Source of the DNA: Thermoanaerobaculia bacterium
Lineage (GTDB): Bacteria; Acidobacteriota; Thermoanaerobaculia; Multivoradales; UBA5704
Direction: 5' to 3'
Assembly: GCA_044226625.1 (NCBI GenBank)
Contig: JBGAGQ010000018.1
Span: forward strand, 33,616-97,615
Length of the DNA stretch: 64,000 nucleotides
Under the pieces are notes generated by a model. It was not told the DNA's origin, did no database searches, and was given only the letters and a program-made list of their open reading frames with translations. Shown here piece after piece: positions 1 through 64,000 of the stretch. Position numbers and translations under genes: made by a program. Within the stretch, counting starts at the first letter, position 1, and every line of letters begins with the position of its first letter.

Positions 1-873
1 GCTCGACAGATAAACGTCGAGCATGCCGCCGGCGAGCTCGCGATAGGTCTCGATCACGTCGATCGCCTGCACCACGTGGTCGTAGCAGTCGCGTAGGAAG
101 ACGCGGGTCTCGGCCGTGATCAGCTCCGAGCCGTCGCGCAAGATCGCGTTCAGGAGGTCGCGCTCCGGCCAGGCGGCGCGGCGCAACATCAAGAGGTCGC
201 GCTTGATCTTGTGAATCTGGTTCAGCAACCCCGGGGAGGGGCGGCCGATCAGCTCGTTCTCGAGCTTCTCGACCTCTTCGCCGTAACGTTCGAGGACGGG
301 GAAGAACTCGTCGATCAGCGCGTCGATGAGCGCGTAGGCGAGGTAGTCCGATCCGCGCTTACGAATCAAGCCGCGCCCCAGCCGGATCCGCTCCCGAACC
401 GCCTCCCACGAATCGCCGGGGATCTCCTGGAACGTGACCACGTAGCCCCGACCGAGGAAGAGGCTGATCTGCTCGCCGATCAGGTCGGTTTCGTGCTCGA
501 TCTGGACCGAGCGGAGGATCAGGAACTCGTGGTCGTCGTACGGCTCGACCTTCGGGCGCTGGCCGCAGTTGACCACGTCTTCGAGCGCGAGCTTATGGAA
601 GCCGAAACGCTCGCCGAGCCGGGCGATCAGCTCGACGTCCGAGAGACCTTCGACGTTGATCCAGGTGACGCTGTCCCGCTCTTTGTAGGCGAACGCCTCT
701 TCGATCCTGTCGAGGGTGCGTTCCTCCAAGTGATCCGGGCCGTAGTCGATGAGAGTGATCTTCACCGACCCGCCGCCCTCGGGGGCGGGGGCGAGGATGC
801 CGGGCGCGCTACCAGGGCGGAAGCCGGGGCGCTTCAGATGGATTCGACGACCTTTGGATCGAGACCGCGCCAT
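1..873 (-). CDS. corA: Magnesium/cobalt transporter CorA (3' end runs off the window)
   Basis: Not in the ORF track. Manual translation from ATG at 873 gives MARSRSKGRRIHLKRPGFRPGSAPG...ETRVFLRDCYDHVVQAIDVIETYRELAGGMLDVYLSS, matching the CorA 'FLRDxYDH...ExxRE...DxYLSS' region. Confidence 0.93.
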   Translation of the reverse strand, partial: MARSRSKGRRIHLKRPGFRPGSAPGILAPAPEGGGSVKITLIDYGPDHLEERTLDRIEEAFAYKERDSVTWINVEGLSDVELIARLGERFGFHKLALEDVVNCGQRPKVEPYDDHEFLILRSVQIEHETDLIGEQISLFLGRGYVVTFQEIPGDSWEAVRERIRLGRGLIRKRGSDYLAYALIDALIDEFFPVLERYGEEVEKLENELIGRPSPGLLNQIHKIKRDLLMLRRAAWPERDLLNAILRDGSELITAETRVFLRDCYDHVVQAIDVIETYRELAGGMLDVYLSS

Positions 874-884
874 GAGCCGAGAGG

Positions 885-1532
885 CTACAACATCGGATCC
901 GCGGACGGACCATCGGACGGATCTCGTGCGGCATCGCTCGGCGATTCGAGCGGAAGGCCGGGATCTCCGGGCAGGGGGAGGATCGGTCTTCCCCCCAAGG
1001 GTGCCGCGACGGGCGGCGGCGCGAAGGGCGAGCGGACCGCTTGCGCTGTCGGGCGCTCGCGCTCGATGCGAGCCTGGGTCTCGTGGACGTCCGCCGCCAA
1101 TTGGTCGAAGACGCGACGCGCCTTGCCGTGCGACCAGCCGAGCCGCATGCGGACCCAGCTTCGCCGGCTCTGGACCGAGATCACCCAGTCTGGGAGCAGG
1201 GCGCCGAGAACGATCCCCGCGGCACCCGCCGAGAGCATCGTGAGGGCGATGGTTCCGCCTCCGGCGTCGGCGATCGCTGGCGCGATCAGGCCGATCGATA
1301 GGCCGAGCAGGCCGAGGCCGAGCATCGAGAGGACGCTTCGCCCGCGGTGGAGGGTCATCAGCTCGACCTCTTGAAACAGCACGCGGTGCCGGACGATCCG
1401 AAAGAAGCTCGACGTGTCGACCTCGAGCGATGGTCCCCGCCGGTAGATGCGGATCCGCTCGACCAAGCTCGCGTCTCGGGCGAGCAGCCGGCGCTCGGCG
1501 ACGTATTCGGGAGCGGCGGCCTGAGCGGTCAT
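885..1532 (-). CDS. Hypothetical membrane protein (two TM helices, Pro-rich tail)
   Basis: 215-aa ORF with two hydrophobic stretches. Its ATG overlaps the upstream gene's stop (ATGA coupling). Confidence 0.7.
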   Translation of the reverse strand: MTAQAAAPEYVAERRLLARDASLVERIRIYRRGPSLEVDTSSFFRIVRHRVLFQEVELMTLHRGRSVLSMLGLGLLGLSIGLIAPAIADAGGGTIALTMLSAGAAGIVLGALLPDWVISVQSRRSWVRMRLGWSHGKARRVFDQLAADVHETQARIERERPTAQAVRSPFAPPPVAAPLGGRPILPLPGDPGLPLESPSDAARDPSDGPSADPML

Positions 1533-2161
1533 TTCTTGGCTCCCGCGCCGCTGAATCCCGCCGCTCCGGCAAACAGGATCGCAATGAGCGCAAGGGAGAA
1601 CAGGGTCATGAGCACACCCAGGACGATCGACACGATCGGCCCCGCCTTGCCTCCGACCTCGCGCCAGGCGCGCCTTTGGCGGAGCCCTTTGACCGCGAAG
1701 ACGATCGCAAGCGGGCCGGCCAGAAACGCTCCGCAGGAGAGCAGCCAGCCGAGGATTCCCAAGGTGAGCGCGAGCGACGAGGCGTCGAAAAACTGGGTCT
1801 CGACCGCGGCGAACGATCCCTCGCGGCTGAGACGGTCGAAGCAGTCCGGACAGAGGTCATGCCCTTCGAGCGGGATGCGACACAGCTCGCAGATGAACAC
1901 GCCGCAGCGCGAGCAGTTGGTCACCGACGCGTTGTTCGGGTGTTGGACGCAGGGTGTCGTTCCGAGTGCGGTCCCTTCGGGTCCGGCCGCGGGTTGGGGC
2001 AGTCGAACGACCGGGCCGGGAGGGGTGAACGCGACGACGGAAAAGGAAGTGCCGCAGAAGCCGCAGGTCTCTTCCGGCGGTCGCTCGAAGAACTCCGGCA
2101 GCGGCCTGCGGCATTTTGGGCAAAGCAGCGCGCGGCGAGGCGACGCGGCGATCAGGGCCAA
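1529..2161 (-). CDS. Zinc-ribbon/B-box plus DUF4190-like membrane protein
   Basis: CPKC..CGFC ribbon, CxxHP..CSRCGVFICELC..LCPDC B-box-like motif, and C-terminal TM pair 'LALTLGILG...GPLAIVFAVKGL'. Start placed at TTG 2161, overlapping the RDD gene end; start uncertain. Confidence 0.75.
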   Translation of the reverse strand: MALIAASPRRALLCPKCRRPLPEFFERPPEETCGFCGTSFSVVAFTPPGPVVRLPQPAAGPEGTALGTTPCVQHPNNASVTNCSRCGVFICELCRIPLEGHDLCPDCFDRLSREGSFAAVETQFFDASSLALTLGILGWLLSCGAFLAGPLAIVFAVKGLRQRRAWREVGGKAGPIVSIVLGVLMTLFSLALIAILFAGAAGFSGAGAKK

Positions 2162-2787
2162 TCGACCACCCGGGTCTTCGCCGCCATGTCGTGAATGCAC
2201 GTCCGCTCGGCGCCGAACGCGGTGAGGTAGTTGATGATTCCGAAGCAGGAGAGGAGGCCGAACGCCTGTTGGACCAGCGCTCGGATCCAGGCCTGGCTGG
2301 GACGCACGTCGCTACCGTCCGGCGATACGACCTTGATGCCGATGATCCGCTTGCCGAACGTCTGGCCGCTCCGCGCGATCTGAATCCCGTAATAGAGGAT
2401 GCCGGCGACGAAGCCGAAGCCCATCAGCCCCAACTGGAGCGCGAGCTGCATTCCGAGCAGGAATCCGTTCGGTTCCGCCCCCGGCTTCATTAGGCCGGCG
2501 GGGATCATGAAGCCGAACATCGCGATCATGGTGATCGCTACGAGCGGAATGCCGAGGAAGATGCCATCGAGGAGGATCGCGACGAAACGGCGTCCGATCG
2601 TGGCGAGCCGGAGCGGGCCGCCGGTCGCCGCCGCGCCGGCCTGCAAATCGAGGAGACGCTGTACCTTGCACTCGGCGCAGAACGGCATTCCGCCCAGCTC
2701 GACGTAGCAATCGGGGCAGAAATTCTCCGCGCAACGCGCGCAGCGAACCAGTCCTTCTTCGACCCAAGGATGGTTTTTGCAAGGCAT
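2152..2787 (-). CDS. RDD family protein with N-terminal B-box-like zinc finger
   Basis: CKNHP..CARC..FCPDC..FCAEC, then 'ATIGRRFVAILLD', 'GQTFGKRIIGIKVV' and 'IHDMAAKTRVV' (RDD motifs). Confidence 0.9.
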   Translation of the reverse strand: MPCKNHPWVEEGLVRCARCAENFCPDCYVELGGMPFCAECKVQRLLDLQAGAAATGGPLRLATIGRRFVAILLDGIFLGIPLVAITMIAMFGFMIPAGLMKPGAEPNGFLLGMQLALQLGLMGFGFVAGILYYGIQIARSGQTFGKRIIGIKVVSPDGSDVRPSQAWIRALVQQAFGLLSCFGIINYLTAFGAERTCIHDMAAKTRVVDWP

Positions 2788-2900
2788 GTGGAATTCCCGT
2801 AACGCGTGCTCCGCGCGGAAGTTCGTAAGAGGCCGATGATGGCGTCAGGTAGACCCGGATATGCTATCAGACGCCAGAAAGGCGAAATGGTTTACCCGGA

Positions 2901-3203
2901 ATGATCGCCAGCCCTCAGAGCGCCGGACCGCAGACCTGCGCCTACCATCAGGACCGAGGCGCGCACGCTCGCTGCGTGTCGTGCCGCAAACCCCTTTGCC
3001 GCGGCTGCGCGACGCCGTGGGAAGGAATCTTCCTCTGCGCTGCATGCCTTTCGGAGCGCCGGGCGACGGTCGAGCGGAAGGGCTCGTTCTGGGGGTGGGG
3101 CAAGCTTGGCGTGGGATTGATCGCCGCGGCGGGCCTCGCGGTTCTCCTGCTCGCGTGGGTGCTGGGACTCTGGGCGGAGCTGCTGTCGGGGAGCGGTTCG
3201 TGA
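2901..3203 (+). CDS. Small B-box-like zinc-finger membrane protein
   Basis: CAYH..CVSCRKPLCRGC..LCAAC followed by one TM helix. Stop overlaps the next GTG. Confidence 0.75.
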   Translation: MIASPQSAGPQTCAYHQDRGAHARCVSCRKPLCRGCATPWEGIFLCAACLSERRATVERKGSFWGWGKLGVGLIAAAGLAVLLLAWVLGLWAELLSGSGS

Positions 3204-4066
3204 GGGATCGCCTCGGCCTCGGCGAGCTGCTCGATCGCGCCGCCCAACTGGTACGCGAGCTGCCCGAACGGACGGCGCTCGCGATGCTCGCCGGCCTGCC
3301 GTACCGGCTCCTCCAAGTCTGGCTGTTCCATCGCCTGATCGAGCTGGGCTCGACTGCGACCCAGCACGGTCGTTACCTGCTCTCCCTCTCGCTCTGGTCG
3401 ATCGCGGCGCTGCCGCTCGCGTTCTGGGGCAAGGCACAGCTCGCTCGCGGCTGCTCGATCGCCCTCGCGGGGGAGGACGCCTCGCTCGCCCGGTCGCGCT
3501 TCGGCATCCCCTGTGCCGCGTTCCTCACGGGCCTGTATCCGGCGTTGGTGGCGCAGGCCTTATATCCCGCGTTCGGCTGGATGGTCCTCCCGTTGCCACT
3601 CGTCGCGGCCTACTCGGGTCTCGCCGCGGCGAGCGCCCCCTATCAGGAGAAGCCGGGCCTCTGGGTGCCCCTCGAGGTTCCCGCCCGCGGTTTCGCTTCC
3701 CCGGTGCTCCTCGCCGGGCTCTGGACCGCGACGGTGGTGGGCCTGGTGATCGCATGGTTCCAGATCTTCGTGCTGTTCGAGCTTGGCCTCTGGGCGGCCC
3801 AGACGGCGATCGGAGCCGGCGGGGTCTGGTGGCAGCAGGCGCTCTCTCCGTCGAACCGTTTGTTCGTGTTGCTGGTCATCGCCGGAGCGATCTTGGTGGT
3901 CGAGCCGTTCTGGATCGCCGGCCTGTCGATCTTGGTGCGGCGCGGTCGCGCGCGGGCGACGGGCGAGGACCTGAGCGCGTGGATTGCGGAGCTCGATGAG
4001 CTCGACGGGCCGGCCGGCGCGGAAGGGACCGCGGTCGAGACGAGCTCCGAGGAGAACGCCGCGTGA
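3200..4066 (+). CDS. Polytopic membrane protein of the MoxR cluster
   Basis: GTG at 3200 coupled to the upstream TGA. 'LGLGELLDRAAQL' N-terminus, several TM helices and 'GEDL' C-terminal motif typical of these cluster membrane proteins. Confidence 0.7.
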   Translation: MRDRLGLGELLDRAAQLVRELPERTALAMLAGLPYRLLQVWLFHRLIELGSTATQHGRYLLSLSLWSIAALPLAFWGKAQLARGCSIALAGEDASLARSRFGIPCAAFLTGLYPALVAQALYPAFGWMVLPLPLVAAYSGLAAASAPYQEKPGLWVPLEVPARGFASPVLLAGLWTATVVGLVIAWFQIFVLFELGLWAAQTAIGAGGVWWQQALSPSNRLFVLLVIAGAILVVEPFWIAGLSILVRRGRARATGEDLSAWIAELDELDGPAGAEGTAVETSSEENAA

Positions 4067-5145
4067 GGGGGCCGGCCGCGAAGGTGGCGATCGCCTGCGC
4101 TCTGCTCTCGGCTCTCGCCGTCCGTTCCGAACCGGCCTACGGACGGCCGTTCTCGGTCGAAGAATATCGCGATCGGCTGGAGGAGATTCGCGTGGGGATC
4201 GCGGCCGGGGAGTGGCAGGGTCCGGGTGTCCTCGCGCGAGAGCTCCTCGCGAGTGACGGAATCGCTGGGCCCGGCGTCGAGCGCGTCGCGCCGGACGCCT
4301 CCTTGCTCGGGCCCATCTCTCGCGCCGGCAATCTCGCCGAGGCACGCGGACCGGCGGGCGAACATCTCCGACGTTTGGGCCATCTGGTGCGGGCCTTGGA
4401 AGCGCGGGAATCCGAGGGGGCTCAGAGCGCGACGGCCGCGGCGGATCGAGAGCGCCTTGCCCGGCTTGCGGCGCGGGAGAAGCTCGCCGCGCTTCCTTCG
4501 GGCGGAGCACTACCGGAAGCGAAGGTCCCGGAAGGTGTTCTCGACACCCTGTCCGACTTCTTCGAACCGCTCGCCCGGATCCTGCGCGCGATCGGGCGGG
4601 CGATTCTCGAGGCTTTCGATCGAATGTTCCGTGGGCGGGGGAAGCCGAAAGCCCAGAGCCGGTTTTCCGATTGGGTGATCGCGAGTGCGGTGGCGATCGC
4701 GCTCGCGCTGGCGGGTGCGGCGATCCTCTACGTTCGGCGGCGCAAGCGACGCGTCGATCTCAAGTGGCCCGACGAGGCGCCCCAGCCGCCCGCCGCCGAC
4801 GACGATCCTCTCTCTCGAGAGGTGAGCGAGTGGGAGCGTTACGCCCATGAGCTCGAGCGCGCCGGCCGGTGTCGCGAGGCCGTGCGCGCCTGGTACCACG
4901 CGGTGCTGGTCGCCCTCTATCGCACCGGCTTCGTCCACTACCGGCGGGGACGAACCAACTGGGAGTACGTCTCCTCGCTCTCGCCGTCTTTGCCTGCGCG
5001 GCAAGGCTTCTCCGACCTCACCCGGCGGTTCGAACGCGAATGGTACGGACGAGAGGAGAGCGATCCGGAAGCGCTCGCCGCGGTCGAAGAGGTGGCGAGC
5101 GCCCTGCTCGAGGGCGTTCGCTCGCTCGGGGAGAAGGCCGCATGA
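4063..5145 (+). CDS. DUF4129 domain protein
   Basis: Signal peptide, TM helix, then 'REAVRAWYHAVL...RTNWEY...LTRRFEREWYG'. Confidence 0.85.
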   Translation: MRGPAAKVAIACALLSALAVRSEPAYGRPFSVEEYRDRLEEIRVGIAAGEWQGPGVLARELLASDGIAGPGVERVAPDASLLGPISRAGNLAEARGPAGEHLRRLGHLVRALEARESEGAQSATAAADRERLARLAAREKLAALPSGGALPEAKVPEGVLDTLSDFFEPLARILRAIGRAILEAFDRMFRGRGKPKAQSRFSDWVIASAVAIALALAGAAILYVRRRKRRVDLKWPDEAPQPPAADDDPLSREVSEWERYAHELERAGRCREAVRAWYHAVLVALYRTGFVHYRRGRTNWEYVSSLSPSLPARQGFSDLTRRFEREWYGREESDPEALAAVEEVASALLEGVRSLGEKAA

Positions 5146-6587
5146 GGCGGCGCCGGGCCTCCTGGCTCGTCGTCGCCGTAGCGGCCTACGCGGTCGCGAC
5201 GATCGTGTGGGTGGCGGGCGACCGGCGGGCCGAACGGGACGCGTTCGAAAATCCCGGCTCGAGCCTCGATCGCACCGCCGCGGGTACCTCGCTTGCCCGC
5301 GCGTTCCTCGCCGAGCGGGCCGGTCCGGGCGGCCGGGTCGAGACCCTCCTGCGCCGCATCGAGCCCGAGGATCTGGCGGCCGACGCGGTCGTCTTCCGCC
5401 TGGCGCCCCCCGTGGCTCCCTCCTTCCTCAGCGTCGAGGAGCTCGAGAAGCGGTTGAGCGAAAAGAAGGACGGCGACCCAAGGGACGGCAAGGATGACGG
5501 CAAGAAGGGCGGCACGGGCGTCGACTCCGAGGGCGAGAAGAGCGGCGACGAAGCCCCGAAAGGCTCGCCGCCCGCGGGGAACGTCGCTCCCGACCCAAAC
5601 ACCCCGAACGAGCCGGCGGCCGGCCCGGAAAAAGGAATCGGCGAGCGAGCGAAGGCCAAGGAAGCGCGCTCCAAACCCCCGAAGAAGACCGAGGGCGACG
5701 ACGAGCCGGGCGAGGACGACGAGGGAGAAGAGGAGGAGCCCGCGCGTCCCGATCCTCTGCTCGCCGACGGTGAGGAGGCTTGGGTGCGGGCGGGGGGGCG
5801 GTTGGTGTTGGCGGTGGGCGGCGGGTATGGCCCTGTGCAGGTCGAAGAGCTCGAGGGAAAGGCCTCGATGGCCAAGGTTTTCCCCCTCTGGCCGGGCGTT
5901 CGGAAGCTCCAGCCGGAATCCGTCCGCGCTCTCGGCGGCTCGCCCGTTGCGGTTGGTACCGCCGTCTTCGTCGCCCAGGAGCGGCCGGTGATCTCGCGGA
6001 TCATGATCGGGAGCGGCGAGGTGATCCTGATCGCGATTCCCGAGATCTTCGCCAACGAGCGTCTCGCCGCCGGAGACCACCTCGCGCTGCTCCAGGCGCT
6101 CGCCGGTCCTCCGGGGGCTCGGCCGGTCTATTTCGACGAGTGGAGCCACGGCTTCGCGCGGTCGAAAGGGACGCTCGCCCTCGCGCTGAGCTGGGGTTTC
6201 GGCCCCGCCTTGGGACTCGCCCTCGTCGCCCTGGCCGCCGGATTCTGGCGCGCCTGGAGGCCGATCGGCCCGCCCGAGCGCGAGGACCCCGATTTGCGGA
6301 GCGAGGCGGTCGATCTGGTCGGCGCGCTCGGCGAGCTGTACGACCGCGCGCTTCGCCGGGTGGACGCGCTACGGCTCCATTACGACAATCTGGTCCGCAC
6401 GGTCGCGGCCGAGACGGGGCTCTCGGGCGCCGCGCTCGCCGCTCGAATTGCGGCTCTGCTGCCCGGCTTTTCGCCGCCCGCCCCGGGCGCGGCGGAGATC
6501 TCGCGCGAAGAGCTGCGCCAGAAGTTACGGCTCGTCAATGACGCTTTCGGGAGGATCGATGTCCGAACCCATGCACGCCGGCGCTGA
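5142..6587 (+). CDS. DUF4350-like domain protein with charged low-complexity insert
   Basis: ATG at 5142 coupled to the upstream stop. 'SSLDRTAAGT', 'WVRAGGRLVLA', 'IFANERL', 'VYFDEWSHG' and a C-terminal TM segment. Confidence 0.8.
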   Translation: MRRRRASWLVVAVAAYAVATIVWVAGDRRAERDAFENPGSSLDRTAAGTSLARAFLAERAGPGGRVETLLRRIEPEDLAADAVVFRLAPPVAPSFLSVEELEKRLSEKKDGDPRDGKDDGKKGGTGVDSEGEKSGDEAPKGSPPAGNVAPDPNTPNEPAAGPEKGIGERAKAKEARSKPPKKTEGDDEPGEDDEGEEEEPARPDPLLADGEEAWVRAGGRLVLAVGGGYGPVQVEELEGKASMAKVFPLWPGVRKLQPESVRALGGSPVAVGTAVFVAQERPVISRIMIGSGEVILIAIPEIFANERLAAGDHLALLQALAGPPGARPVYFDEWSHGFARSKGTLALALSWGFGPALGLALVALAAGFWRAWRPIGPPEREDPDLRSEAVDLVGALGELYDRALRRVDALRLHYDNLVRTVAAETGLSGAALAARIAALLPGFSPPAPGAAEISREELRQKLRLVNDAFGRIDVRTHARRR

Positions 6588-7608
6588 AGCGCCGGGATCC
6601 AATCCAAATGCGGCGCCCGTCGCTGCCGCGCCGTCTCCGGCCGGTCCGTCGCCGGATATCGCCTGGGTCGGCCAGCGGTTCGCGGCCCTGTCGGCGGAGC
6701 TCGACCGCGTGGTCGTCGGCCAGGGGAGAGTCAAAGAACAGCTTCTCGCGTGCCTGCTCGCGGGGGGACACGCGTTGCTCGAAGGGGTGCCGGGCACCGC
6801 AAAGACGCTCCTCGCGCTCGCTCTGTCGAACTTGATCGGCGGGCGGTTCCGGCGCATCCAGTTCACGCCCGATCTGATGCCCGCGGACCTCTTGGGAACG
6901 AACGTCTTCAACCCGAAGACCCAGGAGTTCGATTTCCGCGCCGGGCCGATCTTTTGCGACCTGCTGCTCGCCGACGAGGTGAACCGGACGCCGCCGCGTA
7001 CCCAGTCCGCGCTGCTCGAGGCGATGCAGGAGCGTTCCGCGACGATCGACGGCGAGCGGCGGCCGATCTCGCCGGTTTTCCTGGTAGTCGCGACCCAGAA
7101 TCCGATCGAGTTCGAGGGGACCTATCCGCTCCCCGAGGCGCAGCGCGATCGGTTCCTGCTCAAGATCGCGATCGACGTGCCGACCGCCGAGGACGAGACG
7201 GCGGTGCTCACCGCCTACGCCGCCGGGCATCGCCTCCACGAGGAGGTGACGAAGCTCGTACCCGTCCTGTCGACGGAGGAACTGGTGGCGGCGCGCAAGC
7301 TCGCCTCGGAACGGGTCCGCGTGGAGCCGTCCTTGATCGCCTACATCCAGCGGGTCGTCGCGATGACGCGCGATCACGACTCGGTGCAGATCGGCGCCGG
7401 GCCGCGCGCATCGCTCGCCCTGCTCGACGTGGCACGGGCGATCGCGATCCTACGTGGGCGCGACTTCGCGACGCCGGACGACGTCAAGGAGATGGCCGAG
7501 CCGGTGCTCGTCCATCGCGTGATCCTCACGCCCGAGGCGGAGATGGAAGGGGTCCGCCTGAGCGACCTCCTGCGGCGGATCTTCGAGCAGGTGGAGGTCC
7601 CGCGCTGA
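6559..7608 (+). CDS. moxR: MoxR family AAA+ ATPase
   Basis: GHALLEGVPGTAKT (Walker A), RIQFTPDLMPAD, LLADEVNRTPPRTQSALLEAMQE, ATQNPIEFEGTYPLPEAQRDRF. GGAGG SD before ATG 6559. Confidence 0.96.
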   Translation: MSEPMHAGAEAPGSNPNAAPVAAAPSPAGPSPDIAWVGQRFAALSAELDRVVVGQGRVKEQLLACLLAGGHALLEGVPGTAKTLLALALSNLIGGRFRRIQFTPDLMPADLLGTNVFNPKTQEFDFRAGPIFCDLLLADEVNRTPPRTQSALLEAMQERSATIDGERRPISPVFLVVATQNPIEFEGTYPLPEAQRDRFLLKIAIDVPTAEDETAVLTAYAAGHRLHEEVTKLVPVLSTEELVAARKLASERVRVEPSLIAYIQRVVAMTRDHDSVQIGAGPRASLALLDVARAIAILRGRDFATPDDVKEMAEPVLVHRVILTPEAEMEGVRLSDLLRRIFEQVEVPR

Positions 7609-7625
7609 GACCCGAGCTGCCCGCC

Positions 7626-8991
7626 GTGGGCCGGAAGACGAAGAACCGCTGGCGACCGACCGGGCGCTCGATCGGAGCGCTGCGGATCGCCGCGGCGTTC
7701 GCGCTGCTCGCGCCCTGGGTGCCGTGGATGGCGGAGCTCGGAGGGCTCGTCGTGCTCGGTGTGGTGTTGCTGGCAGCGCGCGAGGCGCGGGCGCTACGAC
7801 GCCTCACCTTCGTCGCCGAGCGTCCGGAGCGCAGCGTCCTTTCGCTCGGCGAGGACGAGGCGGTCCCGGTTGCGATCCGAATCGGGGGGATTCGAGAAAA
7901 GGATTTCGGAGGTCGCCTTTCCCTTCGCTTGCGCCAGCTCTGGCCCGATCTGATCGAACGGCGGGCGAGCGCCGCCGAGGAGAGCCCGGTTCTGCGCGCG
8001 GGCTCGATCTCGGTCCCTTTCGAGTTGCCGGTGCGCGCGGTCCAGCGAGGCGGAGCCGAGCTCGATCCGCCATGGCTCGCGGTCTCTCGGGACGGCTGGG
8101 TCGAACGGCTGGCGCCCGCCGAGCAGGAGCCTCGGCAGCCGTCAGTCACGGTGCTTCCGAGCCTGCTCGCGGTTCGCCGGATGCGCCGTGAGCTCGATCG
8201 GATGTTCCTCTCCGGGCTCGGCTCGCGCGCCGCGCCGCGCCTGGGGAAAGGGCGTGAGTTCGACCGGCTGCGCGAGTACGTCGCGGGCGACGACCTGCGC
8301 GACGTCGCCTGGAAAGCGACCGCCCGGCATGGCAAGCCGATCACCCGCGAGTTTCGGCTCGACCGGGCGCAGGACGTGTTGATCTGCGTCGATCGGGGCC
8401 ACCGGATGGCAGCGCGGGTAGGGCCGATCACCCGGCTCGACCACGCGGCGAACGCTGCCGTCCTGCTCGCGTCGATTTGCAACCGGATGGAGGATCGGGT
8501 GGGGTTTCTCGGCTTCGACGACGAGGCCGACCCGAGCACGGCCGGGCTCGGCCAGGGGCGGGGGATGAAGCACCTACGCGCTCTCACCGCGCGCGCCGCT
8601 GAGATCCGCACCGCCGATCGGCCGACCGACTACCTGGCGCTCGCCTCGCACGTGCGTCATCGATTGAAGACCCGCTCGCTGGTCGTGCTGATCACCGTCT
8701 TGCCGGAGCTCGACGAGGAACGGACGCTCGCCCGAGCCGTCGCCCAGCTCATGCCGCAGCACGTCGCGGTGGTCCTGACCTTCGCCGATCCGGCGCTCGA
8801 GGCGGAGGCGACCGCCTTGCCGGTGGAGAAAGACGAGCTCTGCCGCACCCTCGTCGCGCGCGACCTCTGGGTCGAGCGCCGAAGGACGCTCGCCGACCTG
8901 CGGCGACGCGGCGCGATGGTGGTCGAGGCCGCGCCGGGCGACGCGGGGATCGAAGCGGTGAACGCCTATCTCGAGGTCAAGCGGCGCCAGC

Positions 8992-8999
<8 letters not shown>
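7626..8999 (+). CDS. DUF58 domain (vWA-associated) protein
   Basis: '[26 protein letters not shown]' and C-terminal '[12 protein letters not shown]'. Start approximate. Confidence 0.9.
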
Positions 9000-11748
<2,749 letters not shown>

Positions 11749-11757
11749 GGGCGGACA

Positions 11758-13302
11758 CTACGCGCCACGCCGTGTTGGGAGCAAACGGAATTCGATCCCG
11801 CGCATCCTCCGCACCAGGGAAAGGGCCAAAGCGAAACCCGAGGCCGCGAGCGCGCCCAAGAGGAGGGTTCCCGCCATCGAGGGCCTCTCTGCCGAGATCA
11901 GCGCTCCCCGCCAGGCATCGACCGCGGCCGACAGCGGATTCCAGCGCGCGATCGTCGCGAGCCAGGCGGGCATCGCCCGATGGGGGACGAGGGCGGTGCT
12001 GGTGAAGAAGAGAGGCATGTTCACCAGGTGGACGAAGGTCGCCATCCCTTCTTGGGAGCGGGTGAGGAAGGCGAGGATCGAGGAGAGCGCGGCGAAGGCG
12101 ACGGCGAATAGGGCGAGGTCGAGGAGGGCGACAGCGCACGCCGTGGGAGCCCAAAGGAGGCGGGCGCCGAGGAGGAGTCCAAGCACCAGGACGACGACTG
12201 CCTGGACCAGGAGCCGTCCAACGTCGGCCCCGATCTTGCCGGCGAGGAGGGGAACGGGTCCCGCCGGTGCGGCGAGGAGGCGGGCCAGGAATCCCGTCTG
12301 CAGGTCGCGAATCCAGCCGATGCCTGACTGGGAGGCGCCGAACAGGAGGGTCATCGCGCTCACGCCTGGCGCGAGGTAATCGAGGTACGAGACGCGCCCG
12401 GTGGGATCGATCTCCACCCGCCCGAAGCGATGGAACAGGAAGCCGAAGAAGAGCATCCAGATGAGGGGTTGGCCGAGCGAGAAGGTGAGCAGAACGGGCC
12501 GGCGAAGGGCGCTGCGGAGGGTGCGGCCGGCGACAGCCCGCGCGGCGCCGAGTCTCGAAGGAGCCGGGCTGGGTGTGCGGGCATCGGGTGTCCCCCTGGA
12601 GGCGCCGCCGGTGAAGGCTTCAGCCATCCGGCCCGCCTCGAGGCGCACGATCCGATCCGCCCCTTCCGCCGCCGCGCGATCGTGGGTGGCGATCACCACG
12701 GCGGCGCCTTTCGCCGCTCGCCGATCGATCTCCTTCCGGAGCGTTGCCACCCCTTCGTCGTCGAGCCCCGCCGTCGGCTCGTCGAGCAGGAGGAGCGCGG
12801 GCTCGTGGATCATCCCCGCCGCGAGATGGAGCCGGCGCTTTTGTCCACCCGACCAGGTGGAGACGGGACGGTCGAGTGGCTTGGCGATACCGAACGCCTC
12901 GGCGAGCTCCCGGATCCCTTCGGCGAGACCGCGGCGGGGTATGCCGTGGAGCGCAGCCAGGAGGCCCAGCGTCTCGCGGCCCGTCATCTCGGGATCCAGC
13001 GCAACTTGCTGAGGCACGAACGAGACTTCACGGCGAAGGATCTTTCGTTCGCGCCGGTCTGCCTGCGCCGGCTCGTCGATCCCGAGCACGTTCACAGCGC
13101 CGCGGCTTGGGGCGATCTCTCCGGCGAGCAGGTGCAATAGCGTGCTCTTGCCCGCGCCGTTCGGCCCGAGGAGGGCCGTGACGGAGCCGCGAGGCAGATC
13201 GAGGTCGATCGCGTCGAGTGCGGCGGTCGAGCCGAAATCTTTTCTCGCGCCGCGGAGCGAGACGGCCGGTCCAAGCTCGGCCGCTTCGCCGTCAGTCGGC
13301 AT
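11758..13302 (-). CDS. Fused ABC exporter: ATPase plus ABC-2 type permease in one polypeptide
   Basis: GPNGAGKST, WSGGQ signature and LLLLDEP, followed by a six-TM ABC-2 permease ('YLDYLAPG', 'NPLSAAVDAWR'). Confidence 0.88.
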   Translation of the reverse strand: MPTDGEAAELGPAVSLRGARKDFGSTAALDAIDLDLPRGSVTALLGPNGAGKSTLLHLLAGEIAPSRGAVNVLGIDEPAQADRRERKILRREVSFVPQQVALDPEMTGRETLGLLAALHGIPRRGLAEGIRELAEAFGIAKPLDRPVSTWSGGQKRRLHLAAGMIHEPALLLLDEPTAGLDDEGVATLRKEIDRRAAKGAAVVIATHDRAAAEGADRIVRLEAGRMAEAFTGGASRGTPDARTPSPAPSRLGAARAVAGRTLRSALRRPVLLTFSLGQPLIWMLFFGFLFHRFGRVEIDPTGRVSYLDYLAPGVSAMTLLFGASQSGIGWIRDLQTGFLARLLAAPAGPVPLLAGKIGADVGRLLVQAVVVLVLGLLLGARLLWAPTACAVALLDLALFAVAFAALSSILAFLTRSQEGMATFVHLVNMPLFFTSTALVPHRAMPAWLATIARWNPLSAAVDAWRGALISAERPSMAGTLLLGALAASGFALALSLVRRMRGIEFRLLPTRRGA

Positions 13303-14131
13303 GGACGATCGTGCCGACGTGCTCGCCTTCCAGCGCTCGGGCGAGCCGATCGGGATGCCGACCGTTGACGATCTGGAAGCTTTTCACCAGCCGCGCCCGG
13401 GAGAGCAGGTCGAGCAGCACCTCGTCGAACGGTAGCGTCGCAAGGCCCAGAGAGCGCAGCTCGCCCACCCCGATCCGAGGGATGAACCGGGCGCCGGAAT
13501 GGATCTTCGGATCGGCGTCGTACAGGCCGTCGACGTCCTTGACCAGGATCACGCTCTTGCAGCCGAAGCACTCGGCCACCAGGTAGGAGCCGGCGTCGGT
13601 CCGATGCGGCGGGATGCGGCCGATTTCCGGCGGATGCTCCCAGATCGAATAGGGGGGATCGCCGTTGAAGATCACACCCGGCGCGGAGTGTAGGAAAAGC
13701 GGCAACAGGTGGCCGAACATCTCCGGCGGGATCGCCACCACGCCGAGCGGCGCGAGCAAGGTCCCCAGGATGTGGGCGTTGCCGAGCGCGTCGGCGATCG
13801 CGAGCTGGGCGAGGACGCCGGTCGGCAGCCCGAGGTCCATGCCGATCGAAAAGACGTGGCGGGAGCGCACGCCGCCTCCGGTCGAGAGGATCAGCTTGCG
13901 TTCGCGAAGCACCTCGGCGAGCACTTCCACCAGCCCCGGGAGAGCCTCGGCCCCGTGGTCGACGATCGATCGCCCGCCGATCTTCACCACGTGGGCGTGG
14001 GGGAGCATCCGGACGAGCGGCGCCTTGCGCTCGGTGCCGGCGACCAGGTCCTTGTCGATCAGGCTTTCGCGCATCAGCATCGAGGTCAGGTGATGCCGGG
14101 CGTCTTCGGAGGGCTGGGTTTCCTCGGTCAT
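13292..14131 (-). CDS. mosA: Molybdenum storage protein alpha-like subunit (amino-acid/UMP kinase fold)
   Basis: 'HLTSMLMRESLIDKDL', 'VVKIGGR', 'RSRHVFSIGMDLGLP', 'RIPPHRTD', 'ALEGEHVGT' resemble Azotobacter MosA as recalled. Confidence 0.8.
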   Translation of the reverse strand: MTEETQPSEDARHHLTSMLMRESLIDKDLVAGTERKAPLVRMLPHAHVVKIGGRSIVDHGAEALPGLVEVLAEVLRERKLILSTGGGVRSRHVFSIGMDLGLPTGVLAQLAIADALGNAHILGTLLAPLGVVAIPPEMFGHLLPLFLHSAPGVIFNGDPPYSIWEHPPEIGRIPPHRTDAGSYLVAECFGCKSVILVKDVDGLYDADPKIHSGARFIPRIGVGELRSLGLATLPFDEVLLDLLSRARLVKSFQIVNGRHPDRLARALEGEHVGTIVHAD

Positions 14132-14147
14132 GTCGCGCGCCTCTTTC

Positions 14148-14972
14148 TCAATCGACCGAAATCAGGGTGCCGACGTCTTCGCCTTCGAGGGCACGGGTGA
14201 GGTTGCCGGGCACCAGGCCGTTGATCACCCGGATCGAGGTGCGATGGACGGCGCGCTCCATGAGGTCGAGCACCGCGCGCTCGACCACGAGGTCACCCAA
14301 GTCCATGGCCTTCAATTCCGACACGGTGATCTTCGGGATGAATTTCGCGTTGCGGTCTTTCTTGGGATCGGCGGTGTAGAGGCCGTCCTCGTCCTTCACG
14401 TAGATCATCGAGCGGGTGCCGAAGACCTCCGAGACGAGATAGGCGCCGGTGTCGGTCCGGTGTGGCGGGATGCGTCCGATCGCCGGGTTCTGCTGCCAGA
14501 AGGTGTAGGGGGGCATGCCGAAGAAGACCGCGGCACGCCGCTCGGCGAGAAACAGCGGCAGCTGGGGAAACTGCGCGGGCTCTATGAACGGGATGCCGTG
14601 CCGGGCGAGCAGGTAGTGGATCATCCGCGCGTTCTGCATGCTGACGAACGTGCCGAGAACGCTCATCACGCCGGTCGGCAGGCCGAGGTCGAGGGCGACG
14701 CTGTAGGCATGGCGGGCACGCGTGCCGGCGCCAGTGCCGAGGATCATCCGATGGCGCGGAAGGTTCTCCACCACCTCGTCGAGGATCGGAAAGACCGCGG
14801 CGCGTCCGCGGTCGATCATGCTCTGGCCGCCGATCTTCACCACGTTCGCCTCGGGCAGGATGCGCTCGACCGGACCGACCGTCTGGCGCATCAGATCGCG
14901 ATCGGAAAGCGACCCCGCGACGAGGTTCTTCCCCAACTCGGTGAGCAGGTCTCCGGCGAGCGCTTCGGTCAT
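14148..14972 (-). CDS. mosB: Molybdenum storage protein beta-like subunit
   Basis: 'ILPEANVVKIGGQSMIDRGRAAVFP', 'GTGAGTRARH', 'GMPPY', 'KDEDGLYTADPK', 'NGLVPGNLTRAL' resemble Azotobacter MosB as recalled. Confidence 0.83.
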   Translation of the reverse strand: MTEALAGDLLTELGKNLVAGSLSDRDLMRQTVGPVERILPEANVVKIGGQSMIDRGRAAVFPILDEVVENLPRHRMILGTGAGTRARHAYSVALDLGLPTGVMSVLGTFVSMQNARMIHYLLARHGIPFIEPAQFPQLPLFLAERRAAVFFGMPPYTFWQQNPAIGRIPPHRTDTGAYLVSEVFGTRSMIYVKDEDGLYTADPKKDRNAKFIPKITVSELKAMDLGDLVVERAVLDLMERAVHRTSIRVINGLVPGNLTRALEGEDVGTLISVD

Positions 14973-15763
14973 GCCCGGTCTCCGCGCGGCGGGATCGAAA
15001 CCCCCGCGATCTCGTAGGTTTCGATCGAAGGGTACCGCACATCGAGCGCGCCGAAGCGCTCTTCCGCGAAAGCTCGCAGCGCGGAGAGCACCTCGCGTTG
15101 AAGCTGCGGCGTGACGTCATGCCCGCCGAGTCCGGTCTTGCCCGCCCAGGCGTCGAGAAGCGCCGCCGGTCGTTCCTCGGTCTCCCACCGGGCGACCACG
15201 ACCGCCGGCAGCTCCGTCGTATTCGGAACATGCGCAACAAGAGCTTCCAGCACCGCGCGATGCCCTTTCCTGCCGCCGCGTGCGGGCAATCCTCGGGCGG
15301 CGAGAAGGACCTCGAGCTCGCGGCGCAGGGTCGTGCGGACGCTCTCTTGCGGACGCTCGACGCGGCCGATCGCGAACCGGCCTCCGGACGGCGAGGCGAG
15401 CCGCGCCACTTCGCCGGCGAGGTTGTGCAGGTCGAGCCGGTGCGCCGCGCGGGAGGCGAAGATCAGCTGCGCCGCATCACCGCGCAACGGCCACGGACGG
15501 GACGCGTCGGCGGCGACGCGCGGCGCGCGTGACCGGCGCCCGAATCGGGCGAGCATCCCGGTCGACAGATCGAGTCCGACATAGCGGGCGCCGTCGGAAA
15601 CGAGAGCGGCGCCGACTTGTCCGGTGCCGCAGCCGATCTCGACGATCCGCCCTCCCTCGGCGAGCCGTTCGAGATGGCGACCGATTGCGACGACCGCCGC
15701 GTCGGGCAAGCCGGCGCGGCGGTCGAACTCGGCGGCCTGTTCGTCGAAGGCCGCTCGGCTCAA
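14969..15763 (-). CDS. Class I SAM-dependent methyltransferase
   Basis: 'IVEIGCGTG' motif I and 'GLDLSTGML'. TTG start at 15763 overlaps the oxidase stop (TTGA), and its stop overlaps the mosB ATG. Confidence 0.85.
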   Translation of the reverse strand: MSRAAFDEQAAEFDRRAGLPDAAVVAIGRHLERLAEGGRIVEIGCGTGQVGAALVSDGARYVGLDLSTGMLARFGRRSRAPRVAADASRPWPLRGDAAQLIFASRAAHRLDLHNLAGEVARLASPSGGRFAIGRVERPQESVRTTLRRELEVLLAARGLPARGGRKGHRAVLEALVAHVPNTTELPAVVVARWETEERPAALLDAWAGKTGLGGHDVTPQLQREVLSALRAFAEERFGALDVRYPSIETYEIAGVSIPPRGDRA

Positions 15764-18021
15764 TGGGAGTGGTCCATACCGCTCATTCCTCCGGCCGAGG
15801 CACCCGGGACGTACGGCGGACAGGGGGGGAACGGCGTGGTAGCCGACGGCGTGCCGCATTCGTCCGCCATGCCGTTCGTCTGCGTCTTGCCGTATTTCCA
15901 CGCCTTGGGGTCGGCGCCGCCAGGGGGGCAGACCGCCTGGACGTTCTGCATCATTCCGCGGTCTTCATGGCCGAGGAAATGGCAGTGCAGCACGTAGCCG
16001 CCGGTGTAGTCCTCAAATCGCTGGAGGATCTCGATCGACTTGACCGCCGCCCCCTGGCAGCAGCCGCAGACCGACTGTTGGCCGGGGACGGTCGTCCGCC
16101 ACTGGCCGTTCCAGCTAAACGCCGGGCCTCCCTGCGTAGGGATCGCGGCGCACACCCCAGGGCACACCTGCTCGGCCTGGGACTGGCCGGAGATCGGACC
16201 GGCGTTCGCGTCTTGGCACGTGACGTTCGGCAGGGCGACGGTGTCCCACCAGATGTAGGGGGGCTTGAACGTCGTGGTGTCGTTCCGCGTCAGCTGGAAC
16301 GGGTTGGTATGGATGTGGAACGGATGGTTCGGCGCCGAGTCGTTGGTGATCGTCCACCGCTCGCCGGTGCCGAGGGTCATGGTCTGGTTCGCGCACGACT
16401 GGTTGTACTTCAGCTTGTCGATCCAGAAGCCGTTCGGCTGGGTGCCCGGCTTCGTGTCGATCCCCGTCGCGGGGTCGGTCATCGAGAAGGCGAGCGTCCG
16501 ATCGCGCACGACCGAGGAGATGTCGGACAGATACGGCGGCATGGCGGGCCATGTCGTGGGCAGCGTCATCGCCGGGACGATCGGGTTCTTGTCGGTGAGG
16601 TCGATCGAGAAGAGCGAGGGATTCGACTGCGCTACGGCGGCGCCGCGCAAGCGCTGCGCGGAGCGGAGGTCGAGCTGGTCGCGCAGGTCGGACACTACGT
16701 TGCCGAAGACGGCAAACGTCACCTCGCGCATGCCCGGCGCCGCTTCCTTCGGCGAGGCCGGCGCCTGGACCAGGAAGTCGGCGCGGTTGCCAGGAGCGAT
16801 GCTGAAGGTCTGGCCGGGGCCGAGCAGCGGCTGGCTCGCGTAATTTTCGGGCGCGAACTGGACGCCGTCCTGGGCGATCTGCCGGACCACGAAGTCGTCG
16901 GGAAAGTCCACCGTGACCTCGGCGGAGGCCTGCATCGTGGCGTTGATGAAGCGCAGGCGTTTCACCTCACCGTAGCGGAAGGTGATCTTCGGGTCGGCCT
17001 GGCCGTTGACCAGCGGCTGCGGCGGATAGTTCGGATGCGGGCGGTGGAAGAAGTTGAGCTCCGGCCACTGCTGCTGGACGTCCATCAGCTTCTCGAACGT
17101 CTCGACCGCCGCGGGATCGTTGCCGTTCACCTTGTAGTAGTTCCAAAGCCAGTCGTCGAGCTCCCCTTCGATCAGCAGAGAGCCGGAGAGGCCGTTCAAA
17201 ACCTGGAGCGCCGTGGCGCCGTGCTTGTGCGGGTGGTACCAATGGGTGCCCGGCGGCTGGTTCCAAGGAAACGGGTCGAGCTCGGTCTGGTAGGTGCCGA
17301 TCGCCACGGTTTCGCTCACCGGCGGCGGGGGAGGATTGGTCTGGAGCGACGAGTAGAGGGCCACCAACGGAAAGTCGTGGTGCGGCTGCGGCGAGACGTG
17401 CGTGCCGTGGTAGTGAATGTTGGTGACGTCGGGGCCGTGGAAGCAGTCGGGCTCCTTCTGGGGGATTTTGACGCCGCTGGTCGATCCGGGGGTCGGCGGC
17501 TGCTGGACCTCGGCCGGGTCGCACTTATGGTACGGGTAGTTGTTGTTCGGCAGTCGGTTCGCGAGCAGCAGCCGGAAGCGGGTGCCGGGGACGGCGACCG
17601 GGTTGGTTTTCGGATCGTACGGCTTGCTTGGCTCTTTGAGCTTCGCCTTCCGTACCCGATAGGTCGGCCCCGGGCTGGTCCAGAGGAGGGTCGGATCCTT
17701 CGGATTGTTGCCGTTCAGCGGCGAGCCGTAGGTGCGCAACGACATCTGCCGATACTCCCAATGTGGATTGGGGATCGTCTTACCCGCGGCGTCCTGAGAA
17801 ACCCAGAGCGGCACGCAGTAGGCCGTCCTCTGTTCGACGGTCAAGCTGGTGTCGATCAGGCCCGTCGGCAGCGGCCGGATCACCCGGGGCTGGATGAGCT
17901 CCTGGTTGTAGACCGGCTGAGGGCAGACGGGGGGCTGCCCGATGGCCGGGGTGGCGACCGTGGCGAGCGCGAAGACGAAGAGTAAGAGGGCGAACAGGGG
18001 CGGGCGGAAGCGTTCGACCAT
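15760..18021 (-). CDS. Secreted three-domain multicopper oxidase with inserted mannan-binding-lectin (MVL)-like module
   Basis: Signal peptide. Cu motifs TNIHYHG, HWYHPH, HPFHIH and HCHFLGHEDRGMM. Insert 'AGPISGQSQAEQVCPGVC...WNGQWRTTVPGQQSVC'. Confidence 0.9.
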   Translation of the reverse strand: MVERFRPPLFALLLFVFALATVATPAIGQPPVCPQPVYNQELIQPRVIRPLPTGLIDTSLTVEQRTAYCVPLWVSQDAAGKTIPNPHWEYRQMSLRTYGSPLNGNNPKDPTLLWTSPGPTYRVRKAKLKEPSKPYDPKTNPVAVPGTRFRLLLANRLPNNNYPYHKCDPAEVQQPPTPGSTSGVKIPQKEPDCFHGPDVTNIHYHGTHVSPQPHHDFPLVALYSSLQTNPPPPPVSETVAIGTYQTELDPFPWNQPPGTHWYHPHKHGATALQVLNGLSGSLLIEGELDDWLWNYYKVNGNDPAAVETFEKLMDVQQQWPELNFFHRPHPNYPPQPLVNGQADPKITFRYGEVKRLRFINATMQASAEVTVDFPDDFVVRQIAQDGVQFAPENYASQPLLGPGQTFSIAPGNRADFLVQAPASPKEAAPGMREVTFAVFGNVVSDLRDQLDLRSAQRLRGAAVAQSNPSLFSIDLTDKNPIVPAMTLPTTWPAMPPYLSDISSVVRDRTLAFSMTDPATGIDTKPGTQPNGFWIDKLKYNQSCANQTMTLGTGERWTITNDSAPNHPFHIHTNPFQLTRNDTTTFKPPYIWWDTVALPNVTCQDANAGPISGQSQAEQVCPGVCAAIPTQGGPAFSWNGQWRTTVPGQQSVCGCCQGAAVKSIEILQRFEDYTGGYVLHCHFLGHEDRGMMQNVQAVCPPGGADPKAWKYGKTQTNGMADECGTPSATTPFPPCPPYVPGASAGGMSGMDHSH

Positions 18022-18200
18022 GGTTCGAATCCTCCTTAGACCGCCGTCGACGGAACGAGGGACGAGTCCGTCGGCGAAGGAAAGATGGCGTGCGCGAAGG
18101 TTTGAGGCTACACCCGGTGGATGTCGCGGTCAAACGACAACTGGAGGATACGAAACGTGCCTTGCCGCGCGATCGGGGCCGGCATACCATCCCGGGCAAA

Positions 18201-19427
18201 ATGAGCGACTCCGAGGAGAGGGGGGAGAGGCGTGGCGATCGCGAGCTGGTGCCGCGCTTGGAGGGACAGGGGTACTCCGCCGAGGCGCTCGCGAGCCGGC
18301 GCGCCTGGGCGCAGGAGAAGACCGGCGCCCGTCTGGGCGCGATAGGCGGCGCGCCCATCGACCCCGAGGAAATGCGGGGCAACATCGAGAACCCGATTGG
18401 TGAGGCGCGCCTGCCGCTCGGCGTCGCCGGACCTCTCGTCGTGCGCGGCGAGCACGCGGACGGGACGTTTTACGTTCCCCTGGCGACGACCGAAGGGACG
18501 CTGGTCCGCTCTTACGAGCGCGGGATGGTCGCGATCTCTCGCTCCGGAGGGGCGACGGCGCGGGTGCTCGCCGACGAGAACCGCGTCTCGCCGATCTTCC
18601 GTTTTTCAAACGTCGAGTCGGCCGTGGCGTTCGCCCGTTCGATCCCTGGCCGTTTCGCCGAGATCGCCGAAGCGGCGGAGGCGACCACCCGTCACGGCCG
18701 GCTGCTCCGGATCGAGCCGATGACGCTCGGCCGCAAGGTGATCCTCCATTTCGTCTACTCTACCGGCGACGCCCACGGCATGAACATGATCGTCCGGGCG
18801 ACCGAGGCCGCCTGCCGCGAGCTCGTGGAGGAGGCGGACGGGTACGTGCTGTTCAGCGGCGCCGAGTCGGAAAAGCACGCGAGCGGCTCGTTGCTTGCGG
18901 GAGGGAAGGGCAAGCGCGTGACCGCGGGCGCCCTTTTGCCCGCACGGGTGACGCGGGCGTACCTCCACGCGACCCCCGACGAAATCGTTGAAGTCTGGCA
19001 GCACACGGTGCTCGGGCACCTCCAGGCCGGGGCGATCGGCTACAACGGGCATTTCGCCAATGGCCTGACTTGCCTGTTCATCGCCTGCGGCCAGGACGTC
19101 GCGAACATTGCGAACGCGGCGGTGGGTGTGAGCCACCTCGAGCGGACCAAGACCGGAGATCTGTTTGCGAGCGTCACCCTGCCGTCGCTCACCGTGGCCA
19201 CGGTCGGCGGCGGCACCGGCCTCGGCACCGGCCGCGAGTGCCTGGAGATGCTCGGGTGCTACGGTGGAGGGAAGGCGAAAAAGCTCGCCGAGATTGCCGC
19301 CGCGACGGTGCTCGCGGGCGAGCTGTCGATGGCAGGCGCGATCGCGAGCGGCGAGTTCGTTGAGGCGCACGAGACCTACGGCCGGAACCGGCCAGAAGGG
19401 GACACCCCTTCCGCCGAGGCCTCGTGA
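18201..19427 (+). CDS. Class I HMG-CoA reductase-like protein (divergent motifs)
   Basis: ENPIG, PLATTEGTLV, TGDAHGMNM, GQDVAN, VATVGGGT, LAGELS and a C-terminal His. Confidence 0.85.
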   Translation: MSDSEERGERRGDRELVPRLEGQGYSAEALASRRAWAQEKTGARLGAIGGAPIDPEEMRGNIENPIGEARLPLGVAGPLVVRGEHADGTFYVPLATTEGTLVRSYERGMVAISRSGGATARVLADENRVSPIFRFSNVESAVAFARSIPGRFAEIAEAAEATTRHGRLLRIEPMTLGRKVILHFVYSTGDAHGMNMIVRATEAACRELVEEADGYVLFSGAESEKHASGSLLAGGKGKRVTAGALLPARVTRAYLHATPDEIVEVWQHTVLGHLQAGAIGYNGHFANGLTCLFIACGQDVANIANAAVGVSHLERTKTGDLFASVTLPSLTVATVGGGTGLGTGRECLEMLGCYGGGKAKKLAEIAAATVLAGELSMAGAIASGEFVEAHETYGRNRPEGDTPSAEAS

Positions 19428-20944
19428 AGCGCCGATTTCGCGGGCTGCGCTCGGTTCCCGACCCCCGGTATGACGCGATCCTGATCGGCTCGGGCGTCGG
19501 AGGGCTGGTCGCCGGCAACCTACTCGCGCGGGCCGGGCTCAAGGTCCTCCTCGTCGAGCAGCACTACATGGTCGGCGGCTACTGCAGCACTTTCCGCCGC
19601 GGCGGCTACACGTTCGACGCGGCGACCCATTTCTATCCGCTGCTCGGCAACCCGGACACGCTCACCGGCCGGCTCCTCGCCGAGCTCGGCGTCACGACCG
19701 GCTGGGTGAAGATGGACCCGGTCGACACCTTCCACTTTCCCGACGGCTCGCGCTTCGAGGTGCCGGCCGACCTCGAAACGTACAAGGCCAAGGTCAAGGC
19801 CGAGTTCCCCGAGGAAGCCGGCGCCCTCGACGCGTTCTTCCAGGAGGTCAAGGAGGTCTACTTCCTCGGCTTGCTCCATTACTTCCGCGGCAAGCCGATC
19901 GAGCGCGGGGTTGCGCAGATGGAACGGCTGGAGCGCCTTCGCCATCTGACGCTCGGCGAGGTGCTCGCCGCGCGCTTTCGCGACCGCAAGCTGAGGCTTC
20001 TCCTCGCCGCCGACTGCCCCCATTGGGGCTCGCGCCCCGGGCGCACCTCGTTCGTTTTCGACTCGATGCTCCGGCTCTCCTACTTCCTTGGGAACTACTA
20101 CCCCAAAGGCGGCTCGCAGGCGTTCGCCGACGAGCTGGCGCTCCGGTTCGAAGAGCAGGGAGGGCACCTGCTCACGAGCGCGATGGTCGAGCGCATCTAC
20201 GTCGAAAAGGGCGCCGCTCGTGGCGTCGAACTGGAGCTTCTCCGCGGTCCGGTCAAGGCGCTCTTCCCGCGCGGCCGGATCGAGAGCGACGTGGTGATCT
20301 CGAACGCCGACCTGATCCAGACCTACGAGCGGTTGATCGGCGCCGAGAATCTTCCCGCCGAGGCAATCGCCGAGGTCCGGGCGCTCCGCCCGACGTTTCC
20401 CTGTTGGCTCACGCATCTCGGCCTGGTCGACGTCACGAACGAGGAGCTCGAGCAGGTGCAGGGGTATTACTGGGACGGCTGGGACATGGACCGGGTGGGG
20501 ATCGACGCGCTCCGATTCAAGTTGTTCGCTCCGACGCTCTACGAGCCGGAGATGGCTCCGCCGGGCGGCCAGGTGCTGATCATCCAGAAGGTCATGGAGA
20601 TGGACTACGACCGGATCGACGATTGGCCGAAGCACAAAGCGGAGGTCGAGGCGTTCCTGTTCGACCACCTCGGGCGCCTGATGCCCGGAATCGAGAAGAA
20701 GATCGTCGCGCGCACCAGCGCCTCGGCGAAAACCTCGGCGCGCTTCACCCTGAACACGAGCGGCGCCATGCTCGGCTGGGAAATGTCCCCGGCCCAGCTC
20801 GGCGACGGCCGGCCGACGATCGAGACGCCGATCGACGGCCTCTATTGCGTCGGTCACTGGACCCGCCCGGGCGGCGGGATCACGCCGGTCATCGTCTCGG
20901 CGCAACAGGCAGCGCAGAGGGTGCTCGCGGGGAGAGGGGAGTAG
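19424..20944 (+). CDS. Phytoene desaturase (CrtI)/retinol-saturase-like FAD oxidoreductase
   Basis: GSGVGG Rossmann motif, 'VGGYCSTFRRGGYTFD', 'YYPKGGSQ', 'GLYCVGHWTRPGGGI'. GTG coupled to the reductase stop. Confidence 0.88.
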   Translation: MKRRFRGLRSVPDPRYDAILIGSGVGGLVAGNLLARAGLKVLLVEQHYMVGGYCSTFRRGGYTFDAATHFYPLLGNPDTLTGRLLAELGVTTGWVKMDPVDTFHFPDGSRFEVPADLETYKAKVKAEFPEEAGALDAFFQEVKEVYFLGLLHYFRGKPIERGVAQMERLERLRHLTLGEVLAARFRDRKLRLLLAADCPHWGSRPGRTSFVFDSMLRLSYFLGNYYPKGGSQAFADELALRFEEQGGHLLTSAMVERIYVEKGAARGVELELLRGPVKALFPRGRIESDVVISNADLIQTYERLIGAENLPAEAIAEVRALRPTFPCWLTHLGLVDVTNEELEQVQGYYWDGWDMDRVGIDALRFKLFAPTLYEPEMAPPGGQVLIIQKVMEMDYDRIDDWPKHKAEVEAFLFDHLGRLMPGIEKKIVARTSASAKTSARFTLNTSGAMLGWEMSPAQLGDGRPTIETPIDGLYCVGHWTRPGGGITPVIVSAQQAAQRVLAGRGE

Positions 20945-21015
20945 GCGGGCTCCTAGAGCTCCTTTCTTCCGCCGGTGCTATCGTTCCTCCCGACGAACCC
21001 TGGGAGATCGAACGC

Positions 21016-21942
21016 ATGCCGCGACTCGCTTTGTCGCTCGGAGGAATCGTGCTCGCCGCCGCCTGCGCCACGGCCTCACCGCCGCTTTCGAAGGCGTCGT
21101 CTGGAGGGGCCAAGCCGGCTTCGAGCGTCGCCGCGGCGATCGAGTCGGCGCTCGCCGGCTCCCAAGGGATCACCGCGGTGGCGTTTTTCGATCTCCAGAC
21201 GGGGGAGTCTGCCGGACGCCAAGAGCACCTCCGCTTCCACGCCGCGAGCACCATGAAAGTGCCGGTGCTGGTGGAACTGTTCCGGGAGGTCGACCGGGGG
21301 GAGCTGGCCCTCGATCGCCCGGTTCCGGTGAAGAACGAGTTCAAGAGCCTGGTCGACGGCTCGCCGTTCACCCTGGACTCGAAAGAGGACGGCGATCCCG
21401 ACTTGTACGCCGCCGTCGGGGAGAGCCGGCCTCTCGGCGAGCTCGCGCGGCGGATGATCCAGCGCAGCTCGAACCTGTCGACCAATCTGCTGATCGAGCT
21501 GCTGGGCGCGAAACGCGTCACCGCGGAGATGAGGACGCTCGGGGCGCAGGACATCGAAGTCCTCCGGGGAGTCGAAGACGAAAAGGCGTTCGAGGCCGGC
21601 CTGATCAGCTCGACGACCGCCTACGACCTCGCGGTCATCCTGCGCGCGATCGCCGAGAAGAAGGTGGTTTCACCCGCGGCGAGCGCGACGATGATCGAGA
21701 TTCTCGAAGGGCAGGAGTTCAAAGAGAAGATCCCGGCGGGCTTGCCGCCCGGCACGCAGGTCGCGAACAAGACCGGCGACATCACCGGTGTCCATCACGA
21801 CGCGGCGATCGTCTTCCCCCCGGGCCGGGCGCCGTACGTGCTCGCGGTGCTCACCGAAGGGTATTCGAGCGAGGAAGAGGCCGACGCACGAATCGCCGCG
21901 GTATCGAAAGCGGTGTGGCGAGCGCTCTCGCCATCCTCTTGA
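21016..21942 (+). CDS. Class A beta-lactamase-fold serine hydrolase, probable lipoprotein
   Basis: ASTMK (SxxK), SSN (SDN-like), KTG and HD motifs. LAAAC lipobox-like signal. Confidence 0.88.
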   Translation: MPRLALSLGGIVLAAACATASPPLSKASSGGAKPASSVAAAIESALAGSQGITAVAFFDLQTGESAGRQEHLRFHAASTMKVPVLVELFREVDRGELALDRPVPVKNEFKSLVDGSPFTLDSKEDGDPDLYAAVGESRPLGELARRMIQRSSNLSTNLLIELLGAKRVTAEMRTLGAQDIEVLRGVEDEKAFEAGLISSTTAYDLAVILRAIAEKKVVSPAASATMIEILEGQEFKEKIPAGLPPGTQVANKTGDITGVHHDAAIVFPPGRAPYVLAVLTEGYSSEEEADARIAAVSKAVWRALSPSS

Positions 21943-22041
21943 TTTTCATTGAGATCGCGGCGTGATGCCACGAATCGACGCGCGGAGACGGAACCCTTCG
22001 GCCGATCGCACGATGCCGCGCAGGAGCTTCGTTTCTCGTGG

Positions 22042-22262
22042 GGGAAAGCCGCTCGAAGGCCCCGGGAAGCCGCTCTCTGCGCTGGGAAGCCAATTTCTTT
22101 CGGTGGATAGCCGCTATACACGCCAGATAGCCGCTCTCTGCGCCAGGAAGTCGTTATTTTTCGGCGGATAGTCGCTTTATTCGCCTGGAAAATCGCTATC
22201 CCCGCTGGGAAGCCGCTATGCCCGCTGGGAAGCCGCTATCCGCGCTCGAATAATCGCTTTTG
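22042..22262. repeat. Degenerate tandem array, 11 units with 20-21 bp period
   Basis: Core (G)G[GA][AT]AG[CT]CGCT-like anchors at 22047, 22068, 22088, 22109, 22129, 22149, 22170, 22191, 22211, 22231 and 22252, separated by more variable 8-10 nt segments. Confidence 0.8.
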
Positions 22263-22396
22263 GCCGACTACGGCGGCTAGACGGCAGGGCGCGGCCGAAA
22301 AGCGAAACCGCCCGGCGCTTCGCCACAACCGCGGCGGACAACGGCTTGCGGCGTACGCCATTGGCTGTCGCTCGATCCTTTGCGCTTTGCGGGTCG

Positions 22397-22717
22397 CCCC
22401 CCTCCTGGCCTCCCCCCGCAAGCGGAGGGAGGGACGTGCTTACCGGCGTTGGTGGGAGAGCGAGCCCCCAGCGGGTTTTCCGGAGGCGCCGTCCTTCTTC
22501 TTCCCCCCGCAAGTGGGGGGAGGGACGTGCTTACCGGCGTTGGTAGGAGAGCGAGCACCCAGCGGGTTTTCCGGAGGCGCCGTCCTTCTTCCTCCCCCCG
22601 CAAGTGGGGGGAGGGACGTGCTTACCGGCGTTGGTAGGAGAGCGAGCACCCAGCGGGTTTTCCGGAGGCGCCGTCCTTCTTCCTCCCCCGCGTGCGGGGG
22701 GAGGACCGAGGTGGGGG
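22397..22717. repeat. 91-bp tandem repeat (3 units plus a fourth palindrome) built on a REP-like hairpin
   Basis: Palindrome CCTCCCCCCGCAAG[CT]GG[AG]GGGAGG variants start at 22409, 22500, 22591 and 22682. The ~66-bp linkers are almost identical. Confidence 0.92.
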
Positions 22718-22857
22718 CGTCAACCGACAGCCCTGCGATGCGGCCATGGGGCCGAAGCTCGCGATAGAATCGCATCCGTTCCTCGGGAGGTCCCCTCCCA
22801 ACTCCACTCGACCTTCTAGACTTCAGATTCTCGATTCGACATTCCAAAGAGGGACGC

Positions 22858-23925
<1,068 letters not shown>

Positions 23926-24018
23926 AGGGCCGGCCCCTGATGTGATTTTCGCGAACCTTGCGCCAAGCCTATCGAGAAGGCGAAATTCTTCGCCCTCTAC
24001 ATCGATGGGAGATTGGCC

Positions 24019-24204
24019 ATGAAAGCGAAGCGCAACCGGAAGCTGAACTTGAGCCTCGAGACCGTTCGGCGTCTCAACGGAATCGAGATGGCGGCCGTGG
24101 CCGGTGGGGCGACGTCGAACTGCACCATGAATCCCAGGGTGTGTACGACGTCGGACCGCTGCACCGAATCCTGCGGCCCGATCTCCGTCTGCATCTGCGC
24201 CTGA
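24019..24204 (+). CDS. Lanthipeptide-like precursor 1 (double-Gly leader; core ATSNCTMNPRVCTTSDRCTESCGPISVCICA)
   Basis: GGGAG SD. Leader 'RKLNLSLETVRRL...VAGG'. 31-aa core with 6 Cys and 9 Ser/Thr. Lies upstream of lanC. Confidence 0.88.
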   Translation: MKAKRNRKLNLSLETVRRLNGIEMAAVAGGATSNCTMNPRVCTTSDRCTESCGPISVCICA

Positions 24205-24214
24205 GCCGGCCGGC

Positions 24215-24242
24215 GGGATGCCGGGAGGGATCCCGGCATCCC
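24215..24242 (+). terminator. Strong GC stem-loop after precursor 1
   Basis: GGGATGCCGGGA-loop-TCCCGGCATCCC. There is no U-tract, so it may stabilise or process mRNA rather than terminate it. Confidence 0.5.
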
Positions 24243-24340
24243 CATGACGAAAGCGGGGCGTGATTCGATTTCGCCGATCCTGGCGCCTATCCTTTCGAGA
24301 AGGCGAAATCCATCGCCTCCCTACGGATAGGAGTCCGTCC

Positions 24341-24529
24341 ATGAAAACGAAGCGGAGCAGGAAGCTTTCCTTGAGCGCGGAGACGGTTCGGCGCCTGACC
24401 GGGAACGACCTCGCGGCGATCGCCGGCGGCATCACCTCGGTCTGTACCGCCAACCCGAACCCCGGCTGCACCACGTCGGACCTCTGCACCGACTCCTGCG
24501 GCCCGATCTCCGTCTGCATTTGCCGGTAA
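24341..24529 (+). CDS. Lanthipeptide-like precursor 2 (core ITSVCTANPNPGCTTSDLCTDSCGPISVCICR)
   Basis: AGGAG SD. Leader 'RKLSLSAETVRRL...IAGG'. Paralog of precursor 1 with 6 Cys. Confidence 0.88.
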   Translation: MKTKRSRKLSLSAETVRRLTGNDLAAIAGGITSVCTANPNPGCTTSDLCTDSCGPISVCICR

Positions 24530-24675
24530 GGCGTCCGAGCGGGGCGCCGGCCTCCCGGCGTCCCGTGTCACGGCGGTTCGCTCGCGGCCGCGACGGGGCG
24601 GCTCGCTTTCCTTCCCGCGGGCACCCCTTTCTGTAGGGGGCAACCGCGCCCCTCGAATCCGCGAGGAGATCCACG

Positions 24676-24885
24676 ATGAAGAAGTTGCGCCTGCACAAAG
24701 AAACCCTGCGTTCGCTCGAACGGGCCGGTCTGGCCGGGGTCGAAGGCGGCTTCTGGTCGATCCCCACCCATTGCCCGGACGACTATCCGGACTGCTCGGT
24801 CAACGACTGGTGCCAGAGCGCCAACGGCGGCTGCACCGGTTGGCACCAGTGCCCCACCGGCGACCAGACGATCCTGGTTTGCTGA
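24676..24885 (+). CDS. Lanthipeptide-like precursor 3 (core FWSIPTHCPDDYPDCSVNDWCQSANGGCTGWHQCPTGDQTILVC)
   Basis: GAGGAG SD. Leader 'MKKLRLHKETLRSL...VEGG' (KLxLxKETxxxL type). 44-aa core with 6 Cys, 7 Ser/Thr and 3 Trp. Confidence 0.88.
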   Translation: MKKLRLHKETLRSLERAGLAGVEGGFWSIPTHCPDDYPDCSVNDWCQSANGGCTGWHQCPTGDQTILVC

Positions 24886-24940
24886 GACCCCCTCCCGGAG
24901 GGATCGGCACCTCTCCCGCCGATCCCTCGAGGGTCCACCG

Positions 24941-26329
24941 ATTCGATCGAAGGGCGACGGCGCATGGTTTCCTCTCCTCGGCGCGGAGGATGCCGAAGAA
25001 GCTCGCCGTGCGGTGGTCGCGATCGCCGAATCCCTCGCGCTGCGGAATACTTCCGAATCACACGAGATCGTTTCCTCGCACGATTCCGACAGGCCTTGGG
25101 GGCCCGGCTCTCTGGGCGAGGGCTGCTCCGGGATCGCCCTGTTTTTCGCCTACCTCTCGCGTGCGGCCACCGCGGTCGGCTCGAGCCCGGAGCGAGCCGC
25201 CGAGCATCGGCTCCTGGCCGAGCGATTCGCGGACCAGGGGGCCGACCGGTTGGCCGAGGGTCTGTCGGACCCCTCGCTGTATTGCGGCTTCACCGGCACG
25301 GCCTGGATGATCCGACACCTCGGAACGCTCTGGGGCGATCCGGAGGCGGCGAGCTACACGGAGGAGGTCGATGCCCTTCTCGTCGCCCTGCTCGGCACGG
25401 AAGATTGGACCGCCGAGCTCGATCTGATCACCGGGCTCGCCGGCCTGGGTACCTACGGGCTTCAGGCGATCGCGAGCGGAGGGCCGGTCGAAGATCTCGT
25501 CGCGTCCGTCGTTCGGCACCTCGACCGGAAGGCGGAGGTAAGCGCACACGGGTTCACCTGGTTTACTCCGCCCCGTCTCCTGGATCGCGCCTCGCGAGAC
25601 AACTTCCCGGAGGGGTACTACAACGTGGGCGTCGCGCACGGCGTGCCGGGCATCCTCGCGATCTTGGCCCGCGCCGCGCGGGCGGGAATCGCCGCGGAGA
25701 GGGCGGCGGCTCTCGCGGAGGGCGCTTTCGATTGGCTGATGGGGCAGCGCCTCGGTCCGGAGAGTCCCTCCGTCTTTCCGAGCTTCGTCCCTCCCGGCGG
25801 CTCCCCCTGGCCGTCTCGCCTCGCCTGGTGCTACGGCGACGCGGGCGTCGCCGCGGCTCTCTGGGGGGCGGCCGAGAGTCTCGACGAGCCCCGAATGCGC
25901 CGCGCCGCGATCGACGTCGGGAGGCGGGCCGCGTCCCGCGATCCGGCTTCGGCATGGGTCCAAGACGGCTGCCTCTGCCATGGTGCCGCCGGCCTCGCGT
26001 TGATCTTCGACCGGCTGTTCAAGGCGACGGGGGAGGAGGTTTTCCGCGACGCCGCCGTCGCCTGGTATCGCCGGCTTTTGGGCCAGCGATCCGAGAGTGG
26101 TGTCCTCGGCGGATTCGGGTCTTGGACGTCGCTCTCGGGAGAAGAAGGTGGGTTTCGGAGAGAAGAGCGACCAGGGCTCCTCACGGGAGCGGCGGGGATC
26201 GGACTCGCCCTCCTCGCGGCGATCTCGAGCGACGCCCCGGATTGGGATCAGGCGCTCCTGATCAGCCCCGAGAGGACGCGTTCGAGCGACCGCGGTCGGA
26301 CCGGTCCGGTCGAGAAGGCTGTGCTATAA
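24941..26329 (+). CDS. lanC: Lanthionine synthetase C (LanC)-like cyclase
   Basis: GVAHGVPG, RLAWCYGDAG, LCHGAAG (Zn ligands Cys/Cys/His), GLLTGAAGIGLALL and WD. The frame is open upstream of GTG 25013 (AWFPLLG...). Start placed tentatively at ATT 24941. Confidence 0.9.
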   Translation: MRSKGDGAWFPLLGAEDAEEARRAVVAIAESLALRNTSESHEIVSSHDSDRPWGPGSLGEGCSGIALFFAYLSRAATAVGSSPERAAEHRLLAERFADQGADRLAEGLSDPSLYCGFTGTAWMIRHLGTLWGDPEAASYTEEVDALLVALLGTEDWTAELDLITGLAGLGTYGLQAIASGGPVEDLVASVVRHLDRKAEVSAHGFTWFTPPRLLDRASRDNFPEGYYNVGVAHGVPGILAILARAARAGIAAERAAALAEGAFDWLMGQRLGPESPSVFPSFVPPGGSPWPSRLAWCYGDAGVAAALWGAAESLDEPRMRRAAIDVGRRAASRDPASAWVQDGCLCHGAAGLALIFDRLFKATGEEVFRDAAVAWYRRLLGQRSESGVLGGFGSWTSLSGEEGGFRREERPGLLTGAAGIGLALLAAISSDAPDWDQALLISPERTRSSDRGRTGPVEKAVL

Positions 26330-26339
26330 ATTCGGCCCC

Positions 26340-27209
26340 GTGATACGCCTTGGTGATCTCGAGCTGACCCTGGTCGGCGATGGAGAATTCCGCCTCGACG
26401 GGGGAGCCATGTTCGGGGTTGTGCCGAAGGTGCTCTGGTCGCAGATGAAGGAGCCGGACGCGGACAACCGGATCCGCATGGCGACGAACTGCGTGCTGAT
26501 CCGTCGGGGGAGCGATCTCCTCTTGATCGATAGCGGGATCGGCGACAAACACAACGCGAAATTCGGCGAGATCTACGCCATGGAGCCGCACGCCGTTCGG
26601 CTGCCAGAGTCGATCCGACGGGCCGGATACGAGCTGTCGGACGTCACCCACGTCGTGCTCTCGCACCTCCACTTCGACCATTGCGGCTGGAACACCCGGA
26701 AAAACCCCGACGGGCGGGTGGTGCCGACCTTTCCCAACGCCCGTTACTTCCTCAACCGGGGCGAGGTCGAGCACGCCCGGAACCCTTCCGAGCGCGACCG
26801 GGCGAGCTACTTTCCCGAGAATTGGGAGCCGCTCTTCGAGGCCGGTCAGGTCGAGCTGTTCGATGACGAGGTGGAGGCGATGCCCGGGGTGCGCGCGGTC
26901 AAAGCGCCGGGGCATAACGCCGACATGTGCATCGTTCTACTGGATGGCGGGGCGGACGCCTCGGGCCGACCCGAGCGCGGCGTCTTCTGGGCCGATCTGG
27001 TTCCGACGGTCGCGCACGTCCCGCTACCTTGGATCATGGGTTACGACCTCTATCCTCTGACCACCCTCGAGAACAAGAAGAAGTGGCTGCCGCGCGCCGC
27101 GGAAGAGGGCTGGCTGTCGATCTTCGAGCACGACGCCGAGTCGCCGCTCGCCCGGATCGCCTCGGATCGTCCGGGGCGCTTCCGCGTGGAGCCGCTCGCC
27201 TCCTCCTGA
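26340..27209 (+). CDS. MBL-fold metallo-hydrolase (YtnP-like)
   Basis: 'FRLDGGAMFGVVPK', SHLHFDH (HxHxDH), 'PGH', 'WIMGYDLYP', 'FEHD'. Confidence 0.92.
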   Translation: MIRLGDLELTLVGDGEFRLDGGAMFGVVPKVLWSQMKEPDADNRIRMATNCVLIRRGSDLLLIDSGIGDKHNAKFGEIYAMEPHAVRLPESIRRAGYELSDVTHVVLSHLHFDHCGWNTRKNPDGRVVPTFPNARYFLNRGEVEHARNPSERDRASYFPENWEPLFEAGQVELFDDEVEAMPGVRAVKAPGHNADMCIVLLDGGADASGRPERGVFWADLVPTVAHVPLPWIMGYDLYPLTTLENKKKWLPRAAEEGWLSIFEHDAESPLARIASDRPGRFRVEPLASS

Positions 27210-27264
27210 TCCGAACCGTCTCAAGCGCTTCTCGATTCGAACGCTCTCATCCCCTGGAGACCTC

Positions 27265-28662
27265 ATGGAATCCCAAGACAGTTTCGACCTGATCATCCTC
27301 GGCAGCGGTCCCGGCGGTTATGTCGCCGGCATCCGGGCCGGTCAGCTGGGCCTCAAAGTGGCGGTGGTCGAGAAGGATCCGAAGTTCGGCGGCACCTGCC
27401 TGCATCGCGGCTGCATCCCCACGAAGGCGTTGCTCCATACCGCTTCGGTTCTCGACGAAATCCGGGAAGCGGGCGGCATCGGCATCGACGTCGGCGAGCC
27501 GAAGCTCGACATCGGCCGAGCCCAGGAACGCAAGCGCAAGGTCGTCGACAAGAACGCGCGCGGCATCGAGTTCCTGTTCAAGAAGAACAAGGTCACCGGC
27601 ATCCAGGGCTTCGGCCGGATGGTGGGGCCGCACCACGTCGAGGTCGCCGGGGCGAACGGCACCGCCGTCTACGAGGCGAAGCACGTGATGATCGCGACCG
27701 GCTCCGTGCCGCGCGAGATCCCGATCGCGCCCTCGGACGGCGAGCGCGTGCTCAACTCCGACCACATCCTGGAGCTCCAGCGGATTCCCCAGAGCCTGGT
27801 CGTGCTCGGCGCGGGCGCGGTGGGGACCGAGTTCGCCTCGATCTACACCTCGTTCGGCACCAAGGTGACGCTGATCGAGATGCTGCCGCGCGTCCTGCCG
27901 ATCGAGGACGAGGAGGTCTCGGCCGATCTCGAGAAGATCCTTCGGAAGCGCGGGATCGAGATCCTCACCAACACCAAGATGCTTTCCTGTGAGAAGACCG
28001 AGACGGGCGTCCGCCTGAAGCTCGAAGGGGGCAAGAAGGCCGAGGTCGAGGCCGAAATGCTGCTCGTCGCGGTGGGCCGCAAGCCGGTCACCGAGAACCT
28101 CGGCTTCGAGGCGCTCGGCGTCGAGATCGAGCGCGGCTACGTCAAGGTCAACGAGTACATGCAGACCGCCGTGCCCCACATCTACGCGATCGGCGACGTG
28201 GTGAACACGCCGTGGCTCGCGCACGTCGCCTCGGCGGAGGGGATCCTAGCGGCCGAGCGCATCGCCGGCAAGGAAGCCCGGCCGGTCAACTACGACCGCG
28301 TCCCCTCCTGCACCTATTGCGATCCGGAGGTCGCGAGCGTCGGCCTGACCGAAGCGAAGGCGAAGGAACGGGGCTACGACGTCCAGGTCGGCAAGTTCCC
28401 GCTCTCGGCGCTCGCCAAGGCGGCGATCCTCGGGCGGCCGGAAGGGTTCGTCAAGGTCGTTCGCGACAAGAAATACGACGAGGTGCTCGGCGTCCACATC
28501 CTCGGCGCCCACGCCACCGACTTGATCGCCGAGGCCTGCGTGGCGCTCCAGCTCGAAGGGACCGACGAGGAGCTGTTCCGCACCATGCACGCGCACCCGA
28601 CCCTCTCCGAGGCGGTGATGGAGGCGGCGCACGCCGCCCACGGCCAGGCGATCCACTTCTGA
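27265..28662 (+). CDS. lpdA: Dihydrolipoyl dehydrogenase (E3)
   Basis: GSGPGG, GGTCLHRGCIP redox disulfide, HAHPTLSE. Confidence 0.97.
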   Translation: MESQDSFDLIILGSGPGGYVAGIRAGQLGLKVAVVEKDPKFGGTCLHRGCIPTKALLHTASVLDEIREAGGIGIDVGEPKLDIGRAQERKRKVVDKNARGIEFLFKKNKVTGIQGFGRMVGPHHVEVAGANGTAVYEAKHVMIATGSVPREIPIAPSDGERVLNSDHILELQRIPQSLVVLGAGAVGTEFASIYTSFGTKVTLIEMLPRVLPIEDEEVSADLEKILRKRGIEILTNTKMLSCEKTETGVRLKLEGGKKAEVEAEMLLVAVGRKPVTENLGFEALGVEIERGYVKVNEYMQTAVPHIYAIGDVVNTPWLAHVASAEGILAAERIAGKEARPVNYDRVPSCTYCDPEVASVGLTEAKAKERGYDVQVGKFPLSALAKAAILGRPEGFVKVVRDKKYDEVLGVHILGAHATDLIAEACVALQLEGTDEELFRTMHAHPTLSEAVMEAAHAAHGQAIHF

Positions 28663-28674
28663 TCGGAGGGCTCG

Positions 28675-29769
28675 ATGGGCACAGGACAGACGTTCGGTTC
28701 GCTGCACCCGCCGGCCCCCACGGTCGAGCGCTTGGCCACGACGAGCCTGCCGCGCGAGCGGCAGCTCGATCTCTACCGCCTGCTCCGCCTCACGCGGATG
28801 GTCGAGGGGCGGCTCGGAAACCTTTATCGGCAGGGCAAGGTCGTGGGCGGGCTCTATTCGAGCCTCGGCCAAGAGGCGACGGCGGTGGGATCGGCCTATG
28901 CGCTCGAATCGGGAGACTTCATCGGGCCGCTGATCCGCAACTTGGGCTCGATGCTCGTCCGGGGCGTCCAGCCGCGCGAGGTCATGATGCAGTACATGGC
29001 GCGCGGGCTCTCGCCCACGGGCGGTAAGGACGGCAACACCCACTTCGGCGATTTGAAGCGGGGGATCGTCGCGCCGATCTCGATGCTCGGCTCGGTAATC
29101 CCGGTGATGGCCGGCGTCGCGCTCGCCGCGAAGATGCAGGGCCGGCCGCTCGTCGCGCTCACCTACATCGGTGACGGCGGCACTTCGACGGGGGACTTCC
29201 ACGAGGGGCTGAACCTCGCCTCCGTCCTCGACGTGCCGTTCGTCCTGGTCGTCGAGAACAACGGCTACGCCTACTCGACTCCCACCGCGCGCCAGATGAA
29301 GGTCAAGCACATCGTCGCGCGCGCCTCGGCGTACGGCATCCCGGGCGAGGCGGTCGACGGCAACGACGTGCTGGCGGTCTACGAGGCGACCAAGCGAGCG
29401 GTCGAGCGCGCCCGCTCGGGCGGGGGACCGACGCTGATCGAGGCGAAGACCTTCCGGATGAAAGGGCACGCCGAGCACGACGACGCCGGCTACGTACCGC
29501 CGGAGCTGTTCGTCGAATGGCGGAAGAAGGACCCGATCGACCGCTTCGAGCGGCACCTGCTCGGGCTGGGCCTCGCGACGCCGGAGGAGCTGCAAGGGAT
29601 CGTCGCCGAGATCGACCGTGGCCTCGACGCCGAGGTCGACTTCGCGCTCGCCTCGCCGATGCCGCCGCCGGAGCGTGCGCTCGAAGGCGTCTATGAAGCC
29701 GATCCGGAGGAAGGCCTGGGGACGATCCTTCCCGATGCGCCGCCGGTCCATTCCGGAGGTGCGCGATGA
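28675..29769 (+). CDS. 2-oxoacid dehydrogenase E1 alpha subunit
   Basis: GDG-x26-NN TPP-binding motif, 'GQEA', 'RMKGH'. Substrate (pyruvate vs branched-chain) cannot be determined by eye. Confidence 0.93.
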   Translation: MGTGQTFGSLHPPAPTVERLATTSLPRERQLDLYRLLRLTRMVEGRLGNLYRQGKVVGGLYSSLGQEATAVGSAYALESGDFIGPLIRNLGSMLVRGVQPREVMMQYMARGLSPTGGKDGNTHFGDLKRGIVAPISMLGSVIPVMAGVALAAKMQGRPLVALTYIGDGGTSTGDFHEGLNLASVLDVPFVLVVENNGYAYSTPTARQMKVKHIVARASAYGIPGEAVDGNDVLAVYEATKRAVERARSGGGPTLIEAKTFRMKGHAEHDDAGYVPPELFVEWRKKDPIDRFERHLLGLGLATPEELQGIVAEIDRGLDAEVDFALASPMPPPERALEGVYEADPEEGLGTILPDAPPVHSGGAR

Positions 29770-30749
29770 GCGCCGCCAGCTCCCAGACTTACCTCGAGGC
29801 GATCCGCCAGGGGATGTGGGATGAGATGGTCCAGGACGAGCGGGTCTTCCTGCTCGGCCAGGACGTCGGCACGTACGGCGGCGCGTTCCGCGTCACCGCG
29901 GGCTTCCTCGACCATTTCGGCCCGAAGCGCGTGATCGACACGCCGATCTCGGAATCGGCCATGGTCGGCGCGGCGATCGGCGCCGCGATGATGGGTCTTC
30001 GGCCGATCGTCGAGATGCAGTTCATCGACTTCATCTCCTGCGCCTTCAACCAGATCGTCAACTTCGCCGCGACCTGCCGCTACCGCTGGGGACAGAACGT
30101 GCCGATCGTCGTCCGCGGTCCCTCGGGCGGCAACGTGCACGGCTCGGCGTTCCACAGCCAGAACCCGGAGAGCTATTTCCAGCACACTCCCGGTTTGAAG
30201 GTGGTGGCACCCGCGACCGCGGTCGACGCCAAGGGGCTGATCCGCGCGGCGATCCGCGATCCGAATCCGGTGCTCTTCTTCGAGCACAAGTACCTCTACC
30301 GCCGGATCAAGGAAGAGGTCCCCGACGGCGACTGGATCGTGCCGATCGGCAAGGCTCGCCTCGCGCGGGTGGGCCGCGACCTGTCGATCGTCACCTACGG
30401 TGCTATGCTCCACGTCGCCCTGGAGGCGGCGGCGCGGCTCGAGACCGAAGGAATCGAGGTGGAGGTCCTCGACCTGCGGACGATCAAGCCGCTCGACCAG
30501 GACGCGATCCTCGCCTCCGTCCGGAAGACGAACCGCGCGCTGGTTTTGACCGAGGAACAGACGACCGGTTCGGTCGCGGGCGACGTCGCGGCGCGGATCG
30601 GCGAGCTGGCGTTTTCGTCGCTCGACGCCCCGGTCACCCGCTTCTGCTGCCCGGACACCCCGGTGCCGTATAGCCCGACGATGGAAGAATTCTACCTGCC
30701 CAACGCCGACAAGCTGGTCGCGAAAGTCCGCGACCTGCTCCGGTATTAG
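29766..30749 (+). CDS. 2-oxoacid dehydrogenase E1 beta subunit
   Basis: 'DTPISE', 'EMQFIDF', 'HSQNPE', 'FEHK', 'DLRTIKPLD'. Confidence 0.95.
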   Translation: MSAASSQTYLEAIRQGMWDEMVQDERVFLLGQDVGTYGGAFRVTAGFLDHFGPKRVIDTPISESAMVGAAIGAAMMGLRPIVEMQFIDFISCAFNQIVNFAATCRYRWGQNVPIVVRGPSGGNVHGSAFHSQNPESYFQHTPGLKVVAPATAVDAKGLIRAAIRDPNPVLFFEHKYLYRRIKEEVPDGDWIVPIGKARLARVGRDLSIVTYGAMLHVALEAAARLETEGIEVEVLDLRTIKPLDQDAILASVRKTNRALVLTEEQTTGSVAGDVAARIGELAFSSLDAPVTRFCCPDTPVPYSPTMEEFYLPNADKLVAKVRDLLRY

Positions 30750-30771
30750 AGCGTTCAGACCACGGAGAAGG

Positions 30772-32175
30772 ATGATGGCAACCGAAGTCGTAATGCCCCA
30801 GATGGGCGAGTCGATCGCCGAGGGAACGATCACCAAGTGGTTGGTCAAGGTCGGCGACAAGGTCGAGCGCGACCAGCCGCTGTTCGAGATTTCGACCGAC
30901 AAGGTCGACGCCGAGATTCCGAGCCCGGCCTCCGGCGTGCTCACCGAGGTCCGCCACCAGGAAGGCGAGACGGTCGCGGTCAACAAAGTGGTCGCCATGA
31001 TCGGCGACGCCGGCTCTGCCCCGGCCTCCGCTCCCGCCGCGGCCACTGCCGCTCCGGCCCCCGCACCGGCTGCGGCGGCTCCGACGCCCGCGCCCGCCGC
31101 TCCCGCACCGGCCGCCGCCGCGCCGGCCCCGGCCGCTCCTGCGCCTCCGGCGCCGAGCGGCGCGACCTCCGAGGAAGAGCGCCTGCGGAAGTTCTCGAGC
31201 CCGCTCGTCCGCAACATCGCCGCGCAGGAGGGGATCGATCTCGCGACTCTTTCCGGCACCGGCTCTCACGGCCGCGTGACGAAGGACGACATCCTCTCCG
31301 CGGTCGAGGCGAAGAAGACGGGAGCGCCGGCTCCGGCTCCTGCGGCCGCCCCGGCTGCCGCCCCCGCCGCCGCGGCGCCGACACCGCCGGCTTCCGCTCC
31401 CGCGCCCGCGCAGCGGCCGACCGGCGGATTCTCGGTCGCGGCCTACGGTCCGAACGAGAACGTCGAGATCGAGCCGATGTCGAAGATCCGTCAGATCACG
31501 GCGGCACACATGGTCTATTCGAAGGCCACTTCGGCGCACGTGACGACGGTGTTCCACATCGACTTCTCGAAGATCGCGAAGATCCGCGCCCGTGCCAAGG
31601 ACGGCTTCTATAAGAAGGAGGGGACCAAGCTCACCTTCATGCCGTTCATCTTCAAGGCGGTGGTCAACGGTCTCAAGGCCTACAAGCAGGTCAACGCCTC
31701 GATCGACGGCACCAACATCGTCTACAAGAAGGACATCAACCTCGGCATGGCGGTCGACCTCGGCCACGGCCTGATCGTCCCCGTGATCAAGCAGGCCGAC
31801 CAGCTTTCGCTCGTCGGTCTCGCGAAGACCGCGAACGACCTCGCCGACCGCGCCCGGACGAAGAAGCTCAAGCCGGAAGAGGCCTCGGGCGGTACCTTCA
31901 CGATCACCAACCCGGGCGTCTTCGGCAGCCTGTTCGGCACCCCGGTGATCAACCAGCCGCAGGTCGCGATCCTGGGCGTCGGCGCGATCGAAAAGCGCCC
32001 GATCGTCGTCACCGACGAGGACGGCAACGACAACCTCGCGATCAAGACCATGTGCTACCTCGCGATCACCTACGACCACCGCTTGGTCGACGGCGCCGAC
32101 GCCGACCGCTTCATGCTGGAGATCAAGCGCACCCTCGAAGAAGACACCTGGGGCGATCTCGAGCCGTACTACTGA
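30772..32175 (+). CDS. Dihydrolipoamide acyltransferase (E2), single lipoyl domain
   Basis: STDKVDAEIP lipoyl motif, Ala/Pro linkers, E3-binding 'GTGSHGRVTKDD', catalytic DHRLVDG. Confidence 0.95.
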   Translation: MMATEVVMPQMGESIAEGTITKWLVKVGDKVERDQPLFEISTDKVDAEIPSPASGVLTEVRHQEGETVAVNKVVAMIGDAGSAPASAPAAATAAPAPAPAAAAPTPAPAAPAPAAAAPAPAAPAPPAPSGATSEEERLRKFSSPLVRNIAAQEGIDLATLSGTGSHGRVTKDDILSAVEAKKTGAPAPAPAAAPAAAPAAAAPTPPASAPAPAQRPTGGFSVAAYGPNENVEIEPMSKIRQITAAHMVYSKATSAHVTTVFHIDFSKIAKIRARAKDGFYKKEGTKLTFMPFIFKAVVNGLKAYKQVNASIDGTNIVYKKDINLGMAVDLGHGLIVPVIKQADQLSLVGLAKTANDLADRARTKKLKPEEASGGTFTITNPGVFGSLFGTPVINQPQVAILGVGAIEKRPIVVTDEDGNDNLAIKTMCYLAITYDHRLVDGADADRFMLEIKRTLEEDTWGDLEPYY

Positions 32176-32200
32176 TTCGAGAGGTAGGTTGGGAACTTCG

Positions 32201-32228
32201 AAGGCCCGGCGGAAGCCGGGCCTTTTTC
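32201..32228 (+). terminator. Rho-independent terminator of the dehydrogenase operon
   Basis: AAGGCCCGGC-GGAA-GCCGGGCCTT followed by a T-tract. Confidence 0.85.
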
Positions 32229-32398
32229 GTTCGTGCGCCTCTCCTCGAGGCTGGCGAACCCCTCGGTCGCCCTCTCGGCATGTGCCATCCAGAAGGCCTT
32301 TCGAAGCCACCTGAACAGGGTGGAGCGCTCCTACCTGTTGAGGCGTTTCGGCAATCGCTCGACATGTGCAGTCTGGGTTCGATGGAAAGGAGAGCGCC

Positions 32399-34342
32399 AT
32401 GTCGAGATCCTCCCTTCTTCGCTCGCTGCTCCTCGGTTCGTTCTTCCTTCTTCCTTCGATTCCCGCTTCCGCTCAGGCGACGCCGATCGGAGACGAATTT
32501 CCCATCTGCCCTGGGGTCGCACGTTGCAGCGAGAATTATTCCTGCTCGATTACCCATGTCAGGGCTTTGCCGACGGGGCTCTTTTCCGTTGGGCTCTGGC
32601 AGTCGTATCAACAGGGTGACGACGAATGGTGTGGGAACCACGTGCGCAGCACGTGGGTCTCCCTGCTCGATGAGGCGGGAACGATCGCCGGTGGCTGCGG
32701 CGGCGCGGGAGGGAGCCGCGAATCCGACAGGTATCCGGACGAGGCCTATCCCAGCGGCAATGCGCGCGGCGCGGTCGTGGTCGTTTGGTCGGAGCTCGAT
32801 TACGACACGACCTACGTCTGGTTGGATCGCTGCGGTCCGGGGTGGGGAATCGGAGATCCGATCCTGATCGATTCTCCGGTGAGCGCGTCGTCGCCGAGCG
32901 CGGCGATCAACGCGCTCGGCCAGACGGTGCTCGCCTGGACCGGATGTGATTCGTGCCCGGTCTCCTACCTGCCGAACGGAGTATGGGTGCAGGCGCTGGG
33001 CATCGCCATGCGGCCGGCCACTCCGGTCCTTCGCCTCCTGCTCAAACCGGATTCCGGTTACGTCGGCCAACCTGCGATCGCGATCGATCCGGTCGGACGT
33101 TTCACCGTGGTCTGGCCGGAAAGCCGAACTCGCTGGGATGTTTCCGAGGTGGTCCGCGGCCAGCCCTTCGGGCGCGACGGCCGAATCCTGGGGCCCACGT
33201 TCGAGATCGACGAAGCGAGTTTCCCGGCGGCCTATCTACTTCGAGAGGACGGGAGTTTGGCAATCGTATGGCGGACGCAAGTGCCCTCGTCCGGTGAGAA
33301 CATCCTTTGGCTGAGAACCTATGATTCGGCGGGCCGACCGCTGTCACCTCGAGTCGTGGTGACTCGAAGGGCATCGCTCGAGACCTCGCCATGGATTGCC
33401 GCGGACCGCCGGGGGAACTTGGGAGTGCTCTGGCAGGAGTCCGCGCAGGGCTTGAGCCGATTGTTCAACCGCGAGCTCGTCGCCCAGGGAGGAGCTTTCG
33501 CCGTCGGACCGCCTGGCACCGGAGCCGAAGGAATCGCCCTCTCGGACACCGGCGGGTTGTTTACGACCCACGGGACCCTCGTCCCTGGCCCCTATCATTC
33601 TGCCTCCTATCCGATCGCCCGGTTCTGGCATGCCCGGCACGAGGAGGACGCCTGCGTGGTGCGGGATGGAGTCTTTTCCTGCGACACGGCGAACGACGGC
33701 GGCGAAGGCGAGCTACGGATCGTTTTCTCCGGCGGACTTTCCACTCCCGTCCCGCTCTTGGGCGATTGGGATGGTGACGGTCGAGCCGATCCGTGCGTCT
33801 ACGGCAAGGGGCGCTTCCTTTGCGATACCAGCCATGAAGGCAATGCAGGATCGGTTTCATCCAGCGGCCAGGTCGGCAAAGCTGGCGATCGTCCCCTCCT
33901 CGGCGACCTGAACGGCGATGGCAGGGCAGACCCGTGCGTACGCCGGGCCGCGGATTTCCTTTGTGATCTCGCGCGCGACGGCGGGCCGAAAGACCTCCGA
34001 ATTGTCTTCGGGCGGCCGACGGATACGCCGCTGCTCGGAGATCTCGATGGCGACGGCCGTGACGACCCCTGTATCTTGCGCGGCGGCTTCCTACTCTGCG
34101 ACGCGGCTCACGATGGGAACCAGGCGGAGCTCCGCTTCGACCTTCGGCCGCTGGCGGCGGCAGGGCCGACGCTCCTCGGGGACGTCGACGGGGACCGCCG
34201 GGACGACGCCTGCCGGTACACCGGTTCGAAGTTCATCTGCGGCATCTTCCCGCCGCGAGGCGGAGCGCCAACCGGGACGATCGAGCTCAATTACGGCCGA
34301 CCCGGCGACGTGCCGTTGCTCGGCGACCTGGACGCCTTCTGA
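32399..34342 (+). CDS. Secreted protein with C-terminal FG-GAP/VCBS-like repeats
   Basis: AAAGGAG SD and signal peptide. Repeats LLGD[WLV][DN]GD.R.D.C...F.CD four times plus a terminal partial copy. Confidence 0.8.
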   Translation: MSRSSLLRSLLLGSFFLLPSIPASAQATPIGDEFPICPGVARCSENYSCSITHVRALPTGLFSVGLWQSYQQGDDEWCGNHVRSTWVSLLDEAGTIAGGCGGAGGSRESDRYPDEAYPSGNARGAVVVVWSELDYDTTYVWLDRCGPGWGIGDPILIDSPVSASSPSAAINALGQTVLAWTGCDSCPVSYLPNGVWVQALGIAMRPATPVLRLLLKPDSGYVGQPAIAIDPVGRFTVVWPESRTRWDVSEVVRGQPFGRDGRILGPTFEIDEASFPAAYLLREDGSLAIVWRTQVPSSGENILWLRTYDSAGRPLSPRVVVTRRASLETSPWIAADRRGNLGVLWQESAQGLSRLFNRELVAQGGAFAVGPPGTGAEGIALSDTGGLFTTHGTLVPGPYHSASYPIARFWHARHEEDACVVRDGVFSCDTANDGGEGELRIVFSGGLSTPVPLLGDWDGDGRADPCVYGKGRFLCDTSHEGNAGSVSSSGQVGKAGDRPLLGDLNGDGRADPCVRRAADFLCDLARDGGPKDLRIVFGRPTDTPLLGDLDGDGRDDPCILRGGFLLCDAAHDGNQAELRFDLRPLAAAGPTLLGDVDGDRRDDACRYTGSKFICGIFPPRGGAPTGTIELNYGRPGDVPLLGDLDAF

Positions 34343-34391
34343 GGACTGGGAAGCTGCTATCAGCGACAAGGAAACCGCTCAACCACCCTTG

Positions 34392-35174
34392 CTAATCCTC
34401 GGTGAAGACCTCACTTGCCGTCGCCGCTGTGGCGGCCTGTGCGAGGTGTCGGCGCAACGCTTCCGGACCGTCGACCGACGCGAGCCGGGCGCGTAGAGCG
34501 TCGTCGGCCAACAAGCCGCGGGCCTGGAGCACGTCGAGGATCGCTTGGCGCAAGGCCTGCTGCTGGCCTTCTTGCCGCCCTTCGCCGCGCACCTCGTCGA
34601 GGTCGCGGTAGCCCTGGCGCTCCAGAAGATTCCGGAAAGTGACGGCGTGGGCGGCCTCCCTGTCGTACAGGGCGGTCACCGGAACGGGATTGCGCAGGAT
34701 TCCCGGCGCCGTGAGCTCTTCGCCGGGGCGGACGATGCGGCGCTCCTGCCCGTTCTCGAAGACCTCGACCCGCCGCGGGCCGGTCAGGTGGACCACCCAG
34801 ACGATCTGGGTGCCGGCCGCGAGAAGCTCGGAGATCTTGAGATCGAGCTCTTTCGGATCTTGTCCCGTGTCGGCGTATTCCACGGCAAGCGGGGGCGCCC
34901 CCTGAACCCAACCGGGGGTATCCGGCACATTGCCGACGGCCACGTCGGGCGCGCGCAACGTGTCGGAGGAGGGGGAGTAGCCGGTGTCGATCCCCGCCTC
35001 CTCGACCTGCGGATCGCTATCGAGCACCGAGCCGCCGAGAAGGTTCGCACGCGATCCGCGCCCGCCGGTGGTCATGCAATGGATGGCGTGACCGTTCGAC
35101 AGCTCGTAGGGATCCCCCGAGCGGATCTGGTCGGCCCGAAAAGGACCCTTGGACGTCGGTAGGGGGCGGCTCAT
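34392..35174 (-). CDS. Uma2 (DUF820) family putative endonuclease with C-terminal helical tail
   Basis: 'YELSNG', 'RAPDVAV', 'PPLAVE', 'LAAGTQIVWVV'. Tail 'EGRQEG...AILDVLQARG'. Confidence 0.85.
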   Translation of the reverse strand: MSRPLPTSKGPFRADQIRSGDPYELSNGHAIHCMTTGGRGSRANLLGGSVLDSDPQVEEAGIDTGYSPSSDTLRAPDVAVGNVPDTPGWVQGAPPLAVEYADTGQDPKELDLKISELLAAGTQIVWVVHLTGPRRVEVFENGQERRIVRPGEELTAPGILRNPVPVTALYDREAAHAVTFRNLLERQGYRDLDEVRGEGRQEGQQQALRQAILDVLQARGLLADDALRARLASVDGPEALRRHLAQAATAATASEVFTED

Positions 35175-35247
35175 CGAAATTGAGTATAGCGCCGGGAGGC
35201 GAGACCCACCGAAACCGCTCCCGTCGATTCGGGGATAGATTGCCGGC

Positions 35248-35835
35248 GTGCCGGAGAATCCACCAGGTGTGAGCCGTCGAATCGTCCTCGTCCGACATGC
35301 CTCTTCAGCGCACGTGCATGCCGGGTGGATCGACTCTTCCGGTTTCCGCGCTTGGCGGCAAGCCTACGAAGCCGCCGGCATCCGCGAAGGGGAGCGGGCT
35401 CCCGCGGAGTTAGTGGCGCTCGCGCGCCGTGCCGATCTGATCGTCGCGAGCGATGCCCCGCGGGCGATCGAGACGGCTCGCTTGCTCGCTCCCGATCGGG
35501 AAATTGCGGTCTTGCCTTTCTTTCGCGAATTGGACCTCGACGGGCCCAACCTCGGGCGTCTTCGACTCCCGCTCGCTGGCTGGGCGGTCGCGGTCGGTGC
35601 TCGGATTCTCGTCCGGACGCTGCGCCGTCAACCGATTTCCGAGGGGGAGGTGGCTCGAATCGAAGCGGCGGCCTGCTGGCTGGAGGAGCGCACCGCGGAG
35701 CGCTCCTTGATCCTTGCCGTCACGCACGCATCGTTTCGAGGCCGGCTGGCCGGTCGACTGATCGAGAACCGCTGGTCACCCGTTCCGGGACGACGATCAC
35801 TGCGGCCCTGGAGCGCTTGGGAGTTCGAGCGCTGA
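35248..35835 (+). CDS. Histidine phosphatase (PGM-like) family protein
   Basis: 'IVLVRHA', 'ASDAPRAIETA', 'FRE', 'AVTH'. Start is 35248 or 35269. Confidence 0.78.
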   Translation: MPENPPGVSRRIVLVRHASSAHVHAGWIDSSGFRAWRQAYEAAGIREGERAPAELVALARRADLIVASDAPRAIETARLLAPDREIAVLPFFRELDLDGPNLGRLRLPLAGWAVAVGARILVRTLRRQPISEGEVARIEAAACWLEERTAERSLILAVTHASFRGRLAGRLIENRWSPVPGRRSLRPWSAWEFER

Positions 35836-36045
35836 AATCTGCGCGCATTCCGGGCCGTCCGAGAAGATATTCGGACGATCCGGGAAGTCTCTACGGTCGA
35901 CCGAGAGTTGTCTCGGAGAAGTAGCCGGGTTCGTTCTCCGGAGTACGCAGGAAATCGCGGTCTGCCGAGGCCGGCGCGCTCTCGCGAAACGAGAGCGGTG
36001 GCCTTATTGGTTTTTGGACGAGGCTGCAAATTTCGTCCGGAAAGC

Positions 36046-36083
36046 AAACGCGCCCGCCGGTTGCCAACCCGGCGGGCGCGTTT
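36046..36083. terminator. Probable bidirectional terminator between convergent genes
   Basis: AAACGCGCCCGCCGG-loop-CCGGCGGGCGCGTTT. Confidence 0.75.
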
Positions 36084-36123
36084 CGTTGGGGTGAATCGGG
36101 AGACGGCGCTCGGCCGCTCCGGC

Positions 36124-39100
36124 TTACTTCACTTCGAACTCCATCAGCGAGACCGGCGTGGTGGAGGCCGAGTTGCTGTTGTTCGCCATGTTCGGATCGC
36201 CTTCGGTGCCGGTCACCATCGCCGTGTTCGAAACCAGCCCGCCCACGACCTTCGTCACGGTCACGTCGATCGTCGCGCTGCTACCGCCGAGGAGCGTGCC
36301 GAGGTTGCAGGTGATCGTCGAGGTGCCCGTGCAGGTGCCCTGGCTCGGCACCGCCGAGGTGAGGAGCGTCACGCCGGCCGGCAGGGTATCGACGACCGTC
36401 ACGCCCGTCGCCGAGCTGGTGCTCAGGTTCGAGACCAGGATCTCGTAGTTGAACGTCAGAGTCGCCGCCACCGGTTCCTGGGTCGCGATCTTGGTGAGCG
36501 ACAGATCGACCAACGTCGCGGACGGGTTCAGGACGACGCTCGCCGCGTCGTTGCCCGAGACGACGTCCTGCTCGGACGATGCCGTCTTGCTGAACGTCTG
36601 GATCACGGTCGTCGCGACCGTATTGGTCATCGTGAGAGACATCGTGGCGGTCGCCCCCGAAGCGAGGGTGCCGACGCTCCACGAGCCGGTGCCCGGCGTG
36701 TAACTGCCCTGCGACGGGGCCGAGCCGACGAAGGTCAATCCCGCCGGCAGGTTGCTCGTGAGGACCACGCCGTTCGCCGTCGAAGGACCGGCGTTCTTCG
36801 CCGTCACGGTGAAGACGACGTTCTGGCTGACGGTCGGGGTGTTGTTGTTGACCGTGAGCCCGGTTTGAATGTCGATCAACGGGGCGCCGTTGATCCGCAC
36901 CGCCGCGACGTTGTTGTTCCCCTTCGTGTCGACCTGTCCCTGACCGGAAGAGGTCGCCTGGTTCACCATCGACTGCGCGCGGGTGACCGTCGCGGTGATC
37001 GCGAGCGTCGCCGACGCACCGTTGGCGAGCGAGCCGACGGTCCACAGGCCGGTCGCGTTCGAGTAGCTGCCGACCGACGGGGCCGCCGAGACGAACGACA
37101 GACCCGTCGGTAACAGGTCGTTGACCTTCACCGACGAGGCGTTCGACGGACCGTTGTTGGTGGCGGTAACGGTGAAGACCACGTTGCTGCCGAGCGTAGG
37201 CGTCGCGTTGCTGACGCTCTTGCTGATCGCGACGTCGGACGAGGCGACCAGCGTGTCGGTATCCGTCGCGCTGTTGTTGCCCGGGTTCGGATCGGTGATG
37301 CCCACGGCAGCCGTCACGGTCGCGGTGTTCGAGAGCGAGCCGGTCGCCGAAGACGAGATCGAGCAGACCGCGGTGTAGGTGGCCGAGCCCCCTACGGGGA
37401 CGTTCGCCGAATCGTTGATGTTTCCGGAGCCCGACGCGGTGCAGGTTCCGCCGCCCGCGCCGGCGCAGGTCCAATTGCAGGTGAGCGAAGCCGGGAAGGT
37501 ATCGGCCACGGTCGCCGTGGCGTTCGACGGCCCGGAGTTCGAGGCGACGATGGTGTAGGTGGTGCTGCCTCCCGGAGTCGCCATGGTCACGCCATCGGAC
37601 TTCGTGATCGCGAGGTCGGCCATCGGGCTGAGCGTGTCGGTGTCGGTGGCGCTGTTGTTACCGGGGTTCGGATCGGTCGCGCCTCCGGTCACGGTCGCCG
37701 TGTTCGAAAGCGTGCCGGTTGCCGCGGGCGAGATCGTGCAGGAGGCGGTGTAAGTGACCGAGCCGCCAACGGGCAGATTGGTCGAATCGTTGATGTTTCC
37801 GGAGCCCGACGCCGTGCAAGTTCCGCCGCCCGCGCCGACGCAGGTCCAGCTGCAGGTGAGCGAAGCCGGGAACGTGTCGGCCACCGTCGGGGTGTTGTTC
37901 GACGGGCCGGCGTTGCTGGCGGTGATGGTGTAGGTGACGCTGCCTCCCGGGGTCGCGGTGGTCACGCCGTCGGTCTTGGTGATCGCGGAGTCGGCCATCG
38001 GCGTCAAGGTGTCGGTATCCGTCGCGCTGTTGTTCACCGGGCTCGGATCGCCCGCGACTCCGGAGACCGTCGCGGTGTTCGACAGCGTGCCGGTCGCGGA
38101 GGCGGAGATGGTGCACGAAGCGGTATAGGTGACCGATCCGCCCGCCGGCAGCGTTGCGGAGTCGCTGATGTTGCCGGAACCGGCGGCCGTGCAGGTGCCG
38201 CCGCCCGCGCCGACGCAAGTCCAGGTGCAGGTAAGGACCGCCGGGAACGTATCGGCGACCGTGCCGGTGGTGCTGCCCGGTCCGGCGTTGCTGGCGGTGA
38301 TGGTGTAGGTGACGCTGCCTCCCGGAGTGGCGGTGGTCACGCCGTCAGTTTTGGTGATCGACAGATCGGCCACCACTTCGTCCGCGCCGATCGACGGCGC
38401 GGTCGCCGAACGGGTTTCGTTGTCGATGTCGTCGGTGACCCCGGCGATCGGAACGCCGCCCGTGGCGAGCGGGCTCGTGGGAGTGAGGTGTAGGTCGTTC
38501 GAGGTCGCGAACGGAACCGCGGCCGTCGAGGCCTGCGACGCGTTGTCGTTGGTCCCGGCGCCGGAAAGGGTACTGGTATAGGCCGCCAGAGCGGGGAGCG
38601 TGGTGAAGAAGTTCGTTCCCGCGGTCGTTCCCGCCTGTCCCACCCCCTGCCTCGCCACGTCGGTGCCGAAGAAGTAGGCGTTGTTGTTCCAGGTGAGGTT
38701 CATCGCCGAGGTTCCGCCCGAGGGGAGGTACGCCGCAACGTGCGCGATCGAGGTCGTGCCGCCGGTGATGTTGTTGGCGAAGATGTTGTCGCGGACGTCC
38801 ATGCCGGTCGAGGTGGTCGCAACGATGCCGAACGCCGCCGTGAGCAGGCTGGTGGCCGCCGTACCGGGGAGCGCGCCGTAGAGGTTCACCGAGTTGTTGT
38901 AGATCTTGTGCCCGGTACCTGCTCCGACGCGAATGCCGAAGACGCCGAACGTGGTCGAGAACGCGGCGCCGCCGGTCATGTTGAAGCTGACGTTGCTCAC
39001 GAAGTTGTTCTTGACCGTGACGTTGTTGCCACCGCTGATGTCGAGACCGTACGCGGGGAAGGTGCCGGTGCTGGTGTTGATGATTCCTTGGACGTTGTTC

Positions 39101-42100
39101 TTCTGGATCGTGAGATCCGAGGTGGTGCCGGCGACCACGATGCCGCGAGCCACGGAGCCCGAGCTGCCGCCGTTGGTCGAAATGTCGGAGACGTTGTTGC
39201 CCGTGACGTTGTTGTTGGTGTTCGCCAGCGTACTCGTCACGTTGATGCCGATCGCACCGAAAGCGCCGGTACCGGTGTAGCCGATCCCGGAGACCGTATT
39301 TCCGGAAACGGTCGCGTTGATCGTGCCGGTCGCGAGCCAGATTCCGACGTCGGTCTCGTCGTTCGCCTTGTCGATGTTGCCGACCTGGTTGTTCGTGACC
39401 GTGGCGCCGTTGACCCCCTGCATGTAGAGCGCGACATCGCGGACGGCGTTGGCGCCGCTCGTATTCACCTTGTTTCCGGTGTAGACGAGGTTCGAGCCCC
39501 CCTGCGGGGTCGTGCCGCCGGTCGCGAACACGCCGACGAAGGCCTTCTGGATGTCGTTGTTCTGGATTGTGATGTTCGAGAACTGACCGGCGTTGCCAAG
39601 CGTGGTCGCGTCCGAGATGACGACCGCCGAGCTCGTGTTGGCGCCGTTGATCACGATGCAGTTCCTGAGCGTGTCGTTGCTCACCGGGGTTGCGCCGACC
39701 GAGCCGAACAGGATGACGCTCGGCGAAGTGACGCTCGTGTTGGTGATCGTCAGGCTTCGGTCCGTGCCGGTACCGTTGATCGAGCCGTCGATGGTCACCC
39801 GGCTCGCGCCGTTCATTCGGATCAGGGCGCCGTTGAACGCACCGGTGATCGCCCGGGCCACTCCGGTCGGGTACATCTTCACCGTGAAGTTGCTGCCCGC
39901 CGGTTCCTCGGAGAGCGCGTTCAGGCCGTTCGTACCGTCTTCGCCGACCACCAGGTCGCCGGCGATCTGGATCTCGGCGTTGCCGGTGAAGACACCGTCG
40001 TTGAACGCCTTGAAGATGCCGGTGGCGCCGGTGAGGGTCGCAAAGTCGCAACCGGAGGCGCAGACGGTCTTGATGCCGGCGATCGGCGCCGCGATCAGAT
40101 AGCTGTTCGGGGTCGTCGGCGGGGTCGCGGCCGCCGGGGGATTGGCCGTGTAACCCGCGGCGCCGGAACCCGGGTTCGCGACGACGTTCGGAGTCGGCGC
40201 GCCGTCCTGGGCGACCACGTAGTACTGGATCGTGTCGCCGAGGGCGACACTGCCGCCGGTGACCAGGGAGTAGTCGATCGTGAAGTTGTAGATGCCGCCG
40301 CCGCCGGAAGACCCTTGGGCGGAGGCGAACGCGCCGACGTTGCCCTTACGGTAATAGATCACCGGCGAGCCGATTCCGGTAATTGGCACGCCGCTGCCCG
40401 CGTCGGAGATCGTCGCGGTAAACGGCCGGTTCGAGGTGCTGGTCGTGTTGCCGAGCGGCGCGTAGGCGATGATCGGCGGCGCGAGGTCGACGCCGTTGAA
40501 GTTTCCAGCGTCCGCGCCGATGTCGACCGGCGTCAATCCGCTCCGAGTCTGGCCGTCGAAGTCGTCCGTGACGCCGACGTCCTGACCGTTTGATTCGATC
40601 ACCGTTGGGTTGGTCGGGTGAATGTGTAGGTCGGGCGTCGCGTTGGTCGGATCGTTGTAGGCGGGGTCGCCTTCAATGCTCGCGGCATCCTGGCCGACGG
40701 CGGCTTTCCACGCGGCGAGGTTCGCTACGTCGAGCGAGTTGAAGAAGCCGAAGACGGCGCCCGTGCCGTTCGCGAAATAGACGTTGTTGTTGATCGTGAG
40801 GCCCGTCGGATTCGGCGTCGTGCCGTTGATCTTGACCGCGTAGTGCTTGCCGGTGGCGCCCGCGTTGCTCCGCGCGTTCATGAACACGTTGTCACGGAAG
40901 CTCCGGACGTTGACCGTCTGGGTGCCGTTGAAGGCGTATGAGGCGCCCGTGCCCGCCGTCGGCGCGCCACCGATGTAGACGCTGTTGTGGAAGAAGCTGT
41001 CGGTGCCCAGGGCTTCGTTGATGCCGTTGACGCCGGTGGTGCCGGAATTGGTCGCCGCCGCGCCGATCGCGTTGGCGATGCCGGCCCCGATCGCGATCAT
41101 GTTGTTGCGATAGATGGTGGTGCCGCCCGCGACCCGAATGCCGTTCACCTCGGCCGTGGCGCTGTTGGTCGCCGTGGTCAGGCCGTAGATCAGGTTGCGC
41201 TGGACGACGTTCGCCGTCGAACCGGTAAATTGGATGCCGGTGACGATCGTCGCGGCCGTCGTGTTGGAGTTGGTCAGGTTGAAGATGGTGTTCTGCGACA
41301 ACGTGTGGTTCGGCGTCGTCGTCGTGACCGACATGCCGATGACCGAGGCGGCGGTGGTGGTCCCCGTCCCGTTGTTGTTCGTCAGGTTGCGAACGGTGTT
41401 CGAGGTCCAGACGGCGGCGGCATTGGCGGTGATCATGCCGATCACCTGCGACGCGGTACCCGTCGAGGTGAGTTGCAGCGAGTTGGCGACCGTGCCGCCG
41501 ACCAGGTTCGAGGTCGCGGTCCAGCTCTTGGCGGTCGAGGTGTTCGCGCGCATGCCGAAGAGAATCTGGGTGCCGGACGCCGCGGCGTTCGTCACCGAAA
41601 TGCCGCCCACGCTGTTGCCGGTCGCCGTCCAGTCGTCGACGGAGAAGTTGTAGATGCCGATCGAGTCCGTCGCGGTCGTGGAGTTGGTCGAGAAGGTGAG
41701 CGAACCGGTCGCGGTCTGGCTGCCGACCGTGTTGTTGTTCGAATTGACGAGGCCGTTGGTGAGCAGGATCCCGATCATAGGGCTCCCTGTGCTGGTACCG
41801 TTCGAGGTGACGCCGGTGAGGCTCACCGAGGCGACGGTGTTGTTGCTCACGGTCGTGAGCAAGCCGCCGGTGATGCCGTTGTAGACGATGCCCTGGAATT
41901 TACCCGTAGAGCCGGTCAGGGTGTACACGCCGGTTTGCGTGTTCGAAGCGAAGCCGACGATGTTGCCGGTGATGGTGCAGCCTTGGGCGCCGCTCGTCGC
42001 GGTCGAGTTGCCGAAGTTGATCCCGTTGTGGATCGCGCCCGTGGTCCAGGTGCGGGAGGCCGTCTGGTAGAAACGGTTGTTCGTGATCGACCAGGCGTTG

Positions 42101-42936
42101 CAGCCGCCGTTGGCCGCGACGCCCGCGCTGGTCACGGTCGGCGCGAAGTAGTCGAAGATGTTGTTATTGGTGACGACGTTGCCGCTGTTGCCGATCGCGG
42201 TCGTCGTGGTCGAGCCGTTACAGAGAATCGCCTTCGAAGCCAGGTTCGCACCGGCCGGCCCGATGTTGTTGTTCGAGATCGTGTTGTTGTCGTTGCCGTT
42301 CGCCGTCACGGCGTCGGTCGAAAAGAAGATCGTGCCGCCGTTGGTCGCGACCGAGGCACTGCTCGATCCCTGGATGTTCGAATTGGTGATCAGGTTGCTC
42401 GTGGCGCCGCCGATGAATCGGATCGTGGCGGTACCCGAAGTCGCCGAAGCCGTGGTGTTGGCGATCGTGAGCGAGTTGCCGCCCGTGTTCAGGCCGTCGA
42501 TCGTCACGTTGTCCGCGCCGTTCAGGTCGATCAGGGGCGAGCCCGCCACGATCGCGCCCGAGATCGTGCGGGCCGCGCCGCCGGTCGGGGAGATGCCGAT
42601 CGAGGTGTAGACGGCGGCGCCCGCGCCGCTCGCGTTGAGCACGGCCGGCGCCGTCTCGGTCGTGTCCCCGCTCAAGCCGATGGTGATCGTCCCTTGGTGG
42701 GTGCCGGCATTGATCGCGTCGAACGCCCCTTTGAGGGTCGTGTAGCTCGCGTTCGCGGTGCCGGCGGTCGCCGTCACGTCCACCTGGGCCGACGCGGAAG
42801 CGGCGCCGAACAGGGAGAAAGCGACGAGCAGCACCACAGGGGCGAGTCGCCGGAGCCATTCCGCCGGTGCCGACCTTGCGACATCGCGATGTCTGTGATG
42901 ACCGTCTGCGGTGGACCGACCCGAGGTAAGAATCAT
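36124..42936 (-). CDS. Giant (~2270 aa) secreted protein: parallel beta-helix regions plus six DUF11 repeats
   Basis: GGAG SD before ATG 42936. Signal peptide ending ASA-Q. Asn/Thr/Gly-rich beta-helix repeats, then 'DLxITK...TYTITASNAGP...DPxPxNNSA' DUF11 units. Ends PVSLMEFEVK. Confidence 0.88.
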   Translation of the reverse strand: MILTSGRSTADGHHRHRDVARSAPAEWLRRLAPVVLLVAFSLFGAASASAQVDVTATAGTANASYTTLKGAFDAINAGTHQGTITIGLSGDTTETAPAVLNASGAGAAVYTSIGISPTGGAARTISGAIVAGSPLIDLNGADNVTIDGLNTGGNSLTIANTTASATSGTATIRFIGGATSNLITNSNIQGSSSASVATNGGTIFFSTDAVTANGNDNNTISNNNIGPAGANLASKAILCNGSTTTTAIGNSGNVVTNNNIFDYFAPTVTSAGVAANGGCNAWSITNNRFYQTASRTWTTGAIHNGINFGNSTATSGAQGCTITGNIVGFASNTQTGVYTLTGSTGKFQGIVYNGITGGLLTTVSNNTVASVSLTGVTSNGTSTGSPMIGILLTNGLVNSNNNTVGSQTATGSLTFSTNSTTATDSIGIYNFSVDDWTATGNSVGGISVTNAAASGTQILFGMRANTSTAKSWTATSNLVGGTVANSLQLTSTGTASQVIGMITANAAAVWTSNTVRNLTNNNGTGTTTAASVIGMSVTTTTPNHTLSQNTIFNLTNSNTTAATIVTGIQFTGSTANVVQRNLIYGLTTATNSATAEVNGIRVAGGTTIYRNNMIAIGAGIANAIGAAATNSGTTGVNGINEALGTDSFFHNSVYIGGAPTAGTGASYAFNGTQTVNVRSFRDNVFMNARSNAGATGKHYAVKINGTTPNPTGLTINNNVYFANGTGAVFGFFNSLDVANLAAWKAAVGQDAASIEGDPAYNDPTNATPDLHIHPTNPTVIESNGQDVGVTDDFDGQTRSGLTPVDIGADAGNFNGVDLAPPIIAYAPLGNTTSTSNRPFTATISDAGSGVPITGIGSPVIYYRKGNVGAFASAQGSSGGGGIYNFTIDYSLVTGGSVALGDTIQYYVVAQDGAPTPNVVANPGSGAAGYTANPPAAATPPTTPNSYLIAAPIAGIKTVCASGCDFATLTGATGIFKAFNDGVFTGNAEIQIAGDLVVGEDGTNGLNALSEEPAGSNFTVKMYPTGVARAITGAFNGALIRMNGASRVTIDGSINGTGTDRSLTITNTSVTSPSVILFGSVGATPVSNDTLRNCIVINGANTSSAVVISDATTLGNAGQFSNITIQNNDIQKAFVGVFATGGTTPQGGSNLVYTGNKVNTSGANAVRDVALYMQGVNGATVTNNQVGNIDKANDETDVGIWLATGTINATVSGNTVSGIGYTGTGAFGAIGINVTSTLANTNNNVTGNNVSDISTNGGSSGSVARGIVVAGTTSDLTIQKNNVQGIINTSTGTFPAYGLDISGGNNVTVKNNFVSNVSFNMTGGAAFSTTFGVFGIRVGAGTGHKIYNNSVNLYGALPGTAATSLLTAAFGIVATTSTGMDVRDNIFANNITGGTTSIAHVAAYLPSGGTSAMNLTWNNNAYFFGTDVARQGVGQAGTTAGTNFFTTLPALAAYTSTLSGAGTNDNASQASTAAVPFATSNDLHLTPTSPLATGGVPIAGVTDDIDNETRSATAPSIGADEVVADLSITKTDGVTTATPGGSVTYTITASNAGPGSTTGTVADTFPAVLTCTWTCVGAGGGTCTAAGSGNISDSATLPAGGSVTYTASCTISASATGTLSNTATVSGVAGDPSPVNNSATDTDTLTPMADSAITKTDGVTTATPGGSVTYTITASNAGPSNNTPTVADTFPASLTCSWTCVGAGGGTCTASGSGNINDSTNLPVGGSVTYTASCTISPAATGTLSNTATVTGGATDPNPGNNSATDTDTLSPMADLAITKSDGVTMATPGGSTTYTIVASNSGPSNATATVADTFPASLTCNWTCAGAGGGTCTASGSGNINDSANVPVGGSATYTAVCSISSSATGSLSNTATVTAAVGITDPNPGNNSATDTDTLVASSDVAISKSVSNATPTLGSNVVFTVTATNNGPSNASSVKVNDLLPTGLSFVSAAPSVGSYSNATGLWTVGSLANGASATLAITATVTRAQSMVNQATSSGQGQVDTKGNNNVAAVRINGAPLIDIQTGLTVNNNTPTVSQNVVFTVTAKNAGPSTANGVVLTSNLPAGLTFVGSAPSQGSYTPGTGSWSVGTLASGATATMSLTMTNTVATTVIQTFSKTASSEQDVVSGNDAASVVLNPSATLVDLSLTKIATQEPVAATLTFNYEILVSNLSTSSATGVTVVDTLPAGVTLLTSAVPSQGTCTGTSTITCNLGTLLGGSSATIDVTVTKVVGGLVSNTAMVTGTEGDPNMANNSNSASTTPVSLMEFEVK
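37250..38370 (-). repeat. Three intragenic ~375-bp tandem repeats encoding Cys-containing DUF11 units
   Basis: Units begin near 38370, 37995 and 37620, each containing TC[TSN]WTC[VA]GAGGGTC. Confidence 0.85.
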
Positions 42937-43223
42937 GGGCGTTCTCCAAAGATCTCGGCGGTTCCTTCCCTCGGACATCGCCGGGCGCTCTCGAAGAGGC
43001 GAGGCGCACGACGGACGGGGCGGGGCCCACCAGTGGCTTGGTACCGGATTTCCGGGGGATGCTAGCAGATCTGGCGGTCTACGCGGTGGTAGATCTTCCG
43101 ATCTATTAGGAGAGTGCGTCTTGAGCGTGGCGGACGTTGGCGTTAAGATTTCAAAGCGAAATCGAAAGACTCTCCGCCGCCGTTCGCGCCTGTGACCGGC
43201 GGTCCGAATTCCAGGAGACCGCG

Positions 43224-44258
43224 ATGCGATGGAGCCGCCGTCCACGGCTCGATGGCAAGTGCGGGGTGGCGATGGCGGCCCTCTGGGTGCTGTTCGCCGT
43301 CTCGTGCGGGCCATCCGAGCGTTTCAATGGTCAGCCGGTCGATGCCGGGCGTCCGGTCCCGGAGCTCGTCGGCGTCAATTGGGACGGAAAGAGATTCGAC
43401 CTCAAGAACCTCCAGGGCAGGGTCGTCGTGGTCTTCTTCGGCTACACGTTCTGCCCGGACGTCTGCCCGTTCACCTTGGCGAAGATGAAGCAGGTCGAAG
43501 CCGAGCTCGGCAAGTCGGCCGAAGGGCTCGACGTCGTCTTCGCTTCGGTCGATCCTCAGCGCGACTCGGTCGAGAAGCTGGCGGCGTACGTACCCAGCTT
43601 CGATCGTAGCTTCTATGGCGTACGCCTGGAGCCCACCGAGATCGACCGGGCCTCGCGCTCCTTCGGGCTCACGGTCCAATACGGCACCCCGAAAGGGGGA
43701 GTCGAGACCGACACGAACTATTTCGTCGATCACACGGGCACCTATTTCGTGATCGACCGAACCGGGAAGCTCCGGCTCCAGTTTCCGCCGACGGCCACGG
43801 TCGATCAGATGGTGCCGGATCTCAAACAACTGCTCGCGGCACGTGCGCCCGAGCGGCAAGCTCGCGAGGAGGGCCGGCTGGAGATCCGAGAGGCCCGGGC
43901 GCAGATCTTTCCCGGTCGGGGCGCCGTCTACTTCGAGGTGGTCAACCCCGGCGCGACCTCGGACCGGCTGGTGCGCGTCGAGACGTCGGCGGCGAGCGCG
44001 GCGGAAACCCACGAGACGATCGACGACGGCGGGGTGATGCGCATGCGTCCCCGCCCGGAGGGCTTCGAGGTTCCGGCTGGGGGCACGCTCCGCCTCGCCC
44101 CCGGCGGCAAGCATCTGATGTTGGTCGATCCGAAACCGATCGACCGGGCGTCGCCGACGGAGGGCTCGACGATCCCGCTCACGCTCCACTTCGAGCGGGC
44201 CGGAGCGATTCCGATCCAGGCGAAAGTCGACGGCGCGTCGGAAACGAGCGGCCGATGA
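43224..44258 (+). CDS. SCO1/SenC - PCuAC copper chaperone fusion, probable lipoprotein
   Basis: AGGAG SD and lipobox-like AVSC. SCO motifs CPDVCP and DHTG, then PCuAC motif HET-x6-MRM...GGKHLML. Confidence 0.9.
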   Translation: MRWSRRPRLDGKCGVAMAALWVLFAVSCGPSERFNGQPVDAGRPVPELVGVNWDGKRFDLKNLQGRVVVVFFGYTFCPDVCPFTLAKMKQVEAELGKSAEGLDVVFASVDPQRDSVEKLAAYVPSFDRSFYGVRLEPTEIDRASRSFGLTVQYGTPKGGVETDTNYFVDHTGTYFVIDRTGKLRLQFPPTATVDQMVPDLKQLLAARAPERQAREEGRLEIREARAQIFPGRGAVYFEVVNPGATSDRLVRVETSAASAAETHETIDDGGVMRMRPRPEGFEVPAGGTLRLAPGGKHLMLVDPKPIDRASPTEGSTIPLTLHFERAGAIPIQAKVDGASETSGR

Positions 44259-45262
44259 GCGCACCGGAAAGCTCTCCCGCGGCGGGCCGCGGAGCCTTGA
44301 AGCGTCGCGAGCAGCGTGAGGCGCGCGAACGCGCGGAGCTCCTTTCTTGGTGGACCCGTCCCGGCGTCGTCGTCTTCCTCGGCGCGCTCGTGCTGGCGGC
44401 GATCGGCTGGGGACTGCTCGCGCGATCGGTCCGCCGCCTGCCGGTTGCCGAGGCATCGATCGACGGCTTGGACGTCCGGCTCGAGGACGCGCGTTGGATC
44501 CTCGACCAGATGGAGCACGGCGACAACTTTCAGCAGCCCGCGTCGATGATGCCCGATCTTCCGGCGGCGGGATCGCAGCGGGTGACCGCGTACCTGGCGC
44601 TCGGCAACCGGACCCGGCAGGTCCGCGAGTTCCATGGGGAAGAGTTCTTCCTGGTTCCCGAGATCGGCGCGGAGCTGCCGCCGATCGGAGCGGTGCTCGG
44701 CGAGGCGAAGCTTCTCCCGGGTCAGACGCTCAACACCGCGCTTCACTTCGACCTCGATACCCGCAAGCCCTACGGTCGATTGCTCATGGAATGGCGGCGC
44801 GGAGATCGCACGGCCTACTTCGCGATCCCCGAGCCCGCCGAGCACTACCACCTCCGCCCGCGGAAGGACGAGGTTGCCCTGCCCACCGACGCCCGGCTAC
44901 TGCTGCCGATCTCCAATCCGGACCGTGGGGCCGACCTCTACGCCAAGGTCTACGGCTGCGCCGCCTGCCACGGCGATCCGAAAGTCCCCGGGAGCAACAA
45001 CCTGGGCCCCCATCTCGGCTCGATCGGAACGCTCGCGCCGAGCCGGATTCGAGGGATGGGGGGACCCCAATACCTCTATCAGTCGATCCTCGAGCCGAAC
45101 GCGTTCCTCTCTCCCGATTGCAAGGGAGGTCCGTGTCAGGGCCCGAGCGCGATGCCGGACTACTCGACGCTCGTGAACCTCCAGGACGCGGCGGACCTGC
45201 TCGGATACCTGCTGGAGCAGCACGCCGCGCCCTCCGATAACGCCGCCACAGCGACGCGTTGA
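44255..45262 (+). CDS. Membrane-anchored c-type cytochrome with N-terminal beta-sandwich-like domain
   Basis: TM anchor, CAACH heme motif, 'GPHL', 'YLYQSILEPNA' and distal Met in 'SAMP'. Coupled to the SCO-PCuAC gene. Confidence 0.82.
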   Translation: MSAPESSPAAGRGALKRREQREARERAELLSWWTRPGVVVFLGALVLAAIGWGLLARSVRRLPVAEASIDGLDVRLEDARWILDQMEHGDNFQQPASMMPDLPAAGSQRVTAYLALGNRTRQVREFHGEEFFLVPEIGAELPPIGAVLGEAKLLPGQTLNTALHFDLDTRKPYGRLLMEWRRGDRTAYFAIPEPAEHYHLRPRKDEVALPTDARLLLPISNPDRGADLYAKVYGCAACHGDPKVPGSNNLGPHLGSIGTLAPSRIRGMGGPQYLYQSILEPNAFLSPDCKGGPCQGPSAMPDYSTLVNLQDAADLLGYLLEQHAAPSDNAATATR

Positions 45263-45286
45263 GCGGGTTTCGGCCTTGCCCGTGCC

Positions 45287-47428
45287 TCACTGATTGAGCG
45301 CGCGGGCCAGGTTGAATCTGAACTCGTAGTCGCCGTCCCCGGGCAATAAGTCGATCGCCAGGTTCAGGTTCTCGTACTCGTCGACTGCCAGAGGACCGAT
45401 CGGTACGATCTCGCTCGGAGAGCTCCCGTCGCCATTTTCTCGGAGTTGCACCCGCACGGAATCGAGGTAGGCCACGGGGCCGAGCAGACCCTCGAGGCTG
45501 TAGTGGTCTTCCGAGTCTACGTCGCCGAAGTGGGGTTCGAACATGAGGGTTCCGTCGACCCAGACGGACATGTCGATCTCGTCCGACCCGCTCCAGTCGG
45601 AGCCGGTTTCATCGCCGCAGACGATTTCGAGCGGCCAGGCACCCGGTGTTTCAATTCCAGTCAGCCATTGGAGGTTGGTTCGCCATCCGGCCGCGAAATC
45701 GGTCTGGGAGATCTCGCCGCGGGTCACCCACAGGAACAGTTTCGAGGGTCCCACCTCCTTGCGCCGGATCGCCAATTTCTTGGTCGAGCCGGGTTCCAGG
45801 GCCTCTACCTGGATCTCTCCGGCCTCGCCGGTACGTAGCGCAAGGGTCAGTCTCCGGCCGGGCTGGTTGAGCGCATAGACCTCCATGTCCTGGGCCTTGC
45901 CGCTGGCCGCGCGGTCGGTCGAGATCTCGAACCAGAGAGTGTCCTCCGGGTTGACCGGCTTGTTCGCTGGAGGGTGCGGAGCGTACGGTTGGCGATTCGG
46001 ACCGAGCACGCAAGAATCCCAGGCGTTTGTGCATTGGTGCCGGTGCACGGTCAGATCGAAAGAGCCATGCCAGTCGCGATGGGCGGGATTGCTTACCCTG
46101 ATGAAGTACGGAGGCTCGGGCAGGAAATATTTGTCGAATCGGCAAAGGACACCCGAATCCGGACGACACCATCCAACTTGTTTCTCTTGCCGATAGACCG
46201 AGAGGGGGGTGGACAGGTCGTCTTTTTGATAGACGGCGACCTCCAGTCCTTGTTCGAGCCACTGTGTAGTGAGGCCGAACGAATAGGTTCCCTGCCGCTC
46301 GAGGCGGAACCATTGCATGCTGCCCGGATGCGCGAGAAAACCTGAGAGGTAGAGATCCCTTCTCTCAGCCAAGGTCGCTTCGTCGATCCTCCTCGCCACC
46401 CGCGGGTTGCAGTACGGAGAAGGGACGTTGGCATCTGCGCCAACCCCGGCGTGATCGCTCTGCGTCTACCCACGAAACGCTTTCGTCAGGTGTTGCACGC
46501 AGAAGAAATCGCTAGGGCGGACGTCGCGGTCGTGGAGGATGTAATCGATCCGCTCCCTGCCGCTCGATGTCGCTCCAGGGTCGAATGCGGACGTCGTCCA
46601 CGCCCAGGTGTCGTACATCGGAAATCGGAAGAAGCTCGCGGGCTCCCAGAACTGCTCTTGCCATTCGCTGCCGGTACCGGCGCCGCTCATCGGGTTATGA
46701 TCGGGGAGCACGTGGCCGGCGATGTTCAGGTCGCCCACCAAGAAGACCTCAGCGCGCCGGTAATCATCCGAAAAGTTGGTCGCCATGATCTGGCGGATGA
46801 GGTCCTGCACTTGCCCGAGCTGCAGAGATCGGATGTAGGAGCGATCTTTGTCGTCGTCGTTGTTCTGCAGATGAGTTACCGCGAGCACATAGCGTTGCCG
46901 CTGATCGCTCGGACGGAGGACGACGAGGGCGACGCCCTTTTGCGCGCAACAGTCAATCCCGCTGCACGCTCCAAAGCGAGCGAACGCCGAGCCGACCTTC
47001 GGACTCGATGGGGAGAGGCGGAAGCGTTCGAAGGGAAACTTACTGAAGATCATCAACCCGCTGTCCTCCAGCTGGCTGAAGCCGAGCGTGTAGGGACACG
47101 TCGAAACCAGGGAGCCGATTGCCGAGCCGAAGTGGTCGGCATGATAGGGATACAGCGGACCGAGCTTGCTGGCGAGAATGCCCTTAGCGTCCTCATCCCA
47201 GACCTCCTCGAGCGCGACGGCGTCGTAGCCGCTCGCGGCGATGGCATCGGCCACTTTGAGCGCGTCGGCATCCGCATGTTAGCTGTCGGTGATCTCCTTC
47301 TTGAATGCCGGCGATACGAGGTGCGTATTGAAGGTGGCGAGTCGAAGGCCTTGAGCCCAAGCAGCGACGCTACCCGGGCCGAAGAGGAAAAGGGCGAGGA
47401 GAGTGGCGGCAGCACGAGAGTGTTTCAT
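45287..47428 (-). pseudogene. Secreted EEP/sphingomyelinase-like phosphodiesterase gene interrupted by two in-frame stops
   Basis: A single frame from ATG 47428 (GGAGG SD) to TGA 45287 contains signal peptide-LRLATFN, TAA (47279-81), ALEEVW, DSGL, QKG, THLQ, GDLN, RIDYI, TAG (46466-68), then SDH and a C-terminal beta-rich domain. Confidence 0.85.
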
Positions 47429-47645
47429 GGCGTACCTCCAGTCTTGACAGAGAAATTGAGGTGATACGCCATCATGCTCCGCTCGGCAGGCGCTCCCGGT
47501 CACCACTCTCCCGGGGGGCTCCTGAACCCCGAGGGGTAGTTCGACGCCATCGCCGCGTCGGCGACCATCCCCCGAACCGAAAGGCCGGGAAAAAGTCCCG
47601 GTCGTGCTTCTCGGTTCTGCTAACTGTGAGCTTTCTCGGCGGGGG

Positions 47646-48497
47646 CTACTTCGACGCGCTGAGCGCGGTGCGCAAGCCGATGTCGGAGATCCGGTCGACG
47701 TCGGTCAGCCAGTAGCGGTTGTAGGTGCGCAGGAACGTCGGACCAAGCTGCAGCGCGCCGCCGCGCAGGATCTTCAGGTTGCCTTCGGCCCGATTGACCG
47801 GGTTCTTGGTCGGCGAGCGGGCATAGAAATCGGGCTGGTAGGTGTCTTCGCACCACTCCCAGACATTCCCGGCCATGTTGAGGACTCCGTATGGCGACGC
47901 CCCCGCCTCGCAGCAGTTGACCGGGGCGGTCGACGTGCGGGAGAGCGGATGGTCCACCCACATCGCGCGATCGAAAGTCGGATCGCCGTTGCCCCAGGGA
48001 TAGGTGCGGCCGTCGGTGCCGCGCGCGGCCTTTTCCCATTCGGCCTCGGTAGGGAGCCGTTTGCCCGCCCAGGCCGCATAGCTCTTGGCGTCGTGCCAGG
48101 TGACGTGGACGACCGGTTGGGCATCGTGGAGACCCCAGTCGGGCGGCTGGACTTTCTGGATGCGCTCGTCGGGCTCGGAGAGATAGGGGAGGCCGGACTC
48201 CTTCCAGCGCCGCCACGAAACCTCGTACTTGTCGATATAAAAACCGTCGAGCTCGACCTTGTGAGCCGGGCGGGCGCTCGGCTCCCCTTGATCGCTCCCC
48301 ATCACGAACGGCCCGGGCGGAACGTAGACCATGATCGTTCCGTCTTTTTTCCAGACGTACTCGCCTTCCTTCTTGGCCCGCGAAAGACCTTCCGGCATCA
48401 CCTCGCCATGCCAGCCTTTGGCTGGTTCGGCCAGGGCGGCCCCCCGCGCGAAGACGAGGGACAGAAACGCCCATGTGAACGCGCTCAAGGTACGCAT
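47646..48497 (-). CDS. Formylglycine-generating enzyme (SUMF1/FGE-sulfatase) domain protein, secreted
   Basis: 'GPFVMGS', 'PVVHVTWHDA', 'RLPTEAEWEKAARG', 'NMAGNVWEWC', 'LRGG', 'IGLR'. Lacks the obvious catalytic Cys pair of true FGE. Confidence 0.9.
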   Translation of the reverse strand: MRTLSAFTWAFLSLVFARGAALAEPAKGWHGEVMPEGLSRAKKEGEYVWKKDGTIMVYVPPGPFVMGSDQGEPSARPAHKVELDGFYIDKYEVSWRRWKESGLPYLSEPDERIQKVQPPDWGLHDAQPVVHVTWHDAKSYAAWAGKRLPTEAEWEKAARGTDGRTYPWGNGDPTFDRAMWVDHPLSRTSTAPVNCCEAGASPYGVLNMAGNVWEWCEDTYQPDFYARSPTKNPVNRAEGNLKILRGGALQLGPTFLRTYNRYWLTDVDRISDIGLRTALSASK

Positions 48498-48594
48498 ACG
48501 TGCGGCTCCTGGTGGTTCGAACGAAGGATCTCGCTAGGAAAGCCCTCGCCGGAACGGATCCGGCGAGGGCTTCGCAACGATGACAAGACGCGAG

Positions 48595-51500
48595 TTACTG
48601 CTCGTCGCCCTCCTCTTCCTCGAGCTCTGCGAACTTCTTCTGGAACTCGAGCTTCAACCGTCGCATGTTCTGACGCTCGGCGAGCAAGGCCTGGCGGGCG
48701 CGGGTCTGGTCGGTCACCAGCTGCACCGTAGGTCCGCTCGCGATGCCGCCGGCGGGCGATTGGAGGCAGAGCTCGCTCGGCGGCTGCGCGAGGTCGACAC
48801 GGAATCGGCCGCTTCCCGTGTCGACGGGGACCGTCCCTATCCGCGTGCCCGAGCAGCGCCCCCTCGCTTGGCCGCCGGCGAACACCTCGAGACGGCTGAC
48901 CGTGTCGCCGGCCGGTTTGATGCCCACGACACCGCGCACCGTCGTCTTGCCGGGCCGGGTATCGACCCGGGTTACCGTGACGGTGTCGTTGGCGTGCAAC
49001 GGGGTGTCGTTGGCGCCACCGGTCACGCGGACGATGTGCCAGAGCCCGGCCTGGACGAACGGCTGCTCCCGATCCAGGTAGAGATAGTCGCCCGGCGCCT
49101 GCAGGTCGCCTCCGGCCCCGCCGAGAAATTCCATGTTGAGGGTCATGCCGGGAGCCAGGTTGTCGCCGTACAGCACTTCCGATCCGGCCATGCCCGGTTC
49201 CTGACGATACCGGTGCCCTTCGAGGGTCGGGATGTGCGGCATCTCTCCCCACGGTTGGCCGACGCGATAGATGAGCGAGGCCCCCTTGGGCAACGTCACG
49301 ACGTGGCGCGGATCGCCGAACAGCGGGCTGCGGAAGACGTCGGCTGGCGCGAGCAGGAAGTTGCGCAGGTCGAGCGGCTCGTTGCTGTAACTGATCGAGT
49401 CGGTGGCGAACTCCGGCTCGTCGGGGTAGGGCATCCGATCCTGTCCGAGCTCGTCCTCGGCGTCCATGATCAAGGCGACGAACTCGCGGGTCGCGAGCCC
49501 GTTCTTGACGATATCGGCCTGGATTCCTGTGCCGTCACCGGGCAGCGGCGTGAGCGTGCCTGGGCTGCGGTAGGTCGAGCCCTCCTTTTCCACCACCACG
49601 CCGCCCCAGGCGCCGAGCGCGAGCGAGTCGCTGTCGGCGAGGTTCATCGCGAGGGTGAGTCCGAGCTCCTTGTCCGCGTAGTACTCATAGGTGCGGGTCG
49701 CTCCGGCCGCCACCGTCGAGTCGTAGTTGAGCCCGACGGCCGTGCCGTAGGAGCGCTGCGGATCGAAGAGCAGCTCGCCGACGCTGAGACCCGAGCGCCG
49801 AGAGGTGCGGAGGTTCGTGAGGTTCACCCGCAAGCACTGCCCCTTGTTGACGCGGACGACGATCGGGGTGCGGGTATTCGTGACGGGAGAGCCGTTCAAG
49901 AAGTAGGAGACTCCAGGAACCCCTCCGGAGGTGTCGTTGTAGATGATGCTGGTATCGGCGATCGACAGATCGTAGGTTTTCCGCGTCGCCCCCGCGGGAC
50001 AGCCGGCTCCCGGGCCGTCGGCGAGCGACGGCGGTGGCGCGCCGGTTTGCGACAGCGTGGGGAAGCCCGTGCTCCCGTTTGGAGCCGGGACTCCGGGCAA
50101 GGGTTGTAGATCGCCTCTCGGTTGGTCGAAGACGCGCATCAGCCCCCAGGCCCCGGATTCGAAGTCGCGGGCAAGCGTCGAGTAGTACATGTAGTCGCCC
50201 GGGAACTTCTTCGGGCCGCCGGCGCCCCCTTCGAGCGCGAAGTCGAACCGTTCCGAGATCCCCAGGTAGGCGGCGTCTCGGAGATCCGAATTCTTGGTGA
50301 ACCGCTCGATGTTGAAGCGGTGGCCGGTCACCCGGATGCCCCCGACTTTCTCGACCAACCCGAGGCCGCGGAAGACGACGGGATCGCCGGCGTAGGCGCG
50401 GACCTGCGGTGTGTACGGATCGCCGTGCATCACCGAGGAGAAGCGGTAGGCCGGGTCTCCCGGCCGGAGCACCCAGGGCTCGGCGCGGAGGTTGATCGTG
50501 CCACCGCCGAAGTCGAACTGCCCGACGACGGGATTCTGGTCGTGCAGGAAGAGCATGAATTCGCGGAACGACCCGTTGACTCCATCGGCCACCGGCCGGC
50601 CGAGCAGAGTGTTCGGCACGTGGACGTCGGCGATCGTGCCGGAGCGGATTTCCGCGCCGGTCGTCGGGTCGTGGTAGGTCGAGCCCTTCGGCTCGACGAT
50701 GTGCGCGCCGAACAGGCCGTGATCCCAATCCTTGCTCTCGACGTGGGTGTGGAAGAACACGGTGCCGACGTCGACGTCCGAATACCAGTTGTAACGGACG
50801 AACTCCACCCCGACCGCTTGTCCCGCCGCGTGATTGAGCAACAGGGGTTGTTCGAGCTTGATCGTGTTGGCGTCTGGGATCTCGGCGATCTTGCGGATCT
50901 CGGTGCAGGGGTACGGCTGGCCGAGCAGTGAGCCGCAGGTCCCCTCCCCGAGGCCGATGCCGATCCAGACCCCCGGCCGCAGTCGGCTGGTGTTGGTGAC
51001 CGACAGGGTGTTCGACAGGGGAGTCACCGCTGCGGTCAGCGTCCGCCCTTCGGTCGCGTAGGGTCGGACCGACTGCTCGTATGAGAAGCCCGCGATGACG
51101 CCGTCCGACGCCTGGGTGTCGAACTGGACGAAGTGGCTGTGGAGGTTCACCTTCGACCAGTTGTTGTTGAGCGGCCCGTCGGGAATCTCGCTGGTGAACA
51201 CGAGCTCGACGCAGTCGCCCACGTTCGAGCGTAAGGTGAGCGGCTCGGCCGGTTTGAGACCGGCACGAACGTCCGCCTTGTTCTCGTTCAAAACGAACAA
51301 CATGCCGTCGGGGTCGGTCGGCGATCGGTCGGCTCCGGGCGGGCGAGGCACCGGCGCTTTGGTCACCTGGATCGGCAAGGTGATCGCGCTCACCGGGAAG
51401 AATCTCTGCGCCTTGAGACCGACGAAGACGTCGGGATGAACTAGGTTGTTGGCGCACAGACCGTCCATCCGTCCCGGGATCATCTGCTCGCCGAGCCATG

Positions 51501-54087
51501 GGGCTCCGCTATGACGGGCGGTGAACGGAGGTCGGGCGGCGGCGTGGGGTCGGAACAGCGGCCAGGCGTAGCGTCCGTTCTTCGGATTGAACCGGACCTC
51601 CGGCCGAACGCCCGGCGCCGTCGATTTCCAGTTCGCCATCGGCCGGGTTTCCTCCGGCTCGCCGAAGACCTGATAGGTCGCGTCGGCGCTACCGGCGGTG
51701 ACCCAATCCCAGACTGTCGCGTCGTTGTTGTCGAGCCGCACGCCCTGCGGGGGTAGCTGGTCGGCGATCCAGGACGAGAGCTTCACCTGGGTGAGCGGGT
51801 TGGTGAACGAAGAGTCGGCGACGATCGTCCGGTTCCAGTCGACCTTGACTCCGATCAGCTGGCCCGCGGAGACGCCTGAAGCCGGGGGCGTGTTGGACGG
51901 AGCCTCGTCGTCATCGAAGACGTTGTTCGCCTGGAACAGCCGCGGCTCGACGAACAGCGCGTGGCCGTGGATGTCGTCTTCCGCCGTCTGGGTGGTCGCG
52001 AAGACGCGCCAGAACGACCACATCCCGGCGATGTAGTGGTGGCCGATGTGGCAATGGAAGAGGTATTCGCCTTCTCCCTGCTGACAACCGCCGGCACCGC
52101 ACTCGCTCTCCATGTTGTAGGAGCCGCCCGGCCCGATCGACTGCGAGTCGAGATGGATCGACTTGTTGTCCGCTTTCGGAACCTTGGTGAGGCCGCTCCA
52201 GAAGTTGTTGTTCGGGTCCGCGTCCGGGTTGCGCCGCCAACGGTCGCCGCCGCCGTGCAGATGGTGGACGTGGAACACCTCGGCTCCCGCGTGCATGACC
52301 CGCATCTTCGTCGCTTCACCCAGATACGAGCGGGGGATCGGCGTCGGCGGATCGCCGAACGGATACGAGGCGTACCCGAGGGCCTTGCCGTTGCGGATGC
52401 TGCCGACCGCGGCCCCGTTGACCAGGTTCGACAGCTCGATGCGACGACGGAACGGCTCGCTGCGATAGTTGATCGCGCGCGCGCCGATCCGGTAGACGCC
52501 GGAGAGAGCGGCTCCGTCGAGATGGGGCAGGATCGCCCCCGTGAAGTCGAACAGGGCGCGGAAGTTCTCGTGCCCGAACTCGTGGTACATGATCACGAAC
52601 TCGCGGAAGTTCTTCCCGTCCGGACGGTTCGCCAGGTTCGGATCGATGATGATCGCTTCCCAGGAGCTGCCGGTCACCGTGTCGAGCGGCGCGCCGGTCT
52701 CGACGTCCAGGTAGGTCGAGCCTTCGGGCTCGACGACGAGTGCGCCGAAGAGTCCCATCCCTTGGCGTTCACGGAACCGGTTGCGTCCGCCGTTGTTGAG
52801 ATTCGAGGTGCCGGCCCCGTGGTCGTGGAAGTAATAGGCGCGCTCGGCGCCCGGATCCTTCGGGATCGGGATCTCGTAGGTCAGCGTCTGGCCCGTGGTC
52901 GCGTAGCTCACCGGATTCGCGCCGACCGCACCGCCGGCGTTGGCGACCGTGTATGACAGGCCGAGAAGATGGAGCGAGGCAGGGAAGCCGTCGGTCACGT
53001 CGTTCGTGAAGTGGATCCGTACGCAGTCGCCCATGTTGGCGCGGATCACTAACGGTTGGATGGGATCCTTGCGCAGGCCCGGGGTCACCCGGGTTAGACC
53101 GGGCTCGTCGAGGTTGACGTTGCCGGTCGCCGCCAGGCGCGCTCGCGAGGCGGTCAAAGCCGATTCGAACGCGCGAATCGACGGGATGTTGGCCGCCAGC
53201 GCGTACATGAAACCTGGCGCGTGGTCCGCGTAGCGGTTCATCGTGATGTCGACGTTGATCGCGTGGACGTCGAATTCCTTGACCGGTCCGCCCGAGGTGC
53301 AGGCGTTGAACGGCGCGAGACCGGGTGCCACCGACTGGGCGTACGTCTTGTCGACGCCGGTGCCGTAACAGAACCAGGCGAGGGCGAGGGCCGCGACCGC
53401 TCCGGCGCGAACCGTCCCTCGTCCGTGGGCGTTCATCCACCAGCGGACGAGCGCGAGCTGGGGCGAGAGGTCGGGCTTGGGGAGGGCGCGGAACCGGCGC
53501 ATGGCCAGGCCCAAGAGCAGCAGCGGCAGCACCGCGGCGAGCTGCGTGAGCAGCGCGCCGGCCGCGGCTTCGATCCGGTATCGCATCGGCACGTCGAAGT
53601 CGTCGAGGCGGCCGGCGAAGCTCGGATTTCGCAACGCGGTGAAGGAGCAGAGCTGCCGGGCCGCCGAGGTGGTTTCGTCCGGTCGGATCTGGGTGATCTC
53701 GACCTTGGCGAGGGGAAGCCCGTACTTCGTTCCCATCCATTCATGGGCGCGGTCGCGCGAAGCGACCACCGGAGCCATCGCCGCGACGAACGTCAAGGCG
53801 ATGAGGCCGGCGGTCCCGAGGACGCCGGACCACTCGGCGAGGTTCAGTCGCAATCTGCGCGACGCGAGCCTTCGGCCGAGGGCGATGACGATCCAAGCGA
53901 CCGGGAACGTGAGGGCGAGATCGAGCGCCATGTGGGCCGCGACGCCGGGCAGGCTCCAATCCACGGGGTTCATGGCCGCGCCGAGGAGGTACTCCCAGGC
54001 GACGACGGCAGAGGACAACAGGGCAGCAGGAAGCCAGGATCGAACGGGGGGTCGCGGACCTCCGTTCCACTGCACCGACCTTTCCAT
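48595..54087 (-). CDS. Very large (~1830 aa) MnxG-like multicopper oxidase with N-terminal polytopic membrane domain
   Basis: AAGGAG SD before ATG 54087. Cu motifs in permuted order: YYFHDH, HVHHLH, FHCHIGHHYIAGM, NLHSHFVQFDTQASDG, FFHTH. About 5 hydrophobic helices in the first ~250 aa. Confidence 0.82.
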   Translation of the reverse strand: MERSVQWNGGPRPPVRSWLPAALLSSAVVAWEYLLGAAMNPVDWSLPGVAAHMALDLALTFPVAWIVIALGRRLASRRLRLNLAEWSGVLGTAGLIALTFVAAMAPVVASRDRAHEWMGTKYGLPLAKVEITQIRPDETTSAARQLCSFTALRNPSFAGRLDDFDVPMRYRIEAAAGALLTQLAAVLPLLLLGLAMRRFRALPKPDLSPQLALVRWWMNAHGRGTVRAGAVAALALAWFCYGTGVDKTYAQSVAPGLAPFNACTSGGPVKEFDVHAINVDITMNRYADHAPGFMYALAANIPSIRAFESALTASRARLAATGNVNLDEPGLTRVTPGLRKDPIQPLVIRANMGDCVRIHFTNDVTDGFPASLHLLGLSYTVANAGGAVGANPVSYATTGQTLTYEIPIPKDPGAERAYYFHDHGAGTSNLNNGGRNRFRERQGMGLFGALVVEPEGSTYLDVETGAPLDTVTGSSWEAIIIDPNLANRPDGKNFREFVIMYHEFGHENFRALFDFTGAILPHLDGAALSGVYRIGARAINYRSEPFRRRIELSNLVNGAAVGSIRNGKALGYASYPFGDPPTPIPRSYLGEATKMRVMHAGAEVFHVHHLHGGGDRWRRNPDADPNNNFWSGLTKVPKADNKSIHLDSQSIGPGGSYNMESECGAGGCQQGEGEYLFHCHIGHHYIAGMWSFWRVFATTQTAEDDIHGHALFVEPRLFQANNVFDDDEAPSNTPPASGVSAGQLIGVKVDWNRTIVADSSFTNPLTQVKLSSWIADQLPPQGVRLDNNDATVWDWVTAGSADATYQVFGEPEETRPMANWKSTAPGVRPEVRFNPKNGRYAWPLFRPHAAARPPFTARHSGAPWLGEQMIPGRMDGLCANNLVHPDVFVGLKAQRFFPVSAITLPIQVTKAPVPRPPGADRSPTDPDGMLFVLNENKADVRAGLKPAEPLTLRSNVGDCVELVFTSEIPDGPLNNNWSKVNLHSHFVQFDTQASDGVIAGFSYEQSVRPYATEGRTLTAAVTPLSNTLSVTNTSRLRPGVWIGIGLGEGTCGSLLGQPYPCTEIRKIAEIPDANTIKLEQPLLLNHAAGQAVGVEFVRYNWYSDVDVGTVFFHTHVESKDWDHGLFGAHIVEPKGSTYHDPTTGAEIRSGTIADVHVPNTLLGRPVADGVNGSFREFMLFLHDQNPVVGQFDFGGGTINLRAEPWVLRPGDPAYRFSSVMHGDPYTPQVRAYAGDPVVFRGLGLVEKVGGIRVTGHRFNIERFTKNSDLRDAAYLGISERFDFALEGGAGGPKKFPGDYMYYSTLARDFESGAWGLMRVFDQPRGDLQPLPGVPAPNGSTGFPTLSQTGAPPPSLADGPGAGCPAGATRKTYDLSIADTSIIYNDTSGGVPGVSYFLNGSPVTNTRTPIVVRVNKGQCLRVNLTNLRTSRRSGLSVGELLFDPQRSYGTAVGLNYDSTVAAGATRTYEYYADKELGLTLAMNLADSDSLALGAWGGVVVEKEGSTYRSPGTLTPLPGDGTGIQADIVKNGLATREFVALIMDAEDELGQDRMPYPDEPEFATDSISYSNEPLDLRNFLLAPADVFRSPLFGDPRHVVTLPKGASLIYRVGQPWGEMPHIPTLEGHRYRQEPGMAGSEVLYGDNLAPGMTLNMEFLGGAGGDLQAPGDYLYLDREQPFVQAGLWHIVRVTGGANDTPLHANDTVTVTRVDTRPGKTTVRGVVGIKPAGDTVSRLEVFAGGQARGRCSGTRIGTVPVDTGSGRFRVDLAQPPSELCLQSPAGGIASGPTVQLVTDQTRARQALLAERQNMRRLKLEFQKKFAELEEEEGDEQ

Positions 54088-54507
54088 GCCTTCTCCTTTC
54101 TCGAAGGGCGTCCCGGACGGGAGGCACCCGGACATGGCGAAAGGGATCGAGGGCGGGCCTCGGGGGCTAGGGAAGAGGATCCCCTAAGGGCAAGAAAATC
54201 CCTTGCCGCGAAAGGGTTAGGCCGATTGTGGGTCCGAGCGAAGTGCTGCCGAAAAGCGGCTTTCGCTCGGGGGGAAGGGGGGAGGACGGATGCTTATTTG
54301 GTTTTTCAAGTATCAGACAGTAAGGAGGCTTCTGTCAATTGCGCCGTTGAGACCGTCGGTGCCGGGACGCTGCGCACGTCCCGCGAATGGGCTCTTTCGT
54401 CCCGAAGGCGCCCGAGATGAGAGGGTTTTGCGCATTTCTTCGCCAACGCTCTTTAGAAGGGAGGATCGCGGAGAATTTTCTTCGGATCTGCCCTCGGGAG
54501 AACCCAC

Positions 54508-54828
54508 ATGTCGAAGAACCGTCTCGTCGTCTTCGTCCTCTTCGCGCTCGGCACCCTGGGACTCGCCGAAGTCGCCTCCGCCTGCGACCAGCAGTGTCAG
54601 GTGGTGAGCCCCCCGTTCTGCCGGCGTTGTGTCGACACCGGCAGCTTCACCGGGCAGACCTGCCAGAACAGCGGTTCCTGCGGTTGCTTCTACACGCAGA
54701 ACACCTGCGGTGGGCTGTCGGCTTCCGCCGCTCCCGCCGAGTCGCTCAAGTTCCTGGCGGCGCCGAGCGCGACCTCCACCGAGGCGTCCTCGACCTTCGA
54801 TCTGGGCCTCGCGCTGGCGGGCCTGTAG
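54508..54828 (+). CDS. Small secreted cysteine-rich protein
   Basis: GGGAG SD, signal peptide ending ASA, and 8 Cys within the first ~42 mature residues. Confidence 0.75.
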   Translation: MSKNRLVVFVLFALGTLGLAEVASACDQQCQVVSPPFCRRCVDTGSFTGQTCQNSGSCGCFYTQNTCGGLSASAAPAESLKFLAAPSATSTEASSTFDLGLALAGL

Positions 54829-54837
54829 GGAAAGGGA

Positions 54838-54867
54838 GAGCCCGGCCGGAACCGGCCGGGCTCGTTT
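54838..54867 (+). terminator. Probable terminator
   Basis: GAGCCCGGCCGG-AA-CCGGCCGGGCTC followed by GTTT. Confidence 0.65.
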
Positions 54868-54997
54868 CCTCGGGCGGCGTTCCGCGCCGCGGCTTTCTCG
54901 CCGAGATCTCCCTCGTTGTAACTCTCGGGCTCGGCCGAACGCCGGAGAAGCACGGTATGTTCAGAGCCGCGCTTCGCGCCGACGAGGAGGCCGCCTG

Positions 54998-56431
54998 TTG
55001 TTGACCGAACGTTCGATCGCCGAAGACGCCCTTCGCCCACGAAGTCCGCTTCTACGTACCGCCTTCGCCTATTTCGCGCTGTTCGGCGCAGCGGTCGGCC
55101 TGTTCCTCTGGCTCGCCCGATGGGGGAGCTCGCTCGCCGCCCCGGCCCCGGCCCTCGGCGCACCCCGCTTCGGCGGGGATGGACCCGCGAGCCTCGACAC
55201 GATGTTTCACGTCCTGCTGGCGCTCGTCGTGGTGTTGATCACGGCCCGCGCGTTGGGCGCGGCGTTCCGGCGGATCGGCCAGCCGCCGGTGATCGGCGAG
55301 GTGATCGCGGGCATCGTCCTCGGACCCTCGCTGCTCGGTTGGCTCGCGCCGTCGGCCTACGGCTTCCTGCTTCCCGGGACGATCGCACCCTACCTGGGGG
55401 TGTTGTCCCAGATCGGCGTCATCCTGTTCATGTTCCTGGTCGGTTTGGAGCTCGATACGGGGACCCTACGGGATGGAACGCACTCGACGATCGCGATCTC
55501 GCACGCGAGCATCGTGGTGCCGTTTCTGCTCGGCTCGGGCTTCGCGCTCTGGCTCTACCCGCGCTATTCGACGAGCGACGTGCCGTTCCTCGTGTTCGCC
55601 CTCTTCCTGGGCGTCTCCCTTTCGGTGACCGCCTTTCCCGTCCTCGCCCGCATCCTCACCGACCAGAACCTCCAGCGCACCCCGCTCGGCACCTTGGCGC
55701 TCACCTGCGCCGCGGTGGACGACGTGACGGCCTGGTGTCTGCTCGCCTTTGTGGTGAGCGTCGCCAAGTCGCAGCTCGGCGCGGCGGCGGTGACCGTGGC
55801 GCTGACGCTCGCGTTCATCATGGCCGTCCTCTTCCTGGTCCGTCCGATCCTCCTCCGGCTGGTGGAGCGGGTCGAACGGCAGGGCCGGCTGACGCCGACG
55901 TCCACCACGCTGTTCCTCATCGCGCTGCTGCTTTCCGCCCTGGCTACCGAGAGCATCGGAATCCATGCGCTGTTCGGCGCTTTTTTGCTCGGCGCGGTGA
56001 TCCCGCACGACAGCCGCGCCGCGAGAGACCTCGCGCACCGCCTCGAAGACCTGGTGGTGATCTTCCTCCTGCCGGCCTTCTTCGCCTTCACCGGCATGCG
56101 CACCCAGATCGGCCTCGTCCGTGGCCTCGCCGAATGGGGCGTCTGCCTAGCGATCGTCGCCCTCGCGACGCTCGGTAAATTCGGTGGGAGCTACGTCGCG
56201 GCGCGCCTCACCCACATCCCGCGAAAAGAATCCGCGGCCCTCGGAATCCTCATGAACACGCGCGGCCTGATGCAGCTGATCGTCCTGAACATCGGTCTCG
56301 ATCTCCGGGTGCTCTCGCCCCAGCTCTTCGCGATGTTCGTGCTGATGGCCGTGATCACGACGCTCATGACCGCGCCGATCCTCCAACGCTTGATCGGGAA
56401 AGGCGGCGAGCCGGTCCCGAGCTCCGGCTGA
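54998..56431 (+). CDS. Cation:proton antiporter (CPA2/CHX-like)
   Basis: 'GQPPVIGEVIAGIVLGPS', 'FLVGLELD', 'TAFPVLARIL', 'AAVDD', 'MNTRGL'. GAGGAGG SD before TTG 54998. Confidence 0.92.
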   Translation: MLTERSIAEDALRPRSPLLRTAFAYFALFGAAVGLFLWLARWGSSLAAPAPALGAPRFGGDGPASLDTMFHVLLALVVVLITARALGAAFRRIGQPPVIGEVIAGIVLGPSLLGWLAPSAYGFLLPGTIAPYLGVLSQIGVILFMFLVGLELDTGTLRDGTHSTIAISHASIVVPFLLGSGFALWLYPRYSTSDVPFLVFALFLGVSLSVTAFPVLARILTDQNLQRTPLGTLALTCAAVDDVTAWCLLAFVVSVAKSQLGAAAVTVALTLAFIMAVLFLVRPILLRLVERVERQGRLTPTSTTLFLIALLLSALATESIGIHALFGAFLLGAVIPHDSRAARDLAHRLEDLVVIFLLPAFFAFTGMRTQIGLVRGLAEWGVCLAIVALATLGKFGGSYVAARLTHIPRKESAALGILMNTRGLMQLIVLNIGLDLRVLSPQLFAMFVLMAVITTLMTAPILQRLIGKGGEPVPSSG

Positions 56432-56564
56432 CGACAGCCCTTTCCTTCTCGACCCTCCGCGCGAGCCGCCCGACCCGCGAGTTTGCGGTCCGATCCCGGG
56501 AAGGGATTCCGTGCCGGGATTTCCTGCTCTACTGCGAGGCGATTTTCTCGGGAGGAGCCCGCTC

Positions 56565-58079
56565 ATGCACCCCGGACATCGCCGCCTCGGCGCTCTCGGC
56601 GCCCTGCTTCTCCCTCTGTTCGCAACCGGTGTGCGCGCGCCCGAACGCGCGTCGAGGGTTGGAGATTCGGCCTCGCGACCGAACATCGTTTTGATCGTCA
56701 CCGACGACCAAGATCTGCTCCTGGGTTCGCTCGATGCGATGCCGCACCTTAAAGAGCTGTTGATCGAGAAGGGCACCACGTTCTCGCAGGCCTACGTGCC
56801 GCTCTCGCTCTGCTGCCCATCGCGGGCGACGATCTTGACCGGCCGCTATACCCACAACCTGAAGGTCTACCAAAACTTTCCGCCCGACGGCGGCTTCGCC
56901 GCGTTCCAAGCCGAGGGGCACGAGCGTTCGACGGTGGGTATGGCGTTGCGGCGGGTCGGCTATCGGACGGCGCTGATGGGGAAATATCTGAACGGTTATC
57001 CCGATCCGGCGGACCGTTCCTTTGTGCCCCCCGGATGGGACGAGTGGTTCGTGCCCGCGGGCGGGAACCCTTACGGCCAATACAACTACACGCTCAACCA
57101 CAACGGCCGCCTCCTCCAAAGGGGACGCGAGCCGGAGGACTACCTGACCGACGTCCTCGCCCGCCAGGCGACCGGCTTCGTGGCGCAGGCCGCCGTGGAC
57201 GGCGTGCCGTTCTTCCTCTACCTGGCACCCTACGCGGCGCACAAGCCGTGCCCTCCCGCGCCGCGGCACGCGGGGATGTTTACCGGCCAACGGGCGCCGC
57301 GCACGGCGTCGTTCAACGAGGCCGACGTCAGCGACAAACCCGGTGCGATCCGCGGCCGGCGGTTGCTCGCCCCCGAGCAGATCGCAAAGCTCGACGGCCT
57401 CTACCGTCGCCGCCTGGAATGCCTCCAATCGGTCGACGAGGGGATCGCCTCTCTGGTGGAGAGCCTCGAGAGCACGGGCCAGCTCGCCAACACCTACCTC
57501 TTTTTCGTCTCCGACAACGGCTTTCACCTGGGGCAGCATCGCCTGACCGACGGCAAATACACGGCCTACGACGAGGACGTCCACATCCCGTTCGTCGTGC
57601 GCGGACCCGGCGTTCCGGCGGGAGCCACGGCCGGCGCTTTCGTTTCGACCGTCGACCTCGCGCCCACCCTCGCGCAGCTCGCCGGGACCCACCTGCGGGT
57701 CCAGCCCGACGGCCGCTCGTTCGTCCCCCTGCTGCGCAAGCCGGGCGAGACCCCCGCCGGCTGGCGCCAGTTGATCTTCCTCGAACAGTTCCATTTCGAC
57801 GACACGGGCGACCAGCCCGAAAGCGTGCTCGAACCGTCCGACGAGCCCCAGCCGGAAGAGCACGTAACCCACTACGGCCTGCGCACCGCCACCTTCAAAT
57901 TCGTCGAGTACGAGACGGGGGAGAGGGAGTATTACGACCTGATCGCCGATCCCGCCGAGCTTCAGAGCCTCGCCGGCCACCAGAGCGTGGCGCGCCTGCG
58001 GCGCTTGAGCGACCGAGCCCGCGCCCTCGGCACCTGTCGACGCGGGACCTGTCGGGCGCTCGAAGCGAGCCTGCCGTGA
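56565..58079 (+). CDS. Sulfatase (N-acetylglucosamine-6-sulfatase-like)
   Basis: 'PNIVLIVTDDQ', CCPSR (CxPxR), 'GKYLNGY', 'SDNGFHLG'. Confidence 0.93.
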   Translation: MHPGHRRLGALGALLLPLFATGVRAPERASRVGDSASRPNIVLIVTDDQDLLLGSLDAMPHLKELLIEKGTTFSQAYVPLSLCCPSRATILTGRYTHNLKVYQNFPPDGGFAAFQAEGHERSTVGMALRRVGYRTALMGKYLNGYPDPADRSFVPPGWDEWFVPAGGNPYGQYNYTLNHNGRLLQRGREPEDYLTDVLARQATGFVAQAAVDGVPFFLYLAPYAAHKPCPPAPRHAGMFTGQRAPRTASFNEADVSDKPGAIRGRRLLAPEQIAKLDGLYRRRLECLQSVDEGIASLVESLESTGQLANTYLFFVSDNGFHLGQHRLTDGKYTAYDEDVHIPFVVRGPGVPAGATAGAFVSTVDLAPTLAQLAGTHLRVQPDGRSFVPLLRKPGETPAGWRQLIFLEQFHFDDTGDQPESVLEPSDEPQPEEHVTHYGLRTATFKFVEYETGEREYYDLIADPAELQSLAGHQSVARLRRLSDRARALGTCRRGTCRALEASLP

Positions 58080-58091
58080 GTCGAGAGATCT

Positions 58092-59558
58092 TCACCCCTC
58101 GGCCACGAACACCGACTTCCACTCCGAATACGCGTCGAGCGCCACCATTCCTTGCTCTCGGCCGAGCCCGCTCGATTTCACTCCGCCGAACGGTTGCTCG
58201 ATGTGGACGCTCGAGGACGAGTTGATCGAGAGCATGCCGGTCTCGATCGCGCGCGCGACGCGGAGGGCGCGGCCGACGTCGCGCGTCCAGAGCGATCCCG
58301 AAAGGCCGTAGGGGACGTCGTTCGCGAGCCGGATCGCCTCTTCCTCGCCCGAGAACGGCGCGATGCAGACGACCGGACCGAAGATCTCTTCGCGCATGAT
58401 GCGCATCGACGGCTCGACCTGGACGTATACGGCGGGCGTGAGGTAGGAGCCGGCCGAGAGCGCCGGGTCGGCGGGGGCTTCCCCTCCGCAGAGCCGCTCG
58501 GCGCCTTCGGCCTCCCCGGCGGCGAGAAATCCTCGCACGGTCTCCCGATGGGCACGGGAGATGAGCGGCCCCATCTCGGTGTCGGCCGCGGCCGGCGCTC
58601 CGACGCGGATCGCCTGCGTCCGCTCGACGAAGCGCTCGACGAAGCGGTCGAACAGCGGCCGCTCGACGAACATCCGGCTCCTCGCGCAGCAGTCCTGGCC
58701 GGCGTTGTCGAACACCGACCAGACGGACGATTCGAGGCAGGCGTCGAGGTCGGTATCGGCGAAGATCACGTTGGCCGACTTGCCGCCGAGCTCCAGAGAA
58801 ACCCGTTTGACGCCGTCGGCGCACTGCCGCATGATTCCGGTGCCGACCTCGGTCGAGCCGGTGAATGAGATTTTCCGCACCAACGGATGGCGCACGAGCG
58901 CGGAGCCCGCGACGCTTCCCGAACCGGGCAGGACGTTCACCACGCCGGGGGGAATCCCCGCTTCGAGGCAGACTTCGACCAGCCGCAGGGCGGAGAGCGG
59001 AGTGGCGTGCGCCGGCTTGATCACGACGCTGTTGCCCATCGCGAGCGCGGGCGCGCACTTCCACGAGGTGATCTGGAGCGGGAAGTTCCACGGCGTGACC
59101 AACCCACAAACCCCGATCGGCTCGCGGAATGTGAGCCCGGTCCCGCGCGCGGCGACCGGCACGGTCTGGCCGTAGACCTTGTTGACCGCCCCGGCGTAGT
59201 ACTCGAAACAGTTGGCGGCGGCGCCGATCTCCCAGCGAGCGCCGCCCATCGGTTTTCCGACGTTCTTGGATTCGACCGACGCCACCTCGTCGAGGCGCTC
59301 GCGCAGCCGGTTCGCCACCCGTTGTAGGACTTGGCCCCGGTCGCGCGAGCTCCAGCGCCTCCACTCTCCGGAAAAGGCCGCGTGGGCGGTCTCCACCGCG
59401 GACTCGACGTCGGCCGAGGTCGCCTGCGCGACCTCGGCGATCGGCCGGCCGTTCGAGGGATCGATCACCGTCGCCGTCGAGCCGTCGCTCGCCGGAGTCC
59501 GCTCGCCGCCGATCGCGAGCCCCTCGAAGGGAATGCTTCCGCCGCGTTTTCCGCTCAT
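58092..59558 (-). CDS. Aldehyde dehydrogenase (aminoaldehyde/PuuC-like)
   Basis: PWNFP, FTGST, LELGGKS, catalytic Cys in AGQDCCA, EEIFGP. Start at ATG 59558; the longer ORF in the track is a spurious extension. Confidence 0.93.
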   Translation of the reverse strand: MSGKRGGSIPFEGLAIGGERTPASDGSTATVIDPSNGRPIAEVAQATSADVESAVETAHAAFSGEWRRWSSRDRGQVLQRVANRLRERLDEVASVESKNVGKPMGGARWEIGAAANCFEYYAGAVNKVYGQTVPVAARGTGLTFREPIGVCGLVTPWNFPLQITSWKCAPALAMGNSVVIKPAHATPLSALRLVEVCLEAGIPPGVVNVLPGSGSVAGSALVRHPLVRKISFTGSTEVGTGIMRQCADGVKRVSLELGGKSANVIFADTDLDACLESSVWSVFDNAGQDCCARSRMFVERPLFDRFVERFVERTQAIRVGAPAAADTEMGPLISRAHRETVRGFLAAGEAEGAERLCGGEAPADPALSAGSYLTPAVYVQVEPSMRIMREEIFGPVVCIAPFSGEEEAIRLANDVPYGLSGSLWTRDVGRALRVARAIETGMLSINSSSSVHIEQPFGGVKSSGLGREQGMVALDAYSEWKSVFVAEG

Positions 59559-59563
59559 CGCCG

Positions 59564-60337
59564 TCACTCCGGAGTCACGTACGCGGCGGTGATGCCGCCG
59601 TCGACCATGAAGGTGCTGCCGGTGACGAACGACGACTCCGCCGAGGCGAGGAAGAGAGCGGCCGTGGCCATCTCTTCGGCCAGGCCGAAACGTCCCATCG
59701 GCACGTGGACGAGGCGTCGCTGCCGTTTGGCCTCGGTGTCGAGGAATTTCATCAGCAGCTCGGTCTTGAGCGGGCCGGGGCACAGGGCGTTCGCCCGGAT
59801 GTTCTCGCGCGCGTGGGTCACCGCGATCTCGCGGGTCATCGCGAGGACGGCCCCCTTGCTCGCCGTGTAGGCGAGCTGCGGGGTTGCGGCGCCGACCAAC
59901 GCGACGAACGACGCCGTGTTGATGATCGAGCCGCCGCCCGCGCGCCGCAGAGCCGGAATCCCGTACTTGCAGCCGAAGAAGACCCCTTTGACGTTCACCG
60001 CCATGGTGAGGTCCCAGATCCCCTCGCCCGTCGTCTCGGCACGGTCGTCTTCGGAGAGCATGATGCCGGCGTTGTTGAACAGCACGTCGAGCCGGCCGTA
60101 GGCCTGTTCGGTCGCGTTCACCATGGCTTCGCAATCGGCTGCTTTCGCCACGTCGGCACGGCGATAGAAGGCCCGGCCGCCGGCGCTTTCGATCCTCGCC
60201 ACCGTCTCCGTCCCGGCCTCGTCGTTCACGTCGATCACCGCCACCGCCGCGCCTTCCCGCGCGAAGAGCAGGGCGGTCTCGCGGCCGATGCCGCTGCCGC
60301 CGCCGGTAATCAGGGCTATCTTGTCTTGCAGTCGCAT
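59564..60337 (-). CDS. Short-chain dehydrogenase/reductase
   Basis: TGGGSGIG, NNAG, YTASK (YxxxK). Confidence 0.95.
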   Translation of the reverse strand: MRLQDKIALITGGGSGIGRETALLFAREGAAVAVIDVNDEAGTETVARIESAGGRAFYRRADVAKAADCEAMVNATEQAYGRLDVLFNNAGIMLSEDDRAETTGEGIWDLTMAVNVKGVFFGCKYGIPALRRAGGGSIINTASFVALVGAATPQLAYTASKGAVLAMTREIAVTHARENIRANALCPGPLKTELLMKFLDTEAKRQRRLVHVPMGRFGLAEEMATAALFLASAESSFVTGSTFMVDGGITAAYVTPE

Positions 60338-60415
60338 GATGCTCTCCGAAGGGTAGGGGCGAAGCCTGCGTTTCGTGGGGATCGATTCGAAAACAGAAGT
60401 CGATGCGAGACGGCG

Positions 60416-61141
60416 CTATCCTCGCCGCGCCCGGTGCTCCGCCGCGGCCTCGACCAGCGCGTCGAAGAGACGCTGCTGGCTCGCGTCCTCCTCGGCGGTC
60501 GCTTCCGGATGCCACTGTACGGCGAGCAGCCACGGATGCCGACCCGGTTCGAGCGGCTCCAACGCCTCGATCGTGCCGTCGGCCGCCCACGCGACCGGCC
60601 GAAGCGTCTCGGCGACGGCCCGCGGCGCTTGGTGATGCCTCGACTCCGGCGCCGGACGCAGCGTGCCCATCACCTCGGCGAGGTGCGAGCCGGCCTCGAC
60701 TTCGACCTCGTGCCGCGGCGGTTCTTCGCTCGCGGGAAGGCGGTGGGGAATCGCGGAGCCCACCTCCTCCGGCAGATGCTCGACCAGCGAGCCGCCGAGC
60801 GCCACGTTCAGCACCTGCGCGCCGCGGCAGATGCAGAGGGAGGGGACGCCGTCCGCGACCAGGCGGCGGGCGTAGTCGATCTCGGTCGCGTCGCGCTCGG
60901 CGTCGACCCTCTCGATCATCGAGTGCGGCGCGCCGTCGTAGAGAGCCGGATCGAGGTCGCCGCCCCCGGCGAGGATCAGGCCGTCGAGCCGCGCCAGAAC
61001 CTCCCCGGTCGATTCTTCGCCCGGCGGCAGGAGAACGGGCATGCCGCCGGCACGCCGTACCGCATGGACGTATTCGACCGGCAGGTCGAACCGTCCGGCG
61101 GTGTTCCTGGGATAGGTGGTGATGCCGATCAGCGGCCGCAT
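60416..61141 (-). CDS. Gamma-glutamyl-gamma-aminobutyrate hydrolase family (peptidase C26, PuuD-like)
   Basis: 'GGGDLDP', ICRG nucleophile, 'HHQA', QWHPE. Confidence 0.92.
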   Translation of the reverse strand: MRPLIGITTYPRNTAGRFDLPVEYVHAVRRAGGMPVLLPPGEESTGEVLARLDGLILAGGGDLDPALYDGAPHSMIERVDAERDATEIDYARRLVADGVPSLCICRGAQVLNVALGGSLVEHLPEEVGSAIPHRLPASEEPPRHEVEVEAGSHLAEVMGTLRPAPESRHHQAPRAVAETLRPVAWAADGTIEALEPLEPGRHPWLLAVQWHPEATAEEDASQQRLFDALVEAAAEHRARRG

Positions 61142-61151
61142 CGACGGGATC

Positions 61152-62540
61152 TTACGCCCGCTCGAAGTACCGCTCGCGTTCCCAGCTGGTGACCACGCGG
61201 TCGAATTTCTCCTGCTCGGTGCGGAAGAAATGGACGTAGTGCTCGGTCACCTCGGGCCCGAACGCGGCGCGGAGCATTTCGCTCCGCTCGACGAGGTCGG
61301 TCGCCTCGCGGAGGGACGCCGGCACCGTGGGAAGATCGCGGGCGACGTAGACGTCCCCTTTAAACAGCGGCGGCGGCTCGATCTTCTTCTCGATGCCGGC
61401 GAGGCCGGCGGCGAGGCTCGCGGCGAACGCGAGGTAAGGGTTCGCGTCCGCGCCGGGAATGCGGCACTCGATCCGCATCGAGCCGCCATGGCCGATGACG
61501 CGGAACCCCGCCGTCCGGTTGTCGTAGCACCAGGCGATCCGGGTCGGCGCCCACGACTGGAAGACGAATCGTTTGTACGAAGTGGGGTAGGGAGCGTAGA
61601 ACGCCGTGACCTCGCGGGCGTGATGCATCCAACCGCCGAGGAACCAGCGGAAGAGGTCGGAGCACTCCAAGGGACCGAGCTTCTTCTTGCCGGGAAAGAG
61701 CGGCTTCTTTCCTCCTTCCTCCCAGAGCGAGAGGTGGAGATGCATGCTCGAACCGGCGAGATCGGAGCGCCATTTCGCCATGAACGTGACCGCGACCCCG
61801 ACCTGCATGGCGATCTCTTTGGCCGCCTGTTTGTAGATCGAGTGGCGGTCGGCCATCTCCAGCGCGTCCGCATACCGGACGTTCAGCTCGTGCTGGCCGG
61901 GTCCCCACTCTCCCTTGCTCGATTCGACCGGCACGCCGCTCGCGTCGAGGTGGCGACGCAAGGCGGCGTTGTAGGGCTCCTCCTTGGTTCCTTGGAGCAT
62001 GTGGTAATCCTCGACGTACCAGCCGAACGGTTCGAGGTTCTGGAAGCCTTTGGAGCGAGCGGAGTCGTAGGTCTCCTTGAACAGGTAGTACTCGAGCTCG
62101 GTGGCGCCCATCGCCGAGTAGCCGGCTTTGCGGAGTCGCTCGATCTGGCGTTTGAGTATCGTCCGCGGCGCGATCTCGACCGGCCGGTCGCCCGAGACGG
62201 TTTGGAGATCCGCGATGACCAAGGCCGACCGGTCGAGCCACGAGAGCTGCCGGAGCGTCGCGAAGTCGGGGACGCAGTGGAAATCGCCATACCCCTTCTC
62301 CCAGTTCGCGAACTTGTAGCCGGCGACGACGTCCATCTCCATGTCGACCGTGAGCAGATAGTCGCAGGCGTGCATGCCGTGGCGAGCGACGCTGTCGAGG
62401 AAGAACCGACCGGGGATCCGCTTGCCCATGAAGCGCCCGTAGAGGTCGGGGAACGCCACGAGCACGGTGTCGATCTCGCCGGTGCCTACCTTCCGCGCGA
62501 GGTCGTCCAGGGTGAGCATGCCGGGGATCGTCTTGGCCAT
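61152..62540 (-). CDS. Glutamine synthetase-like gamma-glutamyl-amine ligase (PuuA-like)
   Basis: 'ELEYYLF', 'GEWGPGQHE', 'TFMAK', 'GSSMHLHLSL', 'DNRT', 'RIECRIPGADANPY'. Start at ATG 62540. Confidence 0.92.
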   Translation of the reverse strand: MAKTIPGMLTLDDLARKVGTGEIDTVLVAFPDLYGRFMGKRIPGRFFLDSVARHGMHACDYLLTVDMEMDVVAGYKFANWEKGYGDFHCVPDFATLRQLSWLDRSALVIADLQTVSGDRPVEIAPRTILKRQIERLRKAGYSAMGATELEYYLFKETYDSARSKGFQNLEPFGWYVEDYHMLQGTKEEPYNAALRRHLDASGVPVESSKGEWGPGQHELNVRYADALEMADRHSIYKQAAKEIAMQVGVAVTFMAKWRSDLAGSSMHLHLSLWEEGGKKPLFPGKKKLGPLECSDLFRWFLGGWMHHAREVTAFYAPYPTSYKRFVFQSWAPTRIAWCYDNRTAGFRVIGHGGSMRIECRIPGADANPYLAFAASLAAGLAGIEKKIEPPPLFKGDVYVARDLPTVPASLREATDLVERSEMLRAAFGPEVTEHYVHFFRTEQEKFDRVVTSWERERYFERA

Positions 62541-62575
62541 TCTCGTGTCTTCCTCGAAGGTGCTCTTCGGTTGGA

Positions 62576-64000
62576 CTATTTCGCCATCGCCGCTTCGATC
62601 TTCTTCAGCTCTTCCTCGCTCGACGGCTGCGGGCCGCGGAAGCGTTTGCGCGCGTCGACCCACCAATAGAGGAGCATGAACGCGCAGATCAGCACGGTGG
62701 TCCAGAGCACTAGCTCGTTCGGCGGGATGACCAGCATGATCGAGATCAGAGCGATCCACAGCACCGAGACGACGTTGAACAGCGGGCTCCAGCGCTTGAG
62801 ATTCCACGGCGCGGTCTGGGGCGTCGTGTATTCGCCGCGCTTCCTCCATCGGTTGCGCAGGTTGAGCAGGATCGGGATGCCGTAGGCCCAGTAGAGGAAG
62901 ATGACCGAAATCGCCGTGACGACGTAGAACGCCCCGGACCACAGGAGCATCACGACCGCGAGCGTGCAGGTGATCAGGATCGAATGGACCGGCGTCCGCC
63001 AGACCGGATGGACCTTGCGGATCAGGGTGTAGCCCGGCATGCCGCCGTCGCGCGCGAAGGCGAACCACATGCGGCTCATGCTGGTGATTGAGGCGAGCCC
63101 GCAGAGCCACATCGCACCGGCGATGATGACGGCGACGACGTTGGCCAGGAACGGCGTCAGGTTGTCGTACGCGATCTTGAGCACCGGGTAGGCGTCGGTC
63201 GCGGTCGAAGGGATGTCGGTGATCGAGAGCGTGAGCACCATCAGCACCAGGTAGCCGACCACAGCCGAGACGGCGACCGAAAGGAAGACCCCCCAGGCCG
63301 AGTTGAGCCGGGCCATCACCGTCTCTTCGGCGACGTGCGCCGAGGCGTCGTAACCGGTGTAGGTCCACTGCGCCTGGAGCAAGCCGATCGCGAACACGAG
63401 CCAGAGCGGCGCCGTCTTGTACAGGTCGGTCAGGAAGGGAAAGAGGGCGAACAGGGGAGACGGGACGACCCAGAGCGGCTCCAGGGTGATTGGATTGCCG
63501 AAGTAGAGCGCGGGTGCCGTCTGGCCGTTCGCGAGCGTGGATGAGGAGAATTCATACGGATTGGTGGAGTTGACGAATTGCATCGCGAAGGACCAGGGAT
63601 GATGGGTCTTTCCCCAGATCGTGAGCAAAAGGGCGATCAGAAGCACTCCGCCGATGTGCCACCAGACGCTGATGTCGTTCAGGCGCGCGGTCAAGCGGAT
63701 GCCGAAGATGTTGATCAGCATCTGCGGGATCATGATCAGCACCATGACGAAAACGTAGAAGTACCAGTTGGTGGAGAACGTATGGCCGGTGATCTTCGTG
63801 AGAGCGCCGATGATGTAGATCGCCGCCGCGATGTTGATGCCGGAGGTGATCGTGATCTGTCCGATCATGTTGAACCAGGCGGTGGTCCACGCCCACTTCG
63901 GCCCGCCGAGGCGGTGCGCCCAGAAGTAGAGCCCCCCTGCGGTCGGATAGGCCGAAGCGAGCTCGGCCATCGAAGCCGCGATCACCATCACGAACAGGCT
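62576..64000 (-). CDS. APC-family amino acid/polyamine permease (5' end off window)
   Basis: 'SMAELASAYPTAGGLYFW', 'QWTYTGYDASAHVAEET', 'SRMWFAFARDGG'. Confidence 0.93.
   Translation of the reverse strand, partial: SLFVMVIAASMAELASAYPTAGGLYFWAHRLGGPKWAWTTAWFNMIGQITITSGINIAAAIYIIGALTKITGHTFSTNWYFYVFVMVLIMIPQMLINIFGIRLTARLNDISVWWHIGGVLLIALLLTIWGKTHHPWSFAMQFVNSTNPYEFSSSTLANGQTAPALYFGNPITLEPLWVVPSPLFALFPFLTDLYKTAPLWLVFAIGLLQAQWTYTGYDASAHVAEETVMARLNSAWGVFLSVAVSAVVGYLVLMVLTLSITDIPSTATDAYPVLKIAYDNLTPFLANVVAVIIAGAMWLCGLASITSMSRMWFAFARDGGMPGYTLIRKVHPVWRTPVHSILITCTLAVVMLLWSGAFYVVTAISVIFLYWAYGIPILLNLRNRWRKRGEYTTPQTAPWNLKRWSPLFNVVSVLWIALISIMLVIPPNELVLWTTVLICAFMLLYWWVDARKRFRGPQPSSEEELKKIEAAMAK

Follow-up and report, generated by a model that had tools for sequence, protein, structure and literature searches.

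A system comparable to the locus analyzed here is that of the prochlorosins of marine picocyanobacteria, a class II system in which one machinery (ProcM or SyncM) serves dozens of scattered precursors, according to the accessible text of the sources (PMC7268733, PMC10783134, PMC9872173). Among class I lanthipeptides, the available part of the survey by Walker et al. (2020; PMC7268733) describes pinensin-related precursors (LanAs), mainly of Bacteroidetes, that pair LxLxKx5L...GG leaders with a C39 protease. We found no description of a dispersed class I system of the kind presented below in the open literature, subscription-only papers being outside the scope of the search.

We analyzed a window of 64,000 nucleotides (64 kb) in a genome of 6.6 Mb, for which homologues are named Thermoanaerobaculia, Acidobacteriota, in the sources. 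We regard it as likely that the window holds one node of a genome-wide, dispersed and trans-acting class I lanthipeptide network, in which the products of about 55 scattered peptide genes probably share one distant LanB and a single exporter.

Genes in the window

A first-pass annotation had reported three small ORFs, each encoding a double-glycine leader and six Cys and preceded by a Shine-Dalgarno (SD) site, that were followed by an intact LanC and enclosed by fbaB and MBL-lpdA. All of these elements were recovered (Table 1). The cores of the three peptides, termed LanA1, LanA2 and LanA3, contain 6 Cys each and 9, 9 and 7 Ser/Thr, respectively, and the SD-like sites lie 7-8 nt ahead of ATG. 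The family matches of the flanking genes agreed with the described order, in which lpdA and 2-oxoacid dehydrogenase genes come after the MBL-fold gene. The MBL-fold protein is YtnP-like with an E-value of 3e-57, a match under that model's own cut-off. In Pfam scans of 34 window proteins (6 + 28), LanC was the sole lanthipeptide enzyme, and neither LanB, LanM nor a C39 transporter was detected within the 64 kb, as had also been noticed in the first reading.

Table 1. Features of the cassette and its flanks (window coordinates)
Feature	Position	Strand	Evidence and remarks
fbaB (class I fructose-bisphosphate aldolase)	22858..23925	+	NF006707 E 4e-189, PF01791; conserved left flank, outside the system
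lanA1, putative 61-aa precursor	24019..24204	+	NF038153 E 7e-4; SD GGGAG at 24007-24011
GC-rich hairpin, 12-bp perfect stem	24215..24242	+	starts 10 nt past the lanA1 stop
lanA2, putative 62-aa precursor, lanA1 paralogue (72% identical)	24341..24529	+	NF038153 E 1.8e-3; SD AGGAG at 24329-24333
Similar hairpin downstream of lanA2	24540-24565
Inserted module lanA3 + lanC, ~1.8 kb	24530..26316	.	blastn and tblastn against relatives
lanA3, putative 69-aa precursor	24676..24885	+	NF038153 E 3.5e-3; SD GAGGAG at 24663-24668
Similar hairpin downstream of lanA3	24898-24928
lanC, predicted accessory class I lanthipeptide cyclase	25013..26329	+	PF05147 E 5.4e-43
MBL-fold gene (YtnP-like)	26340..27209	+	PF00753, NF047919 below cut-off; conserved right flank, outside the system

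The promoter scan of the cassette region yielded 0 sigma-70-like sites. Three terminator-like sites were found in the region, no more than shuffled sequence would lead one to expect (1.5 +/- 1.2), and the hairpins following lanA1, lanA2 and lanA3 are not among them because they are not followed by a T-run. No Rfam match was found within 21000-27500.

Precursor peptides

The leader of LanA1 is MKAKRNRKLNLSLETVRRL...AGG, and LanA3 comprises the leader MKKLRLHKETLRSL...GG and the core FWSIPTHCPDDYPDC...; GG precedes the core in all three peptides. The LxLxKx5L...GG motif, as given in PMC7268733, is present in LanA1, LanA2 and LanA3, and NF038153, a curated model of class I leaders, was the best family match for each of them, with scores of 17.5-19.7 bits that fall under the curated cut-off of 22 bits. 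With such a leader and a core containing both Ser/Thr and Cys, the three peptides can be regarded as putative class I precursors.

The LanA1 family includes 14 database proteins (LanA1 itself being one of them) that are 67-87% identical and share all 6 Cys and 6 Ser/Thr. The A1/A2 family was identified in 7 of the 8 genomes of the genus with 67-88% identity, every Cys being invariant. Likewise, 6/6 Cys are invariant in the four LanA3 sequences aligned (4/4). The invariant Ser/Thr sit 2-6 residues N-terminal of invariant Cys, as in lanthionine rings. The expectation that annotation pipelines would miss such precursors held for one A1 homologue, which is a "hypothetical protein" in NCBI, but not for one A3 homologue and one A1/A2 homologue, both of which bear the name "class I lanthipeptide".

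The first reading had proposed to scan the whole genome for like leaders, and the scan revealed that some 55 peptides have this leader in common. A leader HMM built in this study detected 56 candidates, or 55 once a spurious match on contig C80 was removed, spread over 32 contigs. These scattered peptides carry LxLx(K/R)ETLxxL...GG, a leader already known from class I, with the motif anchored in 54 of the 55. The cleavage site is GG, GA, AG or GS in 53/55 and GG in 34/55. The cores have on average 34 aa, 5.6 Cys and 7.7 Ser+Thr. The mean pairwise identity was 0.53 for the leader motif versus 0.24 for the cores, and only 2 of 1431 core pairs exceeded 50% identity. NF038153, which is independent of our HMM, gave 41 matches in this genome at E<=10, of which 27 had E<=0.1, and no match above the cut-off in any of 14 control genomes. 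The NF038153 matches of LanA1, LanA2 and LanA3, the clean controls and the presence of conserved homologues of both peptide families in other genomes bear out the view that the three-ORF pattern in the window is beyond chance.

The surroundings (+/-3.5 kb) of the 52 other precursors make up 41 regions. We surveyed 40 of these, all but the one on contig C126, which cover 51 precursors and contain 164 coding-like ORFs. No LanB, LanC, LanM or C39 was found among these ORFs, nor was any single conserved neighbour. In the sequences upstream of the 55 precursors, the only enriched k-mers were SD-like words (AAGGAG, CGAAAGG), and a promoter or operator motif common to them was not found. Some of the scattered precursors adjoin rSAM-SPASM, Trp halogenase or TauD genes, implying that some peptides with this leader may be something other than pure lanthipeptides.

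In one alternative reading, the peptides are secreted, disulfide-rich or otherwise modified products that share only a GG export leader and carry few thioethers or none, their maturation depending on the C39 exporter plus oxidative folding or on other enzymes such as rSAM. Six Cys permit three disulfides, LanA1 weakly matches TIGR04149, a leader model for rSAM targets (E 0.003), one other precursor directly adjoins an rSAM-SPASM gene, and GG leaders serve many peptide classes, as far as the accessible text of PMC7268733 goes. Nevertheless, the NCBI class I leader model gave the best family match, and the spacing of the invariant Ser/Thr and Cys described above is that of lanthionine rings. Furthermore, among the 41 genomes compared, leader matches were found in 23, all of which have a strong LanC match; put the other way, a strong LanC match is present in 25 genomes, 23 of which have leader matches, and the remaining 16 genomes have none. 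LanC is also co-inherited with A3 (see below). Altogether, we consider this alternative unlikely.

LanC proteins of the genus

The window LanC comprises 438 aa from the first canonical start, while homology to its orthologue begins already at 24962; the true start is therefore uncertain. The protein covers positions 2-350 of the 350 in PF05147 and retains GVAHG, WCYG and CHG, which align with the corresponding motifs of MadC (8byk) and NisC (2g02), in accordance with the intact LanC of the first reading. Following the NisC literature, we take these motifs to provide the Zn ligands (Cys, Cys-His), the acid/base residues and the catalytic His, and the window LanC would thus qualify as a lanthipeptide cyclase. 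The class I cyclases MadC (E 1.7e-18) and NisC are its nearest solved relatives, and no LanCL chain was found among solved structures at E<=1e-5.

This genome possesses two LanC-domain matches, both in stand-alone frames of 466-549 aa. The second is a lone "core" LanC on contig C114. In the LanC phylogeny, the window LanC belongs to a clade with 100/100 support, apart from the core LanC clade (100/100), to which each of the 8 genus genomes contributes a single member with no adjoining precursor. The accessory LanCs, on the other hand, have a leader-bearing peptide gene directly adjoining or within about 2 kb. The orthologue of the window LanC in the relative G007 is 53-55% identical, and the nearest relatives outside the genus include one (in genome G013) that lies 5.5 kb from a LanB. 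A protein-cluster search with the window LanC returned generic LanC clusters only, without useful taxonomy or context, and a search of genome contigs for related loci gave one irrelevant partial match.

LanB and the exporter

In the whole-genome family searches, PF04738, PF14028 and PF03412 matched only on contig C93. This contig carries the single LanB of the genome, an open frame of 1127 aa that matches PF04738 (E 2.7e-172, positions 2-648 of 649) and, on the elimination side, PF14028 (E 1.7e-68, positions 1-253 of 255). With both the glutamylation and elimination domains present, it is a candidate full-length dehydratase outside the window. It is flanked by ABC/solute-binding genes on one side and gcvP/gcvH on the other. 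The single C39 peptidase-ABC exporter (PCAT), which combines C39 (PF03412), ABC_membrane and ABC_tran in one protein and has an HlyD-like partner, lies 42 kb from LanB on C93. Visual inspection of its sequence showed DCG and HFVV motifs, whose roles are assumed here. Together with the GG sites, this transporter would allow leader removal and export. DUF4135 (LanM) was not found in the genome, a weak result in that the same search matched no control genome either.

The clustering in one locus that is usual, albeit not defining, for class I systems is absent: LanB, the core LanC and the C39 exporter each stand alone among housekeeping genes, and they and most precursors are on separate contigs or tens of kb apart. 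As the assembly consists of 133 contigs with 5.5% contamination, the assignment of LanB to the same cell rests on binning; exactly one LanB in each of the 7 congeners and a leader peptide on C93 itself favour that assignment. The split, trans-acting network with a distant LanB and exporter, which was one of two readings offered by the first-pass annotation, gains support from the LanB and PCAT on C93, the second LanC and the ~55 leaders.

The fold model of LanB(1-800) with LanA3 scored 0.63. Of 80 solved complexes, 58 attained this mark, as did 2 out of 110 mismatched pairs, although these calibration counts hold only roughly here, because our own alignments were used and the fold of the partner is also uncertain. 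The best of 3 controls scored 0.00. The contact agreement among runs was at least 28%, and the partner pLDDT was 36-37. In the modelled interface, residues 2-15 of the LanA3 leader face LanB 209-216 and 241-265, including the invariant H210, H211, L212, V213, A214, L241, E261 and L262. Thus, the model supports docking of the leader on an invariant recognition strand of LanB. The leader complex of NisB with NisA has been solved. The modelled docking presumably resembles it, and memory of that structure may underlie the score.

The other reading in the first-pass annotation was a stand-alone LanC with other thiol chemistry. As an alternative to the network, this LanC would act alone on the Cys-rich cores by chemistry independent of LanB, such as the addition of thiols onto dehydro residues made otherwise or a LanCL-like glutathione addition; the distant LanB would then be irrelevant. 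There is indeed no dehydratase on the whole 97.6-kb contig, and the A3-LanC module moves without LanB (see below). Nonetheless, an intact and highly conserved LanB exists in 8/8 genus genomes, the peptides bear a leader of the class I LanB type that the model docks on the conserved strand, the closest solved relatives of the window LanC are MadC and NisC rather than LanCL, and A1/A2 occur in 5 relatives without LanC alongside. We found no specific support for this reading, which is no longer needed, and regard it as very unlikely.

Synteny, conservation and transcription

The A1 family is flanked by fbaB and/or MBL and lpdA, without LanC, in 5 relatives. The adjoining MBL gene in these five is 84-89% identical, fbaB is beside the A1 family in G002, G003 and G004 as well, and G002 also has a lanA1/lanA2-type tandem pair between fbaB and MBL. 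In blastn against G001, G002, G003, G004 and G006, homology ends at ~24525-24550, depending on the relative, and picks up again at 26317-26319; tblastn found neither LanC nor A3 at the fbaB-lanA-MBL loci of five relatives. In G007, an A3 orthologue (68-69% identical) adjoins the LanC orthologue in another genomic context. From these arrangements, lanA1 and lanA2 are best regarded as long-established orphan precursors with a fixed place between fbaB and MBL, and lanA3-lanC as a mobile add-on module inserted beside them. The cassette, treated as a single unit in the first reading, is instead a composite. One ancestral operon of all three peptides plus LanC was rejected, as the synteny shows two units.

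Exactly one full-length LanB was found in each of the 8 genus genomes, always on a different contig from each of the 1-4 LanCs, although "different contig" demonstrates a real distance only in G000, where at least 82 kb of contig on either side of LanB is without any LanC. Close homologues of the C93 LanB are 82-86% identical. Since a conserved LanB is unlinked in 8/8 genus genomes, the unlinked state looks maintained rather than decaying.

The dN/dS ratio is 0.32 for A3 and 0.24 for LanC, and the five variant sites within A3, found on contigs of runs X5 and X2 from other samples, are all synonymous. Judged from these values, A3 is under purifying selection. In the metatranscriptome library X5, one contig spans 24642-24856 in A3 with a word depth of 113.7, and another covers a piece of LanC with a depth of 4.97. 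These contigs are consistent with transcription but fall short of proving it, the support being one contig in one library that may include DNA carry-over. No X5 contig lies over lanA1 or lanA2, and such contigs cannot show absence. The DNA runs X2 and X3 gave partial coverage only.

These data bear on whether the cassette is what decay has left of an ordinary LanBC cluster, with the precursors and LanC out of use. The first-pass annotation had named a lanB adjacent in close relatives as the sign of such a remnant. Among the 41 genomes searched, 10 have a LanB <=6 kb from a LanC, so that adjacency does occur, but all 10 belong to other genera and none of the 8 genus genomes shows it. The LanC relative of G013 near a LanB and the uncertain start codon of the window LanC also fit decay. 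Against it, every frame is open and the catalytic motifs are kept, the dN/dS values and synonymous A3 variants indicate constraint, the A1/A2 family retains all Cys in 7/8 genus genomes, and an RNA-library contig spans A3. We thus judge a remnant very unlikely and retain the dispersed network as the preferred reading.

Proposed maturation route

For dehydration, ring formation, the pairing of cyclases with peptides and export, we infer the following route. LanA1, LanA2 and LanA3 would be translated as precursors with the class I leader, which would dock on the recognition element of the LanB on C93, the only one in the genome. LanB would then dehydrate core Ser/Thr via glutamyl-tRNA-dependent glutamylation and elimination, and a LanC would add Cys thiols to the dehydro residues. 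The cyclase for LanA3 is most likely the adjacent accessory LanC, which travels with it. As LanA1 and LanA2 have no nearby LanC in the relatives, their cyclase is most likely the core LanC on C114. Finally, the single C39-ABC exporter with its HlyD-like partner would cut after GG and export the products.

An extension of this route, to which we give slightly less than an even chance, is a "plug-in" economy: LanB, the core LanC and the C39 exporter would form a fixed chassis, and new products would arise via diversification of orphan precursors at any place in the chromosome or via gain of small mobile precursor-cyclase modules. The chassis LanB would be single, vertically inherited and leader-reading, and modules such as lanA3-lanC would bring their own ring-forming specificity while using the resident dehydratase and exporter. 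If true, class I would have its own equivalent of the prochlorosin system, with the labour divided between a universal dehydratase and substrate-dedicated cyclases.

Comparison with known systems

LanA, LanB, LanC and the C39 PCAT are all of known families, and the "missing dehydratase" of the window is explained. What is unusual is the architecture, namely a LanB unlinked from all cyclases, ~55 hypervariable precursors, and modules inserted beside orphan precursors. If the proposed chemistry holds, this LanB would represent a class I dehydratase that is promiscuous by nature and useful for peptide engineering like ProcM/SyncM, and the accessory LanCs would provide a natural test of cyclase control over ring topology. 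The present case also shows that genome mining limited to gene neighbourhoods undercounts class I lanthipeptides in Acidobacteriota.

The system shares with nisin biosynthesis (NisB/NisC/NisT) a two-domain, full-length LanB and a LanC with His/Cys/Cys-His Zn ligands. On the other hand, no operon exists here, one LanB would serve many substrates, and the leader is of the GG/C39 type, whereas the nisin leader has an FNLD box and is removed by a LanP protease.

Like the prochlorosins, as portrayed in the accessible text on them, the precursors have conserved leaders and hypervariable cores, and those distant from the enzymes escape neighbourhood-based mining. Many scattered precursors appear to depend on a single LanB, albeit with two LanCs. 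In contrast to the prochlorosins, the genome lacks a detectable bifunctional class II LanM of the ProcM kind and a Nif11-type leader, having instead a putative class I set of separate LanB and LanCs and the LxLxKx5L...GG leader; the dehydratase and cyclase genes are unlinked, and extra cyclases travel with particular precursors.

The leader motif, its Gly-Gly end and the C39 peptidase agree with the LanAs of Walker et al. (2020), and NF038153 matches here. In the part of that survey available, however, those LanAs are mainly of Bacteroidetes and in clusters within seven genes of LanC, while the present ones are of Thermoanaerobaculia/Acidobacteriota and dispersed, with about 55 precursors per genome. 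A LanC without a nearby dehydratase recalls the stand-alone LanC-like genes of Bacteroidales, but the latter, as described in the accessible portion of PMC10352776, lack the Zn-ligand motifs, have CAZymes nearby and occur in genomes without LanB; the LanC of the window retains these motifs, and a LanB is encoded elsewhere in its genome. Finally, a needed maturation gene far from its precursor has a parallel in the unclustered lanthipeptide proteases found by correlational networking (PMC8960859). In the accessible part of that work, the protease alone is unclustered, whereas here every component is.

The cassette in the window

The three six-Cys, double-glycine-leader ORFs and the intact LanC that the first-pass annotation had placed between fbaB and MBL-lpdA, with no dehydratase in the window, were confirmed by ORF, Pfam, and alignment analyses (see the table). 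A Shine-Dalgarno-like site lies 7-8 nt 5' of the ATG in all three precursor genes, a GC-rich hairpin lies 3' of each stop codon, and the leaders follow a K-L-x-L-x-x-E-T-x-x-x-L pattern with GG at the end. Alignment with MadC (8byk, E = 1.7e-18) and NisC (2g02), both class I cyclases, matched the GVAHG, WCYG, and CHG motifs of the window LanC to their counterparts. No LanB, LanM, or C39 transporter was detected in the 64-kb window by Pfam scans of 34 of its proteins and whole-genome family searches.

Features of the window and of related loci in the source genome (G000) and its genus relative G007; unprefixed positions are those of the window
Feature	Position	Size	Remarks
20-bp repeat	22194-22246
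91-bp tandem repeat	22409-22704		5' of fbaB; 3.3 copies, 95% matches; gives rise to many spurious overlapping ORFs
fbaB			Left flank; class I fructose-bisphosphate aldolase
lanA1	24019-24204	61 aa	Core with 6 Cys, 9 Ser/Thr
lanA2	24341-24529	62 aa	Core with 6 Cys, 9 Ser/Thr
lanA3	24676-24885	69 aa	Core with 6 Cys, 7 Ser/Thr
lanC	25013 (GTG, first canonical start)-26329 (stop)		Full LanC; PF05147, E = 5.4e-43, model positions 2-350 of 350
MBL-fold protein gene			Right flank; lpdA and 2-oxoacid dehydrogenase genes lie beyond it
Giant gene, minus strand	36127-43323	2399 aa	DUF11-repeat protein; no relation to the lanthipeptide finding
Giant gene, minus strand	48598-54183	1862 aa	Multicopper-oxidase-like domain; no relation to the lanthipeptide finding
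Radical SAM/SPASM gene	C17:4217-5587 (L049:1956-3326)		G000; ends 175 bp 5' of the C17 precursor
C17 precursor	C17:5762-5986	74 aa	Leader-bearing, 9 Cys
Halogenase gene	C96:407-3097 (L074)	897 aa	G000; tryptophan halogenase domain, E = 2.7e-105; directly 5' of precursor C96:1-194, same strand
TauD-family, DIOX_N dioxygenase, and ABC transporter genes	C84 (L069:3-479, 2200-3495)		G000; flank precursors C84:15535 and 17118
Conserved extra precursor family	L009:867-1082 (G007); C7:6791-7000 (G000)		Core contains CEKVYCSGDSNCNWTCGAYSECFF; 10 Cys

The G007 orthologue is homologous to the window LanC from 24962 onward, 17 codons 5' of the first in-frame ATG/GTG/TTG, and no canonical start codon occurs in this frame between 24887 and 25013. 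The true start may be non-canonical (candidate ATT at 24941, after GAGGG), or the N-terminus may be shorter in this species. Upstream of both lanA1 and lanA2 (23975-23998 and 24296-24320) lies TCGAGAAGGCGAAAT, with a short hairpin after it (AGAAGGCGAA/TTCGCCCTCT 5' of lanA1). Together they may form a 5'-UTR element conserved in this precursor family; a search of Rfam returned no match.

Regarding the reality of the small genes, dN/dS against the G007 orthologues was 0.32 for LanA3 and 0.24 for LanC. All six Cys were kept in the LanA3 family (n = 4 sequences), together with S28, T31, S41, S48, and T54, and in the LanA1/2 family (n = 15), together with six Ser/Thr. Five variant sites within lanA3 in contigs from other public runs were all synonymous, as judged by eye. 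The public metatranscriptomic library X5 yielded a 233-nt contig spanning 24642-24856 (word depth 113.7, adapter sequence at the end) and another over lanC (25769-25930, depth 4.97). DNA can occur in such libraries and depth is a poor measure; the former contig is consistent with, rather than proof of, a short abundant lanA3 transcript.

Dehydratase, exporter, and cyclases elsewhere in the genome

The assembly, in which the window is C4:33616-97615, comprises 6.6 Mb in 133 contigs (67.7% GC, completeness 98%, contamination 5.5%), and homologues of its LanB and precursors carry the source names Thermoanaerobaculia or Acidobacteriota. The first-pass annotation had offered a split network acting in trans with a distant LanB and exporter, or a stand-alone LanC doing other thiol chemistry. 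The whole-genome check that it proposed supported the former, as exactly one LanB and one C39-ABC transporter were found, 42 kb apart on contig C93, and no DUF4135 (LanM) was detected by the family search. LanB is a 1127-aa frame with glutamylation (PF04738, E = 2.7e-172) and elimination (PF14028, E = 1.7e-68) domains, located between ABC/solute-binding genes and gcvP/gcvH; an HlyD-like gene precedes the transporter. No LanC was found on C93 (172.6 kb), and a second lone LanC lies on contig C114, with a PTPS-family gene on one side and a TonB-dependent receptor gene on the other. The puzzle of the absent dehydratase is settled by a distant, conserved LanB.

We compared 41 genomes including the source. 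All eight genomes of the genus in this set possess exactly one full-length LanB, never on the contig of any of their 1-4 LanCs, and 4-31 leader matches each; close LanB homologues share 82-86% identity. A lanB beside lanC in close relatives, which would have marked the cassette as a remnant of an ordinary cluster, was therefore not seen in the genus, and LanB within 6 kb of LanC, the ordinary arrangement, occurred only in 10 genomes of other genera. Leader matches were found in 23 genomes, all with a strong LanC match (23 of the 25 such genomes), and in none of the 16 genomes lacking one, which we regard as a pattern, not a statistic, because kin are not independent.

In the maximum-likelihood tree of 31 LanCs, a core clade with short branches (support 100/100) contained one member per genus genome (8/8), including the C114 sequence, and no precursor was found beside these core LanCs in the eight genomes. 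The window LanC grouped only with one from G007 (100/100; long stem of 0.71). For other accessory LanCs in the genus, too, a gene for a leader-bearing peptide lies immediately adjacent or within about 2 kb.

Origin of the cassette

The lanA1/lanA2 family was detected in 7 of the 8 genus genomes. In five relatives (G001, G002, G003, G004, and G006), it is flanked by fbaB and/or by the MBL gene and lpdA, as in the window, with the same tandem pair in G002, and neither LanC nor lanA3 is present at these loci. DNA homology to the five loci stops at about 24525-24550, varying by relative, and restarts at 26317-26319. This gap marks ~1.8 kb (24530-26316), with lanA3 and lanC, as an insertion. The LanC stop (TAA 26327-26329) falls within GCTGTGCTATAAATTCG (26317-26333), which also occurs just 5' of the MBL gene in relatives without LanC; thus, the C-terminal residues of LanC are encoded by the flank that borders the insertion on the right. 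The orthologous module of G007 (LanC 53-55% and LanA3 68-69% identical) has two neighbours, identified by eye as a gene for an MFS transporter and a TPR-like ORF. Given the synteny in relatives and the different location of the G007 module, the cassette is an old orphan precursor pair plus an add-on precursor-cyclase module.

Precursor census

The suggested scan for further peptides with the same leader, conducted with an HMM seeded from regex matches, recovered 56 candidates, or 55 on 32 contigs after one spurious match was dropped. Their cores average 34 aa, 5.6 Cys, and 7.7 Ser+Thr (n = 55), 54 of the 55 carry the leader motif, and most are preceded by AAGGAG-like ribosome-binding sites. 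The cores are hypervariable; their pairwise identity averages 0.24 and exceeds 50% in only 2 of 1431 pairs. Independently, the class I leader model NF038153, curated in NCBIfam, gave 41 matches at E<=10 (6 above cut-off) and 27 at E<=0.1, with none above cut-off in 14 control genomes. The neighbours of the other precursors are heterogeneous, and no lanthipeptide enzyme was found when 164 coding-like ORFs were scanned, which cover 40 of the 41 regions around these precursors.

The radical SAM/SPASM gene on C17 may represent a second modification chemistry on the same leader. The C96 precursor, whose core has three Trp, may give a halogenated lanthipeptide, and the C84 neighbours may be local tailoring enzymes. 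In G007, the CEKVYCSGDSNCNWTCGAYSECFF family adjoins the A3-LanC module, whereas in the source genome it is on a separate contig.

Proposed mechanism

LanB enzymes glutamylate Ser/Thr and eliminate the adduct under guidance by the leader, LanC enzymes use Zn to add Cys thiols, and C39 PCATs cut the peptide after GG. We modeled LanB residues 1-800 (35-row alignment) with LanA3 (7-row alignment) and three controls. The model scored 0.63 and the best control 0.00. Of 80 solved complexes, 58 attained the former mark, as against 2 of 110 mismatched pairs; contact agreement among runs was at least 28%, and partner pLDDT was 36-37. The confident part of the predicted interface places LanA3 leader residues 2-15 against LanB 209-216 and 241-265, segments containing residues invariant across the 35 aligned LanBs. 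As the NisB-leader complex is a solved structure, this pass may reflect likeness only.

Taken as a trans-acting class I lanthipeptide network, which we consider the probable nature of the system, the lone LanB would dehydrate LanA1, LanA2, and LanA3 in trans. LanA3 would be cyclized by the LanC that travels with its gene, and LanA1/A2 by the core LanC, on the ground that no other LanC lies near their genes in relatives. The single PCAT would export all three products.

Comparison with known systems

The one paper joining Thermoanaerobaculia and lanthipeptides (PMC13083261) deals with clusters of class II and class III. Searches of the open literature returned no account of a class I system that is dispersed and has tens of precursors, or of precursor-cyclase add-on modules. 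The leader is of the LxLxKx5L...GG type known from class I LanAs with C39 proteases (Walker et al., 2020; PMC7268733). As in the prochlorosins covered there, many precursors combine a conserved leader with a hypervariable core, but the prochlorosins, products of ProcM, belong to class II, whereas the system here is class I. Unlike the stand-alone LanC-like genes of Bacteroidales, which are without Zn motifs and occur in genomes without LanB (PMC10352776), the cyclase here keeps the motifs and a LanB is encoded in the genome. The component families are all known; what sets the system apart is its unclustered, modular architecture.
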